Positions 1 to 64,000 of a DNA stretch of 64,000 nucleotides are shown here, one piece after another. Position 1 is the first letter of the stretch. The number at the start of each line of letters is the position of its first letter. The translations under genes were made by a program, and so were the position numbers. The notes beneath the pieces are model-generated. The model searched no databases. It saw nothing but the letters and a program-made list of their open reading frames with translations, and was not told where the DNA came from. The stretch comes from Chthoniobacterales bacterium. Lineage in GTDB: Bacteria; Verrucomicrobiota; Verrucomicrobiia; Chthoniobacterales; Chthoniobacteraceae. The stretch spans positions 256,001-320,000 of the forward strand of contig JBBQZX010000002.1 in the NCBI GenBank assembly GCA_038207335.1, read 5' to 3'.

Positions 1-1
1 A

Positions 2-1897
2 GGCGATGGCGTTTGGCGGCGGCTTGAGTGTCATGCCGATGATCGTGCGGGTGAGAAAGACGCCGCGGTGGATGGGCGAGGTCTGCTTGCTGTGCGCGAA
101 GGCCGCGAGGAGATACGGATGCGTGACGACGCCGGCGCGCTCCTTCGGATCGAACTCGACGCGCTGGAAGGCATCGCCCCCGACGGGTTTGCCGTAGATT
201 TTGCCGAGCCGGTCGTTGAGGAGGAGGTAGTCGGCCTGGAGGAGTTCGCGGTAGTCGGATTTTTCGCTCCAGACGACGCCATCGAGGAAAAGCTCGAGCG
301 AGGTGCGGAGGTCGGCGAGGACGCGGGCGTTGAAATCGGGAAAGGCTTTCGGGTCTTTTGCGAGTCCCTCGGCGCGTTCGAGGTCGAGCCAGTGCTCGTA
401 AAAGCCGCGCATTTTCTGCTTCGTACGCGGGTCCGCGATCATGCGCTTTGCCTGCGCGGCGATCTGGTCGCGGGTCGTGAGTTTGCCGGAGGCGGCGGCC
501 TGCAGGAGTTGCCGGTCGGGGATGGAATCCCACAGATAAAGCGCGAGCCGCGCGGCGATGTCATACCCGTCGGGCGCGGCGGCGGAGGGGAGGTCGGGAT
601 AGAGAAAGCGGGGCGATTTGAGGGTGAAGAGAACGACGCGCTTGATTCCGATCTCAGGGCCTTTCGCGGCGGAAAATTGGCGCTCGATGAGATGGTGAAA
701 GTCGTCGTCGCTGAGCGGTCGGCGGAATGCGGTTTCCGCGAAGCGCCGCGCGAATTGCTTCACTTTTTCCTTGCGATCGGACGCGCCGGATTTTGTGCCA
801 GCGAGTTCGTCGAGGCGGTCGGCGATTGCGTCGGCCACGTCGATCGCGGCCTCGGTGGTTGCTGCGTCCCATTCTTTTGAAACGCCGGTGCCGCGCTCGT
901 ATCCGACGCTCCGATCGTCCGCGGGGAAAGTGGTTTTCACCACGAGGCCGGTTTGCGAGCCCTGCGGGATGAGTTGCGAGGTCGGGATGATTTCCTCGAC
1001 GCCGTGCGGGGGCTTCCAGAGCACTTCGATGGAGGCGCTTTTGTCCTGAAATTTGAACGTCTCGACCGAGAAGGGGTAGGTGCGCCCGCCCAGCAAAAAG
1101 ATGCTTTTTTTCTCCTCGCGGACGGTGGAGCCCTGCGAGACCCATGCGTCGATGAGCGGGCTTTTCGGGTTGTTGATCGAGAGACGCGCGCCGTTCTCCG
1201 TCCTCACGATGAACTCATAGACGCCGGTCTCCGGCGTGAGGATCGAGCCCTCCCAGCGGATGTTGAATTCATCCGCTCGCAGCCGCTCGGAATCGGGGCT
1301 CTCCGCGCCGAATGTGAACGCGATTTGCGGATCGATGCGCTCGAAATTCGTGCGCTCTTTTTTCTCTCGTTCGTCGCGCTTTTTGTCGTCTTTTTCAGGT
1401 GGCAGTTGTGGACCGAAAGGCAGACGCTTTTTGCCAGAATAGCGCGCTTTCAAGCCGCGCTCCGGCCCCGGCGCACCGCCCGAATCGCCGCGGAGCCGGG
1501 CAAGGATGTCGGCGACTGAGGTGCGATATTGCGGGATGGTGAGCCTCGCCAAATCGAACTCCGGCGGACTGAGCCGCTCCTGCGCCTGCGGCGAGTAAAA
1601 CGCCTCGTAAATGTAGGCCGCGACATTTGCCGCGTCGTCACCGACGCACGCGCCGACATCGTCGTCGGGCATCGTGCGGGCGATGCGTTTCGCGAGCCCA
1701 GGGACGCTGCGATTGCCGTGCAGCGGCTCGTCGTATTTGTCCGGCACGCCCTGGCCTTTGTCGCCGTGGCAGTCTGCACACATCTTTTTGTAAATGGCCG
1801 CGCCCGGGTGCTCCGGCACTTGCGCCGCGGCTGTCGCGGTGAGTGTGAAAAGTGCGCACGCGATTTTGCGGGCGGCGGAAGGCAGGGTGAAAATCAT
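2..1897 (-). CDS. Cytochrome c (CxxCH) + PA14 + DUF1592/DUF1588-type protein, 3' end runs off the window
   Basis: Missing from the ORF track because it has no stop in the window. Manual translation from ATG 1897 gives a signal-like start MIFTLPSAARK, the heme motif CADCH, PA14-like FNIRWEGSILTPETGVYEF, ARLALYLWDSIPD and TSPIHRGVF. Confidence 0.85.
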   Translation of the reverse strand, partial: MIFTLPSAARKIACALFTLTATAAAQVPEHPGAAIYKKMCADCHGDKGQGVPDKYDEPLHGNRSVPGLAKRIARTMPDDDVGACVGDDAANVAAYIYEAFYSPQAQERLSPPEFDLARLTIPQYRTSVADILARLRGDSGGAPGPERGLKARYSGKKRLPFGPQLPPEKDDKKRDEREKKERTNFERIDPQIAFTFGAESPDSERLRADEFNIRWEGSILTPETGVYEFIVRTENGARLSINNPKSPLIDAWVSQGSTVREEKKSIFLLGGRTYPFSVETFKFQDKSASIEVLWKPPHGVEEIIPTSQLIPQGSQTGLVVKTTFPADDRSVGYERGTGVSKEWDAATTEAAIDVADAIADRLDELAGTKSGASDRKEKVKQFARRFAETAFRRPLSDDDFHHLIERQFSAAKGPEIGIKRVVLFTLKSPRFLYPDLPSAAAPDGYDIAARLALYLWDSIPDRQLLQAAASGKLTTRDQIAAQAKRMIADPRTKQKMRGFYEHWLDLERAEGLAKDPKAFPDFNARVLADLRTSLELFLDGVVWSEKSDYRELLQADYLLLNDRLGKIYGKPVGGDAFQRVEFDPKERAGVVTHPYLLAAFAHSKQTSPIHRGVFLTRTIIGMTLKPPPNAIA

Positions 1898-2103
1898 GCG
1901 GTGTGTGGCGATTAGAATTTAACCCGGAGCCGGGCAATGTCTTGGAGGCATGCGCATGGCTGCGCCATCTCGGGGCACCTCATCGCCCGAAAACCCTTTA
2001 GATGACAGCCTTCCCAGCCATTTCATCGCTTCTCGTGAGCTTCTGCTTTTCTCCCCGGCGGCTTTCGCTATTGTCCCGGAATCTTGCGACACGGACTCGT
2101 TTT

Positions 2104-3477
2104 ATGACTCGGAAATTCGCCCTTTTTCTACTGACGGCAGCTCTCGCCGCGACGAGCTGCAGCAAACTCAAGCACGTCCCTTTTCTCGAAAAGAAACCAA
2201 CGCCCGAGACTGCGGCCGCCGCACAGTCCGCAGCTGGCGCGCCCGCAGCCACACCGCCGCCCGCACCGAAGCCAGACCTGCTCGTGGCACCTGCCGCGCC
2301 CGCGAAGCCGGAGCTCAACAAGCACTCCTCCACGATCGTGCTGTGCTACCACAACATCGAGGAGAAGGGCGGCTCGAAGGCGCTGACGATCACAACGACG
2401 GAATTCGAGAAGGAAATGAAGGAGGTCAAGGACAACGGCTTCACGGTGATTCCGATGCAGGATTTCCTCGCATTTCGCAGGGGCGACAAAGAAATCCCGG
2501 CGAAGAGCTGCGTGGTGACGATCGATGACGGCTGGGTCTCGGCCTACAACAACGCGTGGCCGGTTTTGAAGAAGTTCGGATACCCGTTCACACTCTTCAT
2601 TTACATCGACTACGTGGGCACTGGCGGGAAGTCGATGACGTGGGATCAGCTCGCGGAAATGCGCGACGCTGGCGTCGATATCCAGTCGCACACCTACTCG
2701 CACTCGAACCTACGCAAGCCGGGCGGAAGCGTGGACAAGAAGACGCACGACCGCGTGATGAAAGATCTCGCCGAACTCGGGCACGACGGCTGGCTGAGGA
2801 AGGAAATCGTGGAATCCGGCGCGGTGCTGGAGAAGCAGCTCGGGATCAAATGCAACGCGTTCGCATATCCGTTCGGCATCTACAACTCGGAGGCGCGGGC
2901 GATGGTGAAAGAGGCCGGCTATGAGGCTGCGTTCACGGTTTATGGGCAGCAGTTGCGGTTCAATTCGCCGCCCTCCGACCTGCTCGGGCGCTACGCCGTG
3001 GAGGCCGCCAAGCCGGAGATTTTCGCGAACGCGATGAAGATGATCGGCGGCGGCGTGACCACCGAAGACCCGATGGAATCGACGAGCGTCGCGCAGCTCG
3101 CGTCGGCCTCAATGGTGACTCAGCCGATGGATGGCGAGACGATCAGCGACCCGCGGCCGACGATCAAAGCGAACCTCGCGACGATGGGTCAGGTCGATCC
3201 GGCGAGCGTGCAAATCCGGCTCAGCGGCATCGGGCTTTTGAAGGTGAAATACGATTCTGCGACTGGCATGGCCGAGGCGAAAGTCACGAAGCCGCTGAGC
3301 GATCCGAACTACAGCGTGATCCTCACGGCGACGGCGGACGGCAAAAAAGCCGAGATACGGTGGGGCTTCAATTTCAGCAAAGATGGGAAGACGTCCGCGC
3401 CCGAGATGGATGCACCCCCGAAGCGCGACGTGCCGCCGACGGCGCCGCCGGTGAAAGCCCCTGCCAAGAAGCGGTAG
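2104..3477 (+). CDS. Polysaccharide deacetylase (CE4/NodB) lipoprotein with C-terminal Ig-like domain
   Basis: Lipobox-like LAATSC after ATG 2104. Motifs LCYH, TIDDG, SHTYSH and FAYPFG. Confidence 0.88.
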   Translation: MTRKFALFLLTAALAATSCSKLKHVPFLEKKPTPETAAAAQSAAGAPAATPPPAPKPDLLVAPAAPAKPELNKHSSTIVLCYHNIEEKGGSKALTITTTEFEKEMKEVKDNGFTVIPMQDFLAFRRGDKEIPAKSCVVTIDDGWVSAYNNAWPVLKKFGYPFTLFIYIDYVGTGGKSMTWDQLAEMRDAGVDIQSHTYSHSNLRKPGGSVDKKTHDRVMKDLAELGHDGWLRKEIVESGAVLEKQLGIKCNAFAYPFGIYNSEARAMVKEAGYEAAFTVYGQQLRFNSPPSDLLGRYAVEAAKPEIFANAMKMIGGGVTTEDPMESTSVAQLASASMVTQPMDGETISDPRPTIKANLATMGQVDPASVQIRLSGIGLLKVKYDSATGMAEAKVTKPLSDPNYSVILTATADGKKAEIRWGFNFSKDGKTSAPEMDAPPKRDVPPTAPPVKAPAKKR

Positions 3478-3508
3478 CCGTGAACGCCGCGAGGGACGTC
3501 TCAACGCC

Positions 3509-4150
3509 CTACCCGAACAGCTTGCGCAGTTTGCGGTCGCCGGACTTGGCGAGTTCTAGCTGTTTGCTTTTTGCGGGCCAGTAGTCGCTGCAACCAACGC
3601 CTTGCAGGTTCTCTTCGATTTCATCGAAGCGGCCGAGGTGGCGCAGCGCTTCGGCACGGAAGAGCAGGAGGTCTTCCGCGCCGTCTTTCATCAGGTCGAT
3701 GAGGTGCTCCATATTCACGATCGCCTCGGGCGAGGTCGAATGGCCGACGGGAGAGTCGTCGATTCGGAAGGCGTCGTTTCCGCGCCACCACGCGGCGACG
3801 CGGAGTTCGAGTTCGAGTTCGGGCGTCGGGGCGCATCCGCCTTCGATTGCCTCGAAAAATCCAGCTTCATCGAGCGGCTCGGCGTAGGGAGCGGCTTTCC
3901 AAGCGACATTTTCCGGCAAATCCTCGGTCTCGGGCAGCAGGTATCCGACGGGCGGGACTTCGCCGACCCAATAGATTTCCTTGCACGCGTGGCAGCGTGT
4001 GATCCGCGGCGGACGCGGATTCATCGGCATGTCCTGATAGCCGTCGGTCCAGGTGATCGCTCCGAAGCTGTTTCCGGAGGCGAGAGAGAAAACCCGCGCG
4101 AGGGCCTGGCAATACGGGCAGGGAAAGACGACGTCGGCGCCGGGAAGCAT
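3509..4150 (-). CDS. Hypothetical protein with two CxxC motifs and a helical (TPR-like) C-terminus
   Basis: CPYC and CHAC motifs; LFRAEALRHLGRFDE; normal codon usage. Confidence 0.7.
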   Translation of the reverse strand: MLPGADVVFPCPYCQALARVFSLASGNSFGAITWTDGYQDMPMNPRPPRITRCHACKEIYWVGEVPPVGYLLPETEDLPENVAWKAAPYAEPLDEAGFFEAIEGGCAPTPELELELRVAAWWRGNDAFRIDDSPVGHSTSPEAIVNMEHLIDLMKDGAEDLLLFRAEALRHLGRFDEIEENLQGVGCSDYWPAKSKQLELAKSGDRKLRKLFG

Positions 4151-4166
4151 TTATTGGGGAGTCTAA

Positions 4167-4192
4167 TGGCTGATGGCTGATGGCTGATGGCT
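4167..4192. repeat. Heptamer tandem repeat (TGATGGC)
   Basis: atggc tgatggc tgatggc tgatggc tg, intergenic. Confidence 0.8.
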
Positions 4193-4256
4193 GTTACAGC
4201 GGGGTCATCGGGGGCGTTAAAGCAATCACATTTCAGCAATCACGCAGCGCGAAAGA

Positions 4257-4721
4257 TCAGCGCGAGATATCGGACTGGGTGAGGATGGTGATGCCTGTGC
4301 TGCCGAGGACGGAGCAGGCGCACTCGTTGTCTTCGACGTGAAGCGCAAGGGCGGTTCGGCCATTTGGGCGGGTGAGGAGGGCGTAGCTTCCGAAGATATT
4401 CACCTCCGCCTGAAGCAACGCGGCGAGAACTCTGCCAAGTTCGGTGGCTTCCTTCAGTTCGACGACACAGAGTTCGCAGACGGAGAACGGAATTTCGTGC
4501 TGCCGGAAAATGTCGCGCACGCTTTCGGGATCGCTGACGACGACTCGGACGATTGCGGTGTCGGCGGAATCCTGCACGTTAATCGCGAGGACGTGGATGT
4601 GATCCTCGTTGAGCAGCTTCACGATTTCGAGAAGCGCGCCGACTTTGTTCGGCAGGAAGATTGAGAACTGATTGACGCCGGAATTTCCGAGTTTTTCGGC
4701 GGCGTGTGTGAATTCCAGCAT
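4257..4721 (-). CDS. Tandem ACT-domain protein
   Basis: QFSIFLPNKVGALLEIVKLL...IHVLAI, and a second unit GRVLAALLQAEVNIFGSY. Confidence 0.85.
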   Translation of the reverse strand: MLEFTHAAEKLGNSGVNQFSIFLPNKVGALLEIVKLLNEDHIHVLAINVQDSADTAIVRVVVSDPESVRDIFRQHEIPFSVCELCVVELKEATELGRVLAALLQAEVNIFGSYALLTRPNGRTALALHVEDNECACSVLGSTGITILTQSDISR

Positions 4722-4726
4722 GGCGC

Positions 4727-5161
4727 TTATTTGTAGGAGTAGAGCACGCAGAACGTGGCCGGGTCGCCTTCGAGTTCTGCGATTTTTAGATAGTACGACC
4801 CACTCACCGTCGGGGCAAATCCCGCAGCGGCAGTCGAGTCGCCAGAATAGGGATCGGTGGCGACGGGCGCCCCGGTTTCATCATAGACGGTGAGCGTGAC
4901 TTTTTTTGCCTGGGGCGTGGCGCCAACGACGAACCAGTATTGGTTTCCGGCGAAGAGATTAACCTGCACGAGTTGGGGTTTGCCGAGCTCGAGCGCGCCT
5001 TTCCAGTGTCCATCGCGCAGCTTGAAACCTTCATTCGTGAATGCGCCCGCGACATCGAATGCAGCCTTGCGAGCGGCGGCTTGGTCATCGGTCTCGGCGG
5101 CGCGCAAGCTGCCGGAGAGGAGAATCGCGGCGATGAAAATGGGGCGGATAAAGTGGTTCAT
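4727..5161 (-). CDS. Secreted hypothetical protein (small beta-sandwich, PPC-like)
   Basis: Signal peptide; LFAGNQYWF...LTVYDETG...SGSYYLKI; 4-bp overlap with the upstream gene. Confidence 0.75.
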   Translation of the reverse strand: MNHFIRPIFIAAILLSGSLRAAETDDQAAARKAAFDVAGAFTNEGFKLRDGHWKGALELGKPQLVQVNLFAGNQYWFVVGATPQAKKVTLTVYDETGAPVATDPYSGDSTAAAGFAPTVSGSYYLKIAELEGDPATFCVLYSYK

Positions 5162-5997
5162 TTGACCTCCTTTCGGGAGATGTCTTTCAGCAAATCGGAG
5201 AGCATGTTGCTCAGCTTTTCCACCGCTTCGCGCGCGGGCGGCGATTCGCGCGGGAATGTCATCGCGGTTTCAATTTCCGCGAGCTTGGCGCGGGTTTTTT
5301 TGACGACCGGATCATCGCGTGTTTTCTCCGGCAGCGCGCCGAGCCGGCGGCTGAGGAAGCCGACGATCCCCGGCTGGCGCAGGAGCATCGCGCCGGCGGA
5401 TGAGTAAAATTTTTCCTCCGCGACATAGCTGCTGATCGACTCCGCGCCGCGCAGCCAGCCGCCGACGGTGACGAGCGTGACGAGGTTGATGTCCTTGTTC
5501 TCGATCATCGCGTCCTTCACTTCGTTTTGCGTCGCTTCGAGCTCTTCCTTCAGCGTGTCCCACTGGTTGTCGGTGGCAAATTCCGTGAGGCTTTTTCCGC
5601 GGTTGATGATGTCTTGCTGGACGCCGAGCGGCTTGGCGAGCGCCACGATATCGCGGCCAAGATTTTTCACCTGCTGGCTGTCCTTCGCCTCCACGGCGAT
5701 GTAGCCGTCGGCGATGAGGCCACCGAGATTCAGCGCCATCTGAGGGCGGCTGGAAAAATCGCGCGCGATTGGCGGGCGAAATTTTGAAATCCAGTCGATC
5801 TTCCCGACTTTATCGAGTGCCGCGAGGAGCTCCCCGGGCGTGGGAATCGAGAGCGCATCGATGCGCGCGGCACCGGCCATTTCCTCCGCGCTCAGAGGCG
5901 GTGCGGAGGGCTGCGACGCGGCGGGCTCATCGACCGCGAGAGCCGATGAACAGAGGATTGCGAGCCCACTGGCCAAAGTCCGAATGAGGCGAAACAT
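5158..5997 (-). CDS. Secreted helical hypothetical protein
   Basis: Signal peptide MFRLIRTLASGLAILCSSALA; coupled to the downstream gene. Confidence 0.78.
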   Translation of the reverse strand: MFRLIRTLASGLAILCSSALAVDEPAASQPSAPPLSAEEMAGAARIDALSIPTPGELLAALDKVGKIDWISKFRPPIARDFSSRPQMALNLGGLIADGYIAVEAKDSQQVKNLGRDIVALAKPLGVQQDIINRGKSLTEFATDNQWDTLKEELEATQNEVKDAMIENKDINLVTLVTVGGWLRGAESISSYVAEEKFYSSAGAMLLRQPGIVGFLSRRLGALPEKTRDDPVVKKTRAKLAEIETAMTFPRESPPAREAVEKLSNMLSDLLKDISRKEVK

Positions 5998-6079
5998 GGC
6001 GGACGATAGGCAGAACGTTGCCGCCTTGTCACCCGGCTTTTTGCCGCGCTTGCGTCGAGGAGAATGGCCGCTTTTCCGG

Positions 6080-6107
6080 TTGCACTCGAGCGCCCCGCTC
6101 CTACTCT
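6080..6107 (+). promoter_or_regulatory. Putative sigma70 promoter of purS
   Basis: TTGCAC-N16-TACTCT, ending 9 nt before ATG 6117. Confidence 0.5.
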
Positions 6108-6116
6108 CGCGCGCCT

Positions 6117-6350
6117 ATGAAAGCCAAGGTCTTCGTGATGCCGAAACGCAGTGTGCTGGACCCGCAGGGCGTCGCCGTGCGGGAGGCGATTCATCATCAC
6201 GGGCTCGGCTCGGTGAAGTCGGCGCGGGTGGGAAAACTGATCGAACTCGAACTCGATGGGAGCGAGTCGGAAGCGCAGCTTCACGAGTTGTGCCGCGACC
6301 TGCTTTCGAACCCCGTGATCGAGGACTACGAGCTGAGCGTCGAGAAGTAG
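6117..6350 (+). CDS. purS: Phosphoribosylformylglycinamidine synthase subunit PurS
   Basis: [18 protein letters not shown]...[10 protein letters not shown]. Confidence 0.97.
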
Positions 6351-6351
6351 G

Positions 6352-7053
6352 ATGAAAGCCGCCGTCATTCGTTTTCCAGGCTCGAACTGCGATCAGGATT
6401 GTGTGCTCGCGCTGCGTGAGCTCGGCGTCGAGACCGAGTTTGTCTGGCACAAAGAGGAGTCCGTTGCAGCTTACGATTTGATCGTGCTGCCGGGCGGGTT
6501 TTCTTACGGCGACTATCTGCGCTGCGGGGCGATCGCGCGATTTTCGCCGGTGATGCGCTCGGTGGTGCAGGAGGCGGAGCGGGGGAAATTTGTGCTCGGG
6601 ATTTGCAATGGATTCCAAATTCTCTGCGAGGCGCATCTGCTGCCCGGAGCGCTCGTGCGGAATCGCGATCTCCATTTTCGCTGCGAGCATGTGCGCGTGA
6701 GGGTGGAAAATTTCACCACGCCGTGGACGAACGCAGCGGTAACGGGCTCGGTACTGAATCTGCCAATCGCGCACGGCGAAGGCAGCTACGTGGCCGATGC
6801 GGCGACGATCCGCGACCTCACGCGGCAGCGGCAAATTCTGCTGCGGTACTGCGACGCGAATGGCGCGACGACGGCGGCGGCGAATCCGAACGGCTCGGTG
6901 GAAAACATCGCGGGGATTTGCAACGCGGCGCGCAATGTTTTCGGCCTGATGCCGCACCCGGAACGCGCGTGCGATGCGCGGCTCGGCAGCGTGGATGGAC
7001 GCGTGATCTTCGACTCGATCCTCGCAGAACTCGCGCTCCGGAAGACTGCTTAG
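6352..7053 (+). CDS. purQ: FGAM synthase glutaminase subunit PurQ
   Basis: [31 protein letters not shown]. Confidence 0.98.
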
Positions 7054-7109
7054 CGACGGATTTCAACCACGAGGGCGCGAGCACCGCTTCGAACGATCGG
7101 ACCGATGGT

Positions 7110-7180
7110 GATTTAGGCGTTCGCTTACACCACGTCCCCGCGTAGAGTAGCGTTGGCAGAGCTGATGTTACCGCCCCCAT
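7110..7180 (-). pseudogene. Degenerate fragment homologous to the C-terminal part of the adjacent FecR protein
   Basis: Reads GGGNISSANATLRGDVV*ANA*, against GDGNITLNNATLRGDVVKANVL in the 7585-10047 gene (DNA about 7903-7970). Confidence 0.7.
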
Positions 7181-7235
7181 ACCCGGGGCGTCCCTGCTTG
7201 GATCGCGACCCGGATCGCAACCTGGATCGGGGAAC

Positions 7236-7424
7236 CGACTCGGGGACCAGCTTCCACTTGTTGGCGCGGCCTTTATTGACCAGCGAAGTGCAATCTTCCA
7301 GCAAGTCCTGAAACGCCGCGCGGACGGCGGTTTCATGCTTTACGCCGAGCCTTGCAAAATCAGCCAGCGACGCGTGGTAGGCGGCAACGCGCTTGTGATT
7401 CGCCTTGAGGGGAAGTGTCCGCAT
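7236..7424 (-). pseudogene. N-terminal remnant resembling a type IIG/ISP restriction-modification (N-6 methylase) enzyme
   Basis: MRTLPLKANHKRVAAYHASLADFARLGVKHETAVRAAFQDLLE...WKLVPE resembles the N-terminus of these enzymes; similarity stops at a 12-bp triple repeat. Confidence 0.55.
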
Positions 7425-7584
7425 CTGGTGCGCACGGGTTTAGGGCGTTTCTTCGATCCGGTGCGAGAAGTTCATGGGCGCCCTCAGTACGTTGCCCGCC
7501 CGTGAGCGGATTCGATTAAACGCGAACGGGGCGAACGCGTTTGGCAACGCCTTCGCCCCGCGGTCTTCGCGTTCTCGGTGTCGG

Positions 7585-10047
7585 TTAGTAGTTCGGGCGT
7601 GAGCCGAAGCCATTGGTCGTCGCGCCTTTGCCACCGAAGCTTCCCGTGGTGGAACCGTTGCCGCCGGAGCCGGTGTATTTGGCGTTGTCGGTGAAGACCT
7701 GGGCGGCGCTTGGGCCGTTGACCGTCACCACTTTGCCGTTGTCGATTTGCACGGTGTTGCCGGCGATGGTTTTCACGCTGTTGCCGTTGAGCGAGACGTT
7801 GTCGTTGAAGCGCACGGTGCCGTTCGCGCCGCTGGCGTAAAGCTTGATCGCGGAGTTTGCATCGATGCTGCCGCCGCCGACGATGAGCTGGCCGTTGGCG
7901 CCGAGCACGTTTGCTTTGACCACGTCGCCGCGCAGGGTGGCGTTGTTTAGGGTGATGTTTCCGTCGCCGTTGTTGCGGATATCGACGGTGCCTTTGTCGG
8001 CGATGACGGTGCCCCCGTTGACCGAGATGTCGCCACCCGCGGAGACAAACTCGACTTTGCCGCCAGGGCCAGGCGCTGCGGCACTGAGGAGCGATTGAAG
8101 CTGGCCGCTATTGGAGACGGTGATGGCGGTGCCGCTGGTCCTGCGGCTGTCGAGGCGGATATTGCCCCCTTGCTTGCTGGCGCGTCCGGCGGCGCTGTCG
8201 GAGACCTTGACCGTGGACTGCACATCGATGGTGCCGTTGGAAACGATGCTCACCGTGCCACCTTTGCCGCCGTGCGTGACCAAAGCCGCGTTCGCTCCAG
8301 TCGTGGCGCTGATCGCCTTTTTGATAGTCACGTTGCCCGTCAGGGGACGCGCTTCTGTGCCTAGAAAAACCGATCCACCTGAACCACCCTCTCCCAGGCT
8401 CAAGGGGGCGGCATCGCCGCCGTTGGCGGTGATGCCATTGATGCCGCTGGAGTCGATGTTAACCGAATCGCTCTCGATGATCACCGCACCGCCGCCATTC
8501 GCGCCACTGCCGAGGAGCGGCAACAATGAGCTACCCGAACCGGTGGCATCGATTCCTCCACTGACCTTGATGGAAGGGGAACGTAATCCCAAGTCGCTTC
8601 CGTAGATCGGCACAAGCGTTCCATTGATGTCAACGCTGGTGAGCGCATTGATTGAGCTGGCGGCGATTGTCGTTGCCTGAAGCTTGACGGTGTAGGCTCC
8701 GATCGGTCGGTTGAATGAAATACTAGCGGCCTTGCCGTCGATTTTATTGGCCTCCACGGTCTGGCTGAAGTCGGCATTGTTCTTGGCATCGAATGTGAGA
8801 GTGTCGGCCGTGACCTTGCCGTCCAGTTCGAGTTTACTGACCCCCGTGATGCGAATGGTAGCGGCGGTAATATCAGCTGAGGACTTAGCACTTCCTTTGG
8901 AAATCGTGTAGGTCCCGGTCAAGCCGTTCCCGGGTGCATTGGCTACAACCACGACAGGAGTGACGATTGGTAGGAGCGGAGGCGTGACGACCACAGGCGG
9001 CGTGACAACTACCGGCGGCGTGACAACCACCGGCGGCGTGACAACCACCGGCGGCGTGCTCGGATCAACCCCGGGGAGGAGACCGCCACCCGTCGTGACG
9101 GGATCGTTGCTGCTGTTTCCCGGATTGGAAGGCAGTGAAGGTTCAACCACCGGCACCACTGTAGCCGGGGAGTTTTTATGAGAATGATCGTCGAGTGCGA
9201 GAAGCACGGCAGAATCGCCAACGCGCTTCGTCGTGGATTCGAGAGCCGCCATCGTTTCCTTGGAGGCCACGACGACTTTGGTGCCGTCGCCCTCGATGAT
9301 CAGATTCGTTTCGGCAAGCTGCGCTTTCCCCTTGGCCGTGCTTTGAAAGGCGATTTCTTTTTCGATCAAGCCGATGCTGGGCAGCGGCTGAACCTTGATT
9401 TTCGCGTTCCCGCGAAATTTCTCAGGATCGATGAGAGCCGACGTTTTCACCAATTTCGCGAGATCGACGGAAACCGGCTTGGGCATGTGCGTCTCCTTTG
9501 CCCCGAGAATGATCATCTTGCCGGGCGTGAGCACCACGGATTCGCCCAACCGGCCGTTGATGGATAGGCGGAGGCTGCCTTCGAGCACCAGCACCTTCAC
9601 GTGGTTGCCGGGTGAGTTCTCCATCATGATCGTCGTGCCGGTGATGGCGGCCGTGACCGCAGCGGTGCGAATGCGCGCACCACCGAGGTTCTTTGGGACT
9701 TGAAGAAGCATCGTTCCCCGGTCCAGCGCCATATCGCGGGTGCCCGGAGTGAAGGAGAAGACGGAGTCCGCGCCCAAGCGGGTGAGGGTATCATCTTGAA
9801 AGAGCAGTTCCGCCCTCGACTGCGCGCCGGTCCGGACCGCGAGATCATTTTTGAGAACGTCTTGCAACTTTGCGGGCTGCGTCTTCCCTCGGGTCGGGTC
9901 AATCAGGCGGACATCGTTGACGATTTTGTGAATCTCCGCCTGTTGCAGCGGACCGGCTAGGGCGGTGGCAAACCCGCTGACCCAGAGGAGGACCAGTGAG
10001 CGGCGCAGGAGGCGGGAAGAATTTCGCGATTTGACCATAATTATCAT
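7585..10047 (-). CDS. FecR-domain protein with Pro-rich linker and long Gly/Asn/Thr-rich beta-helix-like C-terminus
   Basis: Signal peptide; VRTGAQSRAELLFQDDTLTRLGADSVF and IRTAAVTAAITGT are FecR hallmarks. The start may be 10038. Confidence 0.88.
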   Translation of the reverse strand: MIIMVKSRNSSRLLRRSLVLLWVSGFATALAGPLQQAEIHKIVNDVRLIDPTRGKTQPAKLQDVLKNDLAVRTGAQSRAELLFQDDTLTRLGADSVFSFTPGTRDMALDRGTMLLQVPKNLGGARIRTAAVTAAITGTTIMMENSPGNHVKVLVLEGSLRLSINGRLGESVVLTPGKMIILGAKETHMPKPVSVDLAKLVKTSALIDPEKFRGNAKIKVQPLPSIGLIEKEIAFQSTAKGKAQLAETNLIIEGDGTKVVVASKETMAALESTTKRVGDSAVLLALDDHSHKNSPATVVPVVEPSLPSNPGNSSNDPVTTGGGLLPGVDPSTPPVVVTPPVVVTPPVVVTPPVVVTPPLLPIVTPVVVVANAPGNGLTGTYTISKGSAKSSADITAATIRITGVSKLELDGKVTADTLTFDAKNNADFSQTVEANKIDGKAASISFNRPIGAYTVKLQATTIAASSINALTSVDINGTLVPIYGSDLGLRSPSIKVSGGIDATGSGSSLLPLLGSGANGGGAVIIESDSVNIDSSGINGITANGGDAAPLSLGEGGSGGSVFLGTEARPLTGNVTIKKAISATTGANAALVTHGGKGGTVSIVSNGTIDVQSTVKVSDSAAGRASKQGGNIRLDSRRTSGTAITVSNSGQLQSLLSAAAPGPGGKVEFVSAGGDISVNGGTVIADKGTVDIRNNGDGNITLNNATLRGDVVKANVLGANGQLIVGGGSIDANSAIKLYASGANGTVRFNDNVSLNGNSVKTIAGNTVQIDNGKVVTVNGPSAAQVFTDNAKYTGSGGNGSTTGSFGGKGATTNGFGSRPNY
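8979..9058 (-). repeat. 18-bp coding tandem repeat (TPPVVV x4)
   Basis: ggcggcgtgacaaccacc units encode STPPVVVTPPVVVTPPVVVTPPVVVTPP. Confidence 0.9.
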
Positions 10048-10086
10048 AACAGCAATATCCCCGCCAACGGGGCTGTCATTATTGAC

Positions 10087-11019
10087 TTAAAATTGCAGAT
10101 TGAACGTCAAGCCCCCGCCCCCGTTCGCCACATCGTAGCTGAACGGTGCCCTATTCGATCGATTCCGGCCGAGATAGCCGGAGGCGGAAACATTGCTCCA
10201 GTCGGTGAACCGATACCGCAACCCCCAGGAAAGGGTCTGGTTTCGGTCCGTCCGGCCTCCCTCGGTGTAGAAGAGCCCCGCATACCGATAGAGGAGATCG
10301 GATTGCAGATTGCGCGTCAGTTGGACGTGATAGCCGGCAAAGACGGAAGCCTCGGAACGCTCCGCACTTTTCGCATCGGAGAAACCGAGCTGCCCCGTTA
10401 CTCCGGCAAAAGCGTAGTGGGCCGAGCTAAAAACCACCGTTTTCTGCGCGCCGAGCGCGAGCGTGTGATTCGTAAAAAAGACATCCCCCGACTTGACGCC
10501 CAGCAGTTCGTTAAAGTTGTAGCGCAGGAAGAGATCGAGCCCGGTGAGCTTGCTGGTGTGATAACTGACGCCCACACCAGCATCGATGCTGTTGAAATCG
10601 AGCTGCCGGAACTCATTGTATCGAAAAGTCGCGAGCCGCAGACCGGCATCGATCTGGAAGCCGCGTGGCACTGGGCGGCGATATTCGAAGCCGAAGGTCG
10701 CGAGCAAAAACGCATCGGTCGCGGGCTTCACTCGGGTGAGGGCGACGTTGCTGGTCACGAAAGCGGAGACATCCGCGAAAGTGCGAAACGGGCGGAGCCG
10801 TTCCTCATCGCGGAGCAGTTGCTGGACTCCAAAACTGTCTCCATCATCCCCGCTGGAAGCAGGGAGTTCCGTCGGCGCAAAATCCCCCGCCGCCGGGAGC
10901 GGGACGGTCTGTAGATCGAGCTGCCGCGCCTGATTGATCCGCGGCTCTGGTGTCTGGGAGCGCAGATGCGCGAGCGACAGAGAGGTGAGCGTAAATTGCA
11001 AGGCCAACTGCCATTTCAT
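10087..11019 (-). CDS. Outer-membrane beta-barrel protein
   Basis: Signal peptide, alternating amphipathic strands, C-terminal GLTFNLQF. Confidence 0.82.
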   Translation of the reverse strand: MKWQLALQFTLTSLSLAHLRSQTPEPRINQARQLDLQTVPLPAAGDFAPTELPASSGDDGDSFGVQQLLRDEERLRPFRTFADVSAFVTSNVALTRVKPATDAFLLATFGFEYRRPVPRGFQIDAGLRLATFRYNEFRQLDFNSIDAGVGVSYHTSKLTGLDLFLRYNFNELLGVKSGDVFFTNHTLALGAQKTVVFSSAHYAFAGVTGQLGFSDAKSAERSEASVFAGYHVQLTRNLQSDLLYRYAGLFYTEGGRTDRNQTLSWGLRYRFTDWSNVSASGYLGRNRSNRAPFSYDVANGGGGLTFNLQF

Positions 11020-11126
11020 GGAAGACGGGCTCTTTAGCAGAGCGAATGCCCGCCCACTAATTTCCGCAAAAATGGGAGATCGAAAAATCCTTCGGCACGT
11101 TTCCCGCTAAAAGCCCGGGCTCTAGC

Positions 11127-13112
11127 ATGCGGCACCAGCGCGCCACACTCATTCTTCTTTGCACGATCCTGGCGACCAGCCTCGGCATCGTGTTTTCGTG
11201 CTGGCCCGATTCCGCGCTCTCCAAGGCAGAACTGAGCGCACGCGACTGGCTCGCGGCCCACGGCCGAATGACGCCGAGCGATCCGAAGCTCATCTACCTC
11301 GCCATCGATAGTGAGTCCGTGAGTCTCGATACCGAGGCCGACTTGAAGTCGCTCTTCGACATCGATGACGTGGCATCGCCGGAAGGGCGCGCGCTCACGC
11401 TGATGAGTCAACACTGGCCGTGGCCACGCAGCGTTTACGCTCTCGTGCTGGACCGCTTGTTGGCCGCCGGTGCGAAGGCCGTCGTATTCGATTTGAATTT
11501 CCCGACGCCGAGCGACGACGACGAGGCGTTCCGATCAGCACTCGAACTTCACCGCTCCCAAGTGGTGATCGGCAGTAACTTCAGCGACTCCTCCACAAAC
11601 GCGAGTCGAGGCATGGGCGCGGAACTCACCATGCCGACGACGGCCCTCATCCCCAGCCCGGATGAGCGAGTGGGCTACGTGAACTTCTGGCCCGACGCTG
11701 ATGGCGTCATTCGCCGCGCTGTGTTTCAAACCAGCTTCGCGCAATTCCTCGGAACCCACCAGATCCCCGGCGAACCGCAATACGCCTCCCTGGCCGCGCA
11801 GGCCGTCGCCAAACTTGGCCGTCCGATTCGCTCGAGCATGCAAACGGCCAGCCACGCCATTCGCTACACCGCGGGACCAGGAGAGGGCTTCCCGCCGCAC
11901 TCGATCTTCGAAATTTTCGTACCGGAGTATTGGAAGCGAAACTACCAATCCGGAAAGCGTTTTGACGGCGCGGTGGTCGTCGTCGGCGCGGCAGGCAACT
12001 GGCAGCACGATGAACATGTGACTCCCTTCGGCGTCATGGCCGGACCCGAGATTCAGCTCAACGTGATCAACGCCCTGTTGCAGGGCGAATTCCTGACCGC
12101 TGCCTCGCCGCCTGTGGCGATCGCCATCTGGCTCCTCGCGGGTGCTGTCGCCGCGGGCTGCGCGATCATCCGCACTCGAAAACTGGTTCGCCTAAGCCTG
12201 CTGGCGGTCGCGCTCGGGTGGGTGGCCAGTCAGATTCCGATCTTCAACCACTTCGGCTACGTCGGCCCCGTGGTCGGACCGCTCACGGTCATGGTCATCG
12301 TCGGACTCTTCAGTCTCATCTACGATTTGATCCGCGCCGGCGCCGAGCAACTGCGCCTCCGCCTGGACTTGAAGGAGCGCAAACGAGCGCAGGAAATCCT
12401 GGAACGTAGCAACGAGGAACTCGAACGCCGCGTCGCGTCGCGGACGGTGGAGCTGACCAATGCCAACGCCGCTTTGGCACAGCGGATCGAGGAGAAAAAC
12501 GTCCTACTCAAGGAGGTCCACCATCGGGTGAAAAACAACCTGCAAGTCATCTCCAGCCTGCTCAATCTTCAAGCCGGACAGATCAAGGATCCCGACGCGC
12601 TGCAAGCCTTCAAGGAGAGCCGCAACCGCGTCCGCTCCATGGCGCTCATCCATGAGAATCTCTACCAATCGAAGGATATCTCGCAGGTCGATTTCGGGGA
12701 TTACATCAAAGCGCTCACCAAAGGACTAATGGGAGGTTTTTCGAGCAGGGATTCTCCAGTCCGAATCAGCATCGACATCGACAACATCATGCTCCCGGTG
12801 GACTCCGCGGTTCCGTGCGGGCTCATCGTCAACGAGCTGGTGACCAACTGTTTCAAGTACGCCTTTACGCCCTCCACTCCCGGGGAGATTGGCATCGCCA
12901 TGAGACGCACCGACAACGCCCGACTCCAACTCACCGTCTCGGACAATGGCGTGGGCTTTCCCAACGACATCAACTTTCGCAACACCGAGTCGCTCGGCAT
13001 GCAACTCGTCACAACGCTCGCTGAGCAGCTCGATGGCATCGTTACGCTCCAGAATGGCGCAGGCACGACCTTTACCATCGACTTCCCCCAGTCCCACCGC
13101 ACAAAGCTATGA
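11127..13112 (+). CDS. CHASE2-domain sensor histidine kinase (HisKA_2 type)
   Basis: WPWPRSVYA, DADGVIRR and TPFGVMAGPEI (CHASE2); three TM helices; coiled coil; EVHHRVKNNLQ, NELVTNCFKYAF, DNGVG. Confidence 0.92.
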   Translation: MRHQRATLILLCTILATSLGIVFSCWPDSALSKAELSARDWLAAHGRMTPSDPKLIYLAIDSESVSLDTEADLKSLFDIDDVASPEGRALTLMSQHWPWPRSVYALVLDRLLAAGAKAVVFDLNFPTPSDDDEAFRSALELHRSQVVIGSNFSDSSTNASRGMGAELTMPTTALIPSPDERVGYVNFWPDADGVIRRAVFQTSFAQFLGTHQIPGEPQYASLAAQAVAKLGRPIRSSMQTASHAIRYTAGPGEGFPPHSIFEIFVPEYWKRNYQSGKRFDGAVVVVGAAGNWQHDEHVTPFGVMAGPEIQLNVINALLQGEFLTAASPPVAIAIWLLAGAVAAGCAIIRTRKLVRLSLLAVALGWVASQIPIFNHFGYVGPVVGPLTVMVIVGLFSLIYDLIRAGAEQLRLRLDLKERKRAQEILERSNEELERRVASRTVELTNANAALAQRIEEKNVLLKEVHHRVKNNLQVISSLLNLQAGQIKDPDALQAFKESRNRVRSMALIHENLYQSKDISQVDFGDYIKALTKGLMGGFSSRDSPVRISIDIDNIMLPVDSAVPCGLIVNELVTNCFKYAFTPSTPGEIGIAMRRTDNARLQLTVSDNGVGFPNDINFRNTESLGMQLVTTLAEQLDGIVTLQNGAGTTFTIDFPQSHRTKL

Positions 13113-15064
13113 GCGATAAGACTCAAATCCTCGTGGTGGAAGACGAAGGCATCGTCGCAAAGGACTTGCAGGCGATGCTGCGCGATTTGGGCTACCACGT
13201 TCCTTTGACTGTCGGCACTGGTGAGCTGGCATTGAAAGCAGCGATCGAGAATCAGCCGGACCTGATCCTCATGGACATCCAGCTCCGCGGGAACATGGAC
13301 GGCATCGAGACCTCCGCGCTCATTAGCTCCCAGCGCGATGTCCCGATTGTCTATCTCACCGCGAACTCCGATGAAGCAACCCTGCAGCGCGCGAAAGCCA
13401 CGTCGCCGTTCGGATTTCTAGTCAAGCCTTTTGAAGAGCGCGCCATCCAGGCTGGCATCGAGATGGCGCTCTACAAACACAAGACCGACAGACACATCCG
13501 CGAGCGCGAGCAATGGCTCTCCACGACCCTGACCAGCATCGCGGATGCAGTCATCACGACGGACTCGAGCGGGAGCATCACCTTCCTGAATACTGCGGCG
13601 GAAAAGCTCTCCGGATGGAACCTTCAAGAGGCGAGCGGCCAGCCTTACTCAAATGTCTTCCATATCGTCAGCGACGCGAGCCGTGAACCGGGAGTGGACT
13701 ATGTCAGCCAGGCATTGTCCGATGGCACGACGCTTACCAGTGGCAATCCTACTCTGCTCGTGCGGCGAGATGGCTCGGAGGTACCCATCGAGCACAGCGT
13801 CGCGCCGATCCGGCAGGGGCTCCAATGCGATATCGGCGGCTGCGTCATTGTCTTCAGCGATGTCTCGGAGCGGAAAGACTTGGAAGAAAGGCTGCGGCAG
13901 GTGCAAAAGATGGATGCGATCGGAAAGCTCGCGGGCGGCATCGCGCATGACTTTAACAACGCCATCACCGCGATCATTGGCTATGCCGAGATGATCCTCC
14001 AGCGGGCAAAAGAACCCGACCCGCACCATCGCGACGCAAAGCAAATCGTGCGCGCCGCCGAGCACTCGGCGCGGCTGACTCACCAGTTACTCGCCTTTAG
14101 CCGCAAGCAAGTTCTGCAACCGCGCTCGCTCAACTTGGCGGAGGAACTCGACCCGGTCGAGGGAATGGTGCGCCGACTGGTCGGCGCGAGTATTTCGACG
14201 AGCATCGAGTCCCAGCCGGGGCTTTGGAATACCATGGCTGATTCCGGGCAGATCGAGCAGGTCGTCTTGAACCTCGCGGTCAATGCCCGAGATGCAATGC
14301 CGAATGGCGGAAATCTGACCATCCGCCTTTCCAATGCGACGGTCACGGCTGAAGATGCGATGCGGATCAGTGAGGGTCGCGCCGGAGAGTTCGTGCTGCT
14401 CGAAGTCAGTGACACGGGCATGGGGATGAGTCGCGAGACGATGAAGCGCATCTTCGAGCCATTCTTCACTACGAAGGAAGCCGGGAAAGGCACCGGGCTG
14501 GGGCTTGCGACGTGTCATGGGATCGTGCGGCAGACTTCCGGCATGATCGCCGTCTCCAGCACGCTGGGTGTCGGGACAACCTTTTCGATCTTCCTTCCGA
14601 AAGCGAATGCAACAGCGGCAGTGACCGCGCCGGAAGCCGACGAAGATCGCGGCACGGCTGGCACTGGGACGATCCTTTTCGTAGAGGATGAAGAAATCCT
14701 GCGCGAGCTAGGCGTGCTGAGTCTGGAAAGTCTGGGCTACCGTGTCGTCGCAGCCCAGCATGGCAAAGAAGCGATCGATGTGCTCACAGCAACCGACGCC
14801 CCGGTTATCGACATCGTCGTGACGGATCTGATGATGCCCGAGCTGAATGGGCGCGAGCTTTTTGCATGGATCGAAAAGAATCGCCCCGGGATGCGTGTCC
14901 TGTTCATGTCCGGCTACACGGACGACTCGACCATCCATGACGCCGTCAACGGCGCGGAGGTCGAGTATCTCCAAAAGCCCTTCACGCCATCCACGCTCGC
15001 GCGAAAAATCCGGGAGGTGCTGGGACGCCCTGCCCCGGAGCGGGCAAACGCGGTGACCGCCTGA
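13109..15064 (+). CDS. Hybrid histidine kinase REC-PAS-HisKA-HATPase-REC
   Basis: ILVVEDE/DLILMDI, a PAS domain, GGIAHDFNN, FEPFFTTK..GKGTGLGL, C-terminal receiver; ATGA overlap with the CHASE2 gene. Confidence 0.95.
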   Translation: MSDKTQILVVEDEGIVAKDLQAMLRDLGYHVPLTVGTGELALKAAIENQPDLILMDIQLRGNMDGIETSALISSQRDVPIVYLTANSDEATLQRAKATSPFGFLVKPFEERAIQAGIEMALYKHKTDRHIREREQWLSTTLTSIADAVITTDSSGSITFLNTAAEKLSGWNLQEASGQPYSNVFHIVSDASREPGVDYVSQALSDGTTLTSGNPTLLVRRDGSEVPIEHSVAPIRQGLQCDIGGCVIVFSDVSERKDLEERLRQVQKMDAIGKLAGGIAHDFNNAITAIIGYAEMILQRAKEPDPHHRDAKQIVRAAEHSARLTHQLLAFSRKQVLQPRSLNLAEELDPVEGMVRRLVGASISTSIESQPGLWNTMADSGQIEQVVLNLAVNARDAMPNGGNLTIRLSNATVTAEDAMRISEGRAGEFVLLEVSDTGMGMSRETMKRIFEPFFTTKEAGKGTGLGLATCHGIVRQTSGMIAVSSTLGVGTTFSIFLPKANATAAVTAPEADEDRGTAGTGTILFVEDEEILRELGVLSLESLGYRVVAAQHGKEAIDVLTATDAPVIDIVVTDLMMPELNGRELFAWIEKNRPGMRVLFMSGYTDDSTIHDAVNGAEVEYLQKPFTPSTLARKIREVLGRPAPERANAVTA

Positions 15065-15107
15065 CATTCGATACATCCGGCCCGCGCGGGCACGACGAGA
15101 AATCGTC

Positions 15108-15170
15108 GTGCCAGCGAAATCCGAAAAGCAACAAATGGCGACTGGGCCGGCGCTCGCGGCGAAACCGTCA
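15108..15170 (+). pseudogene. Truncated DUF3008-like fragment (copy 1)
   Basis: GTG-PAKSEKQQMATGPALAAK resembles the DUF3008 N-terminus MPAKSKAQQKAAGAALAAK. Confidence 0.6.
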
Positions 15171-15171
15171 T

Positions 15172-15845
15172 TGAAGGCCGCACGGGCAGTTCGTATTACT
15201 CAAAGTCACCGACTCCGGCACAGGAATGAGCCGCGACACACTCAGGCATATTTTCGAACCGTTCTTTACGACAAAGGCGGAGGGGAAAGGGACGGGACTT
15301 GGTCTTGCGACATGCCACGGAATCGTCCGGCAGACCGCTGGCATGATTGCCGTTTCCAGCACGCCGGGAACAGGCACCACCTTCTCCATTTACCTTCCAA
15401 AGGCAGACGCTGTGGAAGTTGCGCCAGCGCAAGTCTCCGACGAGACTCTCCCCATCACCGGCGTTGAAACGATCTTGTTCGTCGAGGACGAGGAAATCCT
15501 CCGAGAGCTAGGCGTGCAGGCGCTCGAAGACTTGGGCTACCGCGTCACCCCAGCGGAAGATGGGCTCACAGCGGTCGAACTCCTCGGCAAGGGCAAGCCA
15601 GCCTTCGACATCGTCGTCACCGACCTGATGATGCCGCGCATGAACGGCCGCGAACTCTTCGGCTGGATCGCGCAAAACCACTGCGGAATGCGTGTCTTGT
15701 TCATGTCCGGCTACACCGACGATGCGATCATCCGGAACGCCGTCCACGGAGCGGAGGTCGCCTACTTGCAAAAGCCATTCACGCCCAGCGTGCTCGCACG
15801 CAAGAAACGCGAAATCCTCGATGGACCGGCTCCCGCGAGAGCGAA
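15172..15845 (+). pseudogene. Diverged 5'-truncated duplicate of the hybrid kinase C-terminus (partial HATPase + receiver)
   Basis: QFVLLKVTDSGTGMSRDTLRHIFEPFFTTKAEGKGTGLGL...YLQKPFTPS parallels 14370-15040; no H-box and no N-terminal half. Confidence 0.85.
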
Positions 15846-15894
15846 ATCTGACGTCGAGGCTTCTGAGGCTTCTCGCCACGACGAAAATCTCGTC

Positions 15895-16075
15895 GTTCCA
15901 GCGAAGTCAAAAAAAATAGCAAATTACCGCGGGTGCAGCGCTCGCGACAAACTCCCGAGAGAAAGCGAAATCGTCGCTGAAAGACGCATCGAAAGCGATG
16001 ATCAAAAGCAACTCGAGGACATCGCACGTAACAGGCGCAAGAAGCTTCCGGCGAAGAAAATCGGAGTGGCGATCA
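15895..16075 (+). pseudogene. Frameshifted DUF3008-like gene (copy 2)
   Basis: PAKSKK / QITAGAALA...KSSLKDASKAM / QKQLEDIARNRRKKLPAKK, split across reading frames. Confidence 0.6.
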
Positions 16076-16281
16076 TAAACAGCAGAAGCAGGGGACCGAA
16101 CGACCTCTCTTCTGAAAATCCACGTCATCGGAGGAATCTGCGGTAAAGAGATTTTTGCCTCTGCGCAGTGGTCGCGGATTGGGGCGATAATTATTTTTGC
16201 GCAATTGTCACAATTCTGCGTCCTCCGCTGGACAAAACGGTCGGGACGGGATTATCATGTGGGGCTTTTTCCCCTCAAGAT

Positions 16282-19200
16282 ATGCCCCCGATCAAACTTC
16301 TCTCACGCTGTCGCCAAATGGCCGTCCCTGCGCTCGCGGCCGCGGGCGTTTTCGGGCTCTCCACTGGCTTGGCGCAGACTTTCACTTGGACGGGTCTGAA
16401 TGGCGTCTGGAGCGACCTGACGAAGTGGGCCGGCGGCGTTGCCCCCACTGGCACAGATGCGACTGACGATCTTCGCTTCAACAACAGCAACTACACAGCG
16501 ACCAACGACGTGGTGCCTCTAGGTGCCGCGCCTTTCACACTAAATCGTCTCACGTTCGCATCGACCGGCGCGGCAAATATCGCCGGAAATCTTGCACAGT
16601 TTTCCGGCGCGAGTCCGGCGATCACACAAAACGGCACCGCTGCCGCGAATCTCAACCTTCCCCTGACATCCACAGTCCCGCTAACTTTCGCCGGCAGCGG
16701 CACCGGGCTGCTGACGATCAACGGCGCCGTTACGGGCAATTTTGACATCACGAAAACCGGCACGAGCACCTTTCGTTTCGGCACGGCTGGCTCCGGCATT
16801 TCCTCGACCAATACATGGCAGGGAACCCTAAACATCGGCGGTGGCACTGTCACTTTCGCCCCCGCTGCCGACGCGACCGTCCCTGCCGCACAGAGCGCAC
16901 TGCGCGGAAATCGCGTCAACTTTACGAGCTCCACGGGGCTCCTCTCCGCTGCGGATAATCTCCGCACGGGTCTGCTCTCAGGTACTGTGGGCACCATCCT
17001 GGCGCGTGATGCGGGCGGAAACGGCAAGGATATCGTCATCATCGGCCTCGGGAGCGCCACCTTTGGCGGCACTCTCACCAATATCGCTGCGGGCGGCACC
17101 GCAGACGGCAAACTCATCGTGCGCGGCGCTGCGACACAAATCTTAAACGGCACAGTTCAGGTGAACGATGATATTGTGGCTGCCTTTGGCTCGAAGCTGG
17201 TTTTCTCCGGTAGTGCGAGCCTCGGGACGATGACCAAAGGCTCCGTCTCCCTCGAGGGAGGCACCTTCGTCCTGGACAACACGGCTGTGAATAACCTCGA
17301 TCGCCTTCGCGACGCCACCTCCACGAGCACCGGGCTCGAAACCGTCAGCGGCGGCACATTTTCGCTCATCGGATTTAGCACCGCAGCCACGACTGAAACG
17401 ATCGGCCGTCTGCAACTCGGCACCTCAAGCAACCCGCGCGGCGGCGCGCTCACGATCAATGTGACGCAGCCGGGCAACTTTGCCACCACGCTCCGACTCC
17501 AGTCGTATTCGCGCGTGAGCACCCTCACTCCGCGCAACACCGTCGATTTCACCTCCACTCGCGCAGGTGCCACCATCGCCCCGGGCCTCGGCGGCACAAA
17601 TCCCGGCATCGTCATCCTCGGCGTCACCACCGGCGTCGGCGGCCTCCTCACCAGCACGGACGCGCTCGATTCCGGAGTCGGCTGGGCCACGGTCAATGGC
17701 ACCGACTTCGCCACTTCCGGCGCTAACGGCATCGCACCCGTCGCATCCGTCCCGCTTCCCGGCGCCTCCTCGCCAAGCACGAATGCGCAGCTCACTGCTT
17801 CGGCGACCATCGCCTCCGCGACCGATTTTTCGCTGAGCTCGTTGAAAATCGCGCCAACAGCCTCCGGGCAGAGCCTCAGTATCACGAACACCGGCTCGCT
17901 CAGCACCAACGGCATCCTCCTCGCTGGTGCGAACGACTTTTCCATCGTCAACAGCGGCGGCGGAAGCGGCGGAATCGGCGGCCCCGGTGGCGCGCGCTAT
18001 TTCCACGTCCAGAGCGCCGCGCTCACTGTCGGCGTCTCGCTCGCAGCCCTCGATGCTGGCGGCAAGCCGAACTCCGTGGCCAAAGCCGGCGCAGGCGCGC
18101 TCATCTTGACGAATCCCGCGAACTCCACGCTCACAAAAACGCTCACGATCAACGCCGGAACGGTCCGGGCTACGCCGGGCTCCACGCTCACAGGCGGGAA
18201 AATCGAGCTGCGCGGGGGCGTCCTCGAACTCGTCGGCGGCGGCACCTACAGCCCAACGCTCGGCGATGCCACGGGCAATATCAATTGGCGCGGCGATGAA
18301 CTCAGCAGCGGCATCAATCCCGTGCCAGTCCTCGACCGCGGCAGATCGAATTCTGACAAAGGCAGCGGCGGTTTCTCCGCATTCGGCGCGGACGTGACCG
18401 TCGATATCAATGGCGGCGGTCCTTCGAACCTCACCTGGGAGGACTCGTATTTCCTGGATAGCGGCCAGGCTCTGGTCTTCGGCTCCACCCGAGCGACGAA
18501 TCGCGTCACGCTCGTCGATAACATCAACCTCAGCGGCACGGGCGTGAACTTTTCCACCCGCCAAATCCGCGTGGACGACGCCGTCATCCCGGCCGGCGGC
18601 TCCGCACGCCTCTCCGGCTCCATCGCCGGTGAAGTTTATCGCGACCTCCTCAAGACCGGCATCGGCCGCCTCGAACTCAGCGGGACCAACAGCTACCTCG
18701 GCCGCACCGTCGTTAATCAAGGTGAACTCGCCGTCAATGGCCTGAATTCCTCGACCTTCCTAACACAGGTTCAAAGCGGCGCGAAACTCAGCGGCAATGG
18801 CACCACCGGCCCGGTGCGCATCGAAGGCGGCGCCTCGCTCGCGCCCGGCGACACCGCCGGTCACGCCAGCATCCTCCGCACCGGCGACGCCACGCACAAC
18901 GGCGATCTGCAATTCATGGACGGCACCGCGAAGCTCGCCATCGAACTCGGCGGCACCACCGCGGGCGGCGACGGCGTCAGCGGCTACGACCGCATCAGCG
19001 TCACCGGCGGCATCACCCTCAACGGCGCGTCGCTCGAAGGCTCGCTCCTCAACGGCTTCAACCCCGCGATGGACGACCTCTTTTTCATCATCGTCAACGA
19101 TGGCACCGACGCCGTCAGCGGCACCTTCGCCCAAGGCACCGGCATCGCCATCGGCGGCAAATTCTTCGTCATCGGCTACGACGGAAACTTCCTCGGCGAG

Positions 19201-19326
19201 GGCAACCCCGGCAACAGCACCACCAACGGCAACGACGTCTTCCTGCGCGCCGTCCCCGAGCCATCCTCCACGATCCTCGCCCTCAGCGGCCTCGCGCTCC
19301 TCGGCCTGCGCCGGAAGCGGTCTTAA
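16282..19326 (+). CDS. PEP-CTERM protein with autotransporter-associated beta-strand repeats
   Basis: Signal peptide; repeats such as LLKTGIGRLELSGTNSYLGRTVVNQGELAVNG; C-terminal VPEPSSTILALSGLALLGLRRKRS. Confidence 0.93.
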   Translation: MPPIKLLSRCRQMAVPALAAAGVFGLSTGLAQTFTWTGLNGVWSDLTKWAGGVAPTGTDATDDLRFNNSNYTATNDVVPLGAAPFTLNRLTFASTGAANIAGNLAQFSGASPAITQNGTAAANLNLPLTSTVPLTFAGSGTGLLTINGAVTGNFDITKTGTSTFRFGTAGSGISSTNTWQGTLNIGGGTVTFAPAADATVPAAQSALRGNRVNFTSSTGLLSAADNLRTGLLSGTVGTILARDAGGNGKDIVIIGLGSATFGGTLTNIAAGGTADGKLIVRGAATQILNGTVQVNDDIVAAFGSKLVFSGSASLGTMTKGSVSLEGGTFVLDNTAVNNLDRLRDATSTSTGLETVSGGTFSLIGFSTAATTETIGRLQLGTSSNPRGGALTINVTQPGNFATTLRLQSYSRVSTLTPRNTVDFTSTRAGATIAPGLGGTNPGIVILGVTTGVGGLLTSTDALDSGVGWATVNGTDFATSGANGIAPVASVPLPGASSPSTNAQLTASATIASATDFSLSSLKIAPTASGQSLSITNTGSLSTNGILLAGANDFSIVNSGGGSGGIGGPGGARYFHVQSAALTVGVSLAALDAGGKPNSVAKAGAGALILTNPANSTLTKTLTINAGTVRATPGSTLTGGKIELRGGVLELVGGGTYSPTLGDATGNINWRGDELSSGINPVPVLDRGRSNSDKGSGGFSAFGADVTVDINGGGPSNLTWEDSYFLDSGQALVFGSTRATNRVTLVDNINLSGTGVNFSTRQIRVDDAVIPAGGSARLSGSIAGEVYRDLLKTGIGRLELSGTNSYLGRTVVNQGELAVNGLNSSTFLTQVQSGAKLSGNGTTGPVRIEGGASLAPGDTAGHASILRTGDATHNGDLQFMDGTAKLAIELGGTTAGGDGVSGYDRISVTGGITLNGASLEGSLLNGFNPAMDDLFFIIVNDGTDAVSGTFAQGTGIAIGGKFFVIGYDGNFLGEGNPGNSTTNGNDVFLRAVPEPSSTILALSGLALLGLRRKRS

Positions 19327-19477
19327 AATCCTCCTCGTCCCGCACCGCGGACACAAGGGGACGGCGATCCCGTCTGCAACTGCCTTTTTCTGCCGCGCGT
19401 CGTAGTCGGGATCGGTGATCCCGGCGGTCTGGGAGCAATCCTGCACTACAGACACACCGCCACCGTCTCTCTTCCAC

Positions 19478-19512
19478 AAAAAAAGGCGCTGCCGGTTTCC
19501 CGACAGCGCCTT
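19478..19512 (-). terminator. Rho-independent terminator of rpsA
   Basis: Minus strand AAGGCGCTGTCGG-GAAA-CCGGCAGCGCC followed by a T run. Confidence 0.88.
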
Positions 19513-19539
19513 GTTGATTTGCGGGGCCTGAGTGGCCGG

Positions 19540-21222
19540 TTATTTCTTGCTCCGATCGCCGGGACGATACTCCTCGGCGGCTGCCGCGAAGGCTTGCTCG
19601 AGGCCGACCATGTCTTCGCCAGGCTTGATGCTGTCGAATGCGGCGGCTTCGCGCTTGATGTCTTCTTCGCTGTAGTTCGCCGCTTTCATCGAGAGGCCGA
19701 TGCGACGCTCGGTCTTATCGACCTTGATGACGCGCGCTTCGATCTCCTGCCCGACTTTGAGCACGTCCTTGATCTTCGCCACATGATCCTCGCTGATCTG
19801 CGAGATGTGGACGAGACCGTCGATCTCGCCATCGAGCGCGATGAATGCGCCGAATGCCGCGATCTTGCTGACCTTGCCTTTGACGAGGTCGCCGATCTTG
19901 TACTTCTGGTCGATGTCCTTCCACGGATCGCCCTCGAGTTGTTTCATGCCGAGGCTGATTCGCTGGTTCTGCTTGTCGATGTCGATGACCACCGCCTCGA
20001 TCTCGTCACCCTTTTTGATGACTTCGCTCGGGTGGTTAATCTTGCGCGTCCACGACATGTCGGAGACGTGCACCATGCCGTCGATGCCCTCTTCCATTTC
20101 GACGAATGCGCCGTAAGCGGTGAGGTTGCGGACCGTGCCTTTGACCTGCGCGCCGATCTGGTAGCGGCTCTCGATCGCGTCCCACGGATTGGGCTCCATC
20201 TGGCGCACGCCGAGGGAGATTTTCTGCTCCTCTTTGTTGACGCCGAGCACGATGGCTTCGACTTCCTGGCCCACGGTGAGCACGTCGGACGGGCGCGCGA
20301 TGCGCTTGGTCCATGACAACTCGGAGACGTGGATGAGACCCTCGACGCCTTCCTCGATTTCGACGAATGCGCCGTAAGGAACGAGGTTCGTGACCTTGCC
20401 CTTGACCTTCGCGCCGATGGGGAAACGCGCTTCGGTTTCGTTCCAGGGGTTCTTCTGGTTTTGTTTGAGGCCGAGCGAGACGCGCTCTTTTTCCTTGTTG
20501 ATGTCGAGGACGATGACTTCGAGTTCCTGCCCGACTTTGAGCAGTTCGCTCGGATGGCCGAGTCGGCCCCAAGTCATGTCGGTGATGTGGAGGAGTCCGT
20601 CCATGCCATCGAGGTCGATGAATGCGCCGAAGTCCGTGAGGTTCTTCACGGCACCCTTCACGGTGCTGCCGATCTTGATGGTATCGAGGAACGCCTGGCG
20701 CTTGCCTGCGCGCTCGGCCTCGATGATTTCGCGGCGCGAAAGGACGACGTTTTTGCGGTCGTCGTTGATCTTGACGATCTTGAAGTCGTAGGTGTTGCCG
20801 ACGAACTGCTGGAGATCTTTCGGGGGGACGATGTCGATCTGCGAGCCAGGCAGAAATGCCTCGACGCCGATGTTGACGGTGAGCCCGCCTTTGACCACGG
20901 CCTTGACCTTGCCTTTGATGAGACCGTCGCCTTGGAAGACCTTGACGATCTTCTCCCAGTTCTGGCGGTAAGCGGCTTTTTCCTTGGAAAGGATGACGGT
21001 GCCTTCGTCATTTTCGAGCCGGCACAGGAGCACTTCCACTTCGTCGCCGATTTGGAGATCGTCGATGTCATCAAACTCGCTGGAGGGGATGACGCCCTCG
21101 GATTTGTAGCCGATATCCACGAGCACTTCGCGCGGGCGAATCTCCAGGATGCGGCCCTTGACGATGCTACCCTCTTTAAAATCGCGCATCGACTTCGCGA
21201 TCAGGTCCTTCATTTCGATCAT
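19540..21222 (-). CDS. rpsA: 30S ribosomal protein S1
   Basis: Six S1 repeats (DIGYKSEGVIP, DFGAFIDL, PYGAFVEIEEG). The start is 21222 or 21213. Confidence 0.98.
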   Translation of the reverse strand: MIEMKDLIAKSMRDFKEGSIVKGRILEIRPREVLVDIGYKSEGVIPSSEFDDIDDLQIGDEVEVLLCRLENDEGTVILSKEKAAYRQNWEKIVKVFQGDGLIKGKVKAVVKGGLTVNIGVEAFLPGSQIDIVPPKDLQQFVGNTYDFKIVKINDDRKNVVLSRREIIEAERAGKRQAFLDTIKIGSTVKGAVKNLTDFGAFIDLDGMDGLLHITDMTWGRLGHPSELLKVGQELEVIVLDINKEKERVSLGLKQNQKNPWNETEARFPIGAKVKGKVTNLVPYGAFVEIEEGVEGLIHVSELSWTKRIARPSDVLTVGQEVEAIVLGVNKEEQKISLGVRQMEPNPWDAIESRYQIGAQVKGTVRNLTAYGAFVEMEEGIDGMVHVSDMSWTRKINHPSEVIKKGDEIEAVVIDIDKQNQRISLGMKQLEGDPWKDIDQKYKIGDLVKGKVSKIAAFGAFIALDGEIDGLVHISQISEDHVAKIKDVLKVGQEIEARVIKVDKTERRIGLSMKAANYSEEDIKREAAAFDSIKPGEDMVGLEQAFAAAAEEYRPGDRSKK

Positions 21223-21315
21223 GTGTATTTCACTGCAAGCCACGGGTTCCGGTTTTCCCAAATCCCCGGGCGTCTCATCTGAGCAGCCAAAATTAGCGGG
21301 GAGGAGGGGGCGGGG

Positions 21316-21343
21316 AAAGTAGGGAGCCGCGCGAGGAATGCAA
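21316..21343 (-). promoter_or_regulatory. Putative sigma70 promoter of rpsA
   Basis: Minus strand TTGCAT-N16-TACTTT. Confidence 0.55.
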
Positions 21344-21373
21344 GCGCACCTTTTGGGAAAATCTGAGAGCGTC

Positions 21374-22471
21374 TCAGTCTCGTGGGAAAACGTCGGAAAG
21401 TGGGGGCGCTGCTTTTGGCTCCGCAGCGCGGTAGTCTTCGCCGAGGAATTTTGCCAGCGTTTCCGCCATCTGCGCCTGTTTAACTGACTCGCACTCTTTT
21501 CGCTCTCCAAGCGGAGGCGTGTCGGGTCCGAGCACGGCACACCACCATTCGCCCGAGTGCGCGATTTTCTCCCCATGACTCGTCCAATCCGCGGTCAGCG
21601 CGCCGCGGCCGTGGTCCGTGGTGATGATGAGAGTTGTGCTGCCGCGATACTCCGGGAGAGCTTGGACTTTCTCCCAAAGCTCACCGATCCAGCGATCGAC
21701 GCGGTGCGCGGCTTCGAGGTAGCGATCATAGCGGCGCGCGTGCGCCCATTCGTCCGTCTCTCCGAAATTCACGTAAAGGACCCGGGGCTTATGTGCATCG
21801 ATGAACTCGAGCGCGGCTCGCTGCACGAACGCATCGTAGTGCTCGTCCGGCCAAGGCGAGGGAATGTCGGCCATGAGTTTTTCGAGTTCCGCGATGCGGG
21901 GCGAGGCCTCGCCGGATGCCGATTTTTGAAGCGTCGTGAACATCGGCAGATGACTGCGATCCACATTCAAAATCTCGCGCATCACGGTCCACCCGTTGCA
22001 GGCGAAGACTTTGCCCGCAAAACCCGGACGCCCGTTGAGCCATTCCAGCACACTCACGTTGGGATTCGGAATCGGCTTGTTGCTCGTGATGCGATCGTCG
22101 GCGTGGCCGGTCAGAAATTCGTTGTAGCCGGGATAGGAAAACCAAAGGTCATTCGTCACATCGCCGAGGCTGCCAGCATCGCGGTTGCCGAAGATTTGTC
22201 CCTGCTTCGCGACTGTGTCCCAAATGAACGGCAGCAGCTTGCCCCGCCGCGCATCCGGCCTGTCGCCTGCAAACTCCTGCGTCAAAGCTGCGGCATCCGT
22301 CACCCCGCCGGACTGCTTGTTCATCAACGTCGCATCCGCTCCACGAAAGACTTCCTGCCAGCGAAATCCATCCGTCGTGACGAGCAGCAAATGCCGCGTC
22401 TTCAACTCGGCGGCGCGTAAAGTCAAATCGCTCAGCAGGAGCACCAGCAAACAAGCAGACAACATTTTCAT
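21374..22471 (-). CDS. Alkaline phosphatase superfamily (metalloenzyme/phosphoglyceromutase-like) secreted protein
   Basis: VTTDGFRWQEVF, FSYPGYNE, ETDEWAH, TTDHGRG; signal peptide. Confidence 0.88.
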   Translation of the reverse strand: MKMLSACLLVLLLSDLTLRAAELKTRHLLLVTTDGFRWQEVFRGADATLMNKQSGGVTDAAALTQEFAGDRPDARRGKLLPFIWDTVAKQGQIFGNRDAGSLGDVTNDLWFSYPGYNEFLTGHADDRITSNKPIPNPNVSVLEWLNGRPGFAGKVFACNGWTVMREILNVDRSHLPMFTTLQKSASGEASPRIAELEKLMADIPSPWPDEHYDAFVQRAALEFIDAHKPRVLYVNFGETDEWAHARRYDRYLEAAHRVDRWIGELWEKVQALPEYRGSTTLIITTDHGRGALTADWTSHGEKIAHSGEWWCAVLGPDTPPLGERKECESVKQAQMAETLAKFLGEDYRAAEPKAAPPLSDVFPRD

Positions 22472-22597
22472 TCGCGCCAGCGAAACTCTTCGTAGGTCGA
22501 TCGACAAGACTCGGAAGACCTAGGGACTGCCAAATCGTTCATAAGAAACCTTGAAGCTGCGCGTTTTCCGATCTCTAAAGGCCGATCCCGTACGCAG

Positions 22598-22633
22598 AAC
22601 CGCTCTCGCCAGTGTGACCCAGCGAGAGCGGTT
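22598..22633. terminator. Terminator-like hairpin downstream of the giant-protein pair
   Basis: AACCGCTCTCGC-N12-GCGAGAGCGGTT, a perfect 12-bp stem. Confidence 0.7.
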
Positions 22634-22668
22634 TGTCTGAGGCAGGCTCGGCTTTGCGCCCCGCTCGG

Positions 22669-25600
22669 TTACAGGATGAAGACGCGGCCGATAAGGGTCA
22701 CGGGATTGCCGTTGAGGTCGGTGATGGCGGAAGCGATGAGCGCGCCATCGACGAGGCGGCCATTGCGCTCGGGCGTCGTGACTGGTGTGACGCCATCCGC
22801 AGCGATGTAGTCGAATGAGCCGAGCACCGGTTTGTCCGCCCCGACCACGCCGTTGAGGATCTTGATGCCCCGCGCCGCATGGATGACTGCGATCTGATCC
22901 ACATTTCCCGCCACCGCAGAGAGCAGGTTGCGCGCGGTGAGATCGACGAGGTCGCCGTTGCCGTCCCGAGTACGGAAGGTGGCAGGCTGCGTGATGAATT
23001 TCTGTTGCACCGGATCGTAGATGGGCTTGATCCCGCCGGCAGCGCCGACAACGACGCCGACGTTGCCGTCCGCATCGCTGAGCTCACCCGGGTTTTTCAA
23101 CGTCGCCGCTGGATTCGCGCGAATCTTATTTTCCACGAAGGCCGCGATCGTCTCTCCGGCGAAAATGTTGTTGTAACTCTTGATCGCGACGTTTGTCGCG
23201 ATGTTGCCGACGTCGCCGGTGATGAACGTATTGGCGATGTTCCCGCCGCGCCCGGCATAGACGACGTTGTCGAGCACGGTGCCATAATGGATCGAGCTTC
23301 CGCCATTGCCGGCGATGAGATCGACGTGCGCCTGGATGTTTCCGATCTGGTTGAAGCCAACGATGCTGCCGCCTTTGCCCGCCTGCCCAACGCGCCCGCC
23401 GAAGGATTTCAAACCCTGATCAGGACTCTGGTCGCGGAGCGCCCCAGTCGAGTCGCGTTCGGTATTTGGGACGAATGCCGAAGCATCGCCACCGTCGCCA
23501 GCGACGACGAGCAACTTCACGAGCGTGGAGGCGCGGAGTTCCACAGTCGAGGTACGGACGCTTCCGCCCAAGCCGCCTTGAGTGAGGCCGTCGCCGCCGG
23601 CACCACCGATCAGGACGTATCCGCCGTCGCTGGCGCTGGTGATTAGATCGAACACGTCGCCGCCGTCGCCGCCCAATGCACCGGCACTGGACCCGCCGTT
23701 GCCCGCGAGGACCCGGTTGTAGTTATAAGGCTGGAGCTTCGGCGCATTGGCGACGCCCTTGGTCGGGACGTTGACGCTGCTGACGCTGCCACCTTTGCCG
23801 CCACTGCCCGATGTGCCCGAACCTCCATGTCCCGCGACGGCGCTGAAGCCTGCCGGCTTCACGTTGTCACCAGTTGAGGGCGGTTGGAAGAGGAAGTTTG
23901 AAATCGAGCCGCCGTCGCCGCCCCGAGTGCCGCCGCCGCCGTTGCCGGCGATGAGCGCGATGTCCGAGGTGAGGATGCTGCCGACATTCGGGCTGGAGTT
24001 CGAGATGCTGCCACCTTTTCCACCTGAGCCAGCGACCGCGTTGCCGCCGTCGCCTGCCTCCATACGGAAGAAGGTGCCGTCAACCTCCTGCAGAAGCGGA
24101 GTAATGCCACCGATTTTCGTGCGGAAGCTGCTGATCGAACCGCCGTTGCCACCGCCGCGGGTGCCGCTGCCGCCGTCGCCAGCGAGCGCGGTGAAGGACT
24201 TATTTCCATTATTGCCATTCGCCGCGAGTTGATGAGGAATCAAGGAGTCGAAGATGTAAGCTCCCGCGCCGAGATTGGTGCCGTTGCCGATGATCGAGCC
24301 ACCGTTGCCACCGATGGAGCCGCTGCCGCCCTTGCCGGCAGTCCAACTGTAGCCGCCGTAGATCGAGTCAGCTGCAAGGCTGCCGCCGTCGCCGCCGGTG
24401 CCGGAGACACCGCGTCCACCGTCGCCAGCGCGGAGGGTCACATCCGCCTCGCCGCGAGAGACGACACCGATGATTCCGCCGCCCTTGCCGCCTTTCGCAA
24501 AGCCGTCGCCGCCCTTTCCGGCCACCAAATCAATGGTTCCGTCGATGAAAAACTGCAACGAGCCCACGAGATCTTGCGAACTGGAAGCCACCATCGTGAG
24601 CGGATCGACGGTGGTAAATGTGGTCAGCTTGCTACCGATGCCGAGCCCGCCGCCGAGTCCACCGGTGCCGACGATGGAATTTCCACCGTCACCCGCCAAG
24701 ACGCTGTAACCGAGCTGGACATTACTGAGCGAAGCGCCTCGGCCTCCGAATCGAGCGGAAATCAAGTCGTTGAAACCGATGTTGCTATTGTTGTATCCGC
24801 TAAATATTACCGGTTTGGCGATGTCGTTAAGGTCCGGGTACCACACATCGGAGAGATGTGGCGAATTCGGGTCCGGGATATTGGGTAGGGAGTTGATCTC
24901 ATCCAAGTAGATTGACGGTGTAGCTGCCCCCTCCACGAACTGAATCGTCACTGCAGAGTAGGTGAAGATGTTGCCAAAGATCGCGATCTGATTGACGACA
25001 CCATCACCGTCGGCATCGACGGAAACGATCGAAGCTCCGACGTTTGGTCGGAAATTGTCACCGAGGTAGTTGCCGGCATTTTGGGCCACATCATCTGAAA
25101 CGTCAATCCCATTTCCCAATCCATCGCCGAGGGAGCCAACGTAAAAACCAAATCCAGCTGTATCGCCCGTGATCGCGATCACATCGGCGGCGCCATCACT
25201 GTTATAGTCAAGAATCGTGAAATCCAACGGGAAGGCACCTTCCAGTGAAATGCCAGGACCACGATCCGTATCGACGACCCCCAGACTGAAGAACCCTGTG
25301 TTGACGGGCGGCGTGGCGACATACTTTCCACCCGCAAAGGTGCTCGCGCGGGTTTGGTAATCAACGGTGAAGGCGACATTAAAATACGAACCCCCATCGC
25401 CGCCCAGATCTCGGCTGGCAACGAGCAGAACGTCGTGATCCGAGGTGGTCGTAAGAGCCGTCGCCTCAATCATCGCGTGGCCAGGCGTGCCACTCGTAAA
25501 TGCAGTGATATACGGGAGCCGCGGGTCCGGCGCCGTGTCACCATCCGGCGTCCTGATTCGTTTGGAGCCATAATCGGCGTAGAACTGACCCGTCAGCGAA

Positions 25601-27570
25601 GTCCTGCCAGTGAGATCATTTTTCTCGGCATCCTGCGTCATGAAGACGATGACCTGCCGCCCTTGGTAAGTCGCAGAAACTGCAAGCTCCATGACTCCGT
25701 CGCCATCAAAATCACCCGCGGCGATGTCGCTGATCGCCACCGGTCCGGCAGCGTAGAGGTAATCCTGAACCGGGAAAGGAAGCGGTTTCGAGCCGTTGTA
25801 GGGCTTCGGGTCGATCACCGTATCCGTGTCGAAGCCGTTCAGTTGCGGCAACGGGCTGAAGCGGACGTCGTAGAAGCCAAGGAAGTCGTTGATGCCGTCG
25901 GCGTTGAGATCCTCGGAACTGTCGAGGACGCCATCGTTGTTCAAATCCTCGTATTTCGCCAAAAAGACCGCGATACCCGACCGATTGCTCGCGTCGATGG
26001 AACCGACTGCAATGTCGAGGTGCCCGTCGCCATTGAGATCGGCGACAGTGATCGACTCGGCATTGCGCACGCCGGAGAGATAGATGCGGTTCTTGTTAAA
26101 AGCGCGTTGGTCGGCAGCAGCATTGGGGTCGTAGCCGATGGCGTTCGGATCGGTCTTGGCGGCACCGAAGACAACGACGAGCTGCGAGTTATCGACCGTG
26201 GAGTAAACGAAATCGCCATAGACATCGTTATTGAAATCGACGGCTTGGTGCGTGCCGATTTGGCCGACGTTGTTGATAGGATCGGCTGGATCGTAGGTGG
26301 ACTGGTGATACGTGCCGAAGCCCGCACCAGCGTTGTAATCGGTGACTTTCTGCGTGAAGACACCAGTGAGCAGGCTCGCGCCCGCACCGCCGGAGGTGAA
26401 GCCGGAACCGCCATCGCCGAGATTGATGCTGACGAAGCCGAGAATGTTGACGGTTTCGAATTTGAAGTCGCCCGCATCGCCGCCTGCGCCCGTGGTGCCG
26501 GTGCCGCCGGAGCCGCTCTGGATGAGCACTTTGCTCGTGTGGGAGCCAAGATCGCTGAAGCCGGTGATGGATCCACCGTGTCCACCCGTCGGCCCTTTAC
26601 CTCCGTTGCCGGCGATCACCTCGTAGCCACCGCTGTCGTCCGCGTTGAGCTCCGTGCCGATCACGTTTCCACCGTCGCCGCCGATGCCGCCGTCGCCCGC
26701 GATGATCGAGTTGAAGTTGAATACAGTCGTGGCATTCGCCGAGCGTACGAAAGCAACGTCCGCACCGTGCTGTCCCGGCTGAGGGATGAATTTCAGGAGC
26801 GTGCCGGCGATGTCGTCATTGCGCGAGATGCCGTAGCTGAGCCACTGACCGGAGACTGCGGTGCCGACTTTGATCGAGCCGATGGTGGGATGCACCTCGG
26901 ACGCGCCGAGCAGGACGCCGGGATAAGTGGTCGCGCCTGTGGAATCGATGATGAGCCCGCTGGTCGGATCGGTCGCGAGACCAAAGCCTTTGCCGGCGTA
27001 GATATTCCCAAAAATCGAGAAGCTCGTCGGAGCGGCGCGTAGCGCGACGTCCGCGTCGTCCACAATGCCGTCATTGTTTTGATCAGGAATATCGGCGGTG
27101 GTGAGCGTCCGAAGCTCGATCTTCTCAATCGTCTTGTTCAGGATGACGAGACCGTCGCCCTTGAGCGAAGTGGAGTTGTTGATTCCGTTGTTGTCGGAAT
27201 CGCTGAGCGTCAGCACCGGCCCGAACGAAGCATTTGCCTCGCGCAGATTCGTGGCGATGTCGCCGTGGACATCCGAGAAAAGGATGATGCGCGTTCCATC
27301 TCCGGCGGCGATGCCAGTGATCTCGTTTTCGTCGAGCGACCCGTTGTTATTAAGATCGGTGGTGAAAACGAGGATGTTACCTTTTTCGACGAAAAGGAGG
27401 TAGGCACCGGCTTTGTCGCCAGCGGTACCGAGACCTTCACCTGCGTGAAGCTCAAAGACGTCGCCGGCCTGGCCGGTCTTCCAGATTGCCGACGCGACGG
27501 GGCTGACCGCCGCGGGGGCGATGCGAGCTTCGAGGGGTTCGGGGCAGCCGAATGAGGATGTATGGCGCAT
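22669..27570 (-). CDS. Giant Gly-rich repeat protein with LEPRxLL-like N-terminus and internal FG-GAP/VCBS repeats
   Basis: PEPLEARIAPA; many AGxGG..GGxGG units; VADLNGDGHLDIAVG and AGDFDGDGVMELAV. Confidence 0.88.
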   Translation of the reverse strand: MRHTSSFGCPEPLEARIAPAAVSPVASAIWKTGQAGDVFELHAGEGLGTAGDKAGAYLLFVEKGNILVFTTDLNNNGSLDENEITGIAAGDGTRIILFSDVHGDIATNLREANASFGPVLTLSDSDNNGINNSTSLKGDGLVILNKTIEKIELRTLTTADIPDQNNDGIVDDADVALRAAPTSFSIFGNIYAGKGFGLATDPTSGLIIDSTGATTYPGVLLGASEVHPTIGSIKVGTAVSGQWLSYGISRNDDIAGTLLKFIPQPGQHGADVAFVRSANATTVFNFNSIIAGDGGIGGDGGNVIGTELNADDSGGYEVIAGNGGKGPTGGHGGSITGFSDLGSHTSKVLIQSGSGGTGTTGAGGDAGDFKFETVNILGFVSINLGDGGSGFTSGGAGASLLTGVFTQKVTDYNAGAGFGTYHQSTYDPADPINNVGQIGTHQAVDFNNDVYGDFVYSTVDNSQLVVVFGAAKTDPNAIGYDPNAAADQRAFNKNRIYLSGVRNAESITVADLNGDGHLDIAVGSIDASNRSGIAVFLAKYEDLNNDGVLDSSEDLNADGINDFLGFYDVRFSPLPQLNGFDTDTVIDPKPYNGSKPLPFPVQDYLYAAGPVAISDIAAGDFDGDGVMELAVSATYQGRQVIVFMTQDAEKNDLTGRTSLTGQFYADYGSKRIRTPDGDTAPDPRLPYITAFTSGTPGHAMIEATALTTTSDHDVLLVASRDLGGDGGSYFNVAFTVDYQTRASTFAGGKYVATPPVNTGFFSLGVVDTDRGPGISLEGAFPLDFTILDYNSDGAADVIAITGDTAGFGFYVGSLGDGLGNGIDVSDDVAQNAGNYLGDNFRPNVGASIVSVDADGDGVVNQIAIFGNIFTYSAVTIQFVEGAATPSIYLDEINSLPNIPDPNSPHLSDVWYPDLNDIAKPVIFSGYNNSNIGFNDLISARFGGRGASLSNVQLGYSVLAGDGGNSIVGTGGLGGGLGIGSKLTTFTTVDPLTMVASSSQDLVGSLQFFIDGTIDLVAGKGGDGFAKGGKGGGIIGVVSRGEADVTLRAGDGGRGVSGTGGDGGSLAADSIYGGYSWTAGKGGSGSIGGNGGSIIGNGTNLGAGAYIFDSLIPHQLAANGNNGNKSFTALAGDGGSGTRGGGNGGSISSFRTKIGGITPLLQEVDGTFFRMEAGDGGNAVAGSGGKGGSISNSSPNVGSILTSDIALIAGNGGGGTRGGDGGSISNFLFQPPSTGDNVKPAGFSAVAGHGGSGTSGSGGKGGSVSSVNVPTKGVANAPKLQPYNYNRVLAGNGGSSAGALGGDGGDVFDLITSASDGGYVLIGGAGGDGLTQGGLGGSVRTSTVELRASTLVKLLVVAGDGGDASAFVPNTERDSTGALRDQSPDQGLKSFGGRVGQAGKGGSIVGFNQIGNIQAHVDLIAGNGGSSIHYGTVLDNVVYAGRGGNIANTFITGDVGNIATNVAIKSYNNIFAGETIAAFVENKIRANPAATLKNPGELSDADGNVGVVVGAAGGIKPIYDPVQQKFITQPATFRTRDGNGDLVDLTARNLLSAVAGNVDQIAVIHAARGIKILNGVVGADKPVLGSFDYIAADGVTPVTTPERNGRLVDGALIASAITDLNGNPVTLIGRVFIL

Positions 27571-27593
27571 AAGATTAGAGGGTATTCGGAGGA

Positions 27594-30500
27594 TTAGGGA
27601 AAGACGGTGAAGAGGTTGTCGTGGTCGAAGAGCGAAATGCCGTTGTAGTAGGCCTCTGGCGTGAAGTTGAGGTTCTTCTGGACGAGCACTTTCGCAGCGA
27701 TGAGCCCGTCGATGACGGTATCGCCCGCGTCGATCTGCCCGTTGCTGTTGGCATCGGTCCAGTTGAACTTGTTGCCGTCTTCGCGAGTCGGATCCATCGC
27801 GGCACCGACGAGGTTGCCAACGGCATACCGGGCTGCGATGTAGGCGCGATATTTCGGATCGCCCGTAGTTTCGGTGGTATCGAGGTCGCCTTGGGCAACA
27901 TCAAGGAGATCGGTGACGATCGAGAGTGTGTTGCTCGTATATTGGCCGATGATGATGTTATCGACCTTCTCGACGAGCTGCGGCAGCGCGCCTTTTCCGG
28001 CGACAATCGCCGCGATCGACTGCGCCACGACGCCCGTGACGTTGCCCGCGAGCCCGGCCTTGCCCCGCGCATCCGATGCCGTGCCTCCCGCTCCCGCGAA
28101 GAGTCCGCCCATTGTGGTGTATCCGTAGGCTTGGCCACTGCGGACGCCGACATCGAGATTGGACACCTTGAGATCGTTAATCGTGCCACCGAGCCCTCCC
28201 TTTTTCACTGCCGAGCCGCCGTCGCCCGCGGCGACGCTGCGGAAGATTGTGCCGGCGTCAATATTCTGGAGTGAAACGGCGTTCACCGATCCTCCTTTGC
28301 CGCCATTTTTCGCGACATCGCTGGAACCGCCATCGCCTGCCGTGATCGTGAGAAGCGCGCCGAGATGTCCACCGCGCTCGAGGATAAGCCCGTTGATCGA
28401 GCCTCCCGCTCCGGTCTTATTAACGCCAGGGGTCCCACCACCGTTGCCTGCTGCGATGGTGGTGGTGAACATCGGCGGTATCGCCTGCGTCGTGTCGGTG
28501 CTCGCGACCGCTCCGACCACGTCGAAGATCGAGCCGCCTGAGCCGGCTTTGCTGCCCTCCGCCGAGCCGTTCCCGGCTTGGATCGTGATGTTGCCGATCG
28601 GTGTAGGCGTCAGATCCTCCTCCGCACTGCCGTAGCCGAGATATTTAATCGAACCGCCGCTGCCGCCATGCGTGCCATTGCCGGCATTCACCATGAGGTC
28701 ATTCTTTGCAAAAAGGCCCGATTGCTTGTCCGAAGAGGTGCCTTGGATGTTCCCGCCGTTTCCAGCACCGACGCCGTTCAAGCCGCCATTGCCAGCCTGC
28801 AAAATGCCTGTCCCCACACTGGAAAACCCACCCGAAACGAGGATCGAGCCTCCGGTGCCCGCGGCTTTCAAGTCGCCGCTTCCGCCATCGCCCGCAGTGA
28901 GGCTGACAGAGCCCTTCGCGTTGAGATTCGCCGAGCGAATGTCTCCGCCTTTTCCACCACTGCCCTTTTTCCCGGCACCATCGCCACCGACGCCGGAACG
29001 CAGGGCACCTGTCACAGGCAAACCGTTCACGGAATCGTCGATCGAAACCGCGAGTCCGTCGATCGTCCCGCCGTTGCCGCCTTTGCCGTTCAAAGTCGCG
29101 TTGCCGCCATGGCCCGCTTGAAGGTCAGCGGTCAGATCCTGCGCATCGACGTTCGATTTCGTGACCGCACCGCCATTGCCGCCTCCCTTTTCGCCATTTC
29201 CACCGTCGCCGGCGCGCAGTGTGAAGTCGCCTTGGAAGCTATTGGCACCGGTGCTGTCGAAATCGGAAATCCGCAGCAGATTCACCGTGCCACCGTTGCC
29301 GCCACGCCCGCCCGTGCTGTCGCCACCGTTCGCTTGAGTGCCTTGGTTGACCCGCAGCACCGAGAAGTCACCGTTGACGACAAGAACGTCGTTGATCTGG
29401 CCGCCGTTGCCACCGTTGCCACCCGTTCCGTCGCCGCCGAAGCCGGCGCTGATTTCCGCGTTATGCGCGAGCACCGTCTCGCCTTGCTCGATAGTGATGC
29501 TTTTGAGCGAGCCACCAAGTCCGCCCGTTTTTCCGGGAGAACCGTCGCCACCGATAATCCGGAAATCCGAGCCGAGCACCGTGATGTCCGTGAGATTGCC
29601 GCCGTTACCGCCTTTCGCAAACGTCAGAGCCGCGCCGCCAGCGCCACCTTGCAACAAGAGATCGCTATCCGGTGTGAGAACGTTGTTGCTGATGTCGGCA
29701 TTGGACACCGAGCCGCCATTGCCCGCCTTACCCGATTTAGCAAAGACGTTATTTCCACCTGCTCCGCCGATCACCGCGAACTCATCGCCCGCGATATCGC
29801 CCGTGGAGTAGCGCGCAGTGACGCCGGTAACACTCGCTCCGCTGCCACCGTTTTTCCCGTCCCCACCCGCACCGCCAGCGATCAAATAGTTATCGATCGG
29901 CAATTCATCGCTAAAGAACGGCTTGCCGGAGAGAAGCTGGTATCCGACGAATACATTGCTGATCTTCCCGCCTGCGCCGCCCTTCCCGGAAACCGAACTG
30001 CCGCCATTGCCGGATAGGATCTGCACAAGATCGTTCGGGGTCGGATCGCTCTTCGCGCCAGCGATCAGCACGTTATTGATCGTGCCGCCAGCCCCGCCCG
30101 TGTTATTCGCATTCAGACCGTCTCCACCCCCGCCAGATTTCAAAATGAAACCATCGGAGTCGGAGGTGACCTGAATCTTGTCAAGCGAGCCACCCTTCGC
30201 GTTGTTACCACCGACGCCCGCCTCGATGAGCGAACCGTAGTTGCCAGAAAGAGGATCGGAGTCGTCCACCACGTAGCCCGCGACGCCATTCACGGACACA
30301 TTCGTGATGCTCGGGCCCGTCTTTTTGATCGGCTGCACGACATTCAACACTCCATCGCCACCCGCCACACCAGGGAAGAAATCGATGCGATGCCCGCTCG
30401 CCGCTGTCCCGGTCAGGATCGAACCGACATTGCCATTTACGACGACGTTTTGAATGTTCCCGCCGGAGATGATCGCACGTCCCACGCCGCCGCCGCCGAC

Positions 30501-31076
30501 GACAAGTCCTTTGATTCCCTGCTTCTCCGATACCAAGCCCGACATCGACACCGTGTCGTCCGAGAGGTTTTTCGTTCCGCGCTCGTCGAGATTGCTCACG
30601 ATGTCGCCATCGATGCTCCCTTTCAGGACGACGCTGGCGTTCTTACCGAGCGACAGGCCCGTGAGCTCGTTGAAATCCACCTCATTGTTGAAATTCTTGT
30701 CCACAAAAAAGGCCACCACGTTGCCCTGCTTCACCTCCAGATAATTGCTAATGCCGTCCGCCCCGAAAATCTGGACGACATCGCCCTTGCCCAGCCGCAG
30801 GTAGAATGTATCCGCCGCTTCATTATGTGAAAACGGGCTCTCGCCCGGCCCGGGCGTCGTGGCCGGATTGTCCACCGTATTGCCTGGCCCGACCGCCGCA
30901 GAAATCGGGTCGGATGGATTCGCCTGTGTATCGACAAAAAGATTGTCCGCCGGATTCGCCTCGCGGTAGTTCGTATCGTTTCCCTGAAAATCAGGGATGC
31001 CGACAATGATGACGCGGGCGGGGGCGATGCGCGATTCGAGGGGTTCGATCGTGCCGGAGGAGAATATGCGCTTCAT
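27594..31076 (-). CDS. Giant Gly-rich repeat protein with LEPRxLL-like N-terminus (paralog)
   Basis: MKRIFSSGTIEPLESRIAPA; continuous AGxGG..GGxGG/beta-strand units; N- and C-terminal caps similar to the neighbour. Confidence 0.88.
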   Translation of the reverse strand: MKRIFSSGTIEPLESRIAPARVIIVGIPDFQGNDTNYREANPADNLFVDTQANPSDPISAAVGPGNTVDNPATTPGPGESPFSHNEAADTFYLRLGKGDVVQIFGADGISNYLEVKQGNVVAFFVDKNFNNEVDFNELTGLSLGKNASVVLKGSIDGDIVSNLDERGTKNLSDDTVSMSGLVSEKQGIKGLVVGGGGVGRAIISGGNIQNVVVNGNVGSILTGTAASGHRIDFFPGVAGGDGVLNVVQPIKKTGPSITNVSVNGVAGYVVDDSDPLSGNYGSLIEAGVGGNNAKGGSLDKIQVTSDSDGFILKSGGGGDGLNANNTGGAGGTINNVLIAGAKSDPTPNDLVQILSGNGGSSVSGKGGAGGKISNVFVGYQLLSGKPFFSDELPIDNYLIAGGAGGDGKNGGSGASVTGVTARYSTGDIAGDEFAVIGGAGGNNVFAKSGKAGNGGSVSNADISNNVLTPDSDLLLQGGAGGAALTFAKGGNGGNLTDITVLGSDFRIIGGDGSPGKTGGLGGSLKSITIEQGETVLAHNAEISAGFGGDGTGGNGGNGGQINDVLVVNGDFSVLRVNQGTQANGGDSTGGRGGNGGTVNLLRISDFDSTGANSFQGDFTLRAGDGGNGEKGGGNGGAVTKSNVDAQDLTADLQAGHGGNATLNGKGGNGGTIDGLAVSIDDSVNGLPVTGALRSGVGGDGAGKKGSGGKGGDIRSANLNAKGSVSLTAGDGGSGDLKAAGTGGSILVSGGFSSVGTGILQAGNGGLNGVGAGNGGNIQGTSSDKQSGLFAKNDLMVNAGNGTHGGSGGSIKYLGYGSAEEDLTPTPIGNITIQAGNGSAEGSKAGSGGSIFDVVGAVASTDTTQAIPPMFTTTIAAGNGGGTPGVNKTGAGGSINGLILERGGHLGALLTITAGDGGSSDVAKNGGKGGSVNAVSLQNIDAGTIFRSVAAGDGGSAVKKGGLGGTINDLKVSNLDVGVRSGQAYGYTTMGGLFAGAGGTASDARGKAGLAGNVTGVVAQSIAAIVAGKGALPQLVEKVDNIIIGQYTSNTLSIVTDLLDVAQGDLDTTETTGDPKYRAYIAARYAVGNLVGAAMDPTREDGNKFNWTDANSNGQIDAGDTVIDGLIAAKVLVQKNLNFTPEAYYNGISLFDHDNLFTVFP

Positions 31077-31211
31077 GGTGTGGATGACTGGTAAACTGTG
31101 GGAAAAGGAATTCAACAGAAAAGATAAATTTTTTTATCATTGACCACCGATCACTCGAGGATCGCGGTGATTTTCACAGGAGAGAGTGGCCCGAGGTCGG
31201 TGATAAAGATG

Positions 31212-31254
31212 AAAAAACTCCAGCTCTCCCCGGATTGTGGAGAACTGGAGTTTT
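31212..31254 (-). terminator. Rho-independent terminator after the DUF3467 gene (possibly bidirectional)
   Basis: AAAAAACTCCAGCTCTCC...GGAGAACTGGAGTTTT. Confidence 0.8.
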
Positions 31255-31331
31255 CGCATCGAGCCTGCGGACCGGGGGATCGGCAACTGGACTTTGAGCT
31301 GGCCATCAGACGGGCAGCCCGCACTTTTTTC

Positions 31332-31643
31332 TTACGACTGCGGAGCCGGCTGGTTCTTCAGGCGTTTCGTGACATCGAGCTCGATGCTCCCGTAGCGAGC
31401 CTCGTAGTTTTGGATCGTTGCAGTCAGATGGAGGCAGAGACGCTTCGCCGCGTCATGCGAGAGGATCACGCGATTGTCGAGCTTCAGCGGTTCATCGAGG
31501 ATGTTGCCAAAAAAATTGGGATTCAGTCCGAAATCGACGATGACCTCGTTCGGCGTCTGCGCGATCCGGCAGACGTTCGCATAGCTGGTGCGCAGGTTGC
31601 TAACGTCGATTTGGGGGGCGGTGGGTTTAGTTTCTTCGCTCAT
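31332..31643 (-). CDS. DUF3467-family protein
   Basis: SYANVCRIAQTPNEVIVDFG...RVILSHDAAKRL...YEARYGSI. Confidence 0.85.
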   Translation of the reverse strand: MSEETKPTAPQIDVSNLRTSYANVCRIAQTPNEVIVDFGLNPNFFGNILDEPLKLDNRVILSHDAAKRLCLHLTATIQNYEARYGSIELDVTKRLKNQPAPQS

Positions 31644-31745
31644 GATGGGGTTAAAAAGATTTTCGGAGCGGGAGAACTAACGGAGCCTATGTGCAGTCGC
31701 AAACTTTTTCTGCCTTGAAACGCTCGTCTCCGCTATTCTGCGCCG

Positions 31746-32276
31746 GTGGAGACCACCCCCGCGATGCTTCTGCGGAAAACCAAGCTGACCGAGACAAGCC
31801 TCATCATTACCTGGTTCACCGCCGCACACGGAAAAATCAAGACGGTCGCAAAAGGCGCACGCGCGCCGAAAAGCCGCTTTGCAGGGTCGCTTGATCTCTT
31901 TTTCGACTGCGAAATCGACCTCGTCCGCAGCAAGAAAAGCGAGCTTCACATCCTGCGCGAGGTCGTCGTGAAAAACGCGCACGTCGGCCTCCGCAGCGAG
32001 TTTGACCGCGTCGCCGCTGCCGCCTATTTCGTCGAACTCATCGAACTCGTCACTGAGCCCGACCATCCTGCGCCCGAGCTCTACGACCTGCTTCAGCGCG
32101 CATTCTTCCACCTCAGCGCCAACGCCGCATCGAAGCGCGCGCTCCTCCATTTCGAGTTCGAACTCGCGCGACTCCTCGGCATCCAGCATCCCTCCGCCAC
32201 CGCCGCCATCGCGCTCGGCCGCACCTATCACCACCTCCCCGCCGCCCGCGCGGGACTCTTGAAGCGGCTGCTGTGA
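31746..32276 (+). CDS. recO: DNA repair protein RecO (short form)
   Basis: ETSLIITWFTAAHGKIKTVAKGARAPKSRFAGSLDLF. Confidence 0.92.
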   Translation: METTPAMLLRKTKLTETSLIITWFTAAHGKIKTVAKGARAPKSRFAGSLDLFFDCEIDLVRSKKSELHILREVVVKNAHVGLRSEFDRVAAAAYFVELIELVTEPDHPAPELYDLLQRAFFHLSANAASKRALLHFEFELARLLGIQHPSATAAIALGRTYHHLPAARAGLLKRLL

Positions 32277-32350
32277 ACCACTGCAGCCAGGATTACTGAT
32301 CCCCGCTACAGCTTGACGCTCCCTCCCACACGCCGGACGCTGCGCTCAAA

Positions 32351-33145
32351 ATGCTCCCACTTTCCGGCACCGATTTTCCTGACTCCTCCCCCACCCTTGC
32401 TGCCGCCCTCGCTCGTGGCTTGGAAAATCACGGCGTCACCGTGCGCACCGTGCAAGCCGAGGGCGGCGCATTTCCAGCGATCGAAACCCTGCGCCTCGAC
32501 CTGACCGGCGCGAATATTACACGCGACCTGAAACTCTCGCACGAGAGCGCCCCGGCATCCGCCGAGATTCGCGTCGCAAATCTCTCGCTCATCGCCGCTC
32601 CACTCCTCCTCGAAAACACGCCCGTCCAGTTCGACCTCCACGCCACCCACGCCACACTCGCCCTCTCGCGGAACTCCGACGGACAGATCCTCCTGACACC
32701 CACGAGCGTCGCAGACGGCACGCTCACCGTCGCCACTGCACGCATAGACTTGGAGCGCCTCGCCCACTCGCTCATCTCCGAGGCGGCTGGAAAACAAGGC
32801 ATTCAGATCAAGGAAACCCGGCTCGGATTCACGCAAATCACGGCCCGCGCCGTCGGCTTCAAAGCGGAGATCAGCGCGAAGATGTTCGTCATGTCCGCGA
32901 AGATCGCCGTCACCGGAAAACTCGAGATCGATGACAAACTCGAAGCCCGCATCTCCAATCTCGGGTGCACAGGCGAAGGCATGATCGCAAGCGCAGCGAA
33001 CGCCCTGTTGAAGCCGCACTTCCAACGACTCGAAGGTCGCACATTTCCCCTGCTCGCAATCCGTCTCGGCGAAATCAGCCTCCGCGATTTCGCCATCATC
33101 GCCGGCGAAACCCTCCAAATCCGCGCTCACTTCGGAACTGCGTAA
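32351..33145 (+). CDS. Hypothetical protein
   Basis: 264-aa ORF with coding-like codon bias that fills the gap; no motif recognised. Confidence 0.7.
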   Translation: MLPLSGTDFPDSSPTLAAALARGLENHGVTVRTVQAEGGAFPAIETLRLDLTGANITRDLKLSHESAPASAEIRVANLSLIAAPLLLENTPVQFDLHATHATLALSRNSDGQILLTPTSVADGTLTVATARIDLERLAHSLISEAAGKQGIQIKETRLGFTQITARAVGFKAEISAKMFVMSAKIAVTGKLEIDDKLEARISNLGCTGEGMIASAANALLKPHFQRLEGRTFPLLAIRLGEISLRDFAIIAGETLQIRAHFGTA

Positions 33146-33187
33146 CGCGGGCCATCCCGCTCGGAACCTCGGGGGCTAAATGTCCCC

Positions 33188-35371
33188 TTACTTCGCCTTC
33201 GCCGTCGCCGGCACTTTCGCGCCGTGCGAAAACTCGACCAAGTCGGAGAGGACGTTCAGCGCTTCATTTCTGACTTCATCGACCATCGGCTTCTTTGGCT
33301 TCGCATCATCATCCGCGTCATCATCGTCCTCGGCTCCCGTCACCGATTTCTCTTCCGCATCAACCGTCCCGTCTTTCTTCTCCTCGTTGGTCACTAGTTG
33401 CAATTCCGGCTTGGACACATTGTCGAGCGTGATCGTGAACCGCTTCGGCTCCGGCACTTCCCGTTTCGCTCGTTCGGCGATTCGCTTCTCTTTCCTCGCC
33501 TTCTCCTCCTCAATCTCCGCTCGGCGCTTCTCGACGTTCAGGCTTACGCTATTCTCCGCGATCCGCTTCTTTGATTGGTCGAGGTCTTCCGTGATGTAGC
33601 CGAATTCAGGATCGACTGCGACCCGAGCCGCCGAACGCTGCCGCAACTCCGGCTTGTAAAGCGGCTTGTCCACGCGGTCATATTGCACGGGGTCCACCGT
33701 GTCATAAGGCATCGGCCCTTTCATTGCCGACTCCCCGATTTCGGGATGATCGAACGGAGACGGAATCTTCACATCCGGCTCCACTCCGCGGAGCTGAGTC
33801 GAACCACCGGCGACCCGGTAAAATTTCTGGATCGTCAGCTTCAAAGCGCCCGCTTCGTTCGTGCCGCCGCCGAGGAACGGCATGATGCGTCCGATTTCCA
33901 GCATCGTCTGCACCGTCCCTTTTCCAAACGTGCTCGAGTCGCCGACGATCACCGCGCGATTGTAGTCCTGCAGCGCTGCCGCGAAAATCTCGCTCGCCGA
34001 CGCGCTCAGCCGATTGGTCAGCACGACCATCGGTCCGTCGTAGGCAATCATCGAGTTGTTATCCTTTGAGATATGCTGGCTGCCGTTGCTGTCTTTCGAC
34101 TGGACGACCGGACCGCGCTTGATGAATAGCCCGGTGAGATTGACGGCTTCCTCTAGCGAGCCGCCGCCATTGCGCCGCAGGTCCATCACGAGGCCGGTGA
34201 TTCCCTCCTGCTTCAGCCGGTTCAGCAGCGCAAGCACATCTTTCGTCGTGCTCTTCGCGCCCGCCGCACCGCTGTGCTCCATGTCCGCATAAAACGACGG
34301 CAACGTGATCCAACCCAGCCGCTGCACCGAGCCATCCGGTTGCGGACGCTCGATGATTTCCGCCTTCGCCTCCTGCTCCTTGAGTTTGATCTCGTCGCGC
34401 TTGATCTCGATGATTTTGCGCGTCGAGGGGTCCGCCGCATTCACCGGAATCACCTGCAGCCGCACGTTCGTGTCCTTTTTTCCGCGGATCATCTCGACCA
34501 CTTTGTCGAGTTTCATATCCATCGCATCCACGAAGTCCTCCGCTCCCTGCGCCACCGCCACCACACGGTCGCCCACTTTGAGATGCCCCTCTTTCGCCGC
34601 AGGTCCACCGGGCACGAGTTCCATGATTTTCGCATAACCCTCCTCCGAGTGCAGCACCGCGCCGATGCCCACCAGCGAGAGCCGCATATTGATCGAGAAA
34701 TTTTCCAGCTCCGACCGGCTCATATACTCGCTGTGCGGGTCATAGGTCTGCGCGAGGACGGTGAGAAAAGTCTTGACGACATCTTCCTTAGTCTGCTCGT
34801 GCAAATTTCGCAAAAGCTGATCGTAGCGGCGCGCAAGCACCTTCACTGGCGGGTCGATTTTGTGTTTGTTCAGCGTCTCCTGAAGCAGTTCGCCCTCGAC
34901 TCGGTCGGTCCAGATTTTATCCGCATCAGCCGCGTCTTTCGGCCAAGGCGCCTTCTGCCGATTGATCTCCACCGTGCGGTCCGTCTTGAACTCGTAATCC
35001 CTTTTCAGCAGTTCCTTCACCTGCGCCACGCGATCCTCCACGCGCTTTTTATAGACGTCGTAAATCGCATACGCAGCATCCGGATTTCCGAGGAGAATAT
35101 CGTCATCGAGCGTGGTCGCGTATTTTTTCGTGAAGCCATCGACATCGCCCTGCATGAAGAAAAGGTGATTGTAGTCGAGCCCTTCGAGGAAGTTTTTCAG
35201 AAGCTGCTGCGAGACTTTGTCATCGAGCTTTTTGCGGCTGTAATGCCCCTGCTCGAGCAGCCTCCCCACCGAGATTTCGATTTGCCCGGGATCCGGCTCT
35301 TCGGCGGCCAGAGGACCGGCAGAGACGCACAATGCCGCCAGCGGCAAGAGGAGAAAGCGGAGATGCTTCAT
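33188..35371 (-). CDS. prc: Carboxy-terminal processing protease (Prc/Tsp, S41)
   Basis: YDPHSEY, a PDZ domain, [32 protein letters not shown]. Confidence 0.95.
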   Translation of the reverse strand: MKHLRFLLLPLAALCVSAGPLAAEEPDPGQIEISVGRLLEQGHYSRKKLDDKVSQQLLKNFLEGLDYNHLFFMQGDVDGFTKKYATTLDDDILLGNPDAAYAIYDVYKKRVEDRVAQVKELLKRDYEFKTDRTVEINRQKAPWPKDAADADKIWTDRVEGELLQETLNKHKIDPPVKVLARRYDQLLRNLHEQTKEDVVKTFLTVLAQTYDPHSEYMSRSELENFSINMRLSLVGIGAVLHSEEGYAKIMELVPGGPAAKEGHLKVGDRVVAVAQGAEDFVDAMDMKLDKVVEMIRGKKDTNVRLQVIPVNAADPSTRKIIEIKRDEIKLKEQEAKAEIIERPQPDGSVQRLGWITLPSFYADMEHSGAAGAKSTTKDVLALLNRLKQEGITGLVMDLRRNGGGSLEEAVNLTGLFIKRGPVVQSKDSNGSQHISKDNNSMIAYDGPMVVLTNRLSASASEIFAAALQDYNRAVIVGDSSTFGKGTVQTMLEIGRIMPFLGGGTNEAGALKLTIQKFYRVAGGSTQLRGVEPDVKIPSPFDHPEIGESAMKGPMPYDTVDPVQYDRVDKPLYKPELRQRSAARVAVDPEFGYITEDLDQSKKRIAENSVSLNVEKRRAEIEEEKARKEKRIAERAKREVPEPKRFTITLDNVSKPELQLVTNEEKKDGTVDAEEKSVTGAEDDDDADDDAKPKKPMVDEVRNEALNVLSDLVEFSHGAKVPATAKAK

Positions 35372-35529
35372 AGAATTTGGACGATCGAAATGGGCGGTGA
35401 CGGTGACAGGATTCGGGGAAAGAGCAAACGTGACTTACCAGCAAACGCAGACCGCGCGAGCGCCGTTTCGTTCAAGACTCACAGCGCCTTGCGCGACAGC
35501 GCGGTAGCGTGTCAACTCCCGCCCTTTCG

Positions 35530-36147
35530 ATGAAACTCGATACATTCACCGGGGGAATCTTTGACACGAATTGTTTCTACCTCGAGGGGGCGCGCATCCT
35601 CATCGACGCGCCGCAGGACGCCGCCGCGTGGCTCGCCGAGCGCGGACACAAGATCGAACTGCTGCTGCTCACCCACGGCCACATCGACCACGTCGTCGAT
35701 GCCGCGCGCATCCAGCGCGAGCACGGCTGCCGCGTCGGATACCATCGCGAAAGCGAGCAAATGCTCATCGATCCGCTCTTCTTTAAGCGGCTCGGATTCG
35801 GCTGGGAAATCGAACCCGTCCGCGCCGATTTTTTCATTGAGGAAGCGGACGCCGTGAAATTTCAAGGCGTCGAGTTTCAAACGCTTGACGTCCCCGGCCA
35901 TTGCCCCGGGAGCCTTTGTTTTCTGGCAAAGGAAGAGCGCATCCTGTTTGGCGGCGACGTTCTTTTCGCAGGCGGCGTTGGTCGCTGGGACCTGCCCGGC
36001 GGCGACGGTCCGCTGCTCTTTCGCGGCATTCGCGAAAAGATTTTCCCACTCGGTGACGACATCACCGTCCTCCCTGGCCACGGGCCCGCGACGAAGATCG
36101 GCATCGAGCGAAAATCCAATCCGTACGTCGGCGAAAGCGCCGCCTGA
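35530..36147 (+). CDS. Metallo-beta-lactamase-fold hydrolase (glyoxalase II-like)
   Basis: THGHIDH, PGHCPGS, GDVLF, PGHG. Confidence 0.92.
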   Translation: MKLDTFTGGIFDTNCFYLEGARILIDAPQDAAAWLAERGHKIELLLLTHGHIDHVVDAARIQREHGCRVGYHRESEQMLIDPLFFKRLGFGWEIEPVRADFFIEEADAVKFQGVEFQTLDVPGHCPGSLCFLAKEERILFGGDVLFAGGVGRWDLPGGDGPLLFRGIREKIFPLGDDITVLPGHGPATKIGIERKSNPYVGESAA

Positions 36148-36159
36148 AAAAACGCGCGT

Positions 36160-37358
36160 CTAAAAAAGGCCGTCGAGCTTGATCTGCGGCAGGATTTTAA
36201 CCGCAAGAAAACCGAGCGCCACGACGCCCGCCGCCACCAGCGCATAGACAAGCCGCGCCACGGCGTGTGTGCCTCTCATGCGAATCACTTCGCGCCGGTG
36301 ATGTTCGAGTTCGTCGTTCTGCCGGGCGATGATTCCGCGGAGCAACTCGTTGTCTTTTTTGACGCGATCGTCGCTCTCCTCCTCCGCCCGTTTTTCGGCT
36401 TCCTCCAAATGATGCCGCGTCGTTTTCAAAATCTCGCGGAGTTCGCCCCGCTCCAACTCGGACTTCACCAAATCCTCCGTCGCCTGCCGCGCAGCAGCCG
36501 CATCGCGCCGCTGCTGCGCCTCGACGTCGGCCAGCTTCACCTGCAACGCGACGAGTGCCCGCCCAGCCTTGGTTTTATCGAGGTTCGCGCGCAGTCCCGC
36601 AGCCTCGGCCGTCAGTTCATCGCGACGTCGCGCGAGAGCTTTTCCGGCATCTTCCGAGCGTTTGAACCGATCTTGAATCTCGCGAATTTCCCCCTCCAAA
36701 ATCGGCACGCGCTCACCCTTATCCACTGCGCTCGCCAACTCCGCGCGCACCGCATCGATCCCCTTTCGCAGCATCACGCTCTCGTCCTGAAGCGCCACGA
36801 CTTCCGCTTGATCGCCCGCCCTTGCGCTTCCGCCGCAGTCAATGCGGCGTGCGCATTTTCGAGGTCCGACTCTTTCGCTGAAATCTGCGTTTCCGCCGCC
36901 GAAGCGCGCGTCCTCGCAATCGCCAAATCCTGTGTCAGAGCTGCTTCGCGAGCCGCAGCCGCCCCTTCGCGACGCGCGCTTTCAGCCTCCAGCGCCGCGG
37001 CCTTTTCCTCCAGCCCGGAGTGCCGCTGCCGGAGCTGCGCCAGTTCGGATTTCAAACCAAGCCGTTCCGCTTGAAATGTTTTCAGCTCCGCCTGCGCATG
37101 AGTCGCCACGGACTTCAGCCGCTCGCATTCCGACACCACGGCCTCGAGATTTTCGCGGCTCTCCGTCAGGGCATCGGAGCCCCGAAGCCCCTCACCATAA
37201 CTGCGGTCGTGTATCGCTCGCGCCGCCGGCACAGTCATCGTCTCGCGACAACTCGGGCATTCCACGGCAACACCCGCCGCCTCCGCAGCCGTCACAATGT
37301 GCTGCCCGCACGTCGCGCAAGCGAACTTGATTTCGTCGATCATCTCCATGGCCTCCAT
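36160..37358 (-). pseudogene. Zinc-ribbon + coiled-coil + C-terminal TM protein, interrupted by a frameshift near 36810
   Basis: CATC...CPSC followed by heptad coil in one frame; the coil continues (QAEVVALQDES) in another frame to a TM anchor. Confidence 0.65.
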
Positions 37359-37502
37359 GCCTCCGATCCTTGCACCGCCCACGCGCGCATTCAACGCGAT
37401 TTTGCACTCACGGCGAGGGGAAAGGATTTCAACCGCGGCGGTTAAACCCCTGACGGCCCGCCGTTCTTGCCACGCCGGTACCGTGCGTTTATAAAATCCG
37501 CC

Positions 37503-38174
37503 ATGATTGACTACATGCAAAAGGGCGGGCCTCTCATGTGGCTCCTCCTGTTCTGCAGCGTGCTCGCGGGAGCGGTTTTCCTCGAGCGCGTCACCTACTT
37601 TCACCGCGCACACATCCGCGTCGGCGAATTCATGCGAGGCCTCGCAAACCTGCTCCAGCGCCGCAGCTTCGCCGAGGCGCTCCACGAATGTGCCGCCACT
37701 CCCGGCCCCGTCCCGCGCGTCATCCATGCCGCGATTTTGCGTCACGACGCGCCACGAGGTGAGCTCAAGGAAATCGTGCAGGAGGCCGGCCAGCTCGAGG
37801 TCCCGCGGCTCGAACGGCGGCTCGGAATGATCGTCACGATCTCATTCGCCGCGCCGCTCATCGGCCTGCTCGGCACCGTCATGGGCCTCATCCAGGCATT
37901 CGTCACGATCTCGGCGCAGAGCGGCTTCGCGAGCTCCACGGACATCGCGAACGGCATCTACCAGAGCCTCCTCACCACTGCCGCCGGCCTCGTCGTCGCC
38001 ATCCCGTGCGCCATCGGATACGGCTACCTTTCCTCGCGGGTAAATTCGCTTCTGCACGACATGGAACGAGCCGGCATCGAAGTCGTGAATCTCATTTGCG
38101 ATCATCGCAAAAGTCCCGACATCATCGGCTTTCCGCCCGCCGCAAACGCCCTGGCGCGCAAGCACGCCGAGTAG
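37503..38174 (+). CDS. exbB: MotA/TolQ/ExbB proton channel protein
   Basis: APLIGLLGTVMGLI and LLTTAAGLVVAIP. Confidence 0.9.
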   Translation: MIDYMQKGGPLMWLLLFCSVLAGAVFLERVTYFHRAHIRVGEFMRGLANLLQRRSFAEALHECAATPGPVPRVIHAAILRHDAPRGELKEIVQEAGQLEVPRLERRLGMIVTISFAAPLIGLLGTVMGLIQAFVTISAQSGFASSTDIANGIYQSLLTTAAGLVVAIPCAIGYGYLSSRVNSLLHDMERAGIEVVNLICDHRKSPDIIGFPPAANALARKHAE

Positions 38175-38195
38175 CGATCCCCACGATTCTTCGTC

Positions 38196-38600
38196 GTGAA
38201 ACTCACGCGCCAACTCCGCTTTCACCCGGCGCTCGTCAGCGTCGTTCCGTTCGTCAACGTCCTCTTTTTGGTCGTCGTGTTTTTTGCGCTCAGCTCACGA
38301 TTCGCCCTCCAGCCCGGCCTCGCGATCGCGCTGCCGAAGTCCTCCTTCACGCTCAGCCCGCCGCAGAATTCGCAACTCGTCAGCATCGTCGGCGCGCCCG
38401 TCCCCGCGATCTATCACCGGAATCAGAAAGTGACGCTAGAGGAGCTCACCGCCCGCCTCCGCGACCCGCGCATGAAAGTGCGCTCGCTCATCATCCGCGC
38501 CGATCGCGGGACGCCGTACGCATTCCTCAGCGACGTCATGAACGCCGGCCTGCGCGAGAGATTTTCCATCGTGCTCGCTACCGAGCTCGAGCCTCGATGA
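38196..38600 (+). CDS. exbD: ExbD/TolR-family protein
   Basis: VPFVNVLFLVVVFF, LPKSS, IIRADRGTPY. Confidence 0.85.
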   Translation: MKLTRQLRFHPALVSVVPFVNVLFLVVVFFALSSRFALQPGLAIALPKSSFTLSPPQNSQLVSIVGAPVPAIYHRNQKVTLEELTARLRDPRMKVRSLIIRADRGTPYAFLSDVMNAGLRERFSIVLATELEPR

Positions 38601-39340
38601 GACCGCCCGCGCCCGCGGATTCCGCGCTGGTTTTCGATTGGGAAAAGCCGCACGGACTTTTCTCGTGGTTGCCGATTTTCGTCTTCATCTCGGTCTTCGC
38701 GCACGCCGGCACCTTCTTCCTTTTTCAAGTCATTTATCCCGAACGCGCCACGATACCGCCTGCGCCGCCGGAGATTTCGGTCCTTCTGCCTTCGGAGGAA
38801 AATCAACCGCTCGTCCGGTGGATCGAAGCCGAGAATCCGGCGCTCATCGGCACCGCACAGCCACCCGTCCCTCCCGGTCTCGTGAAGGCCGAATATCGCC
38901 CGTCCTACGACGTCATCCGCACCGCTCCGCGCGGCCTCGCGGAGCCTCCGCTGCCATCCGGTTATCCGTCCGATCAATCGCCGCTCGACATCATTCGAAG
39001 CGCCGAGCCAAAGGCCATCCCACCATCTCCAGCACAAGATCCTCAGCCGATTACGCTCGATTTTTCGAGTGAGATTTCAGCGCGCGCGCCGGCTCAAAAA
39101 CCGCCGCTTAATTTTACAAAATCCCCCATCCCACTCGCCCCCGCACGCTTCCTCATCGGCGTCACCGATCGCGGCGAGGCACGCTTCGTTTTCCCGCAGC
39201 AATCCTCCGGCGATCCCGCGATCGACACCGAAGCCGCCGCCATCTTCACGCACCTCGCATTTTCACCGAACGAACGCCCGATCACATGGGGCTTCGCAAC
39301 ATTCCATTGGGGTGACGCAGCCTACTCGCCGGCAAAATGA
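38597..39340 (+). CDS. TonB/TolA-like protein
   Basis: TM helix with SxxxH (SVFAH), Pro-rich linker, QSSGDPAIDTEA C-terminal domain. Confidence 0.7.
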   Translation: MRPPAPADSALVFDWEKPHGLFSWLPIFVFISVFAHAGTFFLFQVIYPERATIPPAPPEISVLLPSEENQPLVRWIEAENPALIGTAQPPVPPGLVKAEYRPSYDVIRTAPRGLAEPPLPSGYPSDQSPLDIIRSAEPKAIPPSPAQDPQPITLDFSSEISARAPAQKPPLNFTKSPIPLAPARFLIGVTDRGEARFVFPQQSSGDPAIDTEAAAIFTHLAFSPNERPITWGFATFHWGDAAYSPAK

Positions 39341-39576
39341 TTCCCGTCACGCTCAACACCCTCCTTTTCGTTTACCTCGCGCTCATGCTCGCGCTTATCT
39401 TCGGCGCGTGGTTCATCTCGAGCTGGCGTCGCCAATTGCGCGAGCGCCGCGCTTTCCGCCACATCGTCCGCTGCGCCATGTGCGCCCATGAGTTCGAGGA
39501 CAAGGACGCCAGCCTCCTCGCACGCTGCCCGCGCTGCGCCAGCCTCAACGAACGCTACCGCCTCTCCCGTTTGTAG
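39337..39576 (+). CDS. Small membrane protein with zinc ribbon
   Basis: N-terminal TM helix, CAMC...CPRC; ATGA overlap. Confidence 0.75.
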
Positions 39577-39629
39577 AGCCCCCGAGTTTCCCGCTTTTCA
39601 CCGCCCGCCTCCTCCCGCTATCACCGCGC

Positions 39630-41192
<1,563 letters not shown>

Positions 41193-41378
41193 CGCGACGA
41201 AAACCACGAACGCACGATGAAAGACGTGGAAATACACGGCACTCAAAGGCCCGGCCTCATCCTCTCCCCTTCGTGCCCTCGTGACTTCGATGTTAAAGAA
41301 ATCGCGCGACCTGCGCAGCCACGATGACCCTCAAAAATCTCGCGCGCTTCACTTCAAATCTCTGTACTCCGGCCGGTC

Positions 41379-42440
41379 CTAAGGGCTCCCATTCGGCAAC
41401 ACTGGATTCGGCTTTTTCGCTGTAGCCGTTCCCGCCGCAGGTTTCGGTTTGGCCGCGCCTTTCGGGGGCGGTGGAGGCGGCATGATCCCCAAGAGATCCA
41501 GCGCGCCGACTGCCTCCAGAAAGCGCACGTTGCCCTCCGCATCCGGTGCTCCGTATCCGTCCACAATGCCGACGAGTTCCCCCGCATCGTTCACGAGCGG
41601 CATTCCCATGACATCGCGGATGGCAATCGGCGCCTCGAGCGCAACTGTGAACCATTCGCCGCTGCTAAAAACATTCTCCACCCGAGATGACGCAAATTCC
41701 TGGTCGATCTTGTCTTCGTGAATCGCCGCGCGCGCCAAACGCAAGTGATCGCCGACACTCGCGGGCAACAGCTGCGGCTTCAGCGGCGCGACCGGTGGCT
41801 GTTTCACATCGGCCGGCTTGAATTCAAGAAGCCATGTGAGCTGCCGACCAATGAGCCCCGGAGCGCGTGCGAGCCCGATAGCGGCCAGTTCCAAGCCCGG
41901 TTTTTCAGGCTGTGAAAAAGTCCACTTCAAGCACGGGAGCGCGTTCGAATTCGGGTCCAGAGCCATGCTCGCCGGCAGCGCGTGGACGACCGCATAAACC
42001 CCTTCCGGCGCGCGACAGAAGAACGCCGTCCCCGGCCGCACGCGCCCAGCCTTCAGCGTCGCTGCGCTTTTCACAAAAATCCGGCCGACGTCCTTCTGAA
42101 AGAGCGAAACCTTCGGGACCTCCAAGACTTTCGGACGCGTCGCCCACTTGATCAGCACGAATCCGCCGTAGAGCAATCCAAGGCCAAGGAGCAGCACCAC
42201 GCCCAGCCAGCCGAAGAGCGAAAGCTTCGGCGCCGCCGATTCGCCGATGCGATACCTGCTCAACAAGTGCTGGTTCGCTTTGCGAAATGCCTCGCTCTTC
42301 AGCTTGCCGTGACACGGGCAGCAGAGGTGCTCAGCGCCGTGCCGCACAGTCAAATGCTCCGGCCATTTTTGATTGCAAATGACGCACTCAAAAAAGGCGA
42401 CGTCGGGTTCTGTGTTCTGAGCCGGTTCCGCAGAGTTCAT
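41379..42440 (-). CDS. Hypothetical membrane protein (N-terminal Cys cluster, TM, degenerate trypsin-like domain)
   Basis: CVIC...CCPC; TM helix; GTAFF...GMPLVNDAGELVGIV without the GDSG catalytic motif. Confidence 0.65.
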   Translation of the reverse strand: MNSAEPAQNTEPDVAFFECVICNQKWPEHLTVRHGAEHLCCPCHGKLKSEAFRKANQHLLSRYRIGESAAPKLSLFGWLGVVLLLGLGLLYGGFVLIKWATRPKVLEVPKVSLFQKDVGRIFVKSAATLKAGRVRPGTAFFCRAPEGVYAVVHALPASMALDPNSNALPCLKWTFSQPEKPGLELAAIGLARAPGLIGRQLTWLLEFKPADVKQPPVAPLKPQLLPASVGDHLRLARAAIHEDKIDQEFASSRVENVFSSGEWFTVALEAPIAIRDVMGMPLVNDAGELVGIVDGYGAPDAEGNVRFLEAVGALDLLGIMPPPPPPKGAAKPKPAAGTATAKKPNPVLPNGSP

Positions 42441-42723
42441 GATGGGTGGATTTGGAAAATTCTCACTCCTGCCAAAGCAACGCGCGTGCCGAACGGCCGC
42501 GCACTTCCCCTGCTTTTCAAAGACGTGAACGCTCGTCTTTCACCTAAATTCGCGCGCAACACTCCATGTGAAATGCGTCACCGGACGCTCGCGCAACAGC
42601 ATCGGAAACGCAGTCGCGAACAGCATCGTCGACTGCGCTTCTGGTGCTCGCACCGCTGACTTTTATCCGACGCAAGCGCGCCGCGCGTTGACACACGAGT
42701 GCCACTCTGGTGCTCCTTTTGGG

Positions 42724-43101
42724 ATGAAGAAAGTAATCGCGACCACCGACGCGCCTGCCGCTGTAGGGCCGTATTCACAGGCCATCGCAGCCGACGACCT
42801 GCTTTTTTGCGCTGGCCAAATTCCGCTCGATCCTGCCACCGGCGAGATCGCCGCGGGCGGCATCACTGCGCAGACTGAGCGTGTCCTGCAAAACGTCGCC
42901 GCCGTCCTCACCGCAAATGGAATGACCTTTTCGGATGTCGTGAAGACGACTGTGTTCATGACGAACCTCGCCGATTTCGCTGCGATGAATGCAGTTTACT
43001 CGCAGCACTTCGCTGAGCCGTTCCCGGCGCGCTCGACCGTTCAAGTTTCAGCTCTTCCGCGCGGGGCGCAGGTGGAAATTGAAGTCATCGCAGCGCGGTA
43101 G
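42724..43101 (+). CDS. ridA: RidA family enamine/imine deaminase
   Basis: APAAVGPYSQAI, GQIPLDP, FPARSTVQVSALPRGAQVEIE. Confidence 0.93.
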   Translation: MKKVIATTDAPAAVGPYSQAIAADDLLFCAGQIPLDPATGEIAAGGITAQTERVLQNVAAVLTANGMTFSDVVKTTVFMTNLADFAAMNAVYSQHFAEPFPARSTVQVSALPRGAQVEIEVIAAR

Positions 43102-43192
43102 ATTTCACTTTTTCCCGGTACGCTTCGAACGCGCTCTCGACATTCGATGCGCTTGCCGCAACTCCCGACCAGCCACTCTCAACTCATCTCAC

Positions 43193-43762
43193 ATGCCCGA
43201 CGATCTCCTCGCCCTTTTCCGCCAGACCAATGCACTGCTCGAAGGCCACTTCCTGCTCCGCTCCGGCCTTCACTCGCGCCAGTTTTTTCAGTGTGCGCTG
43301 CTGCTTCAGCACACGCCGATCGCGGCACGCGTTTGCGCGATGCTCGCGGAAAAATTGCGAGGCATCGATGCGCAGCGCGTGATTTCACCGGCTCTCGGCG
43401 GAATCATCGTTGGCCATGAAATCGCGCGTGCGCTCGAACTCCCGCACATTTTCGCGGAGAAAAATGACGCGGGCGCACTCGTGCTTCGGCGCGGATTCGT
43501 CATCGCGCCGGGCGACAAATTCATCATCTGCGAAGATGTCGTGACGCGCGGCGGACGCGTGCAGGAGACGATCGAAATCGTCCGATCGCACGGCGGAATC
43601 GTCGCCGCCATAGCCGCCATCGTCGATCGCAGCGGCGGCAATCTACCCGACTTCGGCGCGCCTTTCATCGCGCTGACTCAGATGAACGTGGAGACGTTCG
43701 AGCCCGACAATCTTCCGCCCGACCTCGCTGGCACGCCCGCGATCAAACCTGGCTCGAAATAA
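43193..43762 (+). CDS. pyrE: Orotate phosphoribosyltransferase
   Basis: [26 protein letters not shown]. Confidence 0.95.
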
Positions 43763-43779
43763 CCCGGCGCGCTCCCGCA

Positions 43780-43808
43780 TTGCACCGCTCGCCGAGGCAC
43801 CCTACATT
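43780..43808 (+). promoter_or_regulatory. Putative sigma70 promoter of secA
   Basis: TTGCAC-N17-TACATT. Confidence 0.6.
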
Positions 43809-43832
43809 CCCGGCCCCTTTTACCTCGTCATC

Positions 43833-46790
<2,958 letters not shown>

Positions 46791-46894
46791 AGCCACCGTC
46801 GCCAGCGGCAATGAGCAGGGGCGGCGAGACGAACATCTCCCCCGCGCCCGCCCAAGCATGGCTCCCGCCAAGGGACGCCAGCGAACGGCACGCC

Positions 46895-47083
46895 GATCCC
46901 CGAGATCCGCACGGGGACCTTCGAGATCTGCACGGGGATTTCTAAAATCGGCACGAGGATCGTCTAAATCTGCGCGGGGATTTTTAAAATCGGCACGGGG
47001 ATCGTCGCAATCCGCACGCCGATCTTTAAAATCGGCACGAAGATTTTGTTAATCTTCGTGCCGATTACAAGAATCCTTGTGTA
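46895..47083 (+). repeat. Array of nine degenerate 21-bp tandem repeats (GAT-N7-ATC core)
   Basis: Units start at 46895, 46916, 46937, 46958, 46979, 47000, 47021, 47042 and 47063; example unit GATTTTTAAAATCGGCACGGG. Confidence 0.92.
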
Positions 47084-47166
47084 ATGTTCCACACCTTTTC
47101 CACCCTCAAACATAGGCAACATGCCCTTTATGTTCCACAAACCCCACCCAAGCACTCCCCCTCCCC

Positions 47167-47190
47167 CTTCAACGCCGCACCCGTCGCCCG
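47167..47190 (+). repeat. 24-bp dispersed motif, copy 1
   Basis: CTTCAACGCCGCACCCGTCGCCCG; 23/24 identical to 57479-57502 on the minus strand. Confidence 0.9.
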
Positions 47191-47339
47191 CCCCGCCATT
47201 GAGAACAATGCGCACGCTTTCCCGCTCGCTTCGGGCAGTCCAATCGGAAGGCAGATGGGGGGAGATTTTGAAGCGAGTTTGGACGACGGCGCTGACGGAC
47301 TCGGTGGTGACGCATCACTGGGAGCCGTCGTGGCGGGGC

Positions 47340-47369
47340 TTGACGGGGGGTTTTCGCGTCCCCTAGCAT
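47340..47369 (+). promoter_or_regulatory. Putative sigma70 promoter of accBC
   Basis: TTGACG-N18-TAGCAT. Confidence 0.6.
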
Positions 47370-47402
47370 CCGCGACTCATCCAACCAAAACACCCCACGC
47401 AC

Positions 47403-47855
47403 TTGGACTTAAAAGATATCAAGGAGCTCATAGCTCTGATGAAAAAGAACGATCTCTCGGTCTTCAAAATGGAGAACGAGGGATTCAAAATTACGCTGAA
47501 GAAGGGGTGTGATTTTCAACCGCAAATCGTCGCCGCCGCTCCGCAACAATTCGCCCCGCCCGCCGCGCCCGCGGCAACTCCCGCCGGAGCGCCCGCCGCG
47601 GCGGCCGAGGCTGAGAAGCTGCGCGAGATCAGTTCGCCGATGGTCGGCACATTTTACGGTGCACCGTCGCCGGAGTCAGCGAGCTACGTGAGCCCGGGGC
47701 AGGAGGTGACGGAGGACACGGTGGTATGCATCATTGAGGCGATGAAGGTGATGAATGAGATCAAGGCCGAGTGCCGCGGAATCATCGCGGAGGTCGTCGC
47801 GGAGAGCGGAAAACCGGTGCAGTTCGGGCAAGCGCTGTTCCGGCTGAAGGCGTAA
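47403..47855 (+). CDS. accB: Biotin carboxyl carrier protein
   Basis: [20 protein letters not shown] start. Confidence 0.96.
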
Positions 47856-49223
47856 ATGTTCTCCAAAGTCCTGATCGCCAATCGCGGCGAAATCGCCCTG
47901 CGCGTGATCCGCGCGTGCAAGGAACTGGGGATCAAAACGCTGGCGGTTTATTCCGAGGCGGACGTGGATTCGCTGCATGTGCAGCTCGCGGATGAGGCGA
48001 TTTGCATCGGGCCGGCGCTGAGTTCGCAGAGCTATTTGAAGATCGACCGGATCATCAGCGCGGCGGAAATCGGCAATGTGGATGCGATCCATCCGGGCTA
48101 CGGATTCCTCTCCGAGAACGCCCACTTCGCGGATGTGTGCGCAAGCTGCAATATCAAATTCATCGGGCCGCCCGCCGACGCGATCCGCAAGATGGGCGAC
48201 AAAAATATCGCGCGCGCGACCGCGCGAAAAGCCGGAGTGCCCGTGACGCCCGGCAGCGACGGACTCGTCGAGACGGAGCAGGAGGCGCTGAAGGTCGCGA
48301 AGAAAATCGGATACCCGGTGATGATCAAAGCGGTCGCCGGCGGAGGAGGAAAAGGGATGCGCGCCGCGCACAACGACGTGTCGCTTGTGCAGGGTTTTCA
48401 CGGTGCGCGGATGGAGGCGGAGAAGGCATTCGGCAACGCGGGCGTCTATATCGAGAAGCTGATCGAGAACCCGCATCATGTGGAATTTCAAGTCATGGCC
48501 GACTCGCATGGCGATGTCGTCCACATCGGTGAGCGCGACTGCTCGATGCAGCGGCGCAATCAGAAGATAATCGAGGAAACACCGTCGCCACTGATGACCG
48601 AGGGCCTGCGGAAGAAGATGGGCGCGGCCTCGGTGAAGCTGGCGTCGTCGGTGGATTACATCGGTGCCGGAACGATGGAGTATCTCGTGGATGACCGCGG
48701 GAATTTCTACTTCATGGAGATGAACACGCGCATCCAGGTCGAGCACACGATCACCGAGGAGGCATACGGCATCGATCTCGTGAAAGAGCAACTCAAGGTC
48801 GCAGCAGGCGAATCGCTCTCAAATTTCGTCCGCAACGCGAAGCTCAAATACCACGCGATTGAGTGCCGTGTGAACGCCGAGGACCCGTTCAACAACTTCC
48901 AGCCGAGCCCCGGCAAGATCGACCTCTACTACGCGCCGGGCGGCCGCGGCATTCGCATCGACTCGCACGCCTACTCCGGCTACACGGTGCCGCCGCACTA
49001 CGACTCGATGATCGCGAAAATCATCGCCACCGGCACGACGCGAAACAATGCGATCGACCGGATGCGCCGCGCCCTCGGCGAATATCTCGTGCGCGGGATC
49101 AAGACCACGATCCCTTTTCAAGAGACGATCATGCGCGACCCGGATTTCATCCGCGGAAAGTACGACACGAGCTTTGTCGGAAAGCTCATCGAGTCCGGCG
49201 TCGCAAAGCTGCGCCACGGCTAA
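47856..49223 (+). CDS. accC: Biotin carboxylase
   Basis: [36 protein letters not shown]. Confidence 0.98.
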
Positions 49224-49237
49224 GCGTGAAGAGCGCC

Positions 49238-49810
49238 TTAGCGCTCCCAGCTCCAGTGAAACATGCTCTTGATCGCCTGCCGGCGGAGAGCAGCGAAGTC
49301 GTCCTTTTGCGCGGTGACTAGGAGCAGGAGCGAGTCGGATGGATAAAGATCGACGATCGAGATCGAGGTGGAAAAGCGGCTTGCCTGCGAGAGGTAGCTG
49401 AATTGCAACTCGCGGCTCGAGACATTGCGCAGCGAGAAGGGGCATGTGACTTCCTCGAGGTAGGTCACCTCCGTCGCATCGCTCGGCAGGAAGCTCTTCA
49501 CCCATTTCGTCAGGTCTTCGAAGTCCGGGGTGAGCGGAGGCGGTTGCGCGGCTTTGCGATCCACGAGTTCGAGATCGACGGCTGCCTGAGTCAGCTCCTG
49601 CGGGTATAGGGTGAGGTGCTTTCCTCCTCCGCTCATCTTCCACTCGGAGGGCGGCTGCCAGGCGACCTTCTCGGCACCATCGGTAAAGTTGACGACGGGA
49701 ACCGCTAACCCCTCGAGTTCACGAGTCCCTGAGATCGGGGTCAGATCAAGCGCGAGCAGCAGCGGGGCGGAGGCGATGCAAAAGAGGAAGGGTAGGACGA
49801 GACTTTTCAT
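49238..49810 (-). CDS. Secreted hypothetical protein
   Basis: Signal peptide MKSLVLPFLFCIASAPLLLA; starts 4 bp after the PilX-like gene ends. Confidence 0.72.
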   Translation of the reverse strand: MKSLVLPFLFCIASAPLLLALDLTPISGTRELEGLAVPVVNFTDGAEKVAWQPPSEWKMSGGGKHLTLYPQELTQAAVDLELVDRKAAQPPPLTPDFEDLTKWVKSFLPSDATEVTYLEEVTCPFSLRNVSSRELQFSYLSQASRFSTSISIVDLYPSDSLLLLVTAQKDDFAALRRQAIKSMFHWSWER

Positions 49811-49814
49811 GATT

Positions 49815-51773
49815 TCAGCGAAGCACCCAACGACCGCGCTCGTAAATCCGGGCAACGTGGAAGCCGGGTGGGTTGCGATCGGACAGGAGCGGATCGTAAT
49901 ACCAGTGGCGATCAGGCGCGCCGTAGCTGGCCGCACCCCACGGTTGAGTCGCCTCTTCGCTATCATAGAGAAGCGCTGTGGCACCGTAGATCGTGGCATA
50001 TTTTCCGGCCCACTTTTCGTGGAAACGGACAAAGTTCTCGATGCCACCGCTGTAGTTGCCACTGCCGGTGCGGGTGGGAACATTGCCCGCTACGATGGCC
50101 GTATTGATGGTCGTTGGAGTCGAGACACGGCTTGTGAGGGCCAAATCAGAATTCGCATCGTTCCATGCGTTGGAGAGAATGTTTACCGCGTCACCAACGA
50201 CGGAGGACGGGGGCCGGACGTAGGAACCCACGACCGGGCTTGGATTCGCGTTGTTATTGTAGCTGGAGGCAGTGTTTGAAGGGGGCTGCACAGTGTTGCT
50301 TCCGGTATTGTAGTCACCCGCGATGTAAACGCTATGCGGACTCACGACCGTGAAGCCCGCTGTGGGAAGAACTCCACCTTTCACCAGCTTGACACCGCGG
50401 GCTCCGCCACTGGTGACAGTTTTAACCAATGCACCTGTGGAAGAATTGACAATTTTCGTCTGGTTTCCGCTCGCTACAGTCGTGCCAGTGTTGCCGGAGC
50501 TGGTATCTTTGATATACAGGGTAATTCCGTCACCGCCGCCGACTCGGTCTTTGAGAGTCCCAGCGTCGGAAGAAGTTTTTACCGAGCTGACATCGAGGAC
50601 AACCAGCTTCACATAGTCGGCGTCTCGGACGTCTTTGATGGCTGTATTTGTCGTGATTGCTGCCTTGAGCGCAACATACTCTGCCGAAGTCGAGGCAAGC
50701 GGAGTAGCGGATGTCCCGGCGTAAATAGTGACACTGTTGTCTGCGGCCACTACGACGCGATAATCGGAGTTCGCGGATAGGCGTTCGCTGCCGGTTTGAT
50801 CGTCGTTCAAATAGGGATCAATTTGGAGAGGGTCAGTGCCGGTGGTGCCGCTCGTTACCTTTTCCTCAATGATTTCATGATAGCCATCATTGTTCTTGTT
50901 GCCGTCTGAGTCGGTGTCGTTCAGCGATGAATCATCCAAGAAGTTTGGGTCCATCAAGTTCGTACTCACGTCCAACAGCTTCTGTTCACTTCCACGATGC
51001 GGGGGATTATTGATGTCCCAGTTGTCGCCAAACCCGTTGGTTGGAATGGTAGGAGCGGTGCCTGGTCTGCGCGAGTCCGCGACGCGATAGTCCATCGTCT
51101 GAGTCCCCAAGAATGTAACGTCTTTCTGAAAATGGAGGAAGTCGTGGGCTGTGTATAGGTCACCTCCAATGTAAGCAGTTCCGCCGATATACATGGGAGC
51201 TCCGGGATGGAATTCGGTGACGGGTTGCGCTCCGAAGTAAAAGTTATCGAAAATACTACGACCGCTTCGGACGAAACTCCGCTTGATGGTGACCGTACTC
51301 ATCCCTCGCATCACCGGAAAATTGACTGCCACAGTGGCTACATAGTAAAGCCGTGTGCGCTGCGTCCAGTTCGTGCCGCTTTCCGCGGCGGGCCTCGCGC
51401 TCGGTGCGGTTAATTCGACAAGAAGGGGGGTCGCTGCCAGTACTGTTGGAGCCGATACGAGCGAAATGTTGGTCGGCGCCGCGATCACAGCAGTCGTGGG
51501 AGCACTGATCTTTGTAGCCAGTGCGCTGTTGGTTAACCCGTCCCGGCGATCCGTGGCGTCGGTCACGGAGATCATCGCTTGGCGCCACTGCTCATAAACC
51601 TGTTCGATCACGGCATCGCCGTATGCCAGCGCCTCGGCGCGATGCACCGTTCTTCCTGCCATTCGCGTGTTATTGGCTGTGACCGAGAGCATGATTGCCA
51701 CGAGGCTGCTCACGGCCGCCATGGTGAACATCACCGCGAGCAAGCTACTGCCGGATTGGGAGTTGTTTTTCAT
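49815..51773 (-). CDS. Large PilX/GspK-like minor pseudopilin
   Basis: MKNNSQSG|SSLLAVMFTMAAV (class III-like signal without Glu5); C-terminal NYSGGIENFVRFHEKW. Confidence 0.8.
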   Translation of the reverse strand: MKNNSQSGSSLLAVMFTMAAVSSLVAIMLSVTANNTRMAGRTVHRAEALAYGDAVIEQVYEQWRQAMISVTDATDRRDGLTNSALATKISAPTTAVIAAPTNISLVSAPTVLAATPLLVELTAPSARPAAESGTNWTQRTRLYYVATVAVNFPVMRGMSTVTIKRSFVRSGRSIFDNFYFGAQPVTEFHPGAPMYIGGTAYIGGDLYTAHDFLHFQKDVTFLGTQTMDYRVADSRRPGTAPTIPTNGFGDNWDINNPPHRGSEQKLLDVSTNLMDPNFLDDSSLNDTDSDGNKNNDGYHEIIEEKVTSGTTGTDPLQIDPYLNDDQTGSERLSANSDYRVVVAADNSVTIYAGTSATPLASTSAEYVALKAAITTNTAIKDVRDADYVKLVVLDVSSVKTSSDAGTLKDRVGGGDGITLYIKDTSSGNTGTTVASGNQTKIVNSSTGALVKTVTSGGARGVKLVKGGVLPTAGFTVVSPHSVYIAGDYNTGSNTVQPPSNTASSYNNNANPSPVVGSYVRPPSSVVGDAVNILSNAWNDANSDLALTSRVSTPTTINTAIVAGNVPTRTGSGNYSGGIENFVRFHEKWAGKYATIYGATALLYDSEEATQPWGAASYGAPDRHWYYDPLLSDRNPPGFHVARIYERGRWVLR

Positions 51774-52639
51774 TCGGTAAGATCGACAGGTGCGGGTTGT
51801 GTGCGGACTGAAATGACTGACTGCAAAGTTGTAGCTCCCCCTAGGAAACGCCTCGCCGTCCACTTCGAATCATAAAACTCAAGTGAAATCCTCATATCCA
51901 ACGATGGATCGGTGCCGATCAGTGCAAAGGGCTTCGGAGATGTGATCCCGGTGCGAACGATGGAGTAAGTGTTTTTTGCACCTCCCGTAAAATTCGGGTG
52001 GAAACGGAGTTCGTTGTTTTGAACAGAATAGGCCGCCTGCCGAAAGAAGTAGCCGGTAGTGATGTTGGTGGAGGTATTGCCAAAAGTGAAACCGAGCGGC
52101 GTGCTGACGGTGAAGCGTCCGTTCGGGCTGCCGCTGGTAGGCGTAGCATTGATGGCTGTAATGGTGAGCTTCGCGTCCACCAGAGGAACCCACACTTTGT
52201 CTCCGATCTGAGGGACGTAGGTCACCACTCCGTTCGGCGCAAAATTAAACGTCAGCGTTGTGGAACTCGGAGTCGTATTCGCGGTGAGTTGGAAGGGTCC
52301 ACCCGCAGTCCGCCAAAAACGGATTCCATTGGCTCGGTTGCTGATTTTTAGACCCGTGAGTGGATCGGTGTCTCCCGAAGTGCCGGCAAGAAAGTCGGTA
52401 TAGGTGCTGCCTGTGCAGGTTTGCAGCTTCACGGGGGATCCAGATGCGTGAATGGCCGCCATCATGCGCTGCTCCGCGCTCATCACCCCTTCATGACTGT
52501 GATTTGTGGCGAGGTTTTTTGCGATGAGCCTCGAAGAGGTCCATCCGAAGCTCAGCAGTGCGATCCCTAGAGTGGAAAATGCGGCTGTGGTCATGATCAG
52601 CTCCACCAAGGTGAATGCTGACTGGGATTTCGTTTTCAT
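51770..52639 (-). CDS. Prepilin-type N-terminal cleavage/methylation protein (PilW/GspJ-like)
   Basis: MKTKSQSA|FTLVELIMTT. Confidence 0.85.
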   Translation of the reverse strand: MKTKSQSAFTLVELIMTTAAFSTLGIALLSFGWTSSRLIAKNLATNHSHEGVMSAEQRMMAAIHASGSPVKLQTCTGSTYTDFLAGTSGDTDPLTGLKISNRANGIRFWRTAGGPFQLTANTTPSSTTLTFNFAPNGVVTYVPQIGDKVWVPLVDAKLTITAINATPTSGSPNGRFTVSTPLGFTFGNTSTNITTGYFFRQAAYSVQNNELRFHPNFTGGAKNTYSIVRTGITSPKPFALIGTDPSLDMRISLEFYDSKWTARRFLGGATTLQSVISVRTQPAPVDLTE

Positions 52640-52654
52640 CGGTGCGCGGCTGCT

Positions 52655-53140
52655 TCAGATGCTGTCGGTCACACGAAGCGTGCTAAGACTGACTGAGTAT
52701 GTCGTGCCGTGGTAAATGTAGGTCGTGGTCACAATCGCGCGTGCGGTGCGCGCATTGATTGCCGTGACGACGGTACGCCGAGTCGCCGCGACGGGGGCAT
52801 CGTACTCAGTCATAGGGCTCGAAAGACCGCTTTGCTTATTAAAAACGTCGTCGTTGAGGGTGAGGTTGTTGGTCTTCGTCCCTGCCGCGAGCACGGCGGG
52901 CAAGCCGGTGGACGTATTCCAAGCCGTCGTGAGAACCTCGTCGATGCGCTGCTGAGTGGCTGCGAGCGCGAGGGTGCGCAGGCGGGAGGAAAAGGCGTAG
53001 CGGTTGAGCTGCGTCATCGCCAGCAGGGAGCCGCAGATGAAAAAGGCGACGATGCTCGATGCGATGAGCAGCTCGACGAGCGTGAAGCCCGAGGCAGTCG
53101 ATTTTCGCAGATGAAACCCGGATCGCGGGAGAGCAGTCAT
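52655..53140 (-). CDS. Prepilin-type N-terminal cleavage/methylation protein (PilV/GspI-like)
   Basis: ASG|FTLVELLIASSIV. Confidence 0.87.
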   Translation of the reverse strand: MTALPRSGFHLRKSTASGFTLVELLIASSIVAFFICGSLLAMTQLNRYAFSSRLRTLALAATQQRIDEVLTTAWNTSTGLPAVLAAGTKTNNLTLNDDVFNKQSGLSSPMTEYDAPVAATRRTVVTAINARTARAIVTTTYIYHGTTYSVSLSTLRVTDSI

Positions 53141-53197
53141 AGCCGCTGTAAAGCAGCCGGCTTGCCAAGTTCGCGGGAACTTTGCCTGCGAGGATTG

Positions 53198-53947
53198 CTA
53201 CTTCACCGCGTCGCTCACTGCCGCGCCGGTGTATTCCCGGTTCATGCGCGAGATGACGCCGATCGGAATTTCCGCCGGACAGACCGCCTCGCATTCGTAG
53301 TGGTTCGAGCAGTTGCCAAAGCCTTCCTCATCCATCTTCCGCACCATTCGGAGCGCGCGCTCGTTGCGCTCAGGCTGGCCCTGCGGGAGGAGTGCGAGAT
53401 GTGAGATTTTTGCGCCGACGAATAGCATCGCGGAGGCGTTCGGGCACGCAGCTACGCACGCGCCGCACTGGATGCACGCGGCGGCTTCCATCGCCTCGTC
53501 GGCGGCCGTCTTGCCGATGAGGATCGCATTTGCATCCTGCGCGCCGCCGACCCGCGCCGTCACGAAGCCACCCGCCTGCTGCACGCGATCCATCGCCTTT
53601 CGATCGCAAACCAAGTCCCGCACCACAGGGAACGCCCGCGCGCGGAATGGCTCGATGAACACCGTCTCGCCGTCCTTGAAATTCCGCATGTAAAGCTGGC
53701 ACGTGGTGGTCGCACTCGTCCCATGCGGGATGCCGTTGATCGTCAGCGAGCACGTCCCGCAGATCCCCTCGCGGCAGTCGTGATCGAACGCAATCGGCGC
53801 CTCGCCTTTCGCCTCCAGCCCTTCATTCACAATGTCCAGCATCTCGAGAAACGACGCATCCGCGGGGATGTTGCGCGCTTCGTAATCGACGAGCGCCCCC
53901 TTGGCTTTCGCGTCTTTCTGACGCCAGACTTTCAGCTTCAGGTTCAT
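53198..53947 (-). CDS. sdhB: Succinate dehydrogenase/fumarate reductase Fe-S subunit
   Basis: [32 protein letters not shown]. Confidence 0.96.
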
Positions 53948-55864
53948 CTATTTGTAGCTCCGAGTCGCGAGGTGAATGTTGTCGAACTCCAGCGGCTCGA
54001 CGTGCCGCTCAGGCTTCACGCCGTCCCCCTTGAACTCCCACGCCGCGACGTGCGCGAACTCCTCATCGTTCCGCTTCGCTTCTCCGTCCGCTGTCTGGAA
54101 TTCCTCACGAAAATGCCCACCGCACGACTCCCGCCGCTCCAGTGCGTCCAAGCACATCAGCTCGCCGAACTCCAGGAAATCCGCGACCCGCCCCGCCTTC
54201 TCCAACGCCTGATTCAGCTCCTCGCCGCTGCCAGTCACGTTCACATTTTGCCAGAACTCCTCGCGCAACGTCGGGATGCGCTTTAGCGCCCGCTGCAACG
54301 ACTTCTCAGTCCGCCCCATCCCGCACAAATCCCACATCAGCAGCCCCAACTCCCGGTGAAACGAATCCACCGAGCGCCGCCCCTTGATCCCCAGCAGCCG
54401 CGCCGTCCGCGCCTTCACCTCGGCCTCTGCCTTCTGAAACTCCGCGTGATCCGCCGCCGGCCGCTTCCCGAGCTGATCCGCCAGATAATTCCCGATCGTG
54501 CTCGGCAGCACGAAATACCCGTCCGCCAGCCCTTGCATCAGTGCGCTCGCTCCGAGCCGATTCGCGCCGTGGTCGGAAAAATTCGCCTCTCCCAGCACGA
54601 ACATCCCCGGAATCGTGGACATCAAATCGTAATCCACCCACAGCCCGCCCATCGTGTAGTGCACCGCCGGGAAAATCCGCATCGGCGTGCGATACGCATT
54701 CTCCCCGGTGATCTGCTCGTACATCTCGAAAAGATTCCCGTACCGCTCCCGCACCACATCCTCGCCCAGCCGCTTGATCGCATCCGCAAAGTCCAGATAC
54801 ACCCCGAGCCCCGTTTCCCCCACGCCGCGCCCCTCATCGCACACCTGCTTCGCCGCGCGCGATGAAATATCCCGCGGCGCCAGATTCCCGTAGCTCGGAT
54901 ATTTCCGCTCCAAATAATAATCCCGCTCGCCCTCCGGAATCTCCCCCGGCGCCCGCTTGTCCCCCTTCTTCACCGGCGCCCACACCCGCCCGTCATTCCG
55001 CAACGACTCGCTCATCAGGGTCAGCTTGCTCTGGTAGTCACCCGTCACCGGGATGCACGTCGGGTGAATCTGCGTGTAGCACGGGTTCGCGAACATCGCT
55101 CCCTTCTTGTAGGCCCGCCACGTCGCCGTCACGTTGCACCCCTTCGCGTTGGTGGAAAGATAGAACACATTCCCATACCCACCCGTCGCGAGGATCACGC
55201 AGTCCCCAGCGTGCGAGCTGATCTCCCCCGACACCAAGTCCCGCACCACAATCCCCTTCGCGTGCCCGTCCACGAGCACCACATCCAGCATCTCCGTCCG
55301 CGGATACATCGTCACTGACCCGCGTGCGATCTCCTTGTTCAGCGAAGAGTAAGCCCCCAGCAAAAGCTGCTGCCCCGTCTGACCCCGTGCGTAGAAAGTC
55401 CGCGACACCTGCGCCCCGCCGAACGACCGATTCGCCAGCAGCCCACCGTATTCCCGCGCAAACGGCACACCCTGCGCCACACACTGGTCGATGATATTCG
55501 CGCTCACCTCCGCCAACCGATACACATTCGCCTCCCGCGACCGGAAATCCCCGCCCTTCACCGTGTCGTAAAACAGCCGGAACACCGAGTCCCCGTCATT
55601 TTGGTAGTTCTTCGCCGCATTGATCCCCCCCTGCGCCGCGATCGAGTGCGCCCGCCGCGGCGAGTCTTGGTAGCAGAAGCACTTCACCTTGAACCCCAGT
55701 TCCCCCAGCGTCGCCGCCGCCGCCGCCCCTGCGAGTCCCGAGCCCACCACTATGATCTCATACTTCCGTTTGTTCGCCGGATTGATCAGCTTCGACTCAA
55801 ACTTATATTTCTCCCACTTCGTCTCCAGCGGGCCGTCCGGAATCTTGGAATTGAGAGCGCTCAT
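53948..55864 (-). CDS. sdhA: Succinate dehydrogenase/fumarate reductase flavoprotein
   Basis: [32 protein letters not shown]; start MSALNSK at 55864. Confidence 0.97.
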
Positions 55865-56568
55865 TGAGAAATCGTCGCAAAATTGATCCAACCCATCCAC
55901 ACCGCCAGCGGCACAGACACAAAACCCGCAAAAATCACCCAAGCCAGCACGCGACCTCCCACCCGCAGCGGCCCCAGCGTCTTCCGCGAAGTCAGCCCCA
56001 GCGTCTGCAGCAGCGACGAAAACCCGTGGCTCAAGTGCAGCGCCAGCAAAAACAGCCCCAGCACATAAAATCCCGTCACCACCGGATGCCCGCGGAACCC
56101 CCGAATCACCATCGAATGCACATCATACTCCGTCGCCAGCGTCCCCCCCTCCGACACTGCCCGCAGCGCCGGATCCACCGTCCGCGTCGTGAAATGCAGA
56201 ACATGAAAGACCACAAATCCTAGCACGATTAGCCCCGACACTGCCATCAACCTCGACGCCCACCCCGCCTCCCGGTAGGTCCGCGTCGCATACCCCTCCG
56301 GTCGCGCCGCCCGATTCTGCACCACGAGCGCGATCGTCACCCCGATGTGAGTTAAAAAGCACGCGATCAGGAACACCCGCACCACCCATAGCACGCGCGG
56401 CATCGAGTGGAGGAAAACGGCGTACCCATTGATCTGCTTCGGCTGCGAAAAGATCTGCAAATTCCCCGCCATGTGCCCGATCACATAAGCCACCAGCACG
56501 ATCCCCGTCAGAGCCACCACCCATTTCTTGCCGATCGAAGAAGAGAAAAACGCGGAGATGGGATTCAC
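55861..56568 (-). CDS. sdhC: Succinate dehydrogenase cytochrome b subunit
   Basis: [28 protein letters not shown]; five TM helices. The start is GTG 56568 or TTG 56583. Confidence 0.93.
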
Positions 56569-56729
56569 GAGAAAGAGCCGCAAAATTTACCGAGCCTCAG
56601 CCTCTTGAAAAGCACGAAATTGCCCCGGCCTCAAACTTCCTGCGCTCCGCGTTTTAGAGGGGAAGCGCGGGGAACCTCTTCCCGGAAGCAGTCACCGCGA
56701 CGCTCGACTCCGGTCGCGGCAAGGCGTGG

Positions 56730-57203
56730 TCAAGGAGTTTGGTCTTGGAGTTGGTAGAAGACATCGGTGCGGATTTTTGATGGGTCGGTGTTCCAGCTTT
56801 CGTCCCAGTGGCCATAGACTTCCCATGAGATGCCCGTGAGGAGATGTCCGTGCTTGGCGCACCAGTGGCGAAGACTGGTGTGGGCTTCGGAGAGTCGTTG
56901 GTAGGGGCCGAGGTGGACGGTGGTGGCGACGCGCCCCGCGGGCAACTGAGAGCAATGGATGCGGTCGTTGCCGGTAAAGGGTGCGAATACCTCGGCACCG
57001 ACCTCGACCGAACCTTGGGCGTCCAGATACAAAGCGATATGGCGGCCTGGCTTTGGCAGGCCAGCGGAGCGGGCGAATGCCCAGACTTCGCCGCACGCTG
57101 CGGGGACAAATCTCGAAAGCTCTCGGGGATGCACGCGGTCACGCACTACGGCCGTAAGCGTCACTTCTGAGTTCGTTATCGTCCGGGGTTGTTGCGTAGT
57201 CAT
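56730..57203 (-). CDS. GyrI-like small-molecule-binding protein
   Basis: LPAGRVATTVHLGPYQRL...SWEVYGHW...RTDVFY. Confidence 0.85.
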   Translation of the reverse strand: MTTQQPRTITNSEVTLTAVVRDRVHPRELSRFVPAACGEVWAFARSAGLPKPGRHIALYLDAQGSVEVGAEVFAPFTGNDRIHCSQLPAGRVATTVHLGPYQRLSEAHTSLRHWCAKHGHLLTGISWEVYGHWDESWNTDPSKIRTDVFYQLQDQTP

Positions 57204-57412
57204 TCTCGTGGTCTGCGTGCGATTCCAAAGGCTAGGAAAAGAACTACGAATGCGCCAGCGGAGACTGCGGCTCTGGCCCATGTGGAAGTAAGCTCGTAGC
57301 GGAGGGACATGAGCGATGCGAATAAAATGATGCCGATGACGACCGGCCAGACTCGCCGGGTGCTTTTGCTAGCCTGTGGTGATGGGGATGAGGTGTGCGT
57401 AGGTGTAATTAT
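57200..57412 (-). pseudogene. Small two-TM protein lacking a canonical start (ATA at 57412)
   Basis: Open frame ...RRVWPVVIGIILFASLMSLRYELTSTWARAAVSAGAFVVLFLAFGIARRPRE*; its stop overlaps the GyrI ATG (ATGA). Confidence 0.55.
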
Positions 57413-57478
57413 GAGGGAAGCTGCCTAGCGTGAAGACGACTGCGACGGTGGACGGGGGGAGGTGGAGGGTCGCTGGGT

Positions 57479-57502
57479 CGGGTGACGGGTGCGGCGTTGA
57501 AG
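57479..57502 (-). repeat. 24-bp dispersed motif, copy 2
   Basis: Minus strand CTTCAACGCCGCACCCGTCACCCG. Confidence 0.9.
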
Positions 57503-57569
57503 AGAAGGTGGCGATTTTGGAAAGTTGGGGGGAGTTTACAGAGAGGTTTTGGGGTGTGGTTATTTATCC

Positions 57570-57758
57570 GAAGTTTTCATGAGTGCCCCGGAAGTTCTTC
57601 CGCGGGCCTCGTGAGTTCTCATAGTTGCCCCGGAAGTTCTTTCGCAGCGGTCATGCATTTTCATGATGGCCCCGGAAGTTCTTCCGCAGGAGTCGTGCAT
57701 TTTCACGATGGCCCCGGAGCAGTCTCCCCGGGGTTTGAGAGTTCTAGGAGAAGCGGGG
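57570..57758. repeat. Array of about nine 21-bp units with alternating A/B (42-bp) higher-order period
   Basis: For example TGCATTTTCATGATGGCCCCG / GAAGTTCTTCCGCAGGAGTCG, repeated in exact 21-bp phase. Confidence 0.9.
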
Positions 57759-57890
57759 GCAGGAATCGTTGAGCGCGTCATAATAGTTGGAGCGGCGGCG
57801 ATTACTGTGAAGGGCCGGGTATTTGTTTGTTGAGCAGCAACACGTTTAATCGCTCACACTTCTTAGCTCTTAGCCATCGGATATCAGCTA

Positions 57891-59045
57891 TCAGCCGAGT
57901 GCTTCGGCTAAGATGGCGACGGTGCGGTCTAGCTCGGCTTCGGTGTTGTAGAAGTGGGGGCTGAGGCGGAGGTAGTCGCGGCCTTCGCGGTCGTGGCGCA
58001 GGGAGGCGTAGATGTTGGCCTTTTCTAATATGCCGAAGAGTTCGGTGGAGCTGGCGGTGTCGTGGCGGAAGGTGGTGGTGCTGTGGGCGGCGGGGCCGCT
58101 GCGGGGGCCGAGGACGCGAAATCCGAGCGGGTCGAGGGCGCGGAGGAGGTGCGATTTTAACTCCCAAAGACGGGCGGCGATGGGCTCGATGCCGTGGCTG
58201 GCGATGAGGCGGAGGGCGGCGGTCATGCCGTAGATACCGGCGATGTTGAGGACGCCGGGCTCGTAACGCTGGGCGGTGGGGACGAAGTGGATTTCGTCTT
58301 GGGTCTGGAATTGGGGGGAGCGGACGTTCCATGCGCCGAGGAGGGTGGGGCGGAGGAGGTCGAAGTGGTCTTTTTTGACGAAGACGATGCCGATGGCCAT
58401 GGGGCCGAGCATCCATTTGTGGGCGTCGGCGCTGAGGAAATCGACGTGCTGGACGGAGAGCGGGAAGGCGCCGAGGGTCTGGATGGCGTCGAGGGAGAAG
58501 AGGACGCCGTGGGAGTGGAGGAGGGCGCCGATGGAGTCGATATCGATGCGGTATCCGGTAAAGAAGTGGGCGCTGGCGAGGGCGACGAGGCGGGTGCGAG
58601 GGGTGAGGGCGGCGGCGATGAGGTCGGGGGTGATGGCGCCGGGTTGGTCGGGCTGGAGGTAGCGGACGGTGACGCCGCGGCGGCGGAGGTCGAGCCACGG
58701 ATAGACGTTGGCGGGGTAGTCGCCGTGGTAGCAGAGGAGTTCGTCGCCGGACAGCCAGGGGATGCCATTGGCGATGAGGCTGAGGCCGAGGGAGGTGGGG
58801 CCGAGGAGGGCGATTTCGTCGGGGTCGGCGCCGATGAATGTGGCGCATGTCTTGCGGGCCTGGAGGATGTCGCGGAGGACGCGGTCGAACTCCTGGGGGC
58901 CCTCGGCGGACTGGCGGGTGTAGTCGCAGATGGCGTCGGCGACGATGCGCGGGAGAGGGCAGACGCCGGCGTGTGCGAGGAAGATTTTGTCGCGGGCGAC
59001 GGGGAATTGGCGGAGGCGCTCGGCTTCGTCGGGGAAGAGGGTCAT
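57891..59045 (-). CDS. Class V PLP aminotransferase (cysteine desulfurase/lyase-like)
   Basis: DAIQTLG, SADAHKWMLGP, RYEPG, RLSPHFYNT. Confidence 0.92.
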   Translation of the reverse strand: MTLFPDEAERLRQFPVARDKIFLAHAGVCPLPRIVADAICDYTRQSAEGPQEFDRVLRDILQARKTCATFIGADPDEIALLGPTSLGLSLIANGIPWLSGDELLCYHGDYPANVYPWLDLRRRGVTVRYLQPDQPGAITPDLIAAALTPRTRLVALASAHFFTGYRIDIDSIGALLHSHGVLFSLDAIQTLGAFPLSVQHVDFLSADAHKWMLGPMAIGIVFVKKDHFDLLRPTLLGAWNVRSPQFQTQDEIHFVPTAQRYEPGVLNIAGIYGMTAALRLIASHGIEPIAARLWELKSHLLRALDPLGFRVLGPRSGPAAHSTTTFRHDTASSTELFGILEKANIYASLRHDREGRDYLRLSPHFYNTEAELDRTVAILAEALG

Positions 59046-59281
59046 GGCTCGGGATCGCTGTGTGGAGGCCGGTCGGTGAGCTTTGTGGTGACGGTGAAGT
59101 CGCGCTCGGTGAGGGTCTCGCCGGTTTTTTCGTCGGTGAAAGTCTGCGCGGCGGCGGAGAAGTTGGGCTTCGGCGGGAGGGGGATTTCCGGCGGGGTGCG
59201 GAAGCGGGCGATCAGCATGACGAGGCCGATGAATGTGGTGAAGATGCCCATCGCGATGCAGAAGAGCAGGCGGAGGTTCAT
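59042..59281 (-). CDS. Small single-TM hypothetical protein
   Basis: ATGA overlaps with both neighbours; N-terminal TM helix. Confidence 0.7.
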   Translation of the reverse strand: MNLRLLFCIAMGIFTTFIGLVMLIARFRTPPEIPLPPKPNFSAAAQTFTDEKTGETLTERDFTVTTKLTDRPPHSDPEP

Positions 59282-59646
59282 CCGCTTTTCTTCGTCTGCT
59301 GCGCCTCCTCGATCAGCTTCCAGAAACCGCCCTGCTGACCAAGTTGCTCATCCTCTGCGGGCATCGGAAGCTTCGCACGGAAGAGGAAGTCGCGGATGGT
59401 GTTTTTATGCAGCACGCGGTGGATGGTGATGCCCTCGGGTGAGCGCGCGAAGTAGATGCGGTAGTCCTTTGCGCGGTAGCGGTGGAGCTTTTGACCGTCG
59501 CGCTCGATGAGTCCGAATTTCTCGTCGTCGAGCTTGTCCAAGTCTTCCGGCAGGACCTCGAACTCCATGAGCAGGTCGAGCTGGAGTTCTTTGGGGAGCG
59601 CGGCCATTTCGGCGGCGCTGATGGCGTTGAAGACGATCTGGAACAT
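59278..59646 (-). CDS. RelE/ParE-fold-like protein
   Basis: MFQIVFN...LHRYRAKDYRIYF...ITIHRVLH. Confidence 0.7.
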   Translation of the reverse strand: MFQIVFNAISAAEMAALPKELQLDLLMEFEVLPEDLDKLDDEKFGLIERDGQKLHRYRAKDYRIYFARSPEGITIHRVLHKNTIRDFLFRAKLPMPAEDEQLGQQGGFWKLIEEAQQTKKSG

Positions 59647-59683
59647 TTGCTCGGGAATAGAGCGCGGGCGCGGCGGCGGCGCG

Positions 59684-59770
59684 AGTTTTCAGTTTGCAGT
59701 GTGCGGTTTTCAGTATTCAGAAAACGCCGCACGCCGACCCAAAGCTGAAACTGAAAACTGGATACTGAAC
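59684..59770. repeat. Inverted heptamer-repeat element between divergent genes
   Basis: (GTTTTCA)-like units on the left and (CTGAAAA)-like units on the right. Confidence 0.7.
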
Positions 59771-59774
59771 TCCG

Positions 59775-60767
59775 ATGACTTGGTTTAATTTCAGCTTTCA
59801 AGATTTCGCTGTGGCCTTTCTCAGCGTGCTGTTCGAGGGCATTCCCTACCTGCTGCTCGGCTCGCTCATTTCGGGACTCGTGGATGTTTTCGTATCGTCC
59901 GAACGGCTCACGAGTCTGCTGCCGAAGCGGCCCGCGTCGGCGATTTTTTTGAGCGGGTTGCTCGGGATTATTTTCCCAATGTGCGAGTGCGGAAGCGTCA
60001 TCGTGATCCGGCGCTTTTTGAAAAAGGGACTGCCGCTTTCCTGCGCAACGACTTACATGCTCGCCGCGCCGATCGTGGGACCGATTGTGGCGCTGAGCAC
60101 CTGGCAGGCATTCAGCCAGAGCGCGAATCCGGGGCCGCTACTGATGGTCTCCCTGCGGCTCGGGATCGGGTATCTCATCGCGGTCACGGTGGGCTTCATC
60201 GTGCAGAATATCTCGGCGGATCGCATCCTGCAGCCAGGCGTGATCGCGACGCGGAAGCGCGGCGGGCTGAGCATCGCAAGCGCGCCGACGACACAGGATT
60301 TCAGCGAACTCGCGGCGGAGGCGAGCGTGCCGCGCAAGCTGCTGATGGCGGTGCAATCGGCGACGTCCGATTTTCTCGACGTCGGTTTTTACTTCATCAT
60401 CGGCACGGCGATCACCTGCGTTTTCAACACCGGCATCCGGCAGGAAGTGCTCTCGATTTTCACCACGACTCCGCTGCTGGCGATCGTCGCGCTCATGGTG
60501 CTCGCCGCGCTGCTCGCGCTGTGCAGCACGACGGATGCGTTCGTGGCGTGGACCTTCACGGCGTTCCCGGCATCGGCCAAACTGGCGTTCCTCGTATTCG
60601 GACCGCTGTTCGACCTGAAGCTTTTCTGGCTCTACAGCCTCATCTTTCAGAAGCGCTTCGTCGCCGCGCTCGCGCTCGGGATTTTTGTCGTCGTGGCGAT
60701 TATTTGCTGGCGGCTGGATGCGTTGCAGATTCTCGGTCCGTCCGCTACTTTGCCCACATCGCCATGA
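59775..60767 (+). CDS. DUF318/UPF0718 permease
   Basis: FPMCECG, MLAAPIV, ALCSTTDAF, GPLFDLK. Confidence 0.9.
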   Translation: MTWFNFSFQDFAVAFLSVLFEGIPYLLLGSLISGLVDVFVSSERLTSLLPKRPASAIFLSGLLGIIFPMCECGSVIVIRRFLKKGLPLSCATTYMLAAPIVGPIVALSTWQAFSQSANPGPLLMVSLRLGIGYLIAVTVGFIVQNISADRILQPGVIATRKRGGLSIASAPTTQDFSELAAEASVPRKLLMAVQSATSDFLDVGFYFIIGTAITCVFNTGIRQEVLSIFTTTPLLAIVALMVLAALLALCSTTDAFVAWTFTAFPASAKLAFLVFGPLFDLKLFWLYSLIFQKRFVAALALGIFVVVAIICWRLDALQILGPSATLPTSP

Positions 60768-61615
60768 GTAAAATTTTCTCCCGCTGGCTTCCCTGCGCCA
60801 CGCTCGCGACTTGGAGCGCGATCCTGCTCTACTTCTTTTTCAGCGGACGCATCCACTCGCTCCTCGCGCCGCCCTTTCGGCCGTGGGTGCTGGCCGCGGG
60901 GCTCGTGCTCGGTCTCATGTCCGCGACGTTTCTTTTCGCGCCCGCCGATGCGTCGTGCTGCGCGGCGGCGGATTGCGGGCCGACGCTCGCGCGGCTGCCG
61001 ATCGGAAAAGTGCTGACCTTTGTGACGCTGCTCCTGCCGGTCGTCGCTGCGGCGTTCGTGTCGCCGGATTCGTTTGGGAAAGCGGCGATCGAAAACCGCG
61101 GAATCGACACGACCGGCGCGGTGCTCCCGGCTCGCACGGTGTCCACTTTTACTCCGCCAGAGATGCCGCTGCCGACAAAAGACGGCTCCCCTGCCCCGGC
61201 GCCCGCTGCTGCCGAGCCTGCGTCGCCCGTCGATTACCTCCAGCGCTCGCCGGATGGGAACATCGTGGCAGAGGTGCTCGACCTGCTCTACGCGGCGCAG
61301 GACGAGGGGTTGCGGAAAGATTTCGAGGGGAAAAAGGTGGAGCTCGTCGGGCAACTCATGCCGGATAAATCGGGCGGCGCGAATGGCGTGCCGCGGTTCA
61401 AGGCAGTGCGGATGTTCATGACGTGCTGCGCCGCCGACGCACGTCCGGTCGCGACCTTGGTGGAGACCGACAAGCTGCCCGAACTACCGGAAATGACGTG
61501 GGTGAAGATCACGGGCGTCTCGACTTTCCCAATGGAAAAAGGAAAACGCACCGCCGTTCTCCAAGCCGAACGCGTGGAAAAAACCGCGCCGCCCGACGAG
61601 GCGATGCTGTTTTAG
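60764..61615 (+). CDS. TIGR03943/DUF1980 (YcgQ-like) membrane partner of the permease
   Basis: RMFMTCCAADARPV; three N-terminal TM helices; ATGA overlap. Confidence 0.85.
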   Translation: MSKIFSRWLPCATLATWSAILLYFFFSGRIHSLLAPPFRPWVLAAGLVLGLMSATFLFAPADASCCAAADCGPTLARLPIGKVLTFVTLLLPVVAAAFVSPDSFGKAAIENRGIDTTGAVLPARTVSTFTPPEMPLPTKDGSPAPAPAAAEPASPVDYLQRSPDGNIVAEVLDLLYAAQDEGLRKDFEGKKVELVGQLMPDKSGGANGVPRFKAVRMFMTCCAADARPVATLVETDKLPELPEMTWVKITGVSTFPMEKGKRTAVLQAERVEKTAPPDEAMLF

Positions 61616-62343
61616 AGCGGCTGAAGCAGCGCTTGTTGCTGCGCCTCGAGGAGGTCGGTGATGCCGCTTTTTCCGAGCGTGAGCATGGCGGCGAGTTGGT
61701 CTTCGGTGAAGGTGGTTTCTTCACCGGAGCCTTGCAGTTCGACGAGCTGTCCGTCGGCGGTCATCACAAGATTCATGTCCACGGCGGCGTCTTTGTCCTC
61801 GATGTAATTGAGATCGAGCAACGCCTCGCCCGCGACGATTCCGACGCTCACGGCGGCGACGAATTTCATGATCGGGTTGCGCTTGATGAGCTTGGCCTCG
61901 AGCAACTCCTGAAACGCCAGCGCCGCCGCGACGCACGCGCCGGTGATGGACGCCGTGCGCGTGCCGCCGTCGGCCTGAAGCACGTCGCAGTCGATGCAAA
62001 GCGTGCGCGGGCCGAGCGCGTCAAGATCGATCACGGCGCGCAACGAACGCCCGATGAGGCGCTGGATTTCCACGCTGCGGCCGTCGAGCCGGCCTTTGGA
62101 AATGTCGCGTGGCTTCCTCTGCAAAGTGGAGTATGGGAGCATGGAATACTCCGCGGTGATCCAGCCGCCGGCGACTTTCTGTTCCTTCATCCAGCGTGGG
62201 ACTTGTTCCTCGATCATGGCGCTGCAAATGACGCGGGTGTCGCCGAAGCAGACGAGCACGGAGCCGGTCGAGTGCGGGGCGAAATCGCGGACGAAGGAGA
62301 TGGGGCGGAGTTGGTCGGGCGTGCGGCCGTCGTGGCGGGTCAT
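61612..62343 (-). CDS. rph: Ribonuclease PH
   Basis: RHDGRTPDQLRP, GWITAEYSMLP, EIQRLIGRSLR, QADGGTRTASITG. Confidence 0.97.
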   Translation of the reverse strand: MTRHDGRTPDQLRPISFVRDFAPHSTGSVLVCFGDTRVICSAMIEEQVPRWMKEQKVAGGWITAEYSMLPYSTLQRKPRDISKGRLDGRSVEIQRLIGRSLRAVIDLDALGPRTLCIDCDVLQADGGTRTASITGACVAAALAFQELLEAKLIKRNPIMKFVAAVSVGIVAGEALLDLNYIEDKDAAVDMNLVMTADGQLVELQGSGEETTFTEDQLAAMLTLGKSGITDLLEAQQQALLQPL

Positions 62344-62537
62344 GGGGCGCGGAACGTAGAAGCGACTTCGTGCAGATTCCAGTAAGTATTCTTCAAGCGT
62401 AGAAGCGATCGGCAGAAACCCGAGTGCGACATCGACAGGAGCGGGCGGAATGGCGTGGGCTCTCAGCCGCCCATCACCGCAAAATATGCTTGCAACTTCA
62501 CCTCCACACATTAATTCTCCGGATTCCCTATCGACAA

Positions 62538-63206
62538 ATGAACTCTGACGAAATCGAGACCGCAAACGCTGAACTTCTCAAAAAATCCCCGCTCGAAATC
62601 GTGCGCTGGGCGATCGACCAGGCCGACGGGCGCGCGATCGTTTCGACGAATTTTCGACCTTATGAAGCTGTGATTTTACACCTCGCCACGCAGGCGCTGC
62701 CGGAAATCCCGGTGCTGTGGATCGACCACGGCTACAACAAACCGGCGACCTACACGCATGCCGAGGAACTGAAGAAGCTGCTCGGGCTGAACATCAAACC
62801 CTTCGTCCCGCGCATGACTGCGGCGCATTACGACGCGATCCACGGCGGCGCGCCGGAGCCGACGCCGGAGAATGAGGAGCGCATCAAGGCCTTTAGCACC
62901 GTGATGAAGCTGGAGCCGTTTCAGCGTGGGATGCGCGAACTCGCACCGACCGTGTGGATCACAGCGCTGCGGAAAGTGCAGAATCCGAACCGCGCCGGCC
63001 TCGACATCGTGAGCGCGGACGCCAATTTCGGGAGCTTGAAAATCAGCCCCGTCTTTCACTGGAATGACAAACAGATGCACGAATATTGCGAAGCGCACGG
63101 CCTGCCGAACGAATGGGATTATTTCGATCCAGCGAAGGCGGATGAGAAGCGCGAGTGCGGCCTGCACGCGACTTGGGGCGGCGAAGCGGTGAGCGCGACG
63201 CGATGA
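62538..63206 (+). CDS. cysH: PAPS/APS reductase
   Basis: STNF, WIDHGY, KLEPF, KRECGLH. Confidence 0.9.
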   Translation: MNSDEIETANAELLKKSPLEIVRWAIDQADGRAIVSTNFRPYEAVILHLATQALPEIPVLWIDHGYNKPATYTHAEELKKLLGLNIKPFVPRMTAAHYDAIHGGAPEPTPENEERIKAFSTVMKLEPFQRGMRELAPTVWITALRKVQNPNRAGLDIVSADANFGSLKISPVFHWNDKQMHEYCEAHGLPNEWDYFDPAKADEKRECGLHATWGGEAVSATR

Positions 63207-64000
63207 AAAGCTACCATCTCGACCACCTCGAGCATCTCGAAACCGAGGCGATTCACATCATGCGCGAGGTCGCGGCGGAGTTCGAGCGGCCCGCAATTTT
63301 GTTTTCAGGCGGGAAGGATTCCATCTGCTTGCTTCGGCTTGCGGAGAAGGCATTTCGCCCTTCCGAGCTGCCAATGCCGCTGCTGAATGTCGATACCGGC
63401 CACCACTTTCCCGAGCTGAATACTTTCCGCGACCACCGTGCGGCGCAGCTCGGCGGACGGCTCATCATTCGCAAAGTGGAGGACTCAATCGCGAATGGCA
63501 CGGCGATGCCGACGCCGGGCGAGATCAGTCGCAACCGCCTGCAAATCCCGACGCTGCTCGCGGCGATCGAGGAGTTCGGCTTTGACTGCTGCATCGGCGG
63601 CGCTCGGCGCGATGAGGAAAAGGCGCGGGCGAAGGAGCGCTTCCTCAGCTTTCGCGACGCCTTTGGCCAGTGGGATCCGAAGAACCAGCGCCCGGAAATC
63701 TGGAATCTCTACAACGCTCGCGTGAATCCGGGGGAGAACATGCGCGCTTTTCCGCTCTCGAATTGGACGGAGATGGACGTGTGGGAATACATCAAGCGCG
63801 AGCAACTCGAGGTGCCGACGATCTATTTCAGCCACACGCGCCAGTGCGTGCGCCGTGGCGGCCAATGGCTCCCGGTGACCGACCTCATGCCGCCGAAAGA
63901 AAAGGAAGACGTAAAGGAACTCGTCGTCCGCGTCCGTACGATCGGCGACATCATCAGCACTGGCATGGTGGAAAGTCCGGCCAATACGGTCGATGACATC
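63203..64000 (+). CDS. cysD: Sulfate adenylyltransferase subunit 2, 3' end runs off the window
   Basis: [64 protein letters not shown]. Confidence 0.96.
   Translation, partial: [266 protein letters not shown]

Follow-up and report, generated by a model that had tools for sequence, protein, structure and literature searches.

Two intergenic loci within the window (the whole 64,000-nucleotide stretch of Chthoniobacterales DNA analysed here) carry a phased array of 21-bp units, a C/A-rich spacer and a 24-bp motif, the two motifs lying in opposite orientation. The question that they raise is whether such loci are platforms for a regulator, sites of recombination or the relics of a mobile element, and how their arrays and motifs came to stand together.

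Layout of the two loci

The layout had been proposed from the letters alone, and shuffles, autocorrelation and TRF confirm it at both loci (Table 1). Neither array is a chance pattern: at lag 42 the autocorrelation reaches 0.72 in each, where the maximum of 2000 shuffles is 0.38-0.40, and the TRF scores are 179 (array 1) and 178 (array 2). Both repeat mainly every 42 bp, as paired 21-bp units, and the value for lag 21 at locus 2 is just 0.41. About nine 21-bp units had been claimed for each locus; this holds at locus 1, where the last of nine is inverted and forms a perfect hairpin of 16 bp (47030-47066), but locus 2 has about eight, arranged as 4 x 42 bp with two unlike 21-bp halves in each unit. 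The spacers have the lengths first given for them, 83 and 67 bp, and are C/A-rich as described (71% and 73% C+A); each element as a whole is non-coding and measures some 250-310 bp. The 24-mers (23/24 identical) are the only two matches in the window at 3 mismatches or fewer, a result obtained in 0/100 shuffles. Their longest common exact run is 19 bp, and since longer runs of 25 and 26 bp link each copy to one on another contig, the identity of the window pair is not exceptional. Contigs of a sequencing run that is possibly the source of the DNA span both sites with 0 differences, which disfavours misassembly, though this support is not independent.

Table 1. Features at and around the two window loci
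Feature	Position	Strand	Basis or remark
secA, upstream of element 1	43833..46790	+	Pfam
Array 1, nine 21-bp units, 42-bp dimer pattern	46883..47071	+	TRF, autocorrelation
C/A-rich spacer 1	47084..47166	+	
24-mer copy 1, head of dispersed repeat, subfamily B; putative left inversion breakpoint	47167..47190	+	
Candidate toxin-antitoxin upstream relic	47199..47237	+	sequence likeness
Inverted segment accB, accC ... sdhB, sdhA, sdhC, GyrI-like gene	47191..57478	.	gene order versus congeners
accB	47403..47855	+	Pfam; sigma-70-like promoter 47340-47369
GyrI-like accessory gene, between motif 2 and sdhC	56730..57281	-	Pfam
24-mer copy 2; putative right inversion breakpoint	57479..57502	-	
C/A-rich spacer 2	57503..57569	-	
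Array 2, four 42-bp units	57565..57732	-	TRF, autocorrelation
Class-V aminotransferase gene, upstream of element 2	57891..59045	-	Pfam
Third, degenerate repeat copy, subfamily A, without array	62399..62435	-	matrix score 30.1

Array 1 has relatives on contigs C31 and C22 (E 9e-24 and 4e-14) that share about the first two thirds of spacer 1, and neither continues into the motif. On contig C24 a further copy matches spacer 2 and runs on through the motif (79% over 159 bp, E 5e-26). The third repeat copy of the window sits at the 5' end of an rph-like ORF, and the GyrI-like gene is not found upstream of sdhC in genomes G005, G006 or G008. The upstream relic listed in Table 1 matches, at 90-91% over 31-33 bp, the region directly upstream of a yefM-yoeB-type pair in 3/150 family genomes, in one of which the antitoxin family behind this call was checked; the genes themselves are absent at the locus, and the resemblance suggests that it is likely to be what is left of a promoter/operator of this type.

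The dispersed repeat and its arrays

The motif belongs to a repeat of 35-40 bp, of which a matrix search of the genome finds 73 copies; at stricter thresholds there are 71 matches, versus 0 in the reversed genome. Its 13-bp core, with 36 exact copies where 0.74-0.82 are expected, ranks first among the dispersed 13-mers found at at least 15 places. The repeat is nearly private to this genome. A 14-mer occurs 0-3 times in each of 40 relatives; the pattern of subfamily A, with 19 copies here, has 0 in 150 family genomes and 1 match in a collection of 185,579 species; scans of metagenomes found 0 and 1 matches, and one of viral sequences found 1. The consensus is weakly palindromic, with stems of just 5 bp and no terminal tag. 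Most copies are single-armed and array-free (48/54 tail matches are unpaired), and the tail occurs in both orientations around one methyltransferase-like gene and two short units of 245-283 bp with inverted 25-bp arms. No left arm is detectable in either window element, and no target-site duplication, sought as a direct repeat of at least 3 bp at symmetric ends, is seen at 3/3 double-armed units.

The early suggestion of a mobile relic is partly borne out by the collinear motif junctions shared with the congener G008: 6/6 are longer in this genome, by 59-357 bp, and 4/6 exceed their counterparts by >100 bp; among 293 control junctions 12.6% do. The stretches that contain arrays, like those with repeats, are longer here than in that congener. 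When seven in-gene copies were aligned to G008, at least two looked like native coding sequence, two were linker copies common to both genomes and 0 had a clean empty site.

The loci had been described as an element present twice. The layout indeed occurs at both, but the genome contains 34 arrays of this type alongside the roughly 70 repeat copies, and periods of 22, 43 and 44 bp occur as well in related arrays. Seven of the 34 precede small helical/FN3-like genes and 27 are solo. The repeat caps 10/27 solo arrays, always pointing outward (0 inward), and 0/7 FN3-linked ones; with a matrix trained without array-adjacent copies, its frequency in array-free gaps is 15/563, giving a Fisher p of 1.4e-8 that is overstated because the copies are related to one another. 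When the window loci and two relatives found by BLAST are removed, 6/23 solo arrays remain capped. The idea of a dispersed family that keeps its period while its unit content differs, and in which array and motif are linked in a fixed orientation, is thus sustained.

What the sequence-only reading had missed is that other arrays of this genome are linked to FN3-like genes, and that the segment described below is inverted. The FN3 label derives from an Atlas neighbour (0.91) with PF00041 in 32% of its members, and the family has no match in Pfam, NCBIfam or the PDB. Among the FN3-like loci listed for relatives, 16/28 have such an array at a score of at least 0.60. The FN3-linked arrays have the same periods and spacer layout as those of the window, and one on C22 is homologous to two solo arrays, that of C20 (E 2e-12), where the motif caps the side on which the FN3-like gene would be, and that of C3 (E 2e-11), which lies inside alaS. 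At the window loci, unlike the FN3-linked arrays, the gene is absent downstream, the private repeat caps the spacer and the caps mark an inversion. A survey of 150 family genomes turned up no FN3-linked array related to either window array. The motif is at 0/29 FN3-like loci (of 30, 29 being covered) and, in this genome, within 2 kb downstream of 1/8 FN3-like genes or fragments tested, so a full-length parent with array, gene and motif is not seen. We infer that the two window arrays are likely to have originated from FN3 modules, as copies that lack the gene.

An alternative is that arrays and repeat, as mobile relics with no tie to each other, both accumulate where the DNA behind a gene end is permissive. 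A strong array lies 5' of 7/73 motif copies, the other 66 having none, and 17/27 solo arrays are without the motif, as are both relatives of array 1 after their spacers. The same gaps also hold REP-like hairpins, attC pieces and toxin-antitoxin promoter relics, and G008 has 19 array-like stretches to 3 matrix matches (2.34 of 3.60 Mb covered). These counts do not support the motif and array as an obligate unit; the occurrence of the 24-mer apart from arrays, which had been named as evidence against the family, is found in part, the link nonetheless being oriented. Against independence stand this strict orientation and two array families that are co-linear through the motif, which implies that array and motif were copied together. 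We regard independent accumulation as a real but minor possibility.

Quite improbable is a selected regulatory platform, in which phased iteron- or centromere-like operators and a transcription-factor site would control the neighbouring genes. Periods of 21, 22, 42, 43 or 44 bp do come close to two or four turns of the helix, in orthologous arrays inside genes the period is the same though the units differ, and periodic shuffles seldom match the units of locus 1 in palindromic character (5/200). The units of locus 2, however, are no more palindromic than the null (39/200). The comparison of the secA-accB gap across relatives, recommended earlier, yielded no support: a 21- or 42-bp array follows secA in 0/17, all with 3' regions unlike element 1, and precedes accB in 0/3. 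The motif itself, being nearly genome-private, flanking unrelated genes in all orientations and lying inside coding regions in 18/73 matches, lends no support to a conserved protein platform.

Inverted gene order between the motifs

The aminotransferase gene lies upstream of accB, within 1.2 kb, in 7/10 congeners (3 unresolved) and also in 4 other family genomes, or 11/40 in all, which means that accB-sdhC is inverted in this genome. The inverted segment is about 10.3 kb long, and in the two breakpoint intervals (548 and 1307 bp) the 19-bp run is the sole shared word of at least 11 bp, and is itself inverted. What is new here is this gene order in congeners, its inversion and the 24-mer as the one sequence of such length common to both breakpoint intervals. 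From the match of these sequences, it is likely that the two caps served as the crossover points; the exchange would have fallen within the 19 identical bases, as a one-off event on short homology and not as a regulated switch. These genomes are heavily shuffled and the motif is at 6/107 mapped breaks, so the inversion could have had another origin.

A dedicated recombinase site, with the 10.3-kb block as a switch, is very improbable, although the earlier proposal of a recombination site is upheld as far as the inverted gene order goes. The inverted copies bracket the inversion, and this is the only pair of linked breaks among 79 with the motif at both ends; the outer ends of the two double-armed short units are also swapped relative to their interior. 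On the other hand, motif junctions do not break more often than controls do (4/10 versus 58/191), and with 6/107 breaks this also rejects the motif as a general driver of rearrangement. A strand-changing joint is not listed in the contigs of runs X1-X3, in which rare variants are dropped (X2 has a small share of this DNA and does not cover motif 1). Integron att sites are unrelated, and none of ten tyrosine-recombinase matches has a copy with <2 mismatches inside 3 kb.

The search for a mobilising enzyme in this genome, which is 94.7% complete, found, among the enzyme families named in this report, no gene flanked by the repeat. PF13358 and PF02371 (IS630- and IS110-type transposases) have no match; the one PF01609 gene has a visible end that is unlike the repeat, as judged by eye; the flanks of 3/3 Y1 transposase matches (PF01797) are without a matrix match and carry other repeats; and the single reverse transcriptase has no repeat copy nearby.

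Comparison with known elements and the favoured reading

Several other identities were considered for the motif and rejected. It has a resemblance to a type I-C CRISPR repeat, but the units are head-to-tail and a simple finder (55-85-bp spacing) detected no array in the assembly. An ERIC-like layout, suggested by one viral-contig match, fitted loosely at 18 places, most of them coding, against 6 in the reversed genome. As for an integron att site, 17 attC matches and the region beside an IntI-like gene are unrelated to the motif; in the case of a tRNA end, the loop part varies among copies (judged by eye). The assembly has no full parS site, no promoter or terminator was found at the motif, and Rfam gave 0 window matches at the gathering score. 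RNA folding z-scores of -3.1 and -2.4 are not taken as evidence of RNA, since repeats inflate them.

Scarcely probable is a lost family of protein-coding genes as the source of the motif, with the elements as pieces of such a gene. The copies do vary in a codon-like way: pN/pS is about 0.5 in the forward frame, 0.5-0.6 in the antisense partner frame and 0.7-2.4 in the four remaining frames, and among 39 intergenic copies 48% of the codon differences that involve a single base are synonymous. Several genes also have in-frame copies, a MutL-like one being common to G008. But the period-3 column-permutation test is not significant (p 0.15), the predicted proteins of the genome include no parent gene, and stops in the frame of the motif number 3 and 4 in the window arrays. 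The stops are periodic and the periods of related arrays include 22, 43 and 44 bp; the arrays are not remnants of heptad-coding genes, an outcome that had been named as evidence against the family. That the heptad ORF has no usable Atlas match is no proof of absence.

Plasmid iterons and tandem-repeat centromeres are phased direct repeats of about 21-22 bp. The arrays here differ in being degenerate 42-bp dimers with different units at dozens of chromosomal loci, and those of the window have as neighbours secA, accB, the aminotransferase gene and the GyrI-like gene, with no Rep or partition gene beside them.

Prokaryotic MITEs, especially decayed families such as Coxiella QMITE1/2, offer a close parallel (PMC10969869). 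Like MITEs, the elements are non-coding, under 500 bp and present in tens of copies, many cut to one end, with inverted 25-bp arms in two units and insertions near gene ends (PMC10969869). They differ in being GC-rich and mostly single-armed, with no partner transposase found and no target duplication, a feature that decays with age, and in an interior that is often a helically phased array (PMC10969869). Rickettsia palindromic elements are alike in being lineage-restricted, in lying both between genes and, as it appears for the repeat here, in frame in unrelated genes, and in their conserved peptide reading, and unlike in their length (about 150 bp versus 35-40 bp here), the repeat here being weakly palindromic and array-coupled (PMC10969869). 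With the REP/TIR families and their RAYT/TIRYT HUH transposases (PMC3733652) are shared short extragenic repeats, mosaic intergenic regions and the three Y1 transposase matches. A REP, however, is by definition a palindrome of 20-40 bp that ends in an unpaired GTAG or CGTC tag (PMC3733652), and here there is no such tagged hairpin and the Y1 genes stand beside other repeats. No description of the element was found in the open-access literature covered.

The reading that we favour, at a probability of roughly 0.55, is that the loci are MITE-like, non-autonomous relics with borrowed arrays, and that one passive recombination between their inverted motif copies flipped 10.3 kb. An array and spacer would probably have been taken from the region upstream of a small FN3-like gene and joined to one copy of the 35-40-bp repeat that multiplied in this genome; recombination of two inverted copies would then likely have turned the DNA between them. 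By analogy with MITEs, and given that the tail forms both arms of two units, the repeat may be an element end acted on in trans.

A new mobile class, with the helically phased array as its working part, is unlikely. A protein, possibly the helical/FN3-like product itself, would coat the array whatever its sequence, while a recombinase would act at the short, lineage-specific end; the element would spread, enter proteins such as alanyl-tRNA synthetase in frame, renew its units at a fixed period and reorder the chromosome.

On the favoured, MITE-like reading the inversion is itself an ordinary repeat-mediated rearrangement. FN3-linked arrays are widespread and unexplained, and this genome shows gene-less spread of such an array, copied with its spacer, capped by a private end-repeat and held to its period even in coding sequence. 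The matter to explain becomes less the regulator that reads the array than the process that copies it and keeps its period. Concrete substrates for tests are two short units with both arms, two array families in which the copied stretch includes the motif, and one inversion whose breakpoints are predicted.

Two array loci and the repeat that ends them

The layout proposed in the sequence-only reading, an array followed by a C/A-rich spacer and a 24-mer motif, was borne out on re-inspection of the window at both locus 1 (after secA) and locus 2 (after the class-V aminotransferase gene), and the motif has exactly two matches within the window, in inverted orientation, a pair that shuffled sequence did not produce. 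Both arrays reach their autocorrelation maximum at lag 42 (0.72 each, versus a shuffle maximum of 0.38-0.40); the "about nine 21-bp units" claimed for each hold at locus 1 but not at locus 2 (see table). Contigs of run X1, whose sample may be the source of the DNA, span both sites with zero differences. The yefM-yoeB-type relic at locus 1 suggests that such intergenic gaps took in several insertions. The complete 16-bp near-palindrome from the secA 3' region of the relative G031 was not found in the assembly.

The motif is the head of a dispersed repeat with two subfamilies; the window copies belong to B, and A has a longer tail. Its 13-bp core occurs in 36 exact copies where 0.74-0.82 are expected, ranking first among dispersed 13-mers of the genome, and the repeat matrices give 71 matches versus none in the reversed genome at stricter thresholds, or 73 (55 intergenic) at the listing setting. 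In 40 relatives a 14-mer has 0-3 copies each; the subfamily-A pattern has 19 copies here, none in 150 family genomes and one match in the species collection. The congener G008, read over 2.34 of its 3.60 Mb, has three matrix matches and shares the MutL-like copy, which suggests that the repeat predates the split of the two genomes and then expanded in this one. For the A tail there are 54 matches, compared with 2 when the genome is reversed; it supplies the arms at either end of two units (283 and 245 bp long), brackets the methyltransferase-like gene on C20, and is unpaired at the other 48 matches. Differences among copies look codon-like, but the permutation test does not reach significance (p 0.15), and this genome yielded no parent gene.

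Features at the window loci and elsewhere (contigs without genome label belong to the genome under study)
Feature	Position	Strand	Remarks
Array 1	locus 1		nine 21-bp units, final unit inverted; family with C31 and C22:72271
Array 2	locus 2		four 42-bp units; family with C24
Array family	C21, C1, C9		
Array family	C20, C3, C22		C22 array is FN3-linked
yefM-yoeB-type relic	window 47199-47237	+	upstream sequence; genes themselves absent
9-bp word, spacer 1	window 47085, 47131	+	half of 16-bp near-palindrome 3' of secA in G031 (L010)
Degenerate 7-bp repeats	window 57855-57893	-	directly 3' of aminotransferase stop
Cleaner 7-bp array	window 4166-4193		
CTCTG/CTCTA-type word	window 57535-57546	-	
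Three genes, pilin-type N-termini (by eye)	window 49815-53140	-	between accC and sdhB, within inverted block
Motif in MutL-like gene	C41 near 19088	-	in frame, within linker; gene presumably MutL-like, from its N-terminal sequence
Methyltransferase-like gene (244 aa)	C20:78223-79236		between two outward-pointing repeat copies, like a small cassette
18-bp motif match, viral contig	L215:700-900		in short element with long inverted ends; single match, may be chance
alaS (1196 aa)	C3:60994-64584	-	long in-frame insert; 21-bp array homologous to FN3-linked array
alaS insert, G008	C2 near 74700		matching place, units differ
In-frame arrays	C1:266854-267114; C5:196793-197096		
Integron, IntI-like gene	C3:278554-281018		attC word matched 17 times across contigs, many at contig ends

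Arrays, motif and FN3-like genes

The two window arrays proved, in a genome-wide scan, to be members of a much larger set. The 34 counted comprise 41 stretches found by autocorrelation, less nine judged by eye to be coding or low-complexity, plus two added by BLAST from the window loci. Periods are mostly 21, 42 and 63, with none at 31, 32, 52 or 53. Seven arrays stand 5' of small genes (~150-220 aa) or their fragments, one of them (C28) included by layout alone, since phmmer gave no link; the remaining 27 are solo and fall into sequence families. One array (C13) is made of REP-like units. The CTCTG/CTCTA-type word lies outward of 21/65 arrays, other genomes included, versus 40/525 gaps, but was chosen by eye and is thus a lead only.

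The nearest named Atlas cluster of the small array-linked proteins is FN3 (0.91), and Pfam, NCBIfam and PDB gave no match, so that "FN3-like" serves only as a lead. One such protein was matched in 57/150 family genomes. Of 30 extracted loci 29 were inspected, one from this genome itself; an upstream array scoring at least 0.60 is present at 16 of the remaining 28, in three cases with periods of 22, 43 or 44, which DNA geometry fits better than codons do. A small gene, its product starting with MPFDP or MAFDP and in some cases containing collagen-like repeats, lies 3' of many FN3-like genes (L051-L070). No FN3-linked homologue of either window array was found among the 150 family genomes. The in-frame arrays on C1 and C5 have G008 orthologues with equal period, equal place and unrelated units, for which either in-place turnover or repeated insertion would account.

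That motif and array form one element was upheld in part: the link is real and oriented, but a strong array lies 5' of the motif at only 7 of 73 copies (3' at none; 24/979 gaps for comparison). With matrices trained on array-free copies only, the motif points outward at 10/27 solo arrays, inward at none, and is found at 0/7 FN3-linked arrays and 15/563 array-free gaps (p 1.4e-8, a value that treats related copies as independent, which they are not). The count becomes 6/23 when the window loci and the two BLAST-added arrays are dropped. Two of the ten (C22:72271 and C29) match by the tail only, the former on the far side of its array. At the solo C20 array the motif occupies the side held by the FN3-like gene at C22.

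Insertions and the accB-sdhC inversion

Ten motif junctions could be mapped against G008; six are collinear, each 59-357 bp longer in the genome under study, and four are broken, including both in the window. Six array-only junctions are collinear, three being intergenic and ~390-435 bp longer here and three being shared in-gene arrays (control gaps, 133/191 collinear). At ~80% identity the alignment does not place insertion ends, and the lengths indicate that motif and arrays are both insertions.

In 7/10 congeners and four other family genomes (11/40) accB has the aminotransferase gene 0.1-1.2 kb upstream, in the same orientation; in the three remaining congeners the region is divided between contigs or the match is absent. 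The accB-to-sdhC block then continues intact in the congeners G005 and G008. Here the block is reversed and accB comes after secA. The only word of at least 11 bp common to both breakpoint intervals is a 19-bp run of the motif, inverted, and of 79 pairs of linked breaks no other carries the motif at each end. The junction between the upstream side of sdhC and the secA region stems from another, separate break. Since only 6/107 mapped breaks carry the motif, it is not a general driver of rearrangement. The run contigs list no other orientation of the block, although a rare variant could escape them.

Relation to known elements and proposed origin

In working, the window elements resemble a decayed MITE or RPE-type repeat, as portrayed in PMC10969869. 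A MITE would carry a target duplication, and none was seen at the double-armed units; paired arms occur in few units, and none of the 10 tyrosine-recombinase, 3 Y1 and 1 DDE matches or the single reverse transcriptase in this genome is flanked by the repeat. The elements are therefore not filed as MITEs. Tagged REPs were rejected by comparison with PMC3733652. A CRISPR array, an integron site and an iteron origin were rejected as identities too. The literature search found no published description of the element; the private cap, its orientation and the inversion are new here.

The earlier suggestion of a non-autonomous mobile relic is retained as a MITE-like reading, with the lack of target duplication against it and, in its favor, two array families that align through the motif, which argues for copying as a unit. 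We put at roughly 55% the probability that these are non-autonomous, MITE-like relics, two inverted copies of which underwent a single recombination. Short units ending in the private repeat would have been copied in trans, some together with the array and spacer from an FN3-like module. A single recombination via short homology would have taken place between two inverted copies lying close together.

Follow-up and report, generated by a model that had tools for sequence, protein, structure and literature searches.

Within the window, the 64,000-nucleotide stretch of Chthoniobacterales DNA analysed here, the sdh genes and a neighbouring aminotransferase gene are all read from the minus strand and favour opposite bases at silent positions, which raises the question of what switches strand composition at the junction between them. 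The initial annotation had proposed that the switch surrounds sdhC, an inserted cassette and a tandem array, that strands reading toward this site are C-rich and strands reading away are G-rich, and that the cause is centred on the site. The junction (site 2) and its two flanking tracts of skewed composition, here called arms, comprise the following parts.

53198-53947, minus strand: sdhB (Fe-S subunit), in the tail of the left arm, 68 G:45 C.
53500-56648, minus strand: left arm, with its outward (minus) strand G-rich; four-fold residual skew on the plus strand is -0.78 to -0.93 over 54,000-56,500 and about 0 by 53,000.
53948-55864, minus strand: sdhA flavoprotein, four-fold 258 G:40 C.
55861-56583, minus strand: sdhC, b558 family (TIGR02046), 117 G:13 C.
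56600-56700, no strand: switch point, also a gene-order breakpoint relative to the related genome G005.
56730-57281, minus strand: inserted GyrI-like gene (PF06445), only partly skewed.
57400-63000, plus strand: right arm, with its outward (plus) strand G-rich; skew is +0.80 to +0.85 up to 59,000 and +0.2 to +0.5 from there until about 63,000.
57464-57502, plus strand: copy of a ~35-bp element, pointing into the right arm.
57574-57718, plus strand: 42-bp (2x21) tandem array of 3.5 copies, 3' of the element.
57891-59045, minus strand: class-V aminotransferase, cysteine-desulfurase-like, 7 G:203 C.
62399-62437, plus strand: third element copy, with weak downstream skew (+0.2).

On recount, the plus-strand base numbers given in the initial annotation proved exact (28 C and 9 G at 56101-56160; 27 G and 11 C at 58501-58560), and its description of G-ending codons in sdhC and sdhA and C-ending codons in the aminotransferase was borne out. 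At four-fold sites of the coding strands, G makes up 87-90% of G+C in sdhA and sdhC and 3% in the aminotransferase, against a genome-wide G/(G+C) of 0.457 (binomial p = 2e-26 for sdhC, 6e-49 for sdhA and 3e-44 for the aminotransferase), and the sdhC-side boundary, with D = 1.73, is the largest four-fold switch among the 3,415 boundaries scored. The switch is real; it lies at ~56,650, not at the motif at 57479-57502, since the cumulative G-C skew reaches its minimum at 56,648, at the left edge of the insert and ~820 bp left of that motif. Within the insert, the GyrI-like gene already shows the right-arm bias (19 G:55 C, coding); a search at E<=1e-15 found it in none of ten other genus members and, because it is only partly skewed, it is likely to be a recent arrival. 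The right arm crosses genes of both strands, and its aminotransferase scores below every NCBIfam cut-off. Site 2 is a pair of back-to-back one-way tracts whose halves are largely independent: the element and array head the right arm only, while the sdh (left) arm has no element copy.

Ordinary causes might explain such a switch, namely replichore skew combined with an inversion, an operon-position gradient, gene-specific codon choice or misassembly. The last of these, which the initial annotation had raised as an assembly chimera, is ruled out, since one contig of run X1 (which may be the source sample itself) spans 55,058-63,000 at depth 15 with no differences, and coverage stays flat across the switch at 15.9-22. 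An inversion is indeed present, as site 2 and a second switch, site 1, are the two ends of an inverted accB-accC-sdhBAC block.

45000-46790, minus strand: arm of site 1, lying within the 3' half of secA, whose coding plus strand has 35 G:185 C.
46905-47065, minus strand: 21/42-bp array of site 1, 3' of the element.
47167-47205, minus strand: element copy of site 1, pointing outward into the secA arm.
47403-56583, no strand: block of accB-accC, variable genes and sdhBAC, whose orientation to the aminotransferase is inverted in comparison with G005.

The element-array layout at site 1 is the same as at site 2, with repeats of unrelated sequence. The inverted block, together with a weak replichore skew (rho 0.48 between contig skew and strand share), favours the ordinary reading; an inversion predicts one upward and one downward switch, however, whereas both block ends switch upward and decay, which rules out replichore inversion. 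Gene-specific codon preference is likewise ruled out, because the orthologues, which the initial annotation had named as a refuting test, lack the bias: sdhA skew is +0.73 here, about -0.2 in congeners and at most +0.24 at all 29 other sdhA loci. With the genome-wide polarity described below also against them, ordinary causes are very hard to credit. The loss of a repair gene was rejected separately, as the apparent absence of RecB/AddAB was a Pfam miss and recC-recB-recD pass their cut-offs.

Genome-wide, C-to-G switches (D>0.8) occur at 95 of 1,812 gene boundaries and the opposite (D<-0.8) at 5. The 95 cover all gene orientations (51 tandem, 26 convergent and 18 divergent) and the contig-wide baseline skew is only ~+/-0.18, bearing out both the toward/away rule and the view that the effect is centred on sites rather than chromosome-wide. 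The arms are anchored in intergenic gaps: 69% of 258 upward jumps in skew fall within 100 bp of a gap, compared with 16% of 148 downward jumps and 7% of random positions. Most are one-sided, with 43 of the 258 jumps, site 2 among them, being two-sided. Across 136 flanks, skew falls through successive 500-bp bins as 0.81 (the bin used in selecting the flanks), 0.73, 0.58, 0.47, 0.36, 0.27, 0.18 and 0.11, a decay over ~2 kb that reaches ~0 by 5 kb. Arms are also independent of gene direction, with 81 of 153 one-sided arms sense-away and 72 sense-toward. This balance, together with D of 0.06-0.10 at ordinary divergent and -0.12 at tight convergent boundaries, rejects the gradient along transcription units that had earlier been left open. 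Beyond the hot sites, 3' ends still show mild C enrichment (-0.16 to -0.08), and dnaA is present as a single copy on another contig. In k-mer searches, the 35-bp element was the only cis motif recovered at the arms, none being universal, and hairpins, terminator-like sites and 7-mer repeats showed no excess over gap-matched controls.

The same numbers bear on an R-loop feedback, in which untranslated transcripts leaving the gap would hybridise to their template, the exposed away strand would lose C, and the resulting G-rich RNA would escape Rho and form more R-loops. Rho-controlled antisense R-loops reportedly occur in E. coli, a kilobase-scale decay suits termination, and arms lie upstream of tRNA genes in 11 of 45 cases and downstream in 4 of 45. 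Yet 81 of the 153 one-sided arms lie in translated sense genes, ordinary divergent promoters show almost no switch, site 2 yielded no sigma-70-like promoter, and the genome encodes two Rho paralogues and RNase HI, making this feedback improbable.

Turning to the element, it is oriented, lineage-specific and ~35 bp long, with a core dyad read by eye from its copies as AACGYC-N5-GRCRTT. At >=16 bits there are 84 copies, 56 of them intergenic, and skew downstream of the intergenic copies is positive at 48 of 56 (>0.4 at 31, < -0.4 at 3); far-field skew is positive at 24 of 56, with a mean of -0.012. In all three testable cases, the arm at the element is missing from the G005 orthologue. The element often precedes a 21/42-bp array, and a related element plus array occurs on contig C24. 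It marks ~4-5% of all arms, leaving ~95% without it, and its score is uncorrelated with arm strength (rho -0.01). Folding gave z = -0.57 for the site 2 copy, +0.64 for the third copy and -3.1 for the site 1 copy with flanks. Among coding copies, four higher-scoring ones with alignable homologues show no indel, and most have no homologue among the loci compared. Rfam gave no more than sub-threshold matches to plant or animal miRNAs, no plasmid matched the element region, and a 25-nt pattern was unmatched in metagenome contigs and 262 loci.

Where this can be tested, arms sit at gene-order breakpoints: of the 135 junctions that G005 conserves, none has D>0.8, compared with 11 of the 158 edges of synteny (p=0.0011). 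None of the 19 junctions with extra genes in G005 was hot, and gaps >100 bp gave no significant result in a rank test (p=0.17). Relatives carry arms at other places or none, and arms are gained and lost between congeners; they are lineage-specific. In G031/G032 the same signature is contig-wide, with G-rich ribosomal-protein coding strands; G004 and G017 also show it contig-wide, and there skew saturates 9-57 kb across operons. In cultured Chthoniobacter flavus Ellin428 (record L184), the 12 kb examined contain a -0.63/+0.34 switch over a 3.3-kb stretch without gene calls. Rho was present in 31/31, MutS in 29/31 and ComEC in 30/31 genomes; judged by eye, neither these three nor second dnaE copies or Y-family polymerases distinguish skewed relatives from flat ones.

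Silent sites turn over faster within arms, mainly through C-to-G change on the outward strand. Fitted to two genomes (G000/G005) with no outgroup and an ancestor assumed stationary, away-strand rates relative to neutral were x8.2 [7.5-9.1] for C>G, x0.1 [0.0-0.2] for G>C, x4.3 [2.6-8.2] for A>G and x1.5 [0.5-2.7] for C>T. Since one direction rises while its reverse falls, the pattern resembles a fixation bias, and the C:C/G:G pair shows it most strongly. At four-fold sites, arms have a cross-validated memory of the ancestral state of 0.10-0.15, compared with 0.36; amino-acid identity is unchanged. Four-fold A+T is lower in arms (0.09-0.125 vs 0.16), and four-fold sites of the toward strand are 0.82 C and 0.09 G, with A and T about equal.

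We favour, with a probability of roughly 0.4, strand-polar biased gene conversion as the driver of the arms, whereby donor strands that terminate at junctions would retain their C. Of the incoming homologous DNA, the strand with its 3' end facing the junction would do most of the pairing; donor G alleles, forming G:G, would be rejected by mismatch repair while donor C alleles, forming C:C, would pass, moving silent positions to G on the away strand and C on the toward strand. Such a scheme would call for frequent recombination in this organism, for donor-strand polarity at junctions (with fragments ending at the element, or homology stopping at a break) and for a host MutS with the C:C blind spot of E. 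coli, where C:C is corrected poorly and G:G well (PMC3167615, PMC5416779). RecA-driven branch migration runs toward the invading 3' end. Transformation tracts in pneumococcus are exponentially distributed with a mean of 2.3 kb (PMC3375284), and the closeness of arm decay to this value counts for conversion, as do the presence of ComEC, DprA, MutS, RecBCD and RecG, the excess of arms upstream of tRNA genes and the absence of any trinucleotide preference pointing to a deaminase. Against conversion, neither recombination nor polymorphism was seen, the material being contigs of run X1 and of run X2, whose coverage is too low for use; arms are not paired around accessory DNA (L-R 36, L-L 42, R-L 34, R-R 38), the extra-gene junctions and gap test above were negative, and ComEC and MutS occur in flat and skewed relatives alike. 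The contig-wide signature of G031/G032 is more simply a replication effect, and composition alone is also compatible with asymmetric C loss plus a GC-restoring force. Moreover, divergent donors saturate mismatch repair in pneumococcus, where it had no genome-wide effect (PMC3375284), and RadA extends D-loops in both directions (PMC5512693).

The main rival is local outward DNA synthesis, in which displacement or repair synthesis would start from a nick or a priming site within the gap, such as a mobile-element scar, and run one way for a few kilobases. The result would be a leading-strand-type mutation spectrum, some of it escaping repair, and the gaps would resemble abortive mini-origins in their hundreds. 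Arm polarity equals origin polarity, the same signature is seen contig-wide in G031/G032, G004 and G017, and the element is oriented, with mostly positive downstream skew and, in the three testable cases, an arm absent from the G005 orthologue. Furthermore, the raised A>G and slightly raised C>T fit the spectrum in 10.1101/346874, where transitions in MMR-defective E. coli occur at twice the frequency when A and C are on the lagging-strand template. However, the largest change is a transversion, C>G, while G>C falls, extra deamination would be expected to raise A+T where arms have less, an IS91-type Y2 transposase is absent from G000, hairpins show no excess and ~95% of arms lack an element. 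Local synthesis is therefore unlikely, if worth serious weight.

Rho utilisation tracts, which are high in C and low in G, share the composition of the toward strand. Selection for C-rich, G-poor RNA running into the junction (Rho loading), or for protein binding to a G-rich outward strand, would fit that composition, as well as the fixation-bias pattern of the rates and the mild 3'-end enrichment beyond hot sites. Such tracts, however, belong to untranslated RNA where transcription units end, and the C-rich strand is coding in 72 one-sided arms and antisense in 81. Sense and antisense arms would need opposite benefits; nearly every silent site is saturated over 2-3 kb (9-57 kb in G017 and G004), and arms come and go between congeners. 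Selection is accordingly quite improbable.

Among known systems, the oriC GC-skew switch (PMC7111523) shares the polarity, C-rich then G-rich on the plus strand, and the arms' base signature is that of the leading strand in relatives with contig-wide skew; the arms differ in forming hundreds of mostly one-sided sites that fade within ~4-5 kb, and their skew exceeds the replichore skew of the genome severalfold. Human CpG-island bidirectional asymmetry likewise involves many dispersed sites of origin-type polarity, and is discussed with replication, transcription and biased conversion in PMC2817419; it is eukaryotic and long-range, whereas the arms are kilobase-scale, near-saturating, C/G-dominated and located at intergenic rearrangement junctions. 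Marker-specific mismatch repair in transformation and recombineering (PMC3375284, PMC3167615, PMC5416779) offers C:C escape, G:G correction and ~2-kb tracts. In the open-licence PMC and bioRxiv literature we found neither a description of such skew arms nor a report of strand-polar conversion as a genomic footprint. Classical GC-biased gene conversion is strand-symmetric and moves AT to GC in regions of high recombination; the arms have a slightly higher G+C and differ in being strand-polar (G vs C), with C>G x8 and G>C x0.1 on one strand. Like DNA uptake sequences, REP/REPIN, IS91 oriIS and Chi/KOPS, the element is short, lineage-specific, repeated and oriented. Uptake sequences number hundreds to thousands of copies, however, compared with 84 here; the element is not a stable palindrome as in REP/REPIN (a search bearing on RAYT-type transposases gave three Y1_Tnp matches); G000, 94.7% complete, has no PF04986 (Y2 transposase) match as for IS91/ISCR; and the element, unlike Chi/KOPS, is not co-oriented with the replichore.

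At somewhat short of even odds, Chthoniobacterales carry hundreds of unidirectional intergenic "skew emitters", which recode nearby core genes at synonymous positions by a strand-polar process, some with the lineage-specific 35-bp element as an entry or priming signal plus a 21/42-bp array. Bacterial strand skew is normally read as one origin plus transcription; the arms are a third, local and much stronger source that overrides both and resets core-gene codon usage, as in sdhA (from about -0.2 to +0.73). Such emitters would act within a species' lifetime, untied to oriC or transcription, and the skew profile would be a base-pair-resolution fossil map of points of DNA entry or resynthesis and their direction, with arm length giving tract length per lineage. 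If polar conversion is responsible, this would be a strand-specific form of biased gene conversion, whose disputed part in shaping the base composition of bacteria could be tested on single genomes; should local synthesis be the cause, there would be hundreds of oriC-independent priming sites. Either way, the arms mislead skew-based origin calls, assembly checks, and codon-bias and dS estimates in this group, and the switch in cultured Chthoniobacter flavus Ellin428 means that a laboratory handle on them may exist.

The minus strand carries every gene from sdhB through the ORF at 59,278, while the residual skew of the plus strand is -0.78 to -0.93 over 54,000-56,500 and +0.80 to +0.85 over 57,500-59,000. 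Four-fold sites on the coding strand have G:C counts of 117:13 in sdhC, 258:40 in sdhA and 7:203 in the aminotransferase gene. Skew was measured at four-fold sites with the coding-strand mean subtracted, on 3,787 genes called by a self-trained model, so that starts and small genes are approximate. The initial annotation had described this inversion from base counts, which our recount reproduced exactly, and we located the switch at 56,648, with sdhC on one side and on the other a GyrI-like gene for which none of 10 congeners gave a match. Nor did the chimera it had considered materialise: a single contig from read run X1, possibly the source sample, covers 55,058-63,000 with no differences and even depth. 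The assembly (G000) comprises 5.17 Mb in 53 contigs, the window being C2:256001-320000; the nearest named relatives, judged from the aminotransferase (70-77% identity), are labelled Chthoniobacteraceae, Spartobacteria or Chthoniobacter, which suggests that G000 belongs to the Chthoniobacterales (Verrucomicrobiota). We call the tract leading from such a junction an arm, its outward strand being G-rich. Features of the window are as follows.

1, G-rich arm running in from C2:255,300
19,326-19,540, convergent junction switching from -0.6 to +0.5
39,630-41,192 (+), guaB (IMPDH), with 14 G:280 C a strong arm of the one-sided kind
near 41,200-41,380, gap at which the guaB arm ends, lacking a copy of the repeat element described below
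49,238-53,140, variable block between accC and sdhB; one gene is of N-methyl pilin type and third positions are richer in A+T; the relative G005 carries different genes here
56,648, the sdhC switch (site 2)
59,278-59,646 (-), 122-aa ORF, conserved and lying upstream of the aminotransferase gene, without a Pfam/NCBIfam match and perhaps RelE-like in appearance
4,166-4,193, 57,857-57,900 and 59,687-59,772, degenerate tandem repeats with a 7-bp unit, at the ends of genes; gaps with such repeats showed no excess of skew

Orthologues did not share the bias. For sdhA, none of 29 other loci exceeded +0.24 and the closest, in G005 (91% identity), stood at -0.22; three of the 29 lay at -0.86 to -0.95, in two of which the skew extends over neighbouring genes irrespective of strand. 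Aminotransferase orthologues, called at 76 of 80 loci, had a median skew of -0.10, and the two at or below -0.8 both belong to genomes with contig-wide skew. In five relatives accB-accC come after the aminotransferase gene, immediately or one gene further on, and in G005 sdhBAC follow accB-accC in the opposite orientation, so that the accB..sdhC block is inverted in G000. Its ends are site 2 and the switch beside secA near 47 kb (site 1). An inverted replichore segment was ruled out, since both ends go from C to G and then decay.

Site 2 ranks first among the scored boundaries of a genome-wide class. With D defined as the skew of the 1 kb to the right of a gap less that of the 1 kb to its left, 95 of 1,812 boundaries (gaps >60 bp) had D>0.8 (51 tandem, 26 convergent, 18 divergent) and five had D<-0.8, while D at ordinary divergent gaps was only 0.06-0.10. 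A position-free scan found 258 up-jumps and 148 down-jumps, 69% and 16% of which, respectively, lay within 100 bp of a gap (random points, 7%), so that down-jumps are mostly arm tails. Up-jumps were left-only (107), right-only (108) or two-sided (43), and one-sided arms were oriented sense-away in 81 cases and sense-toward in 72. Arms decay with an e-fold length of ~2 kb, reaching about zero by 5 kb; long genes outside hot sites have no 5' gradient and a 3' end of -0.16 to -0.08.

Relatives, sampled at 17-455 kb each, differ in this respect. Boundaries with D>0.6 versus D<-0.6 numbered 15:1 of 198 in G005, 4:1 of 69 in G017, 2:1 of 135 in G004 and 1:0 of 32 in G007, and none with |D|>0.6 was found in G006 (61), G014 (37) or G012 (29). 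Across 80 named loci, which may overlap these genomes, the ratio was 15:1 of 531. Tracts are longer in G004, G017 and G007, with a maximum plateau of 57 kb, and G031 and G032 show the same base signature over whole contigs, with few jumps and G-rich ribosomal-protein coding strands. In these last two verrucomicrobial genomes, loci L200 and L204 reach four-fold G/C skews of +/-0.9, unusually strong for 55-60% GC. At L262 (G017:C6:1-20000) the rplB operon departs from what a leading strand should show, its coding strand being strongly C-rich and the opposite strand at +0.5 to +1.0.

To see where arms start, we compared G000 junctions with 460 kb of G005 (252 orthologues). None of the 135 conserved junctions had D>0.8, as against 11 of the 158 synteny edges (p=0.0011; edges include neighbours outside the G005 sample); for gaps >100 bp the counts were 0 of 35 and 10 of 83 (p=0.032). 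Against a link with breakpoints, none of the 19 junctions at which G005 carries additional genes was hot, and a rank test for gaps >100 bp gave p=0.17. Repeat-rich gaps were enriched for arm starts. The family of G000:C1:1428-1599 (18 gaps), which may resemble integron attC sites, has its arm upstream (-0.38); the GTAG-ended inverted doublets of G000:C22:72,175-72,250 (13 gaps), presumably REPIN-like, have arms on both sides, with D>0.8 in 9 of 13.

One directional repeat, a sharp-ended ~35-bp element present in 84 copies (56 intergenic), has a mean skew of +0.41 downstream (positive in 48 of 56) and -0.11 upstream. The 19-nt core of the element was matched 22 times in G000 and at most twice in any one of 40 relatives, and in all three testable cases the G005 orthologue lacks the arm. 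A 21/42-bp tandem array lies downstream of 11 of the 56 copies and upstream of one; D exceeds 0.6 at 53-62% of the gaps that contain such an array (11% overall). Sites 1 and 2 share the order element, array, arm, while the sdh arm at site 2 has no element at its head, and the element marks ~4-5% of 275 arms. It may cause arms, or may land in fixed orientation at pre-existing arm starts. Unrelated intergenic 21/42-bp arrays (G000: C1:308,484, C5:53,431, C13:79,836, C22:42,333) read, by eye, like decayed heptad-coding repeats; two adjoin genes for ~210-220-aa proteins with an initial D[FY]IP motif.

Flanks picked on skew had 0.73 G and 0.15 C at four-fold sites of the away strand, with 0.84 G in NNR codons (background 0.61) and 0.46 C in NNY codons (background 0.67); the toward strand was the mirror image, with A close to T. 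The context of silent sites had hardly any effect. When one set of alternate codons served to class the windows and the other to measure them, ancestral memory was 0.10-0.15 in arms versus 0.36, and amino-acid identity 0.80-0.83 versus 0.81. A branch fit (2,217 arm and 21,136 neutral sites), rough because it uses two genomes near saturation, gave C>G x8.2, G>C x0.1, A>G x4.3 and C>T x1.5.

One direction raised and its reverse lowered, most strongly for C/G, is expected of conversion bias from unequal mismatch repair, and strand-polar conversion of this kind is our tentative explanation of the arms (probability roughly 0.4). According to PMC3167615 and PMC5416779, E. coli corrects C:C very poorly and G:G most efficiently. 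The donor strand would become C-rich, and would be the one whose 3' end faces the junction; this agrees with branch migration by RecA in the direction of the invading 3' end (PMC5512693) and with tracts of 2.3 kb (PMC3375284). Against conversion, these papers also have RadA extending both ways (PMC5512693) and divergent donors saturating mismatch repair (PMC3375284). Error-prone DNA synthesis running outward from junctions, a somewhat unlikely alternative, would account more simply for the oriented element and for identity with the leading-strand signature (10.1101/346874), but is the poorer account of the C>G dominance. A cause other than those considered is improbable, R-loops slightly more so, selection has a slim chance, and ordinary causes a very small one. 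Uptake and repair genes are present in G000 and equally in relatives without skew tracts. Two Rho paralogues (G000:C1:66302-67531, C18:44465-45553) are paired in nearly all of 31 genomes across the order.

The dispersed one-way skew pattern is itself solid. Its junctions match an origin switch in polarity but failed defining tests of oriC, and match biased conversion in kinetics but failed a defining test of GC-biased gene conversion; they also failed defining tests of uptake sequences, IS91 ends, REPs, Chi/KOPS and rut sites. In open-licence PMC and bioRxiv, a search turned up no description of bacterial skew tracts that are one-way, kb-scale and dispersed. Both leading models, conversion and outward synthesis, are directly testable.
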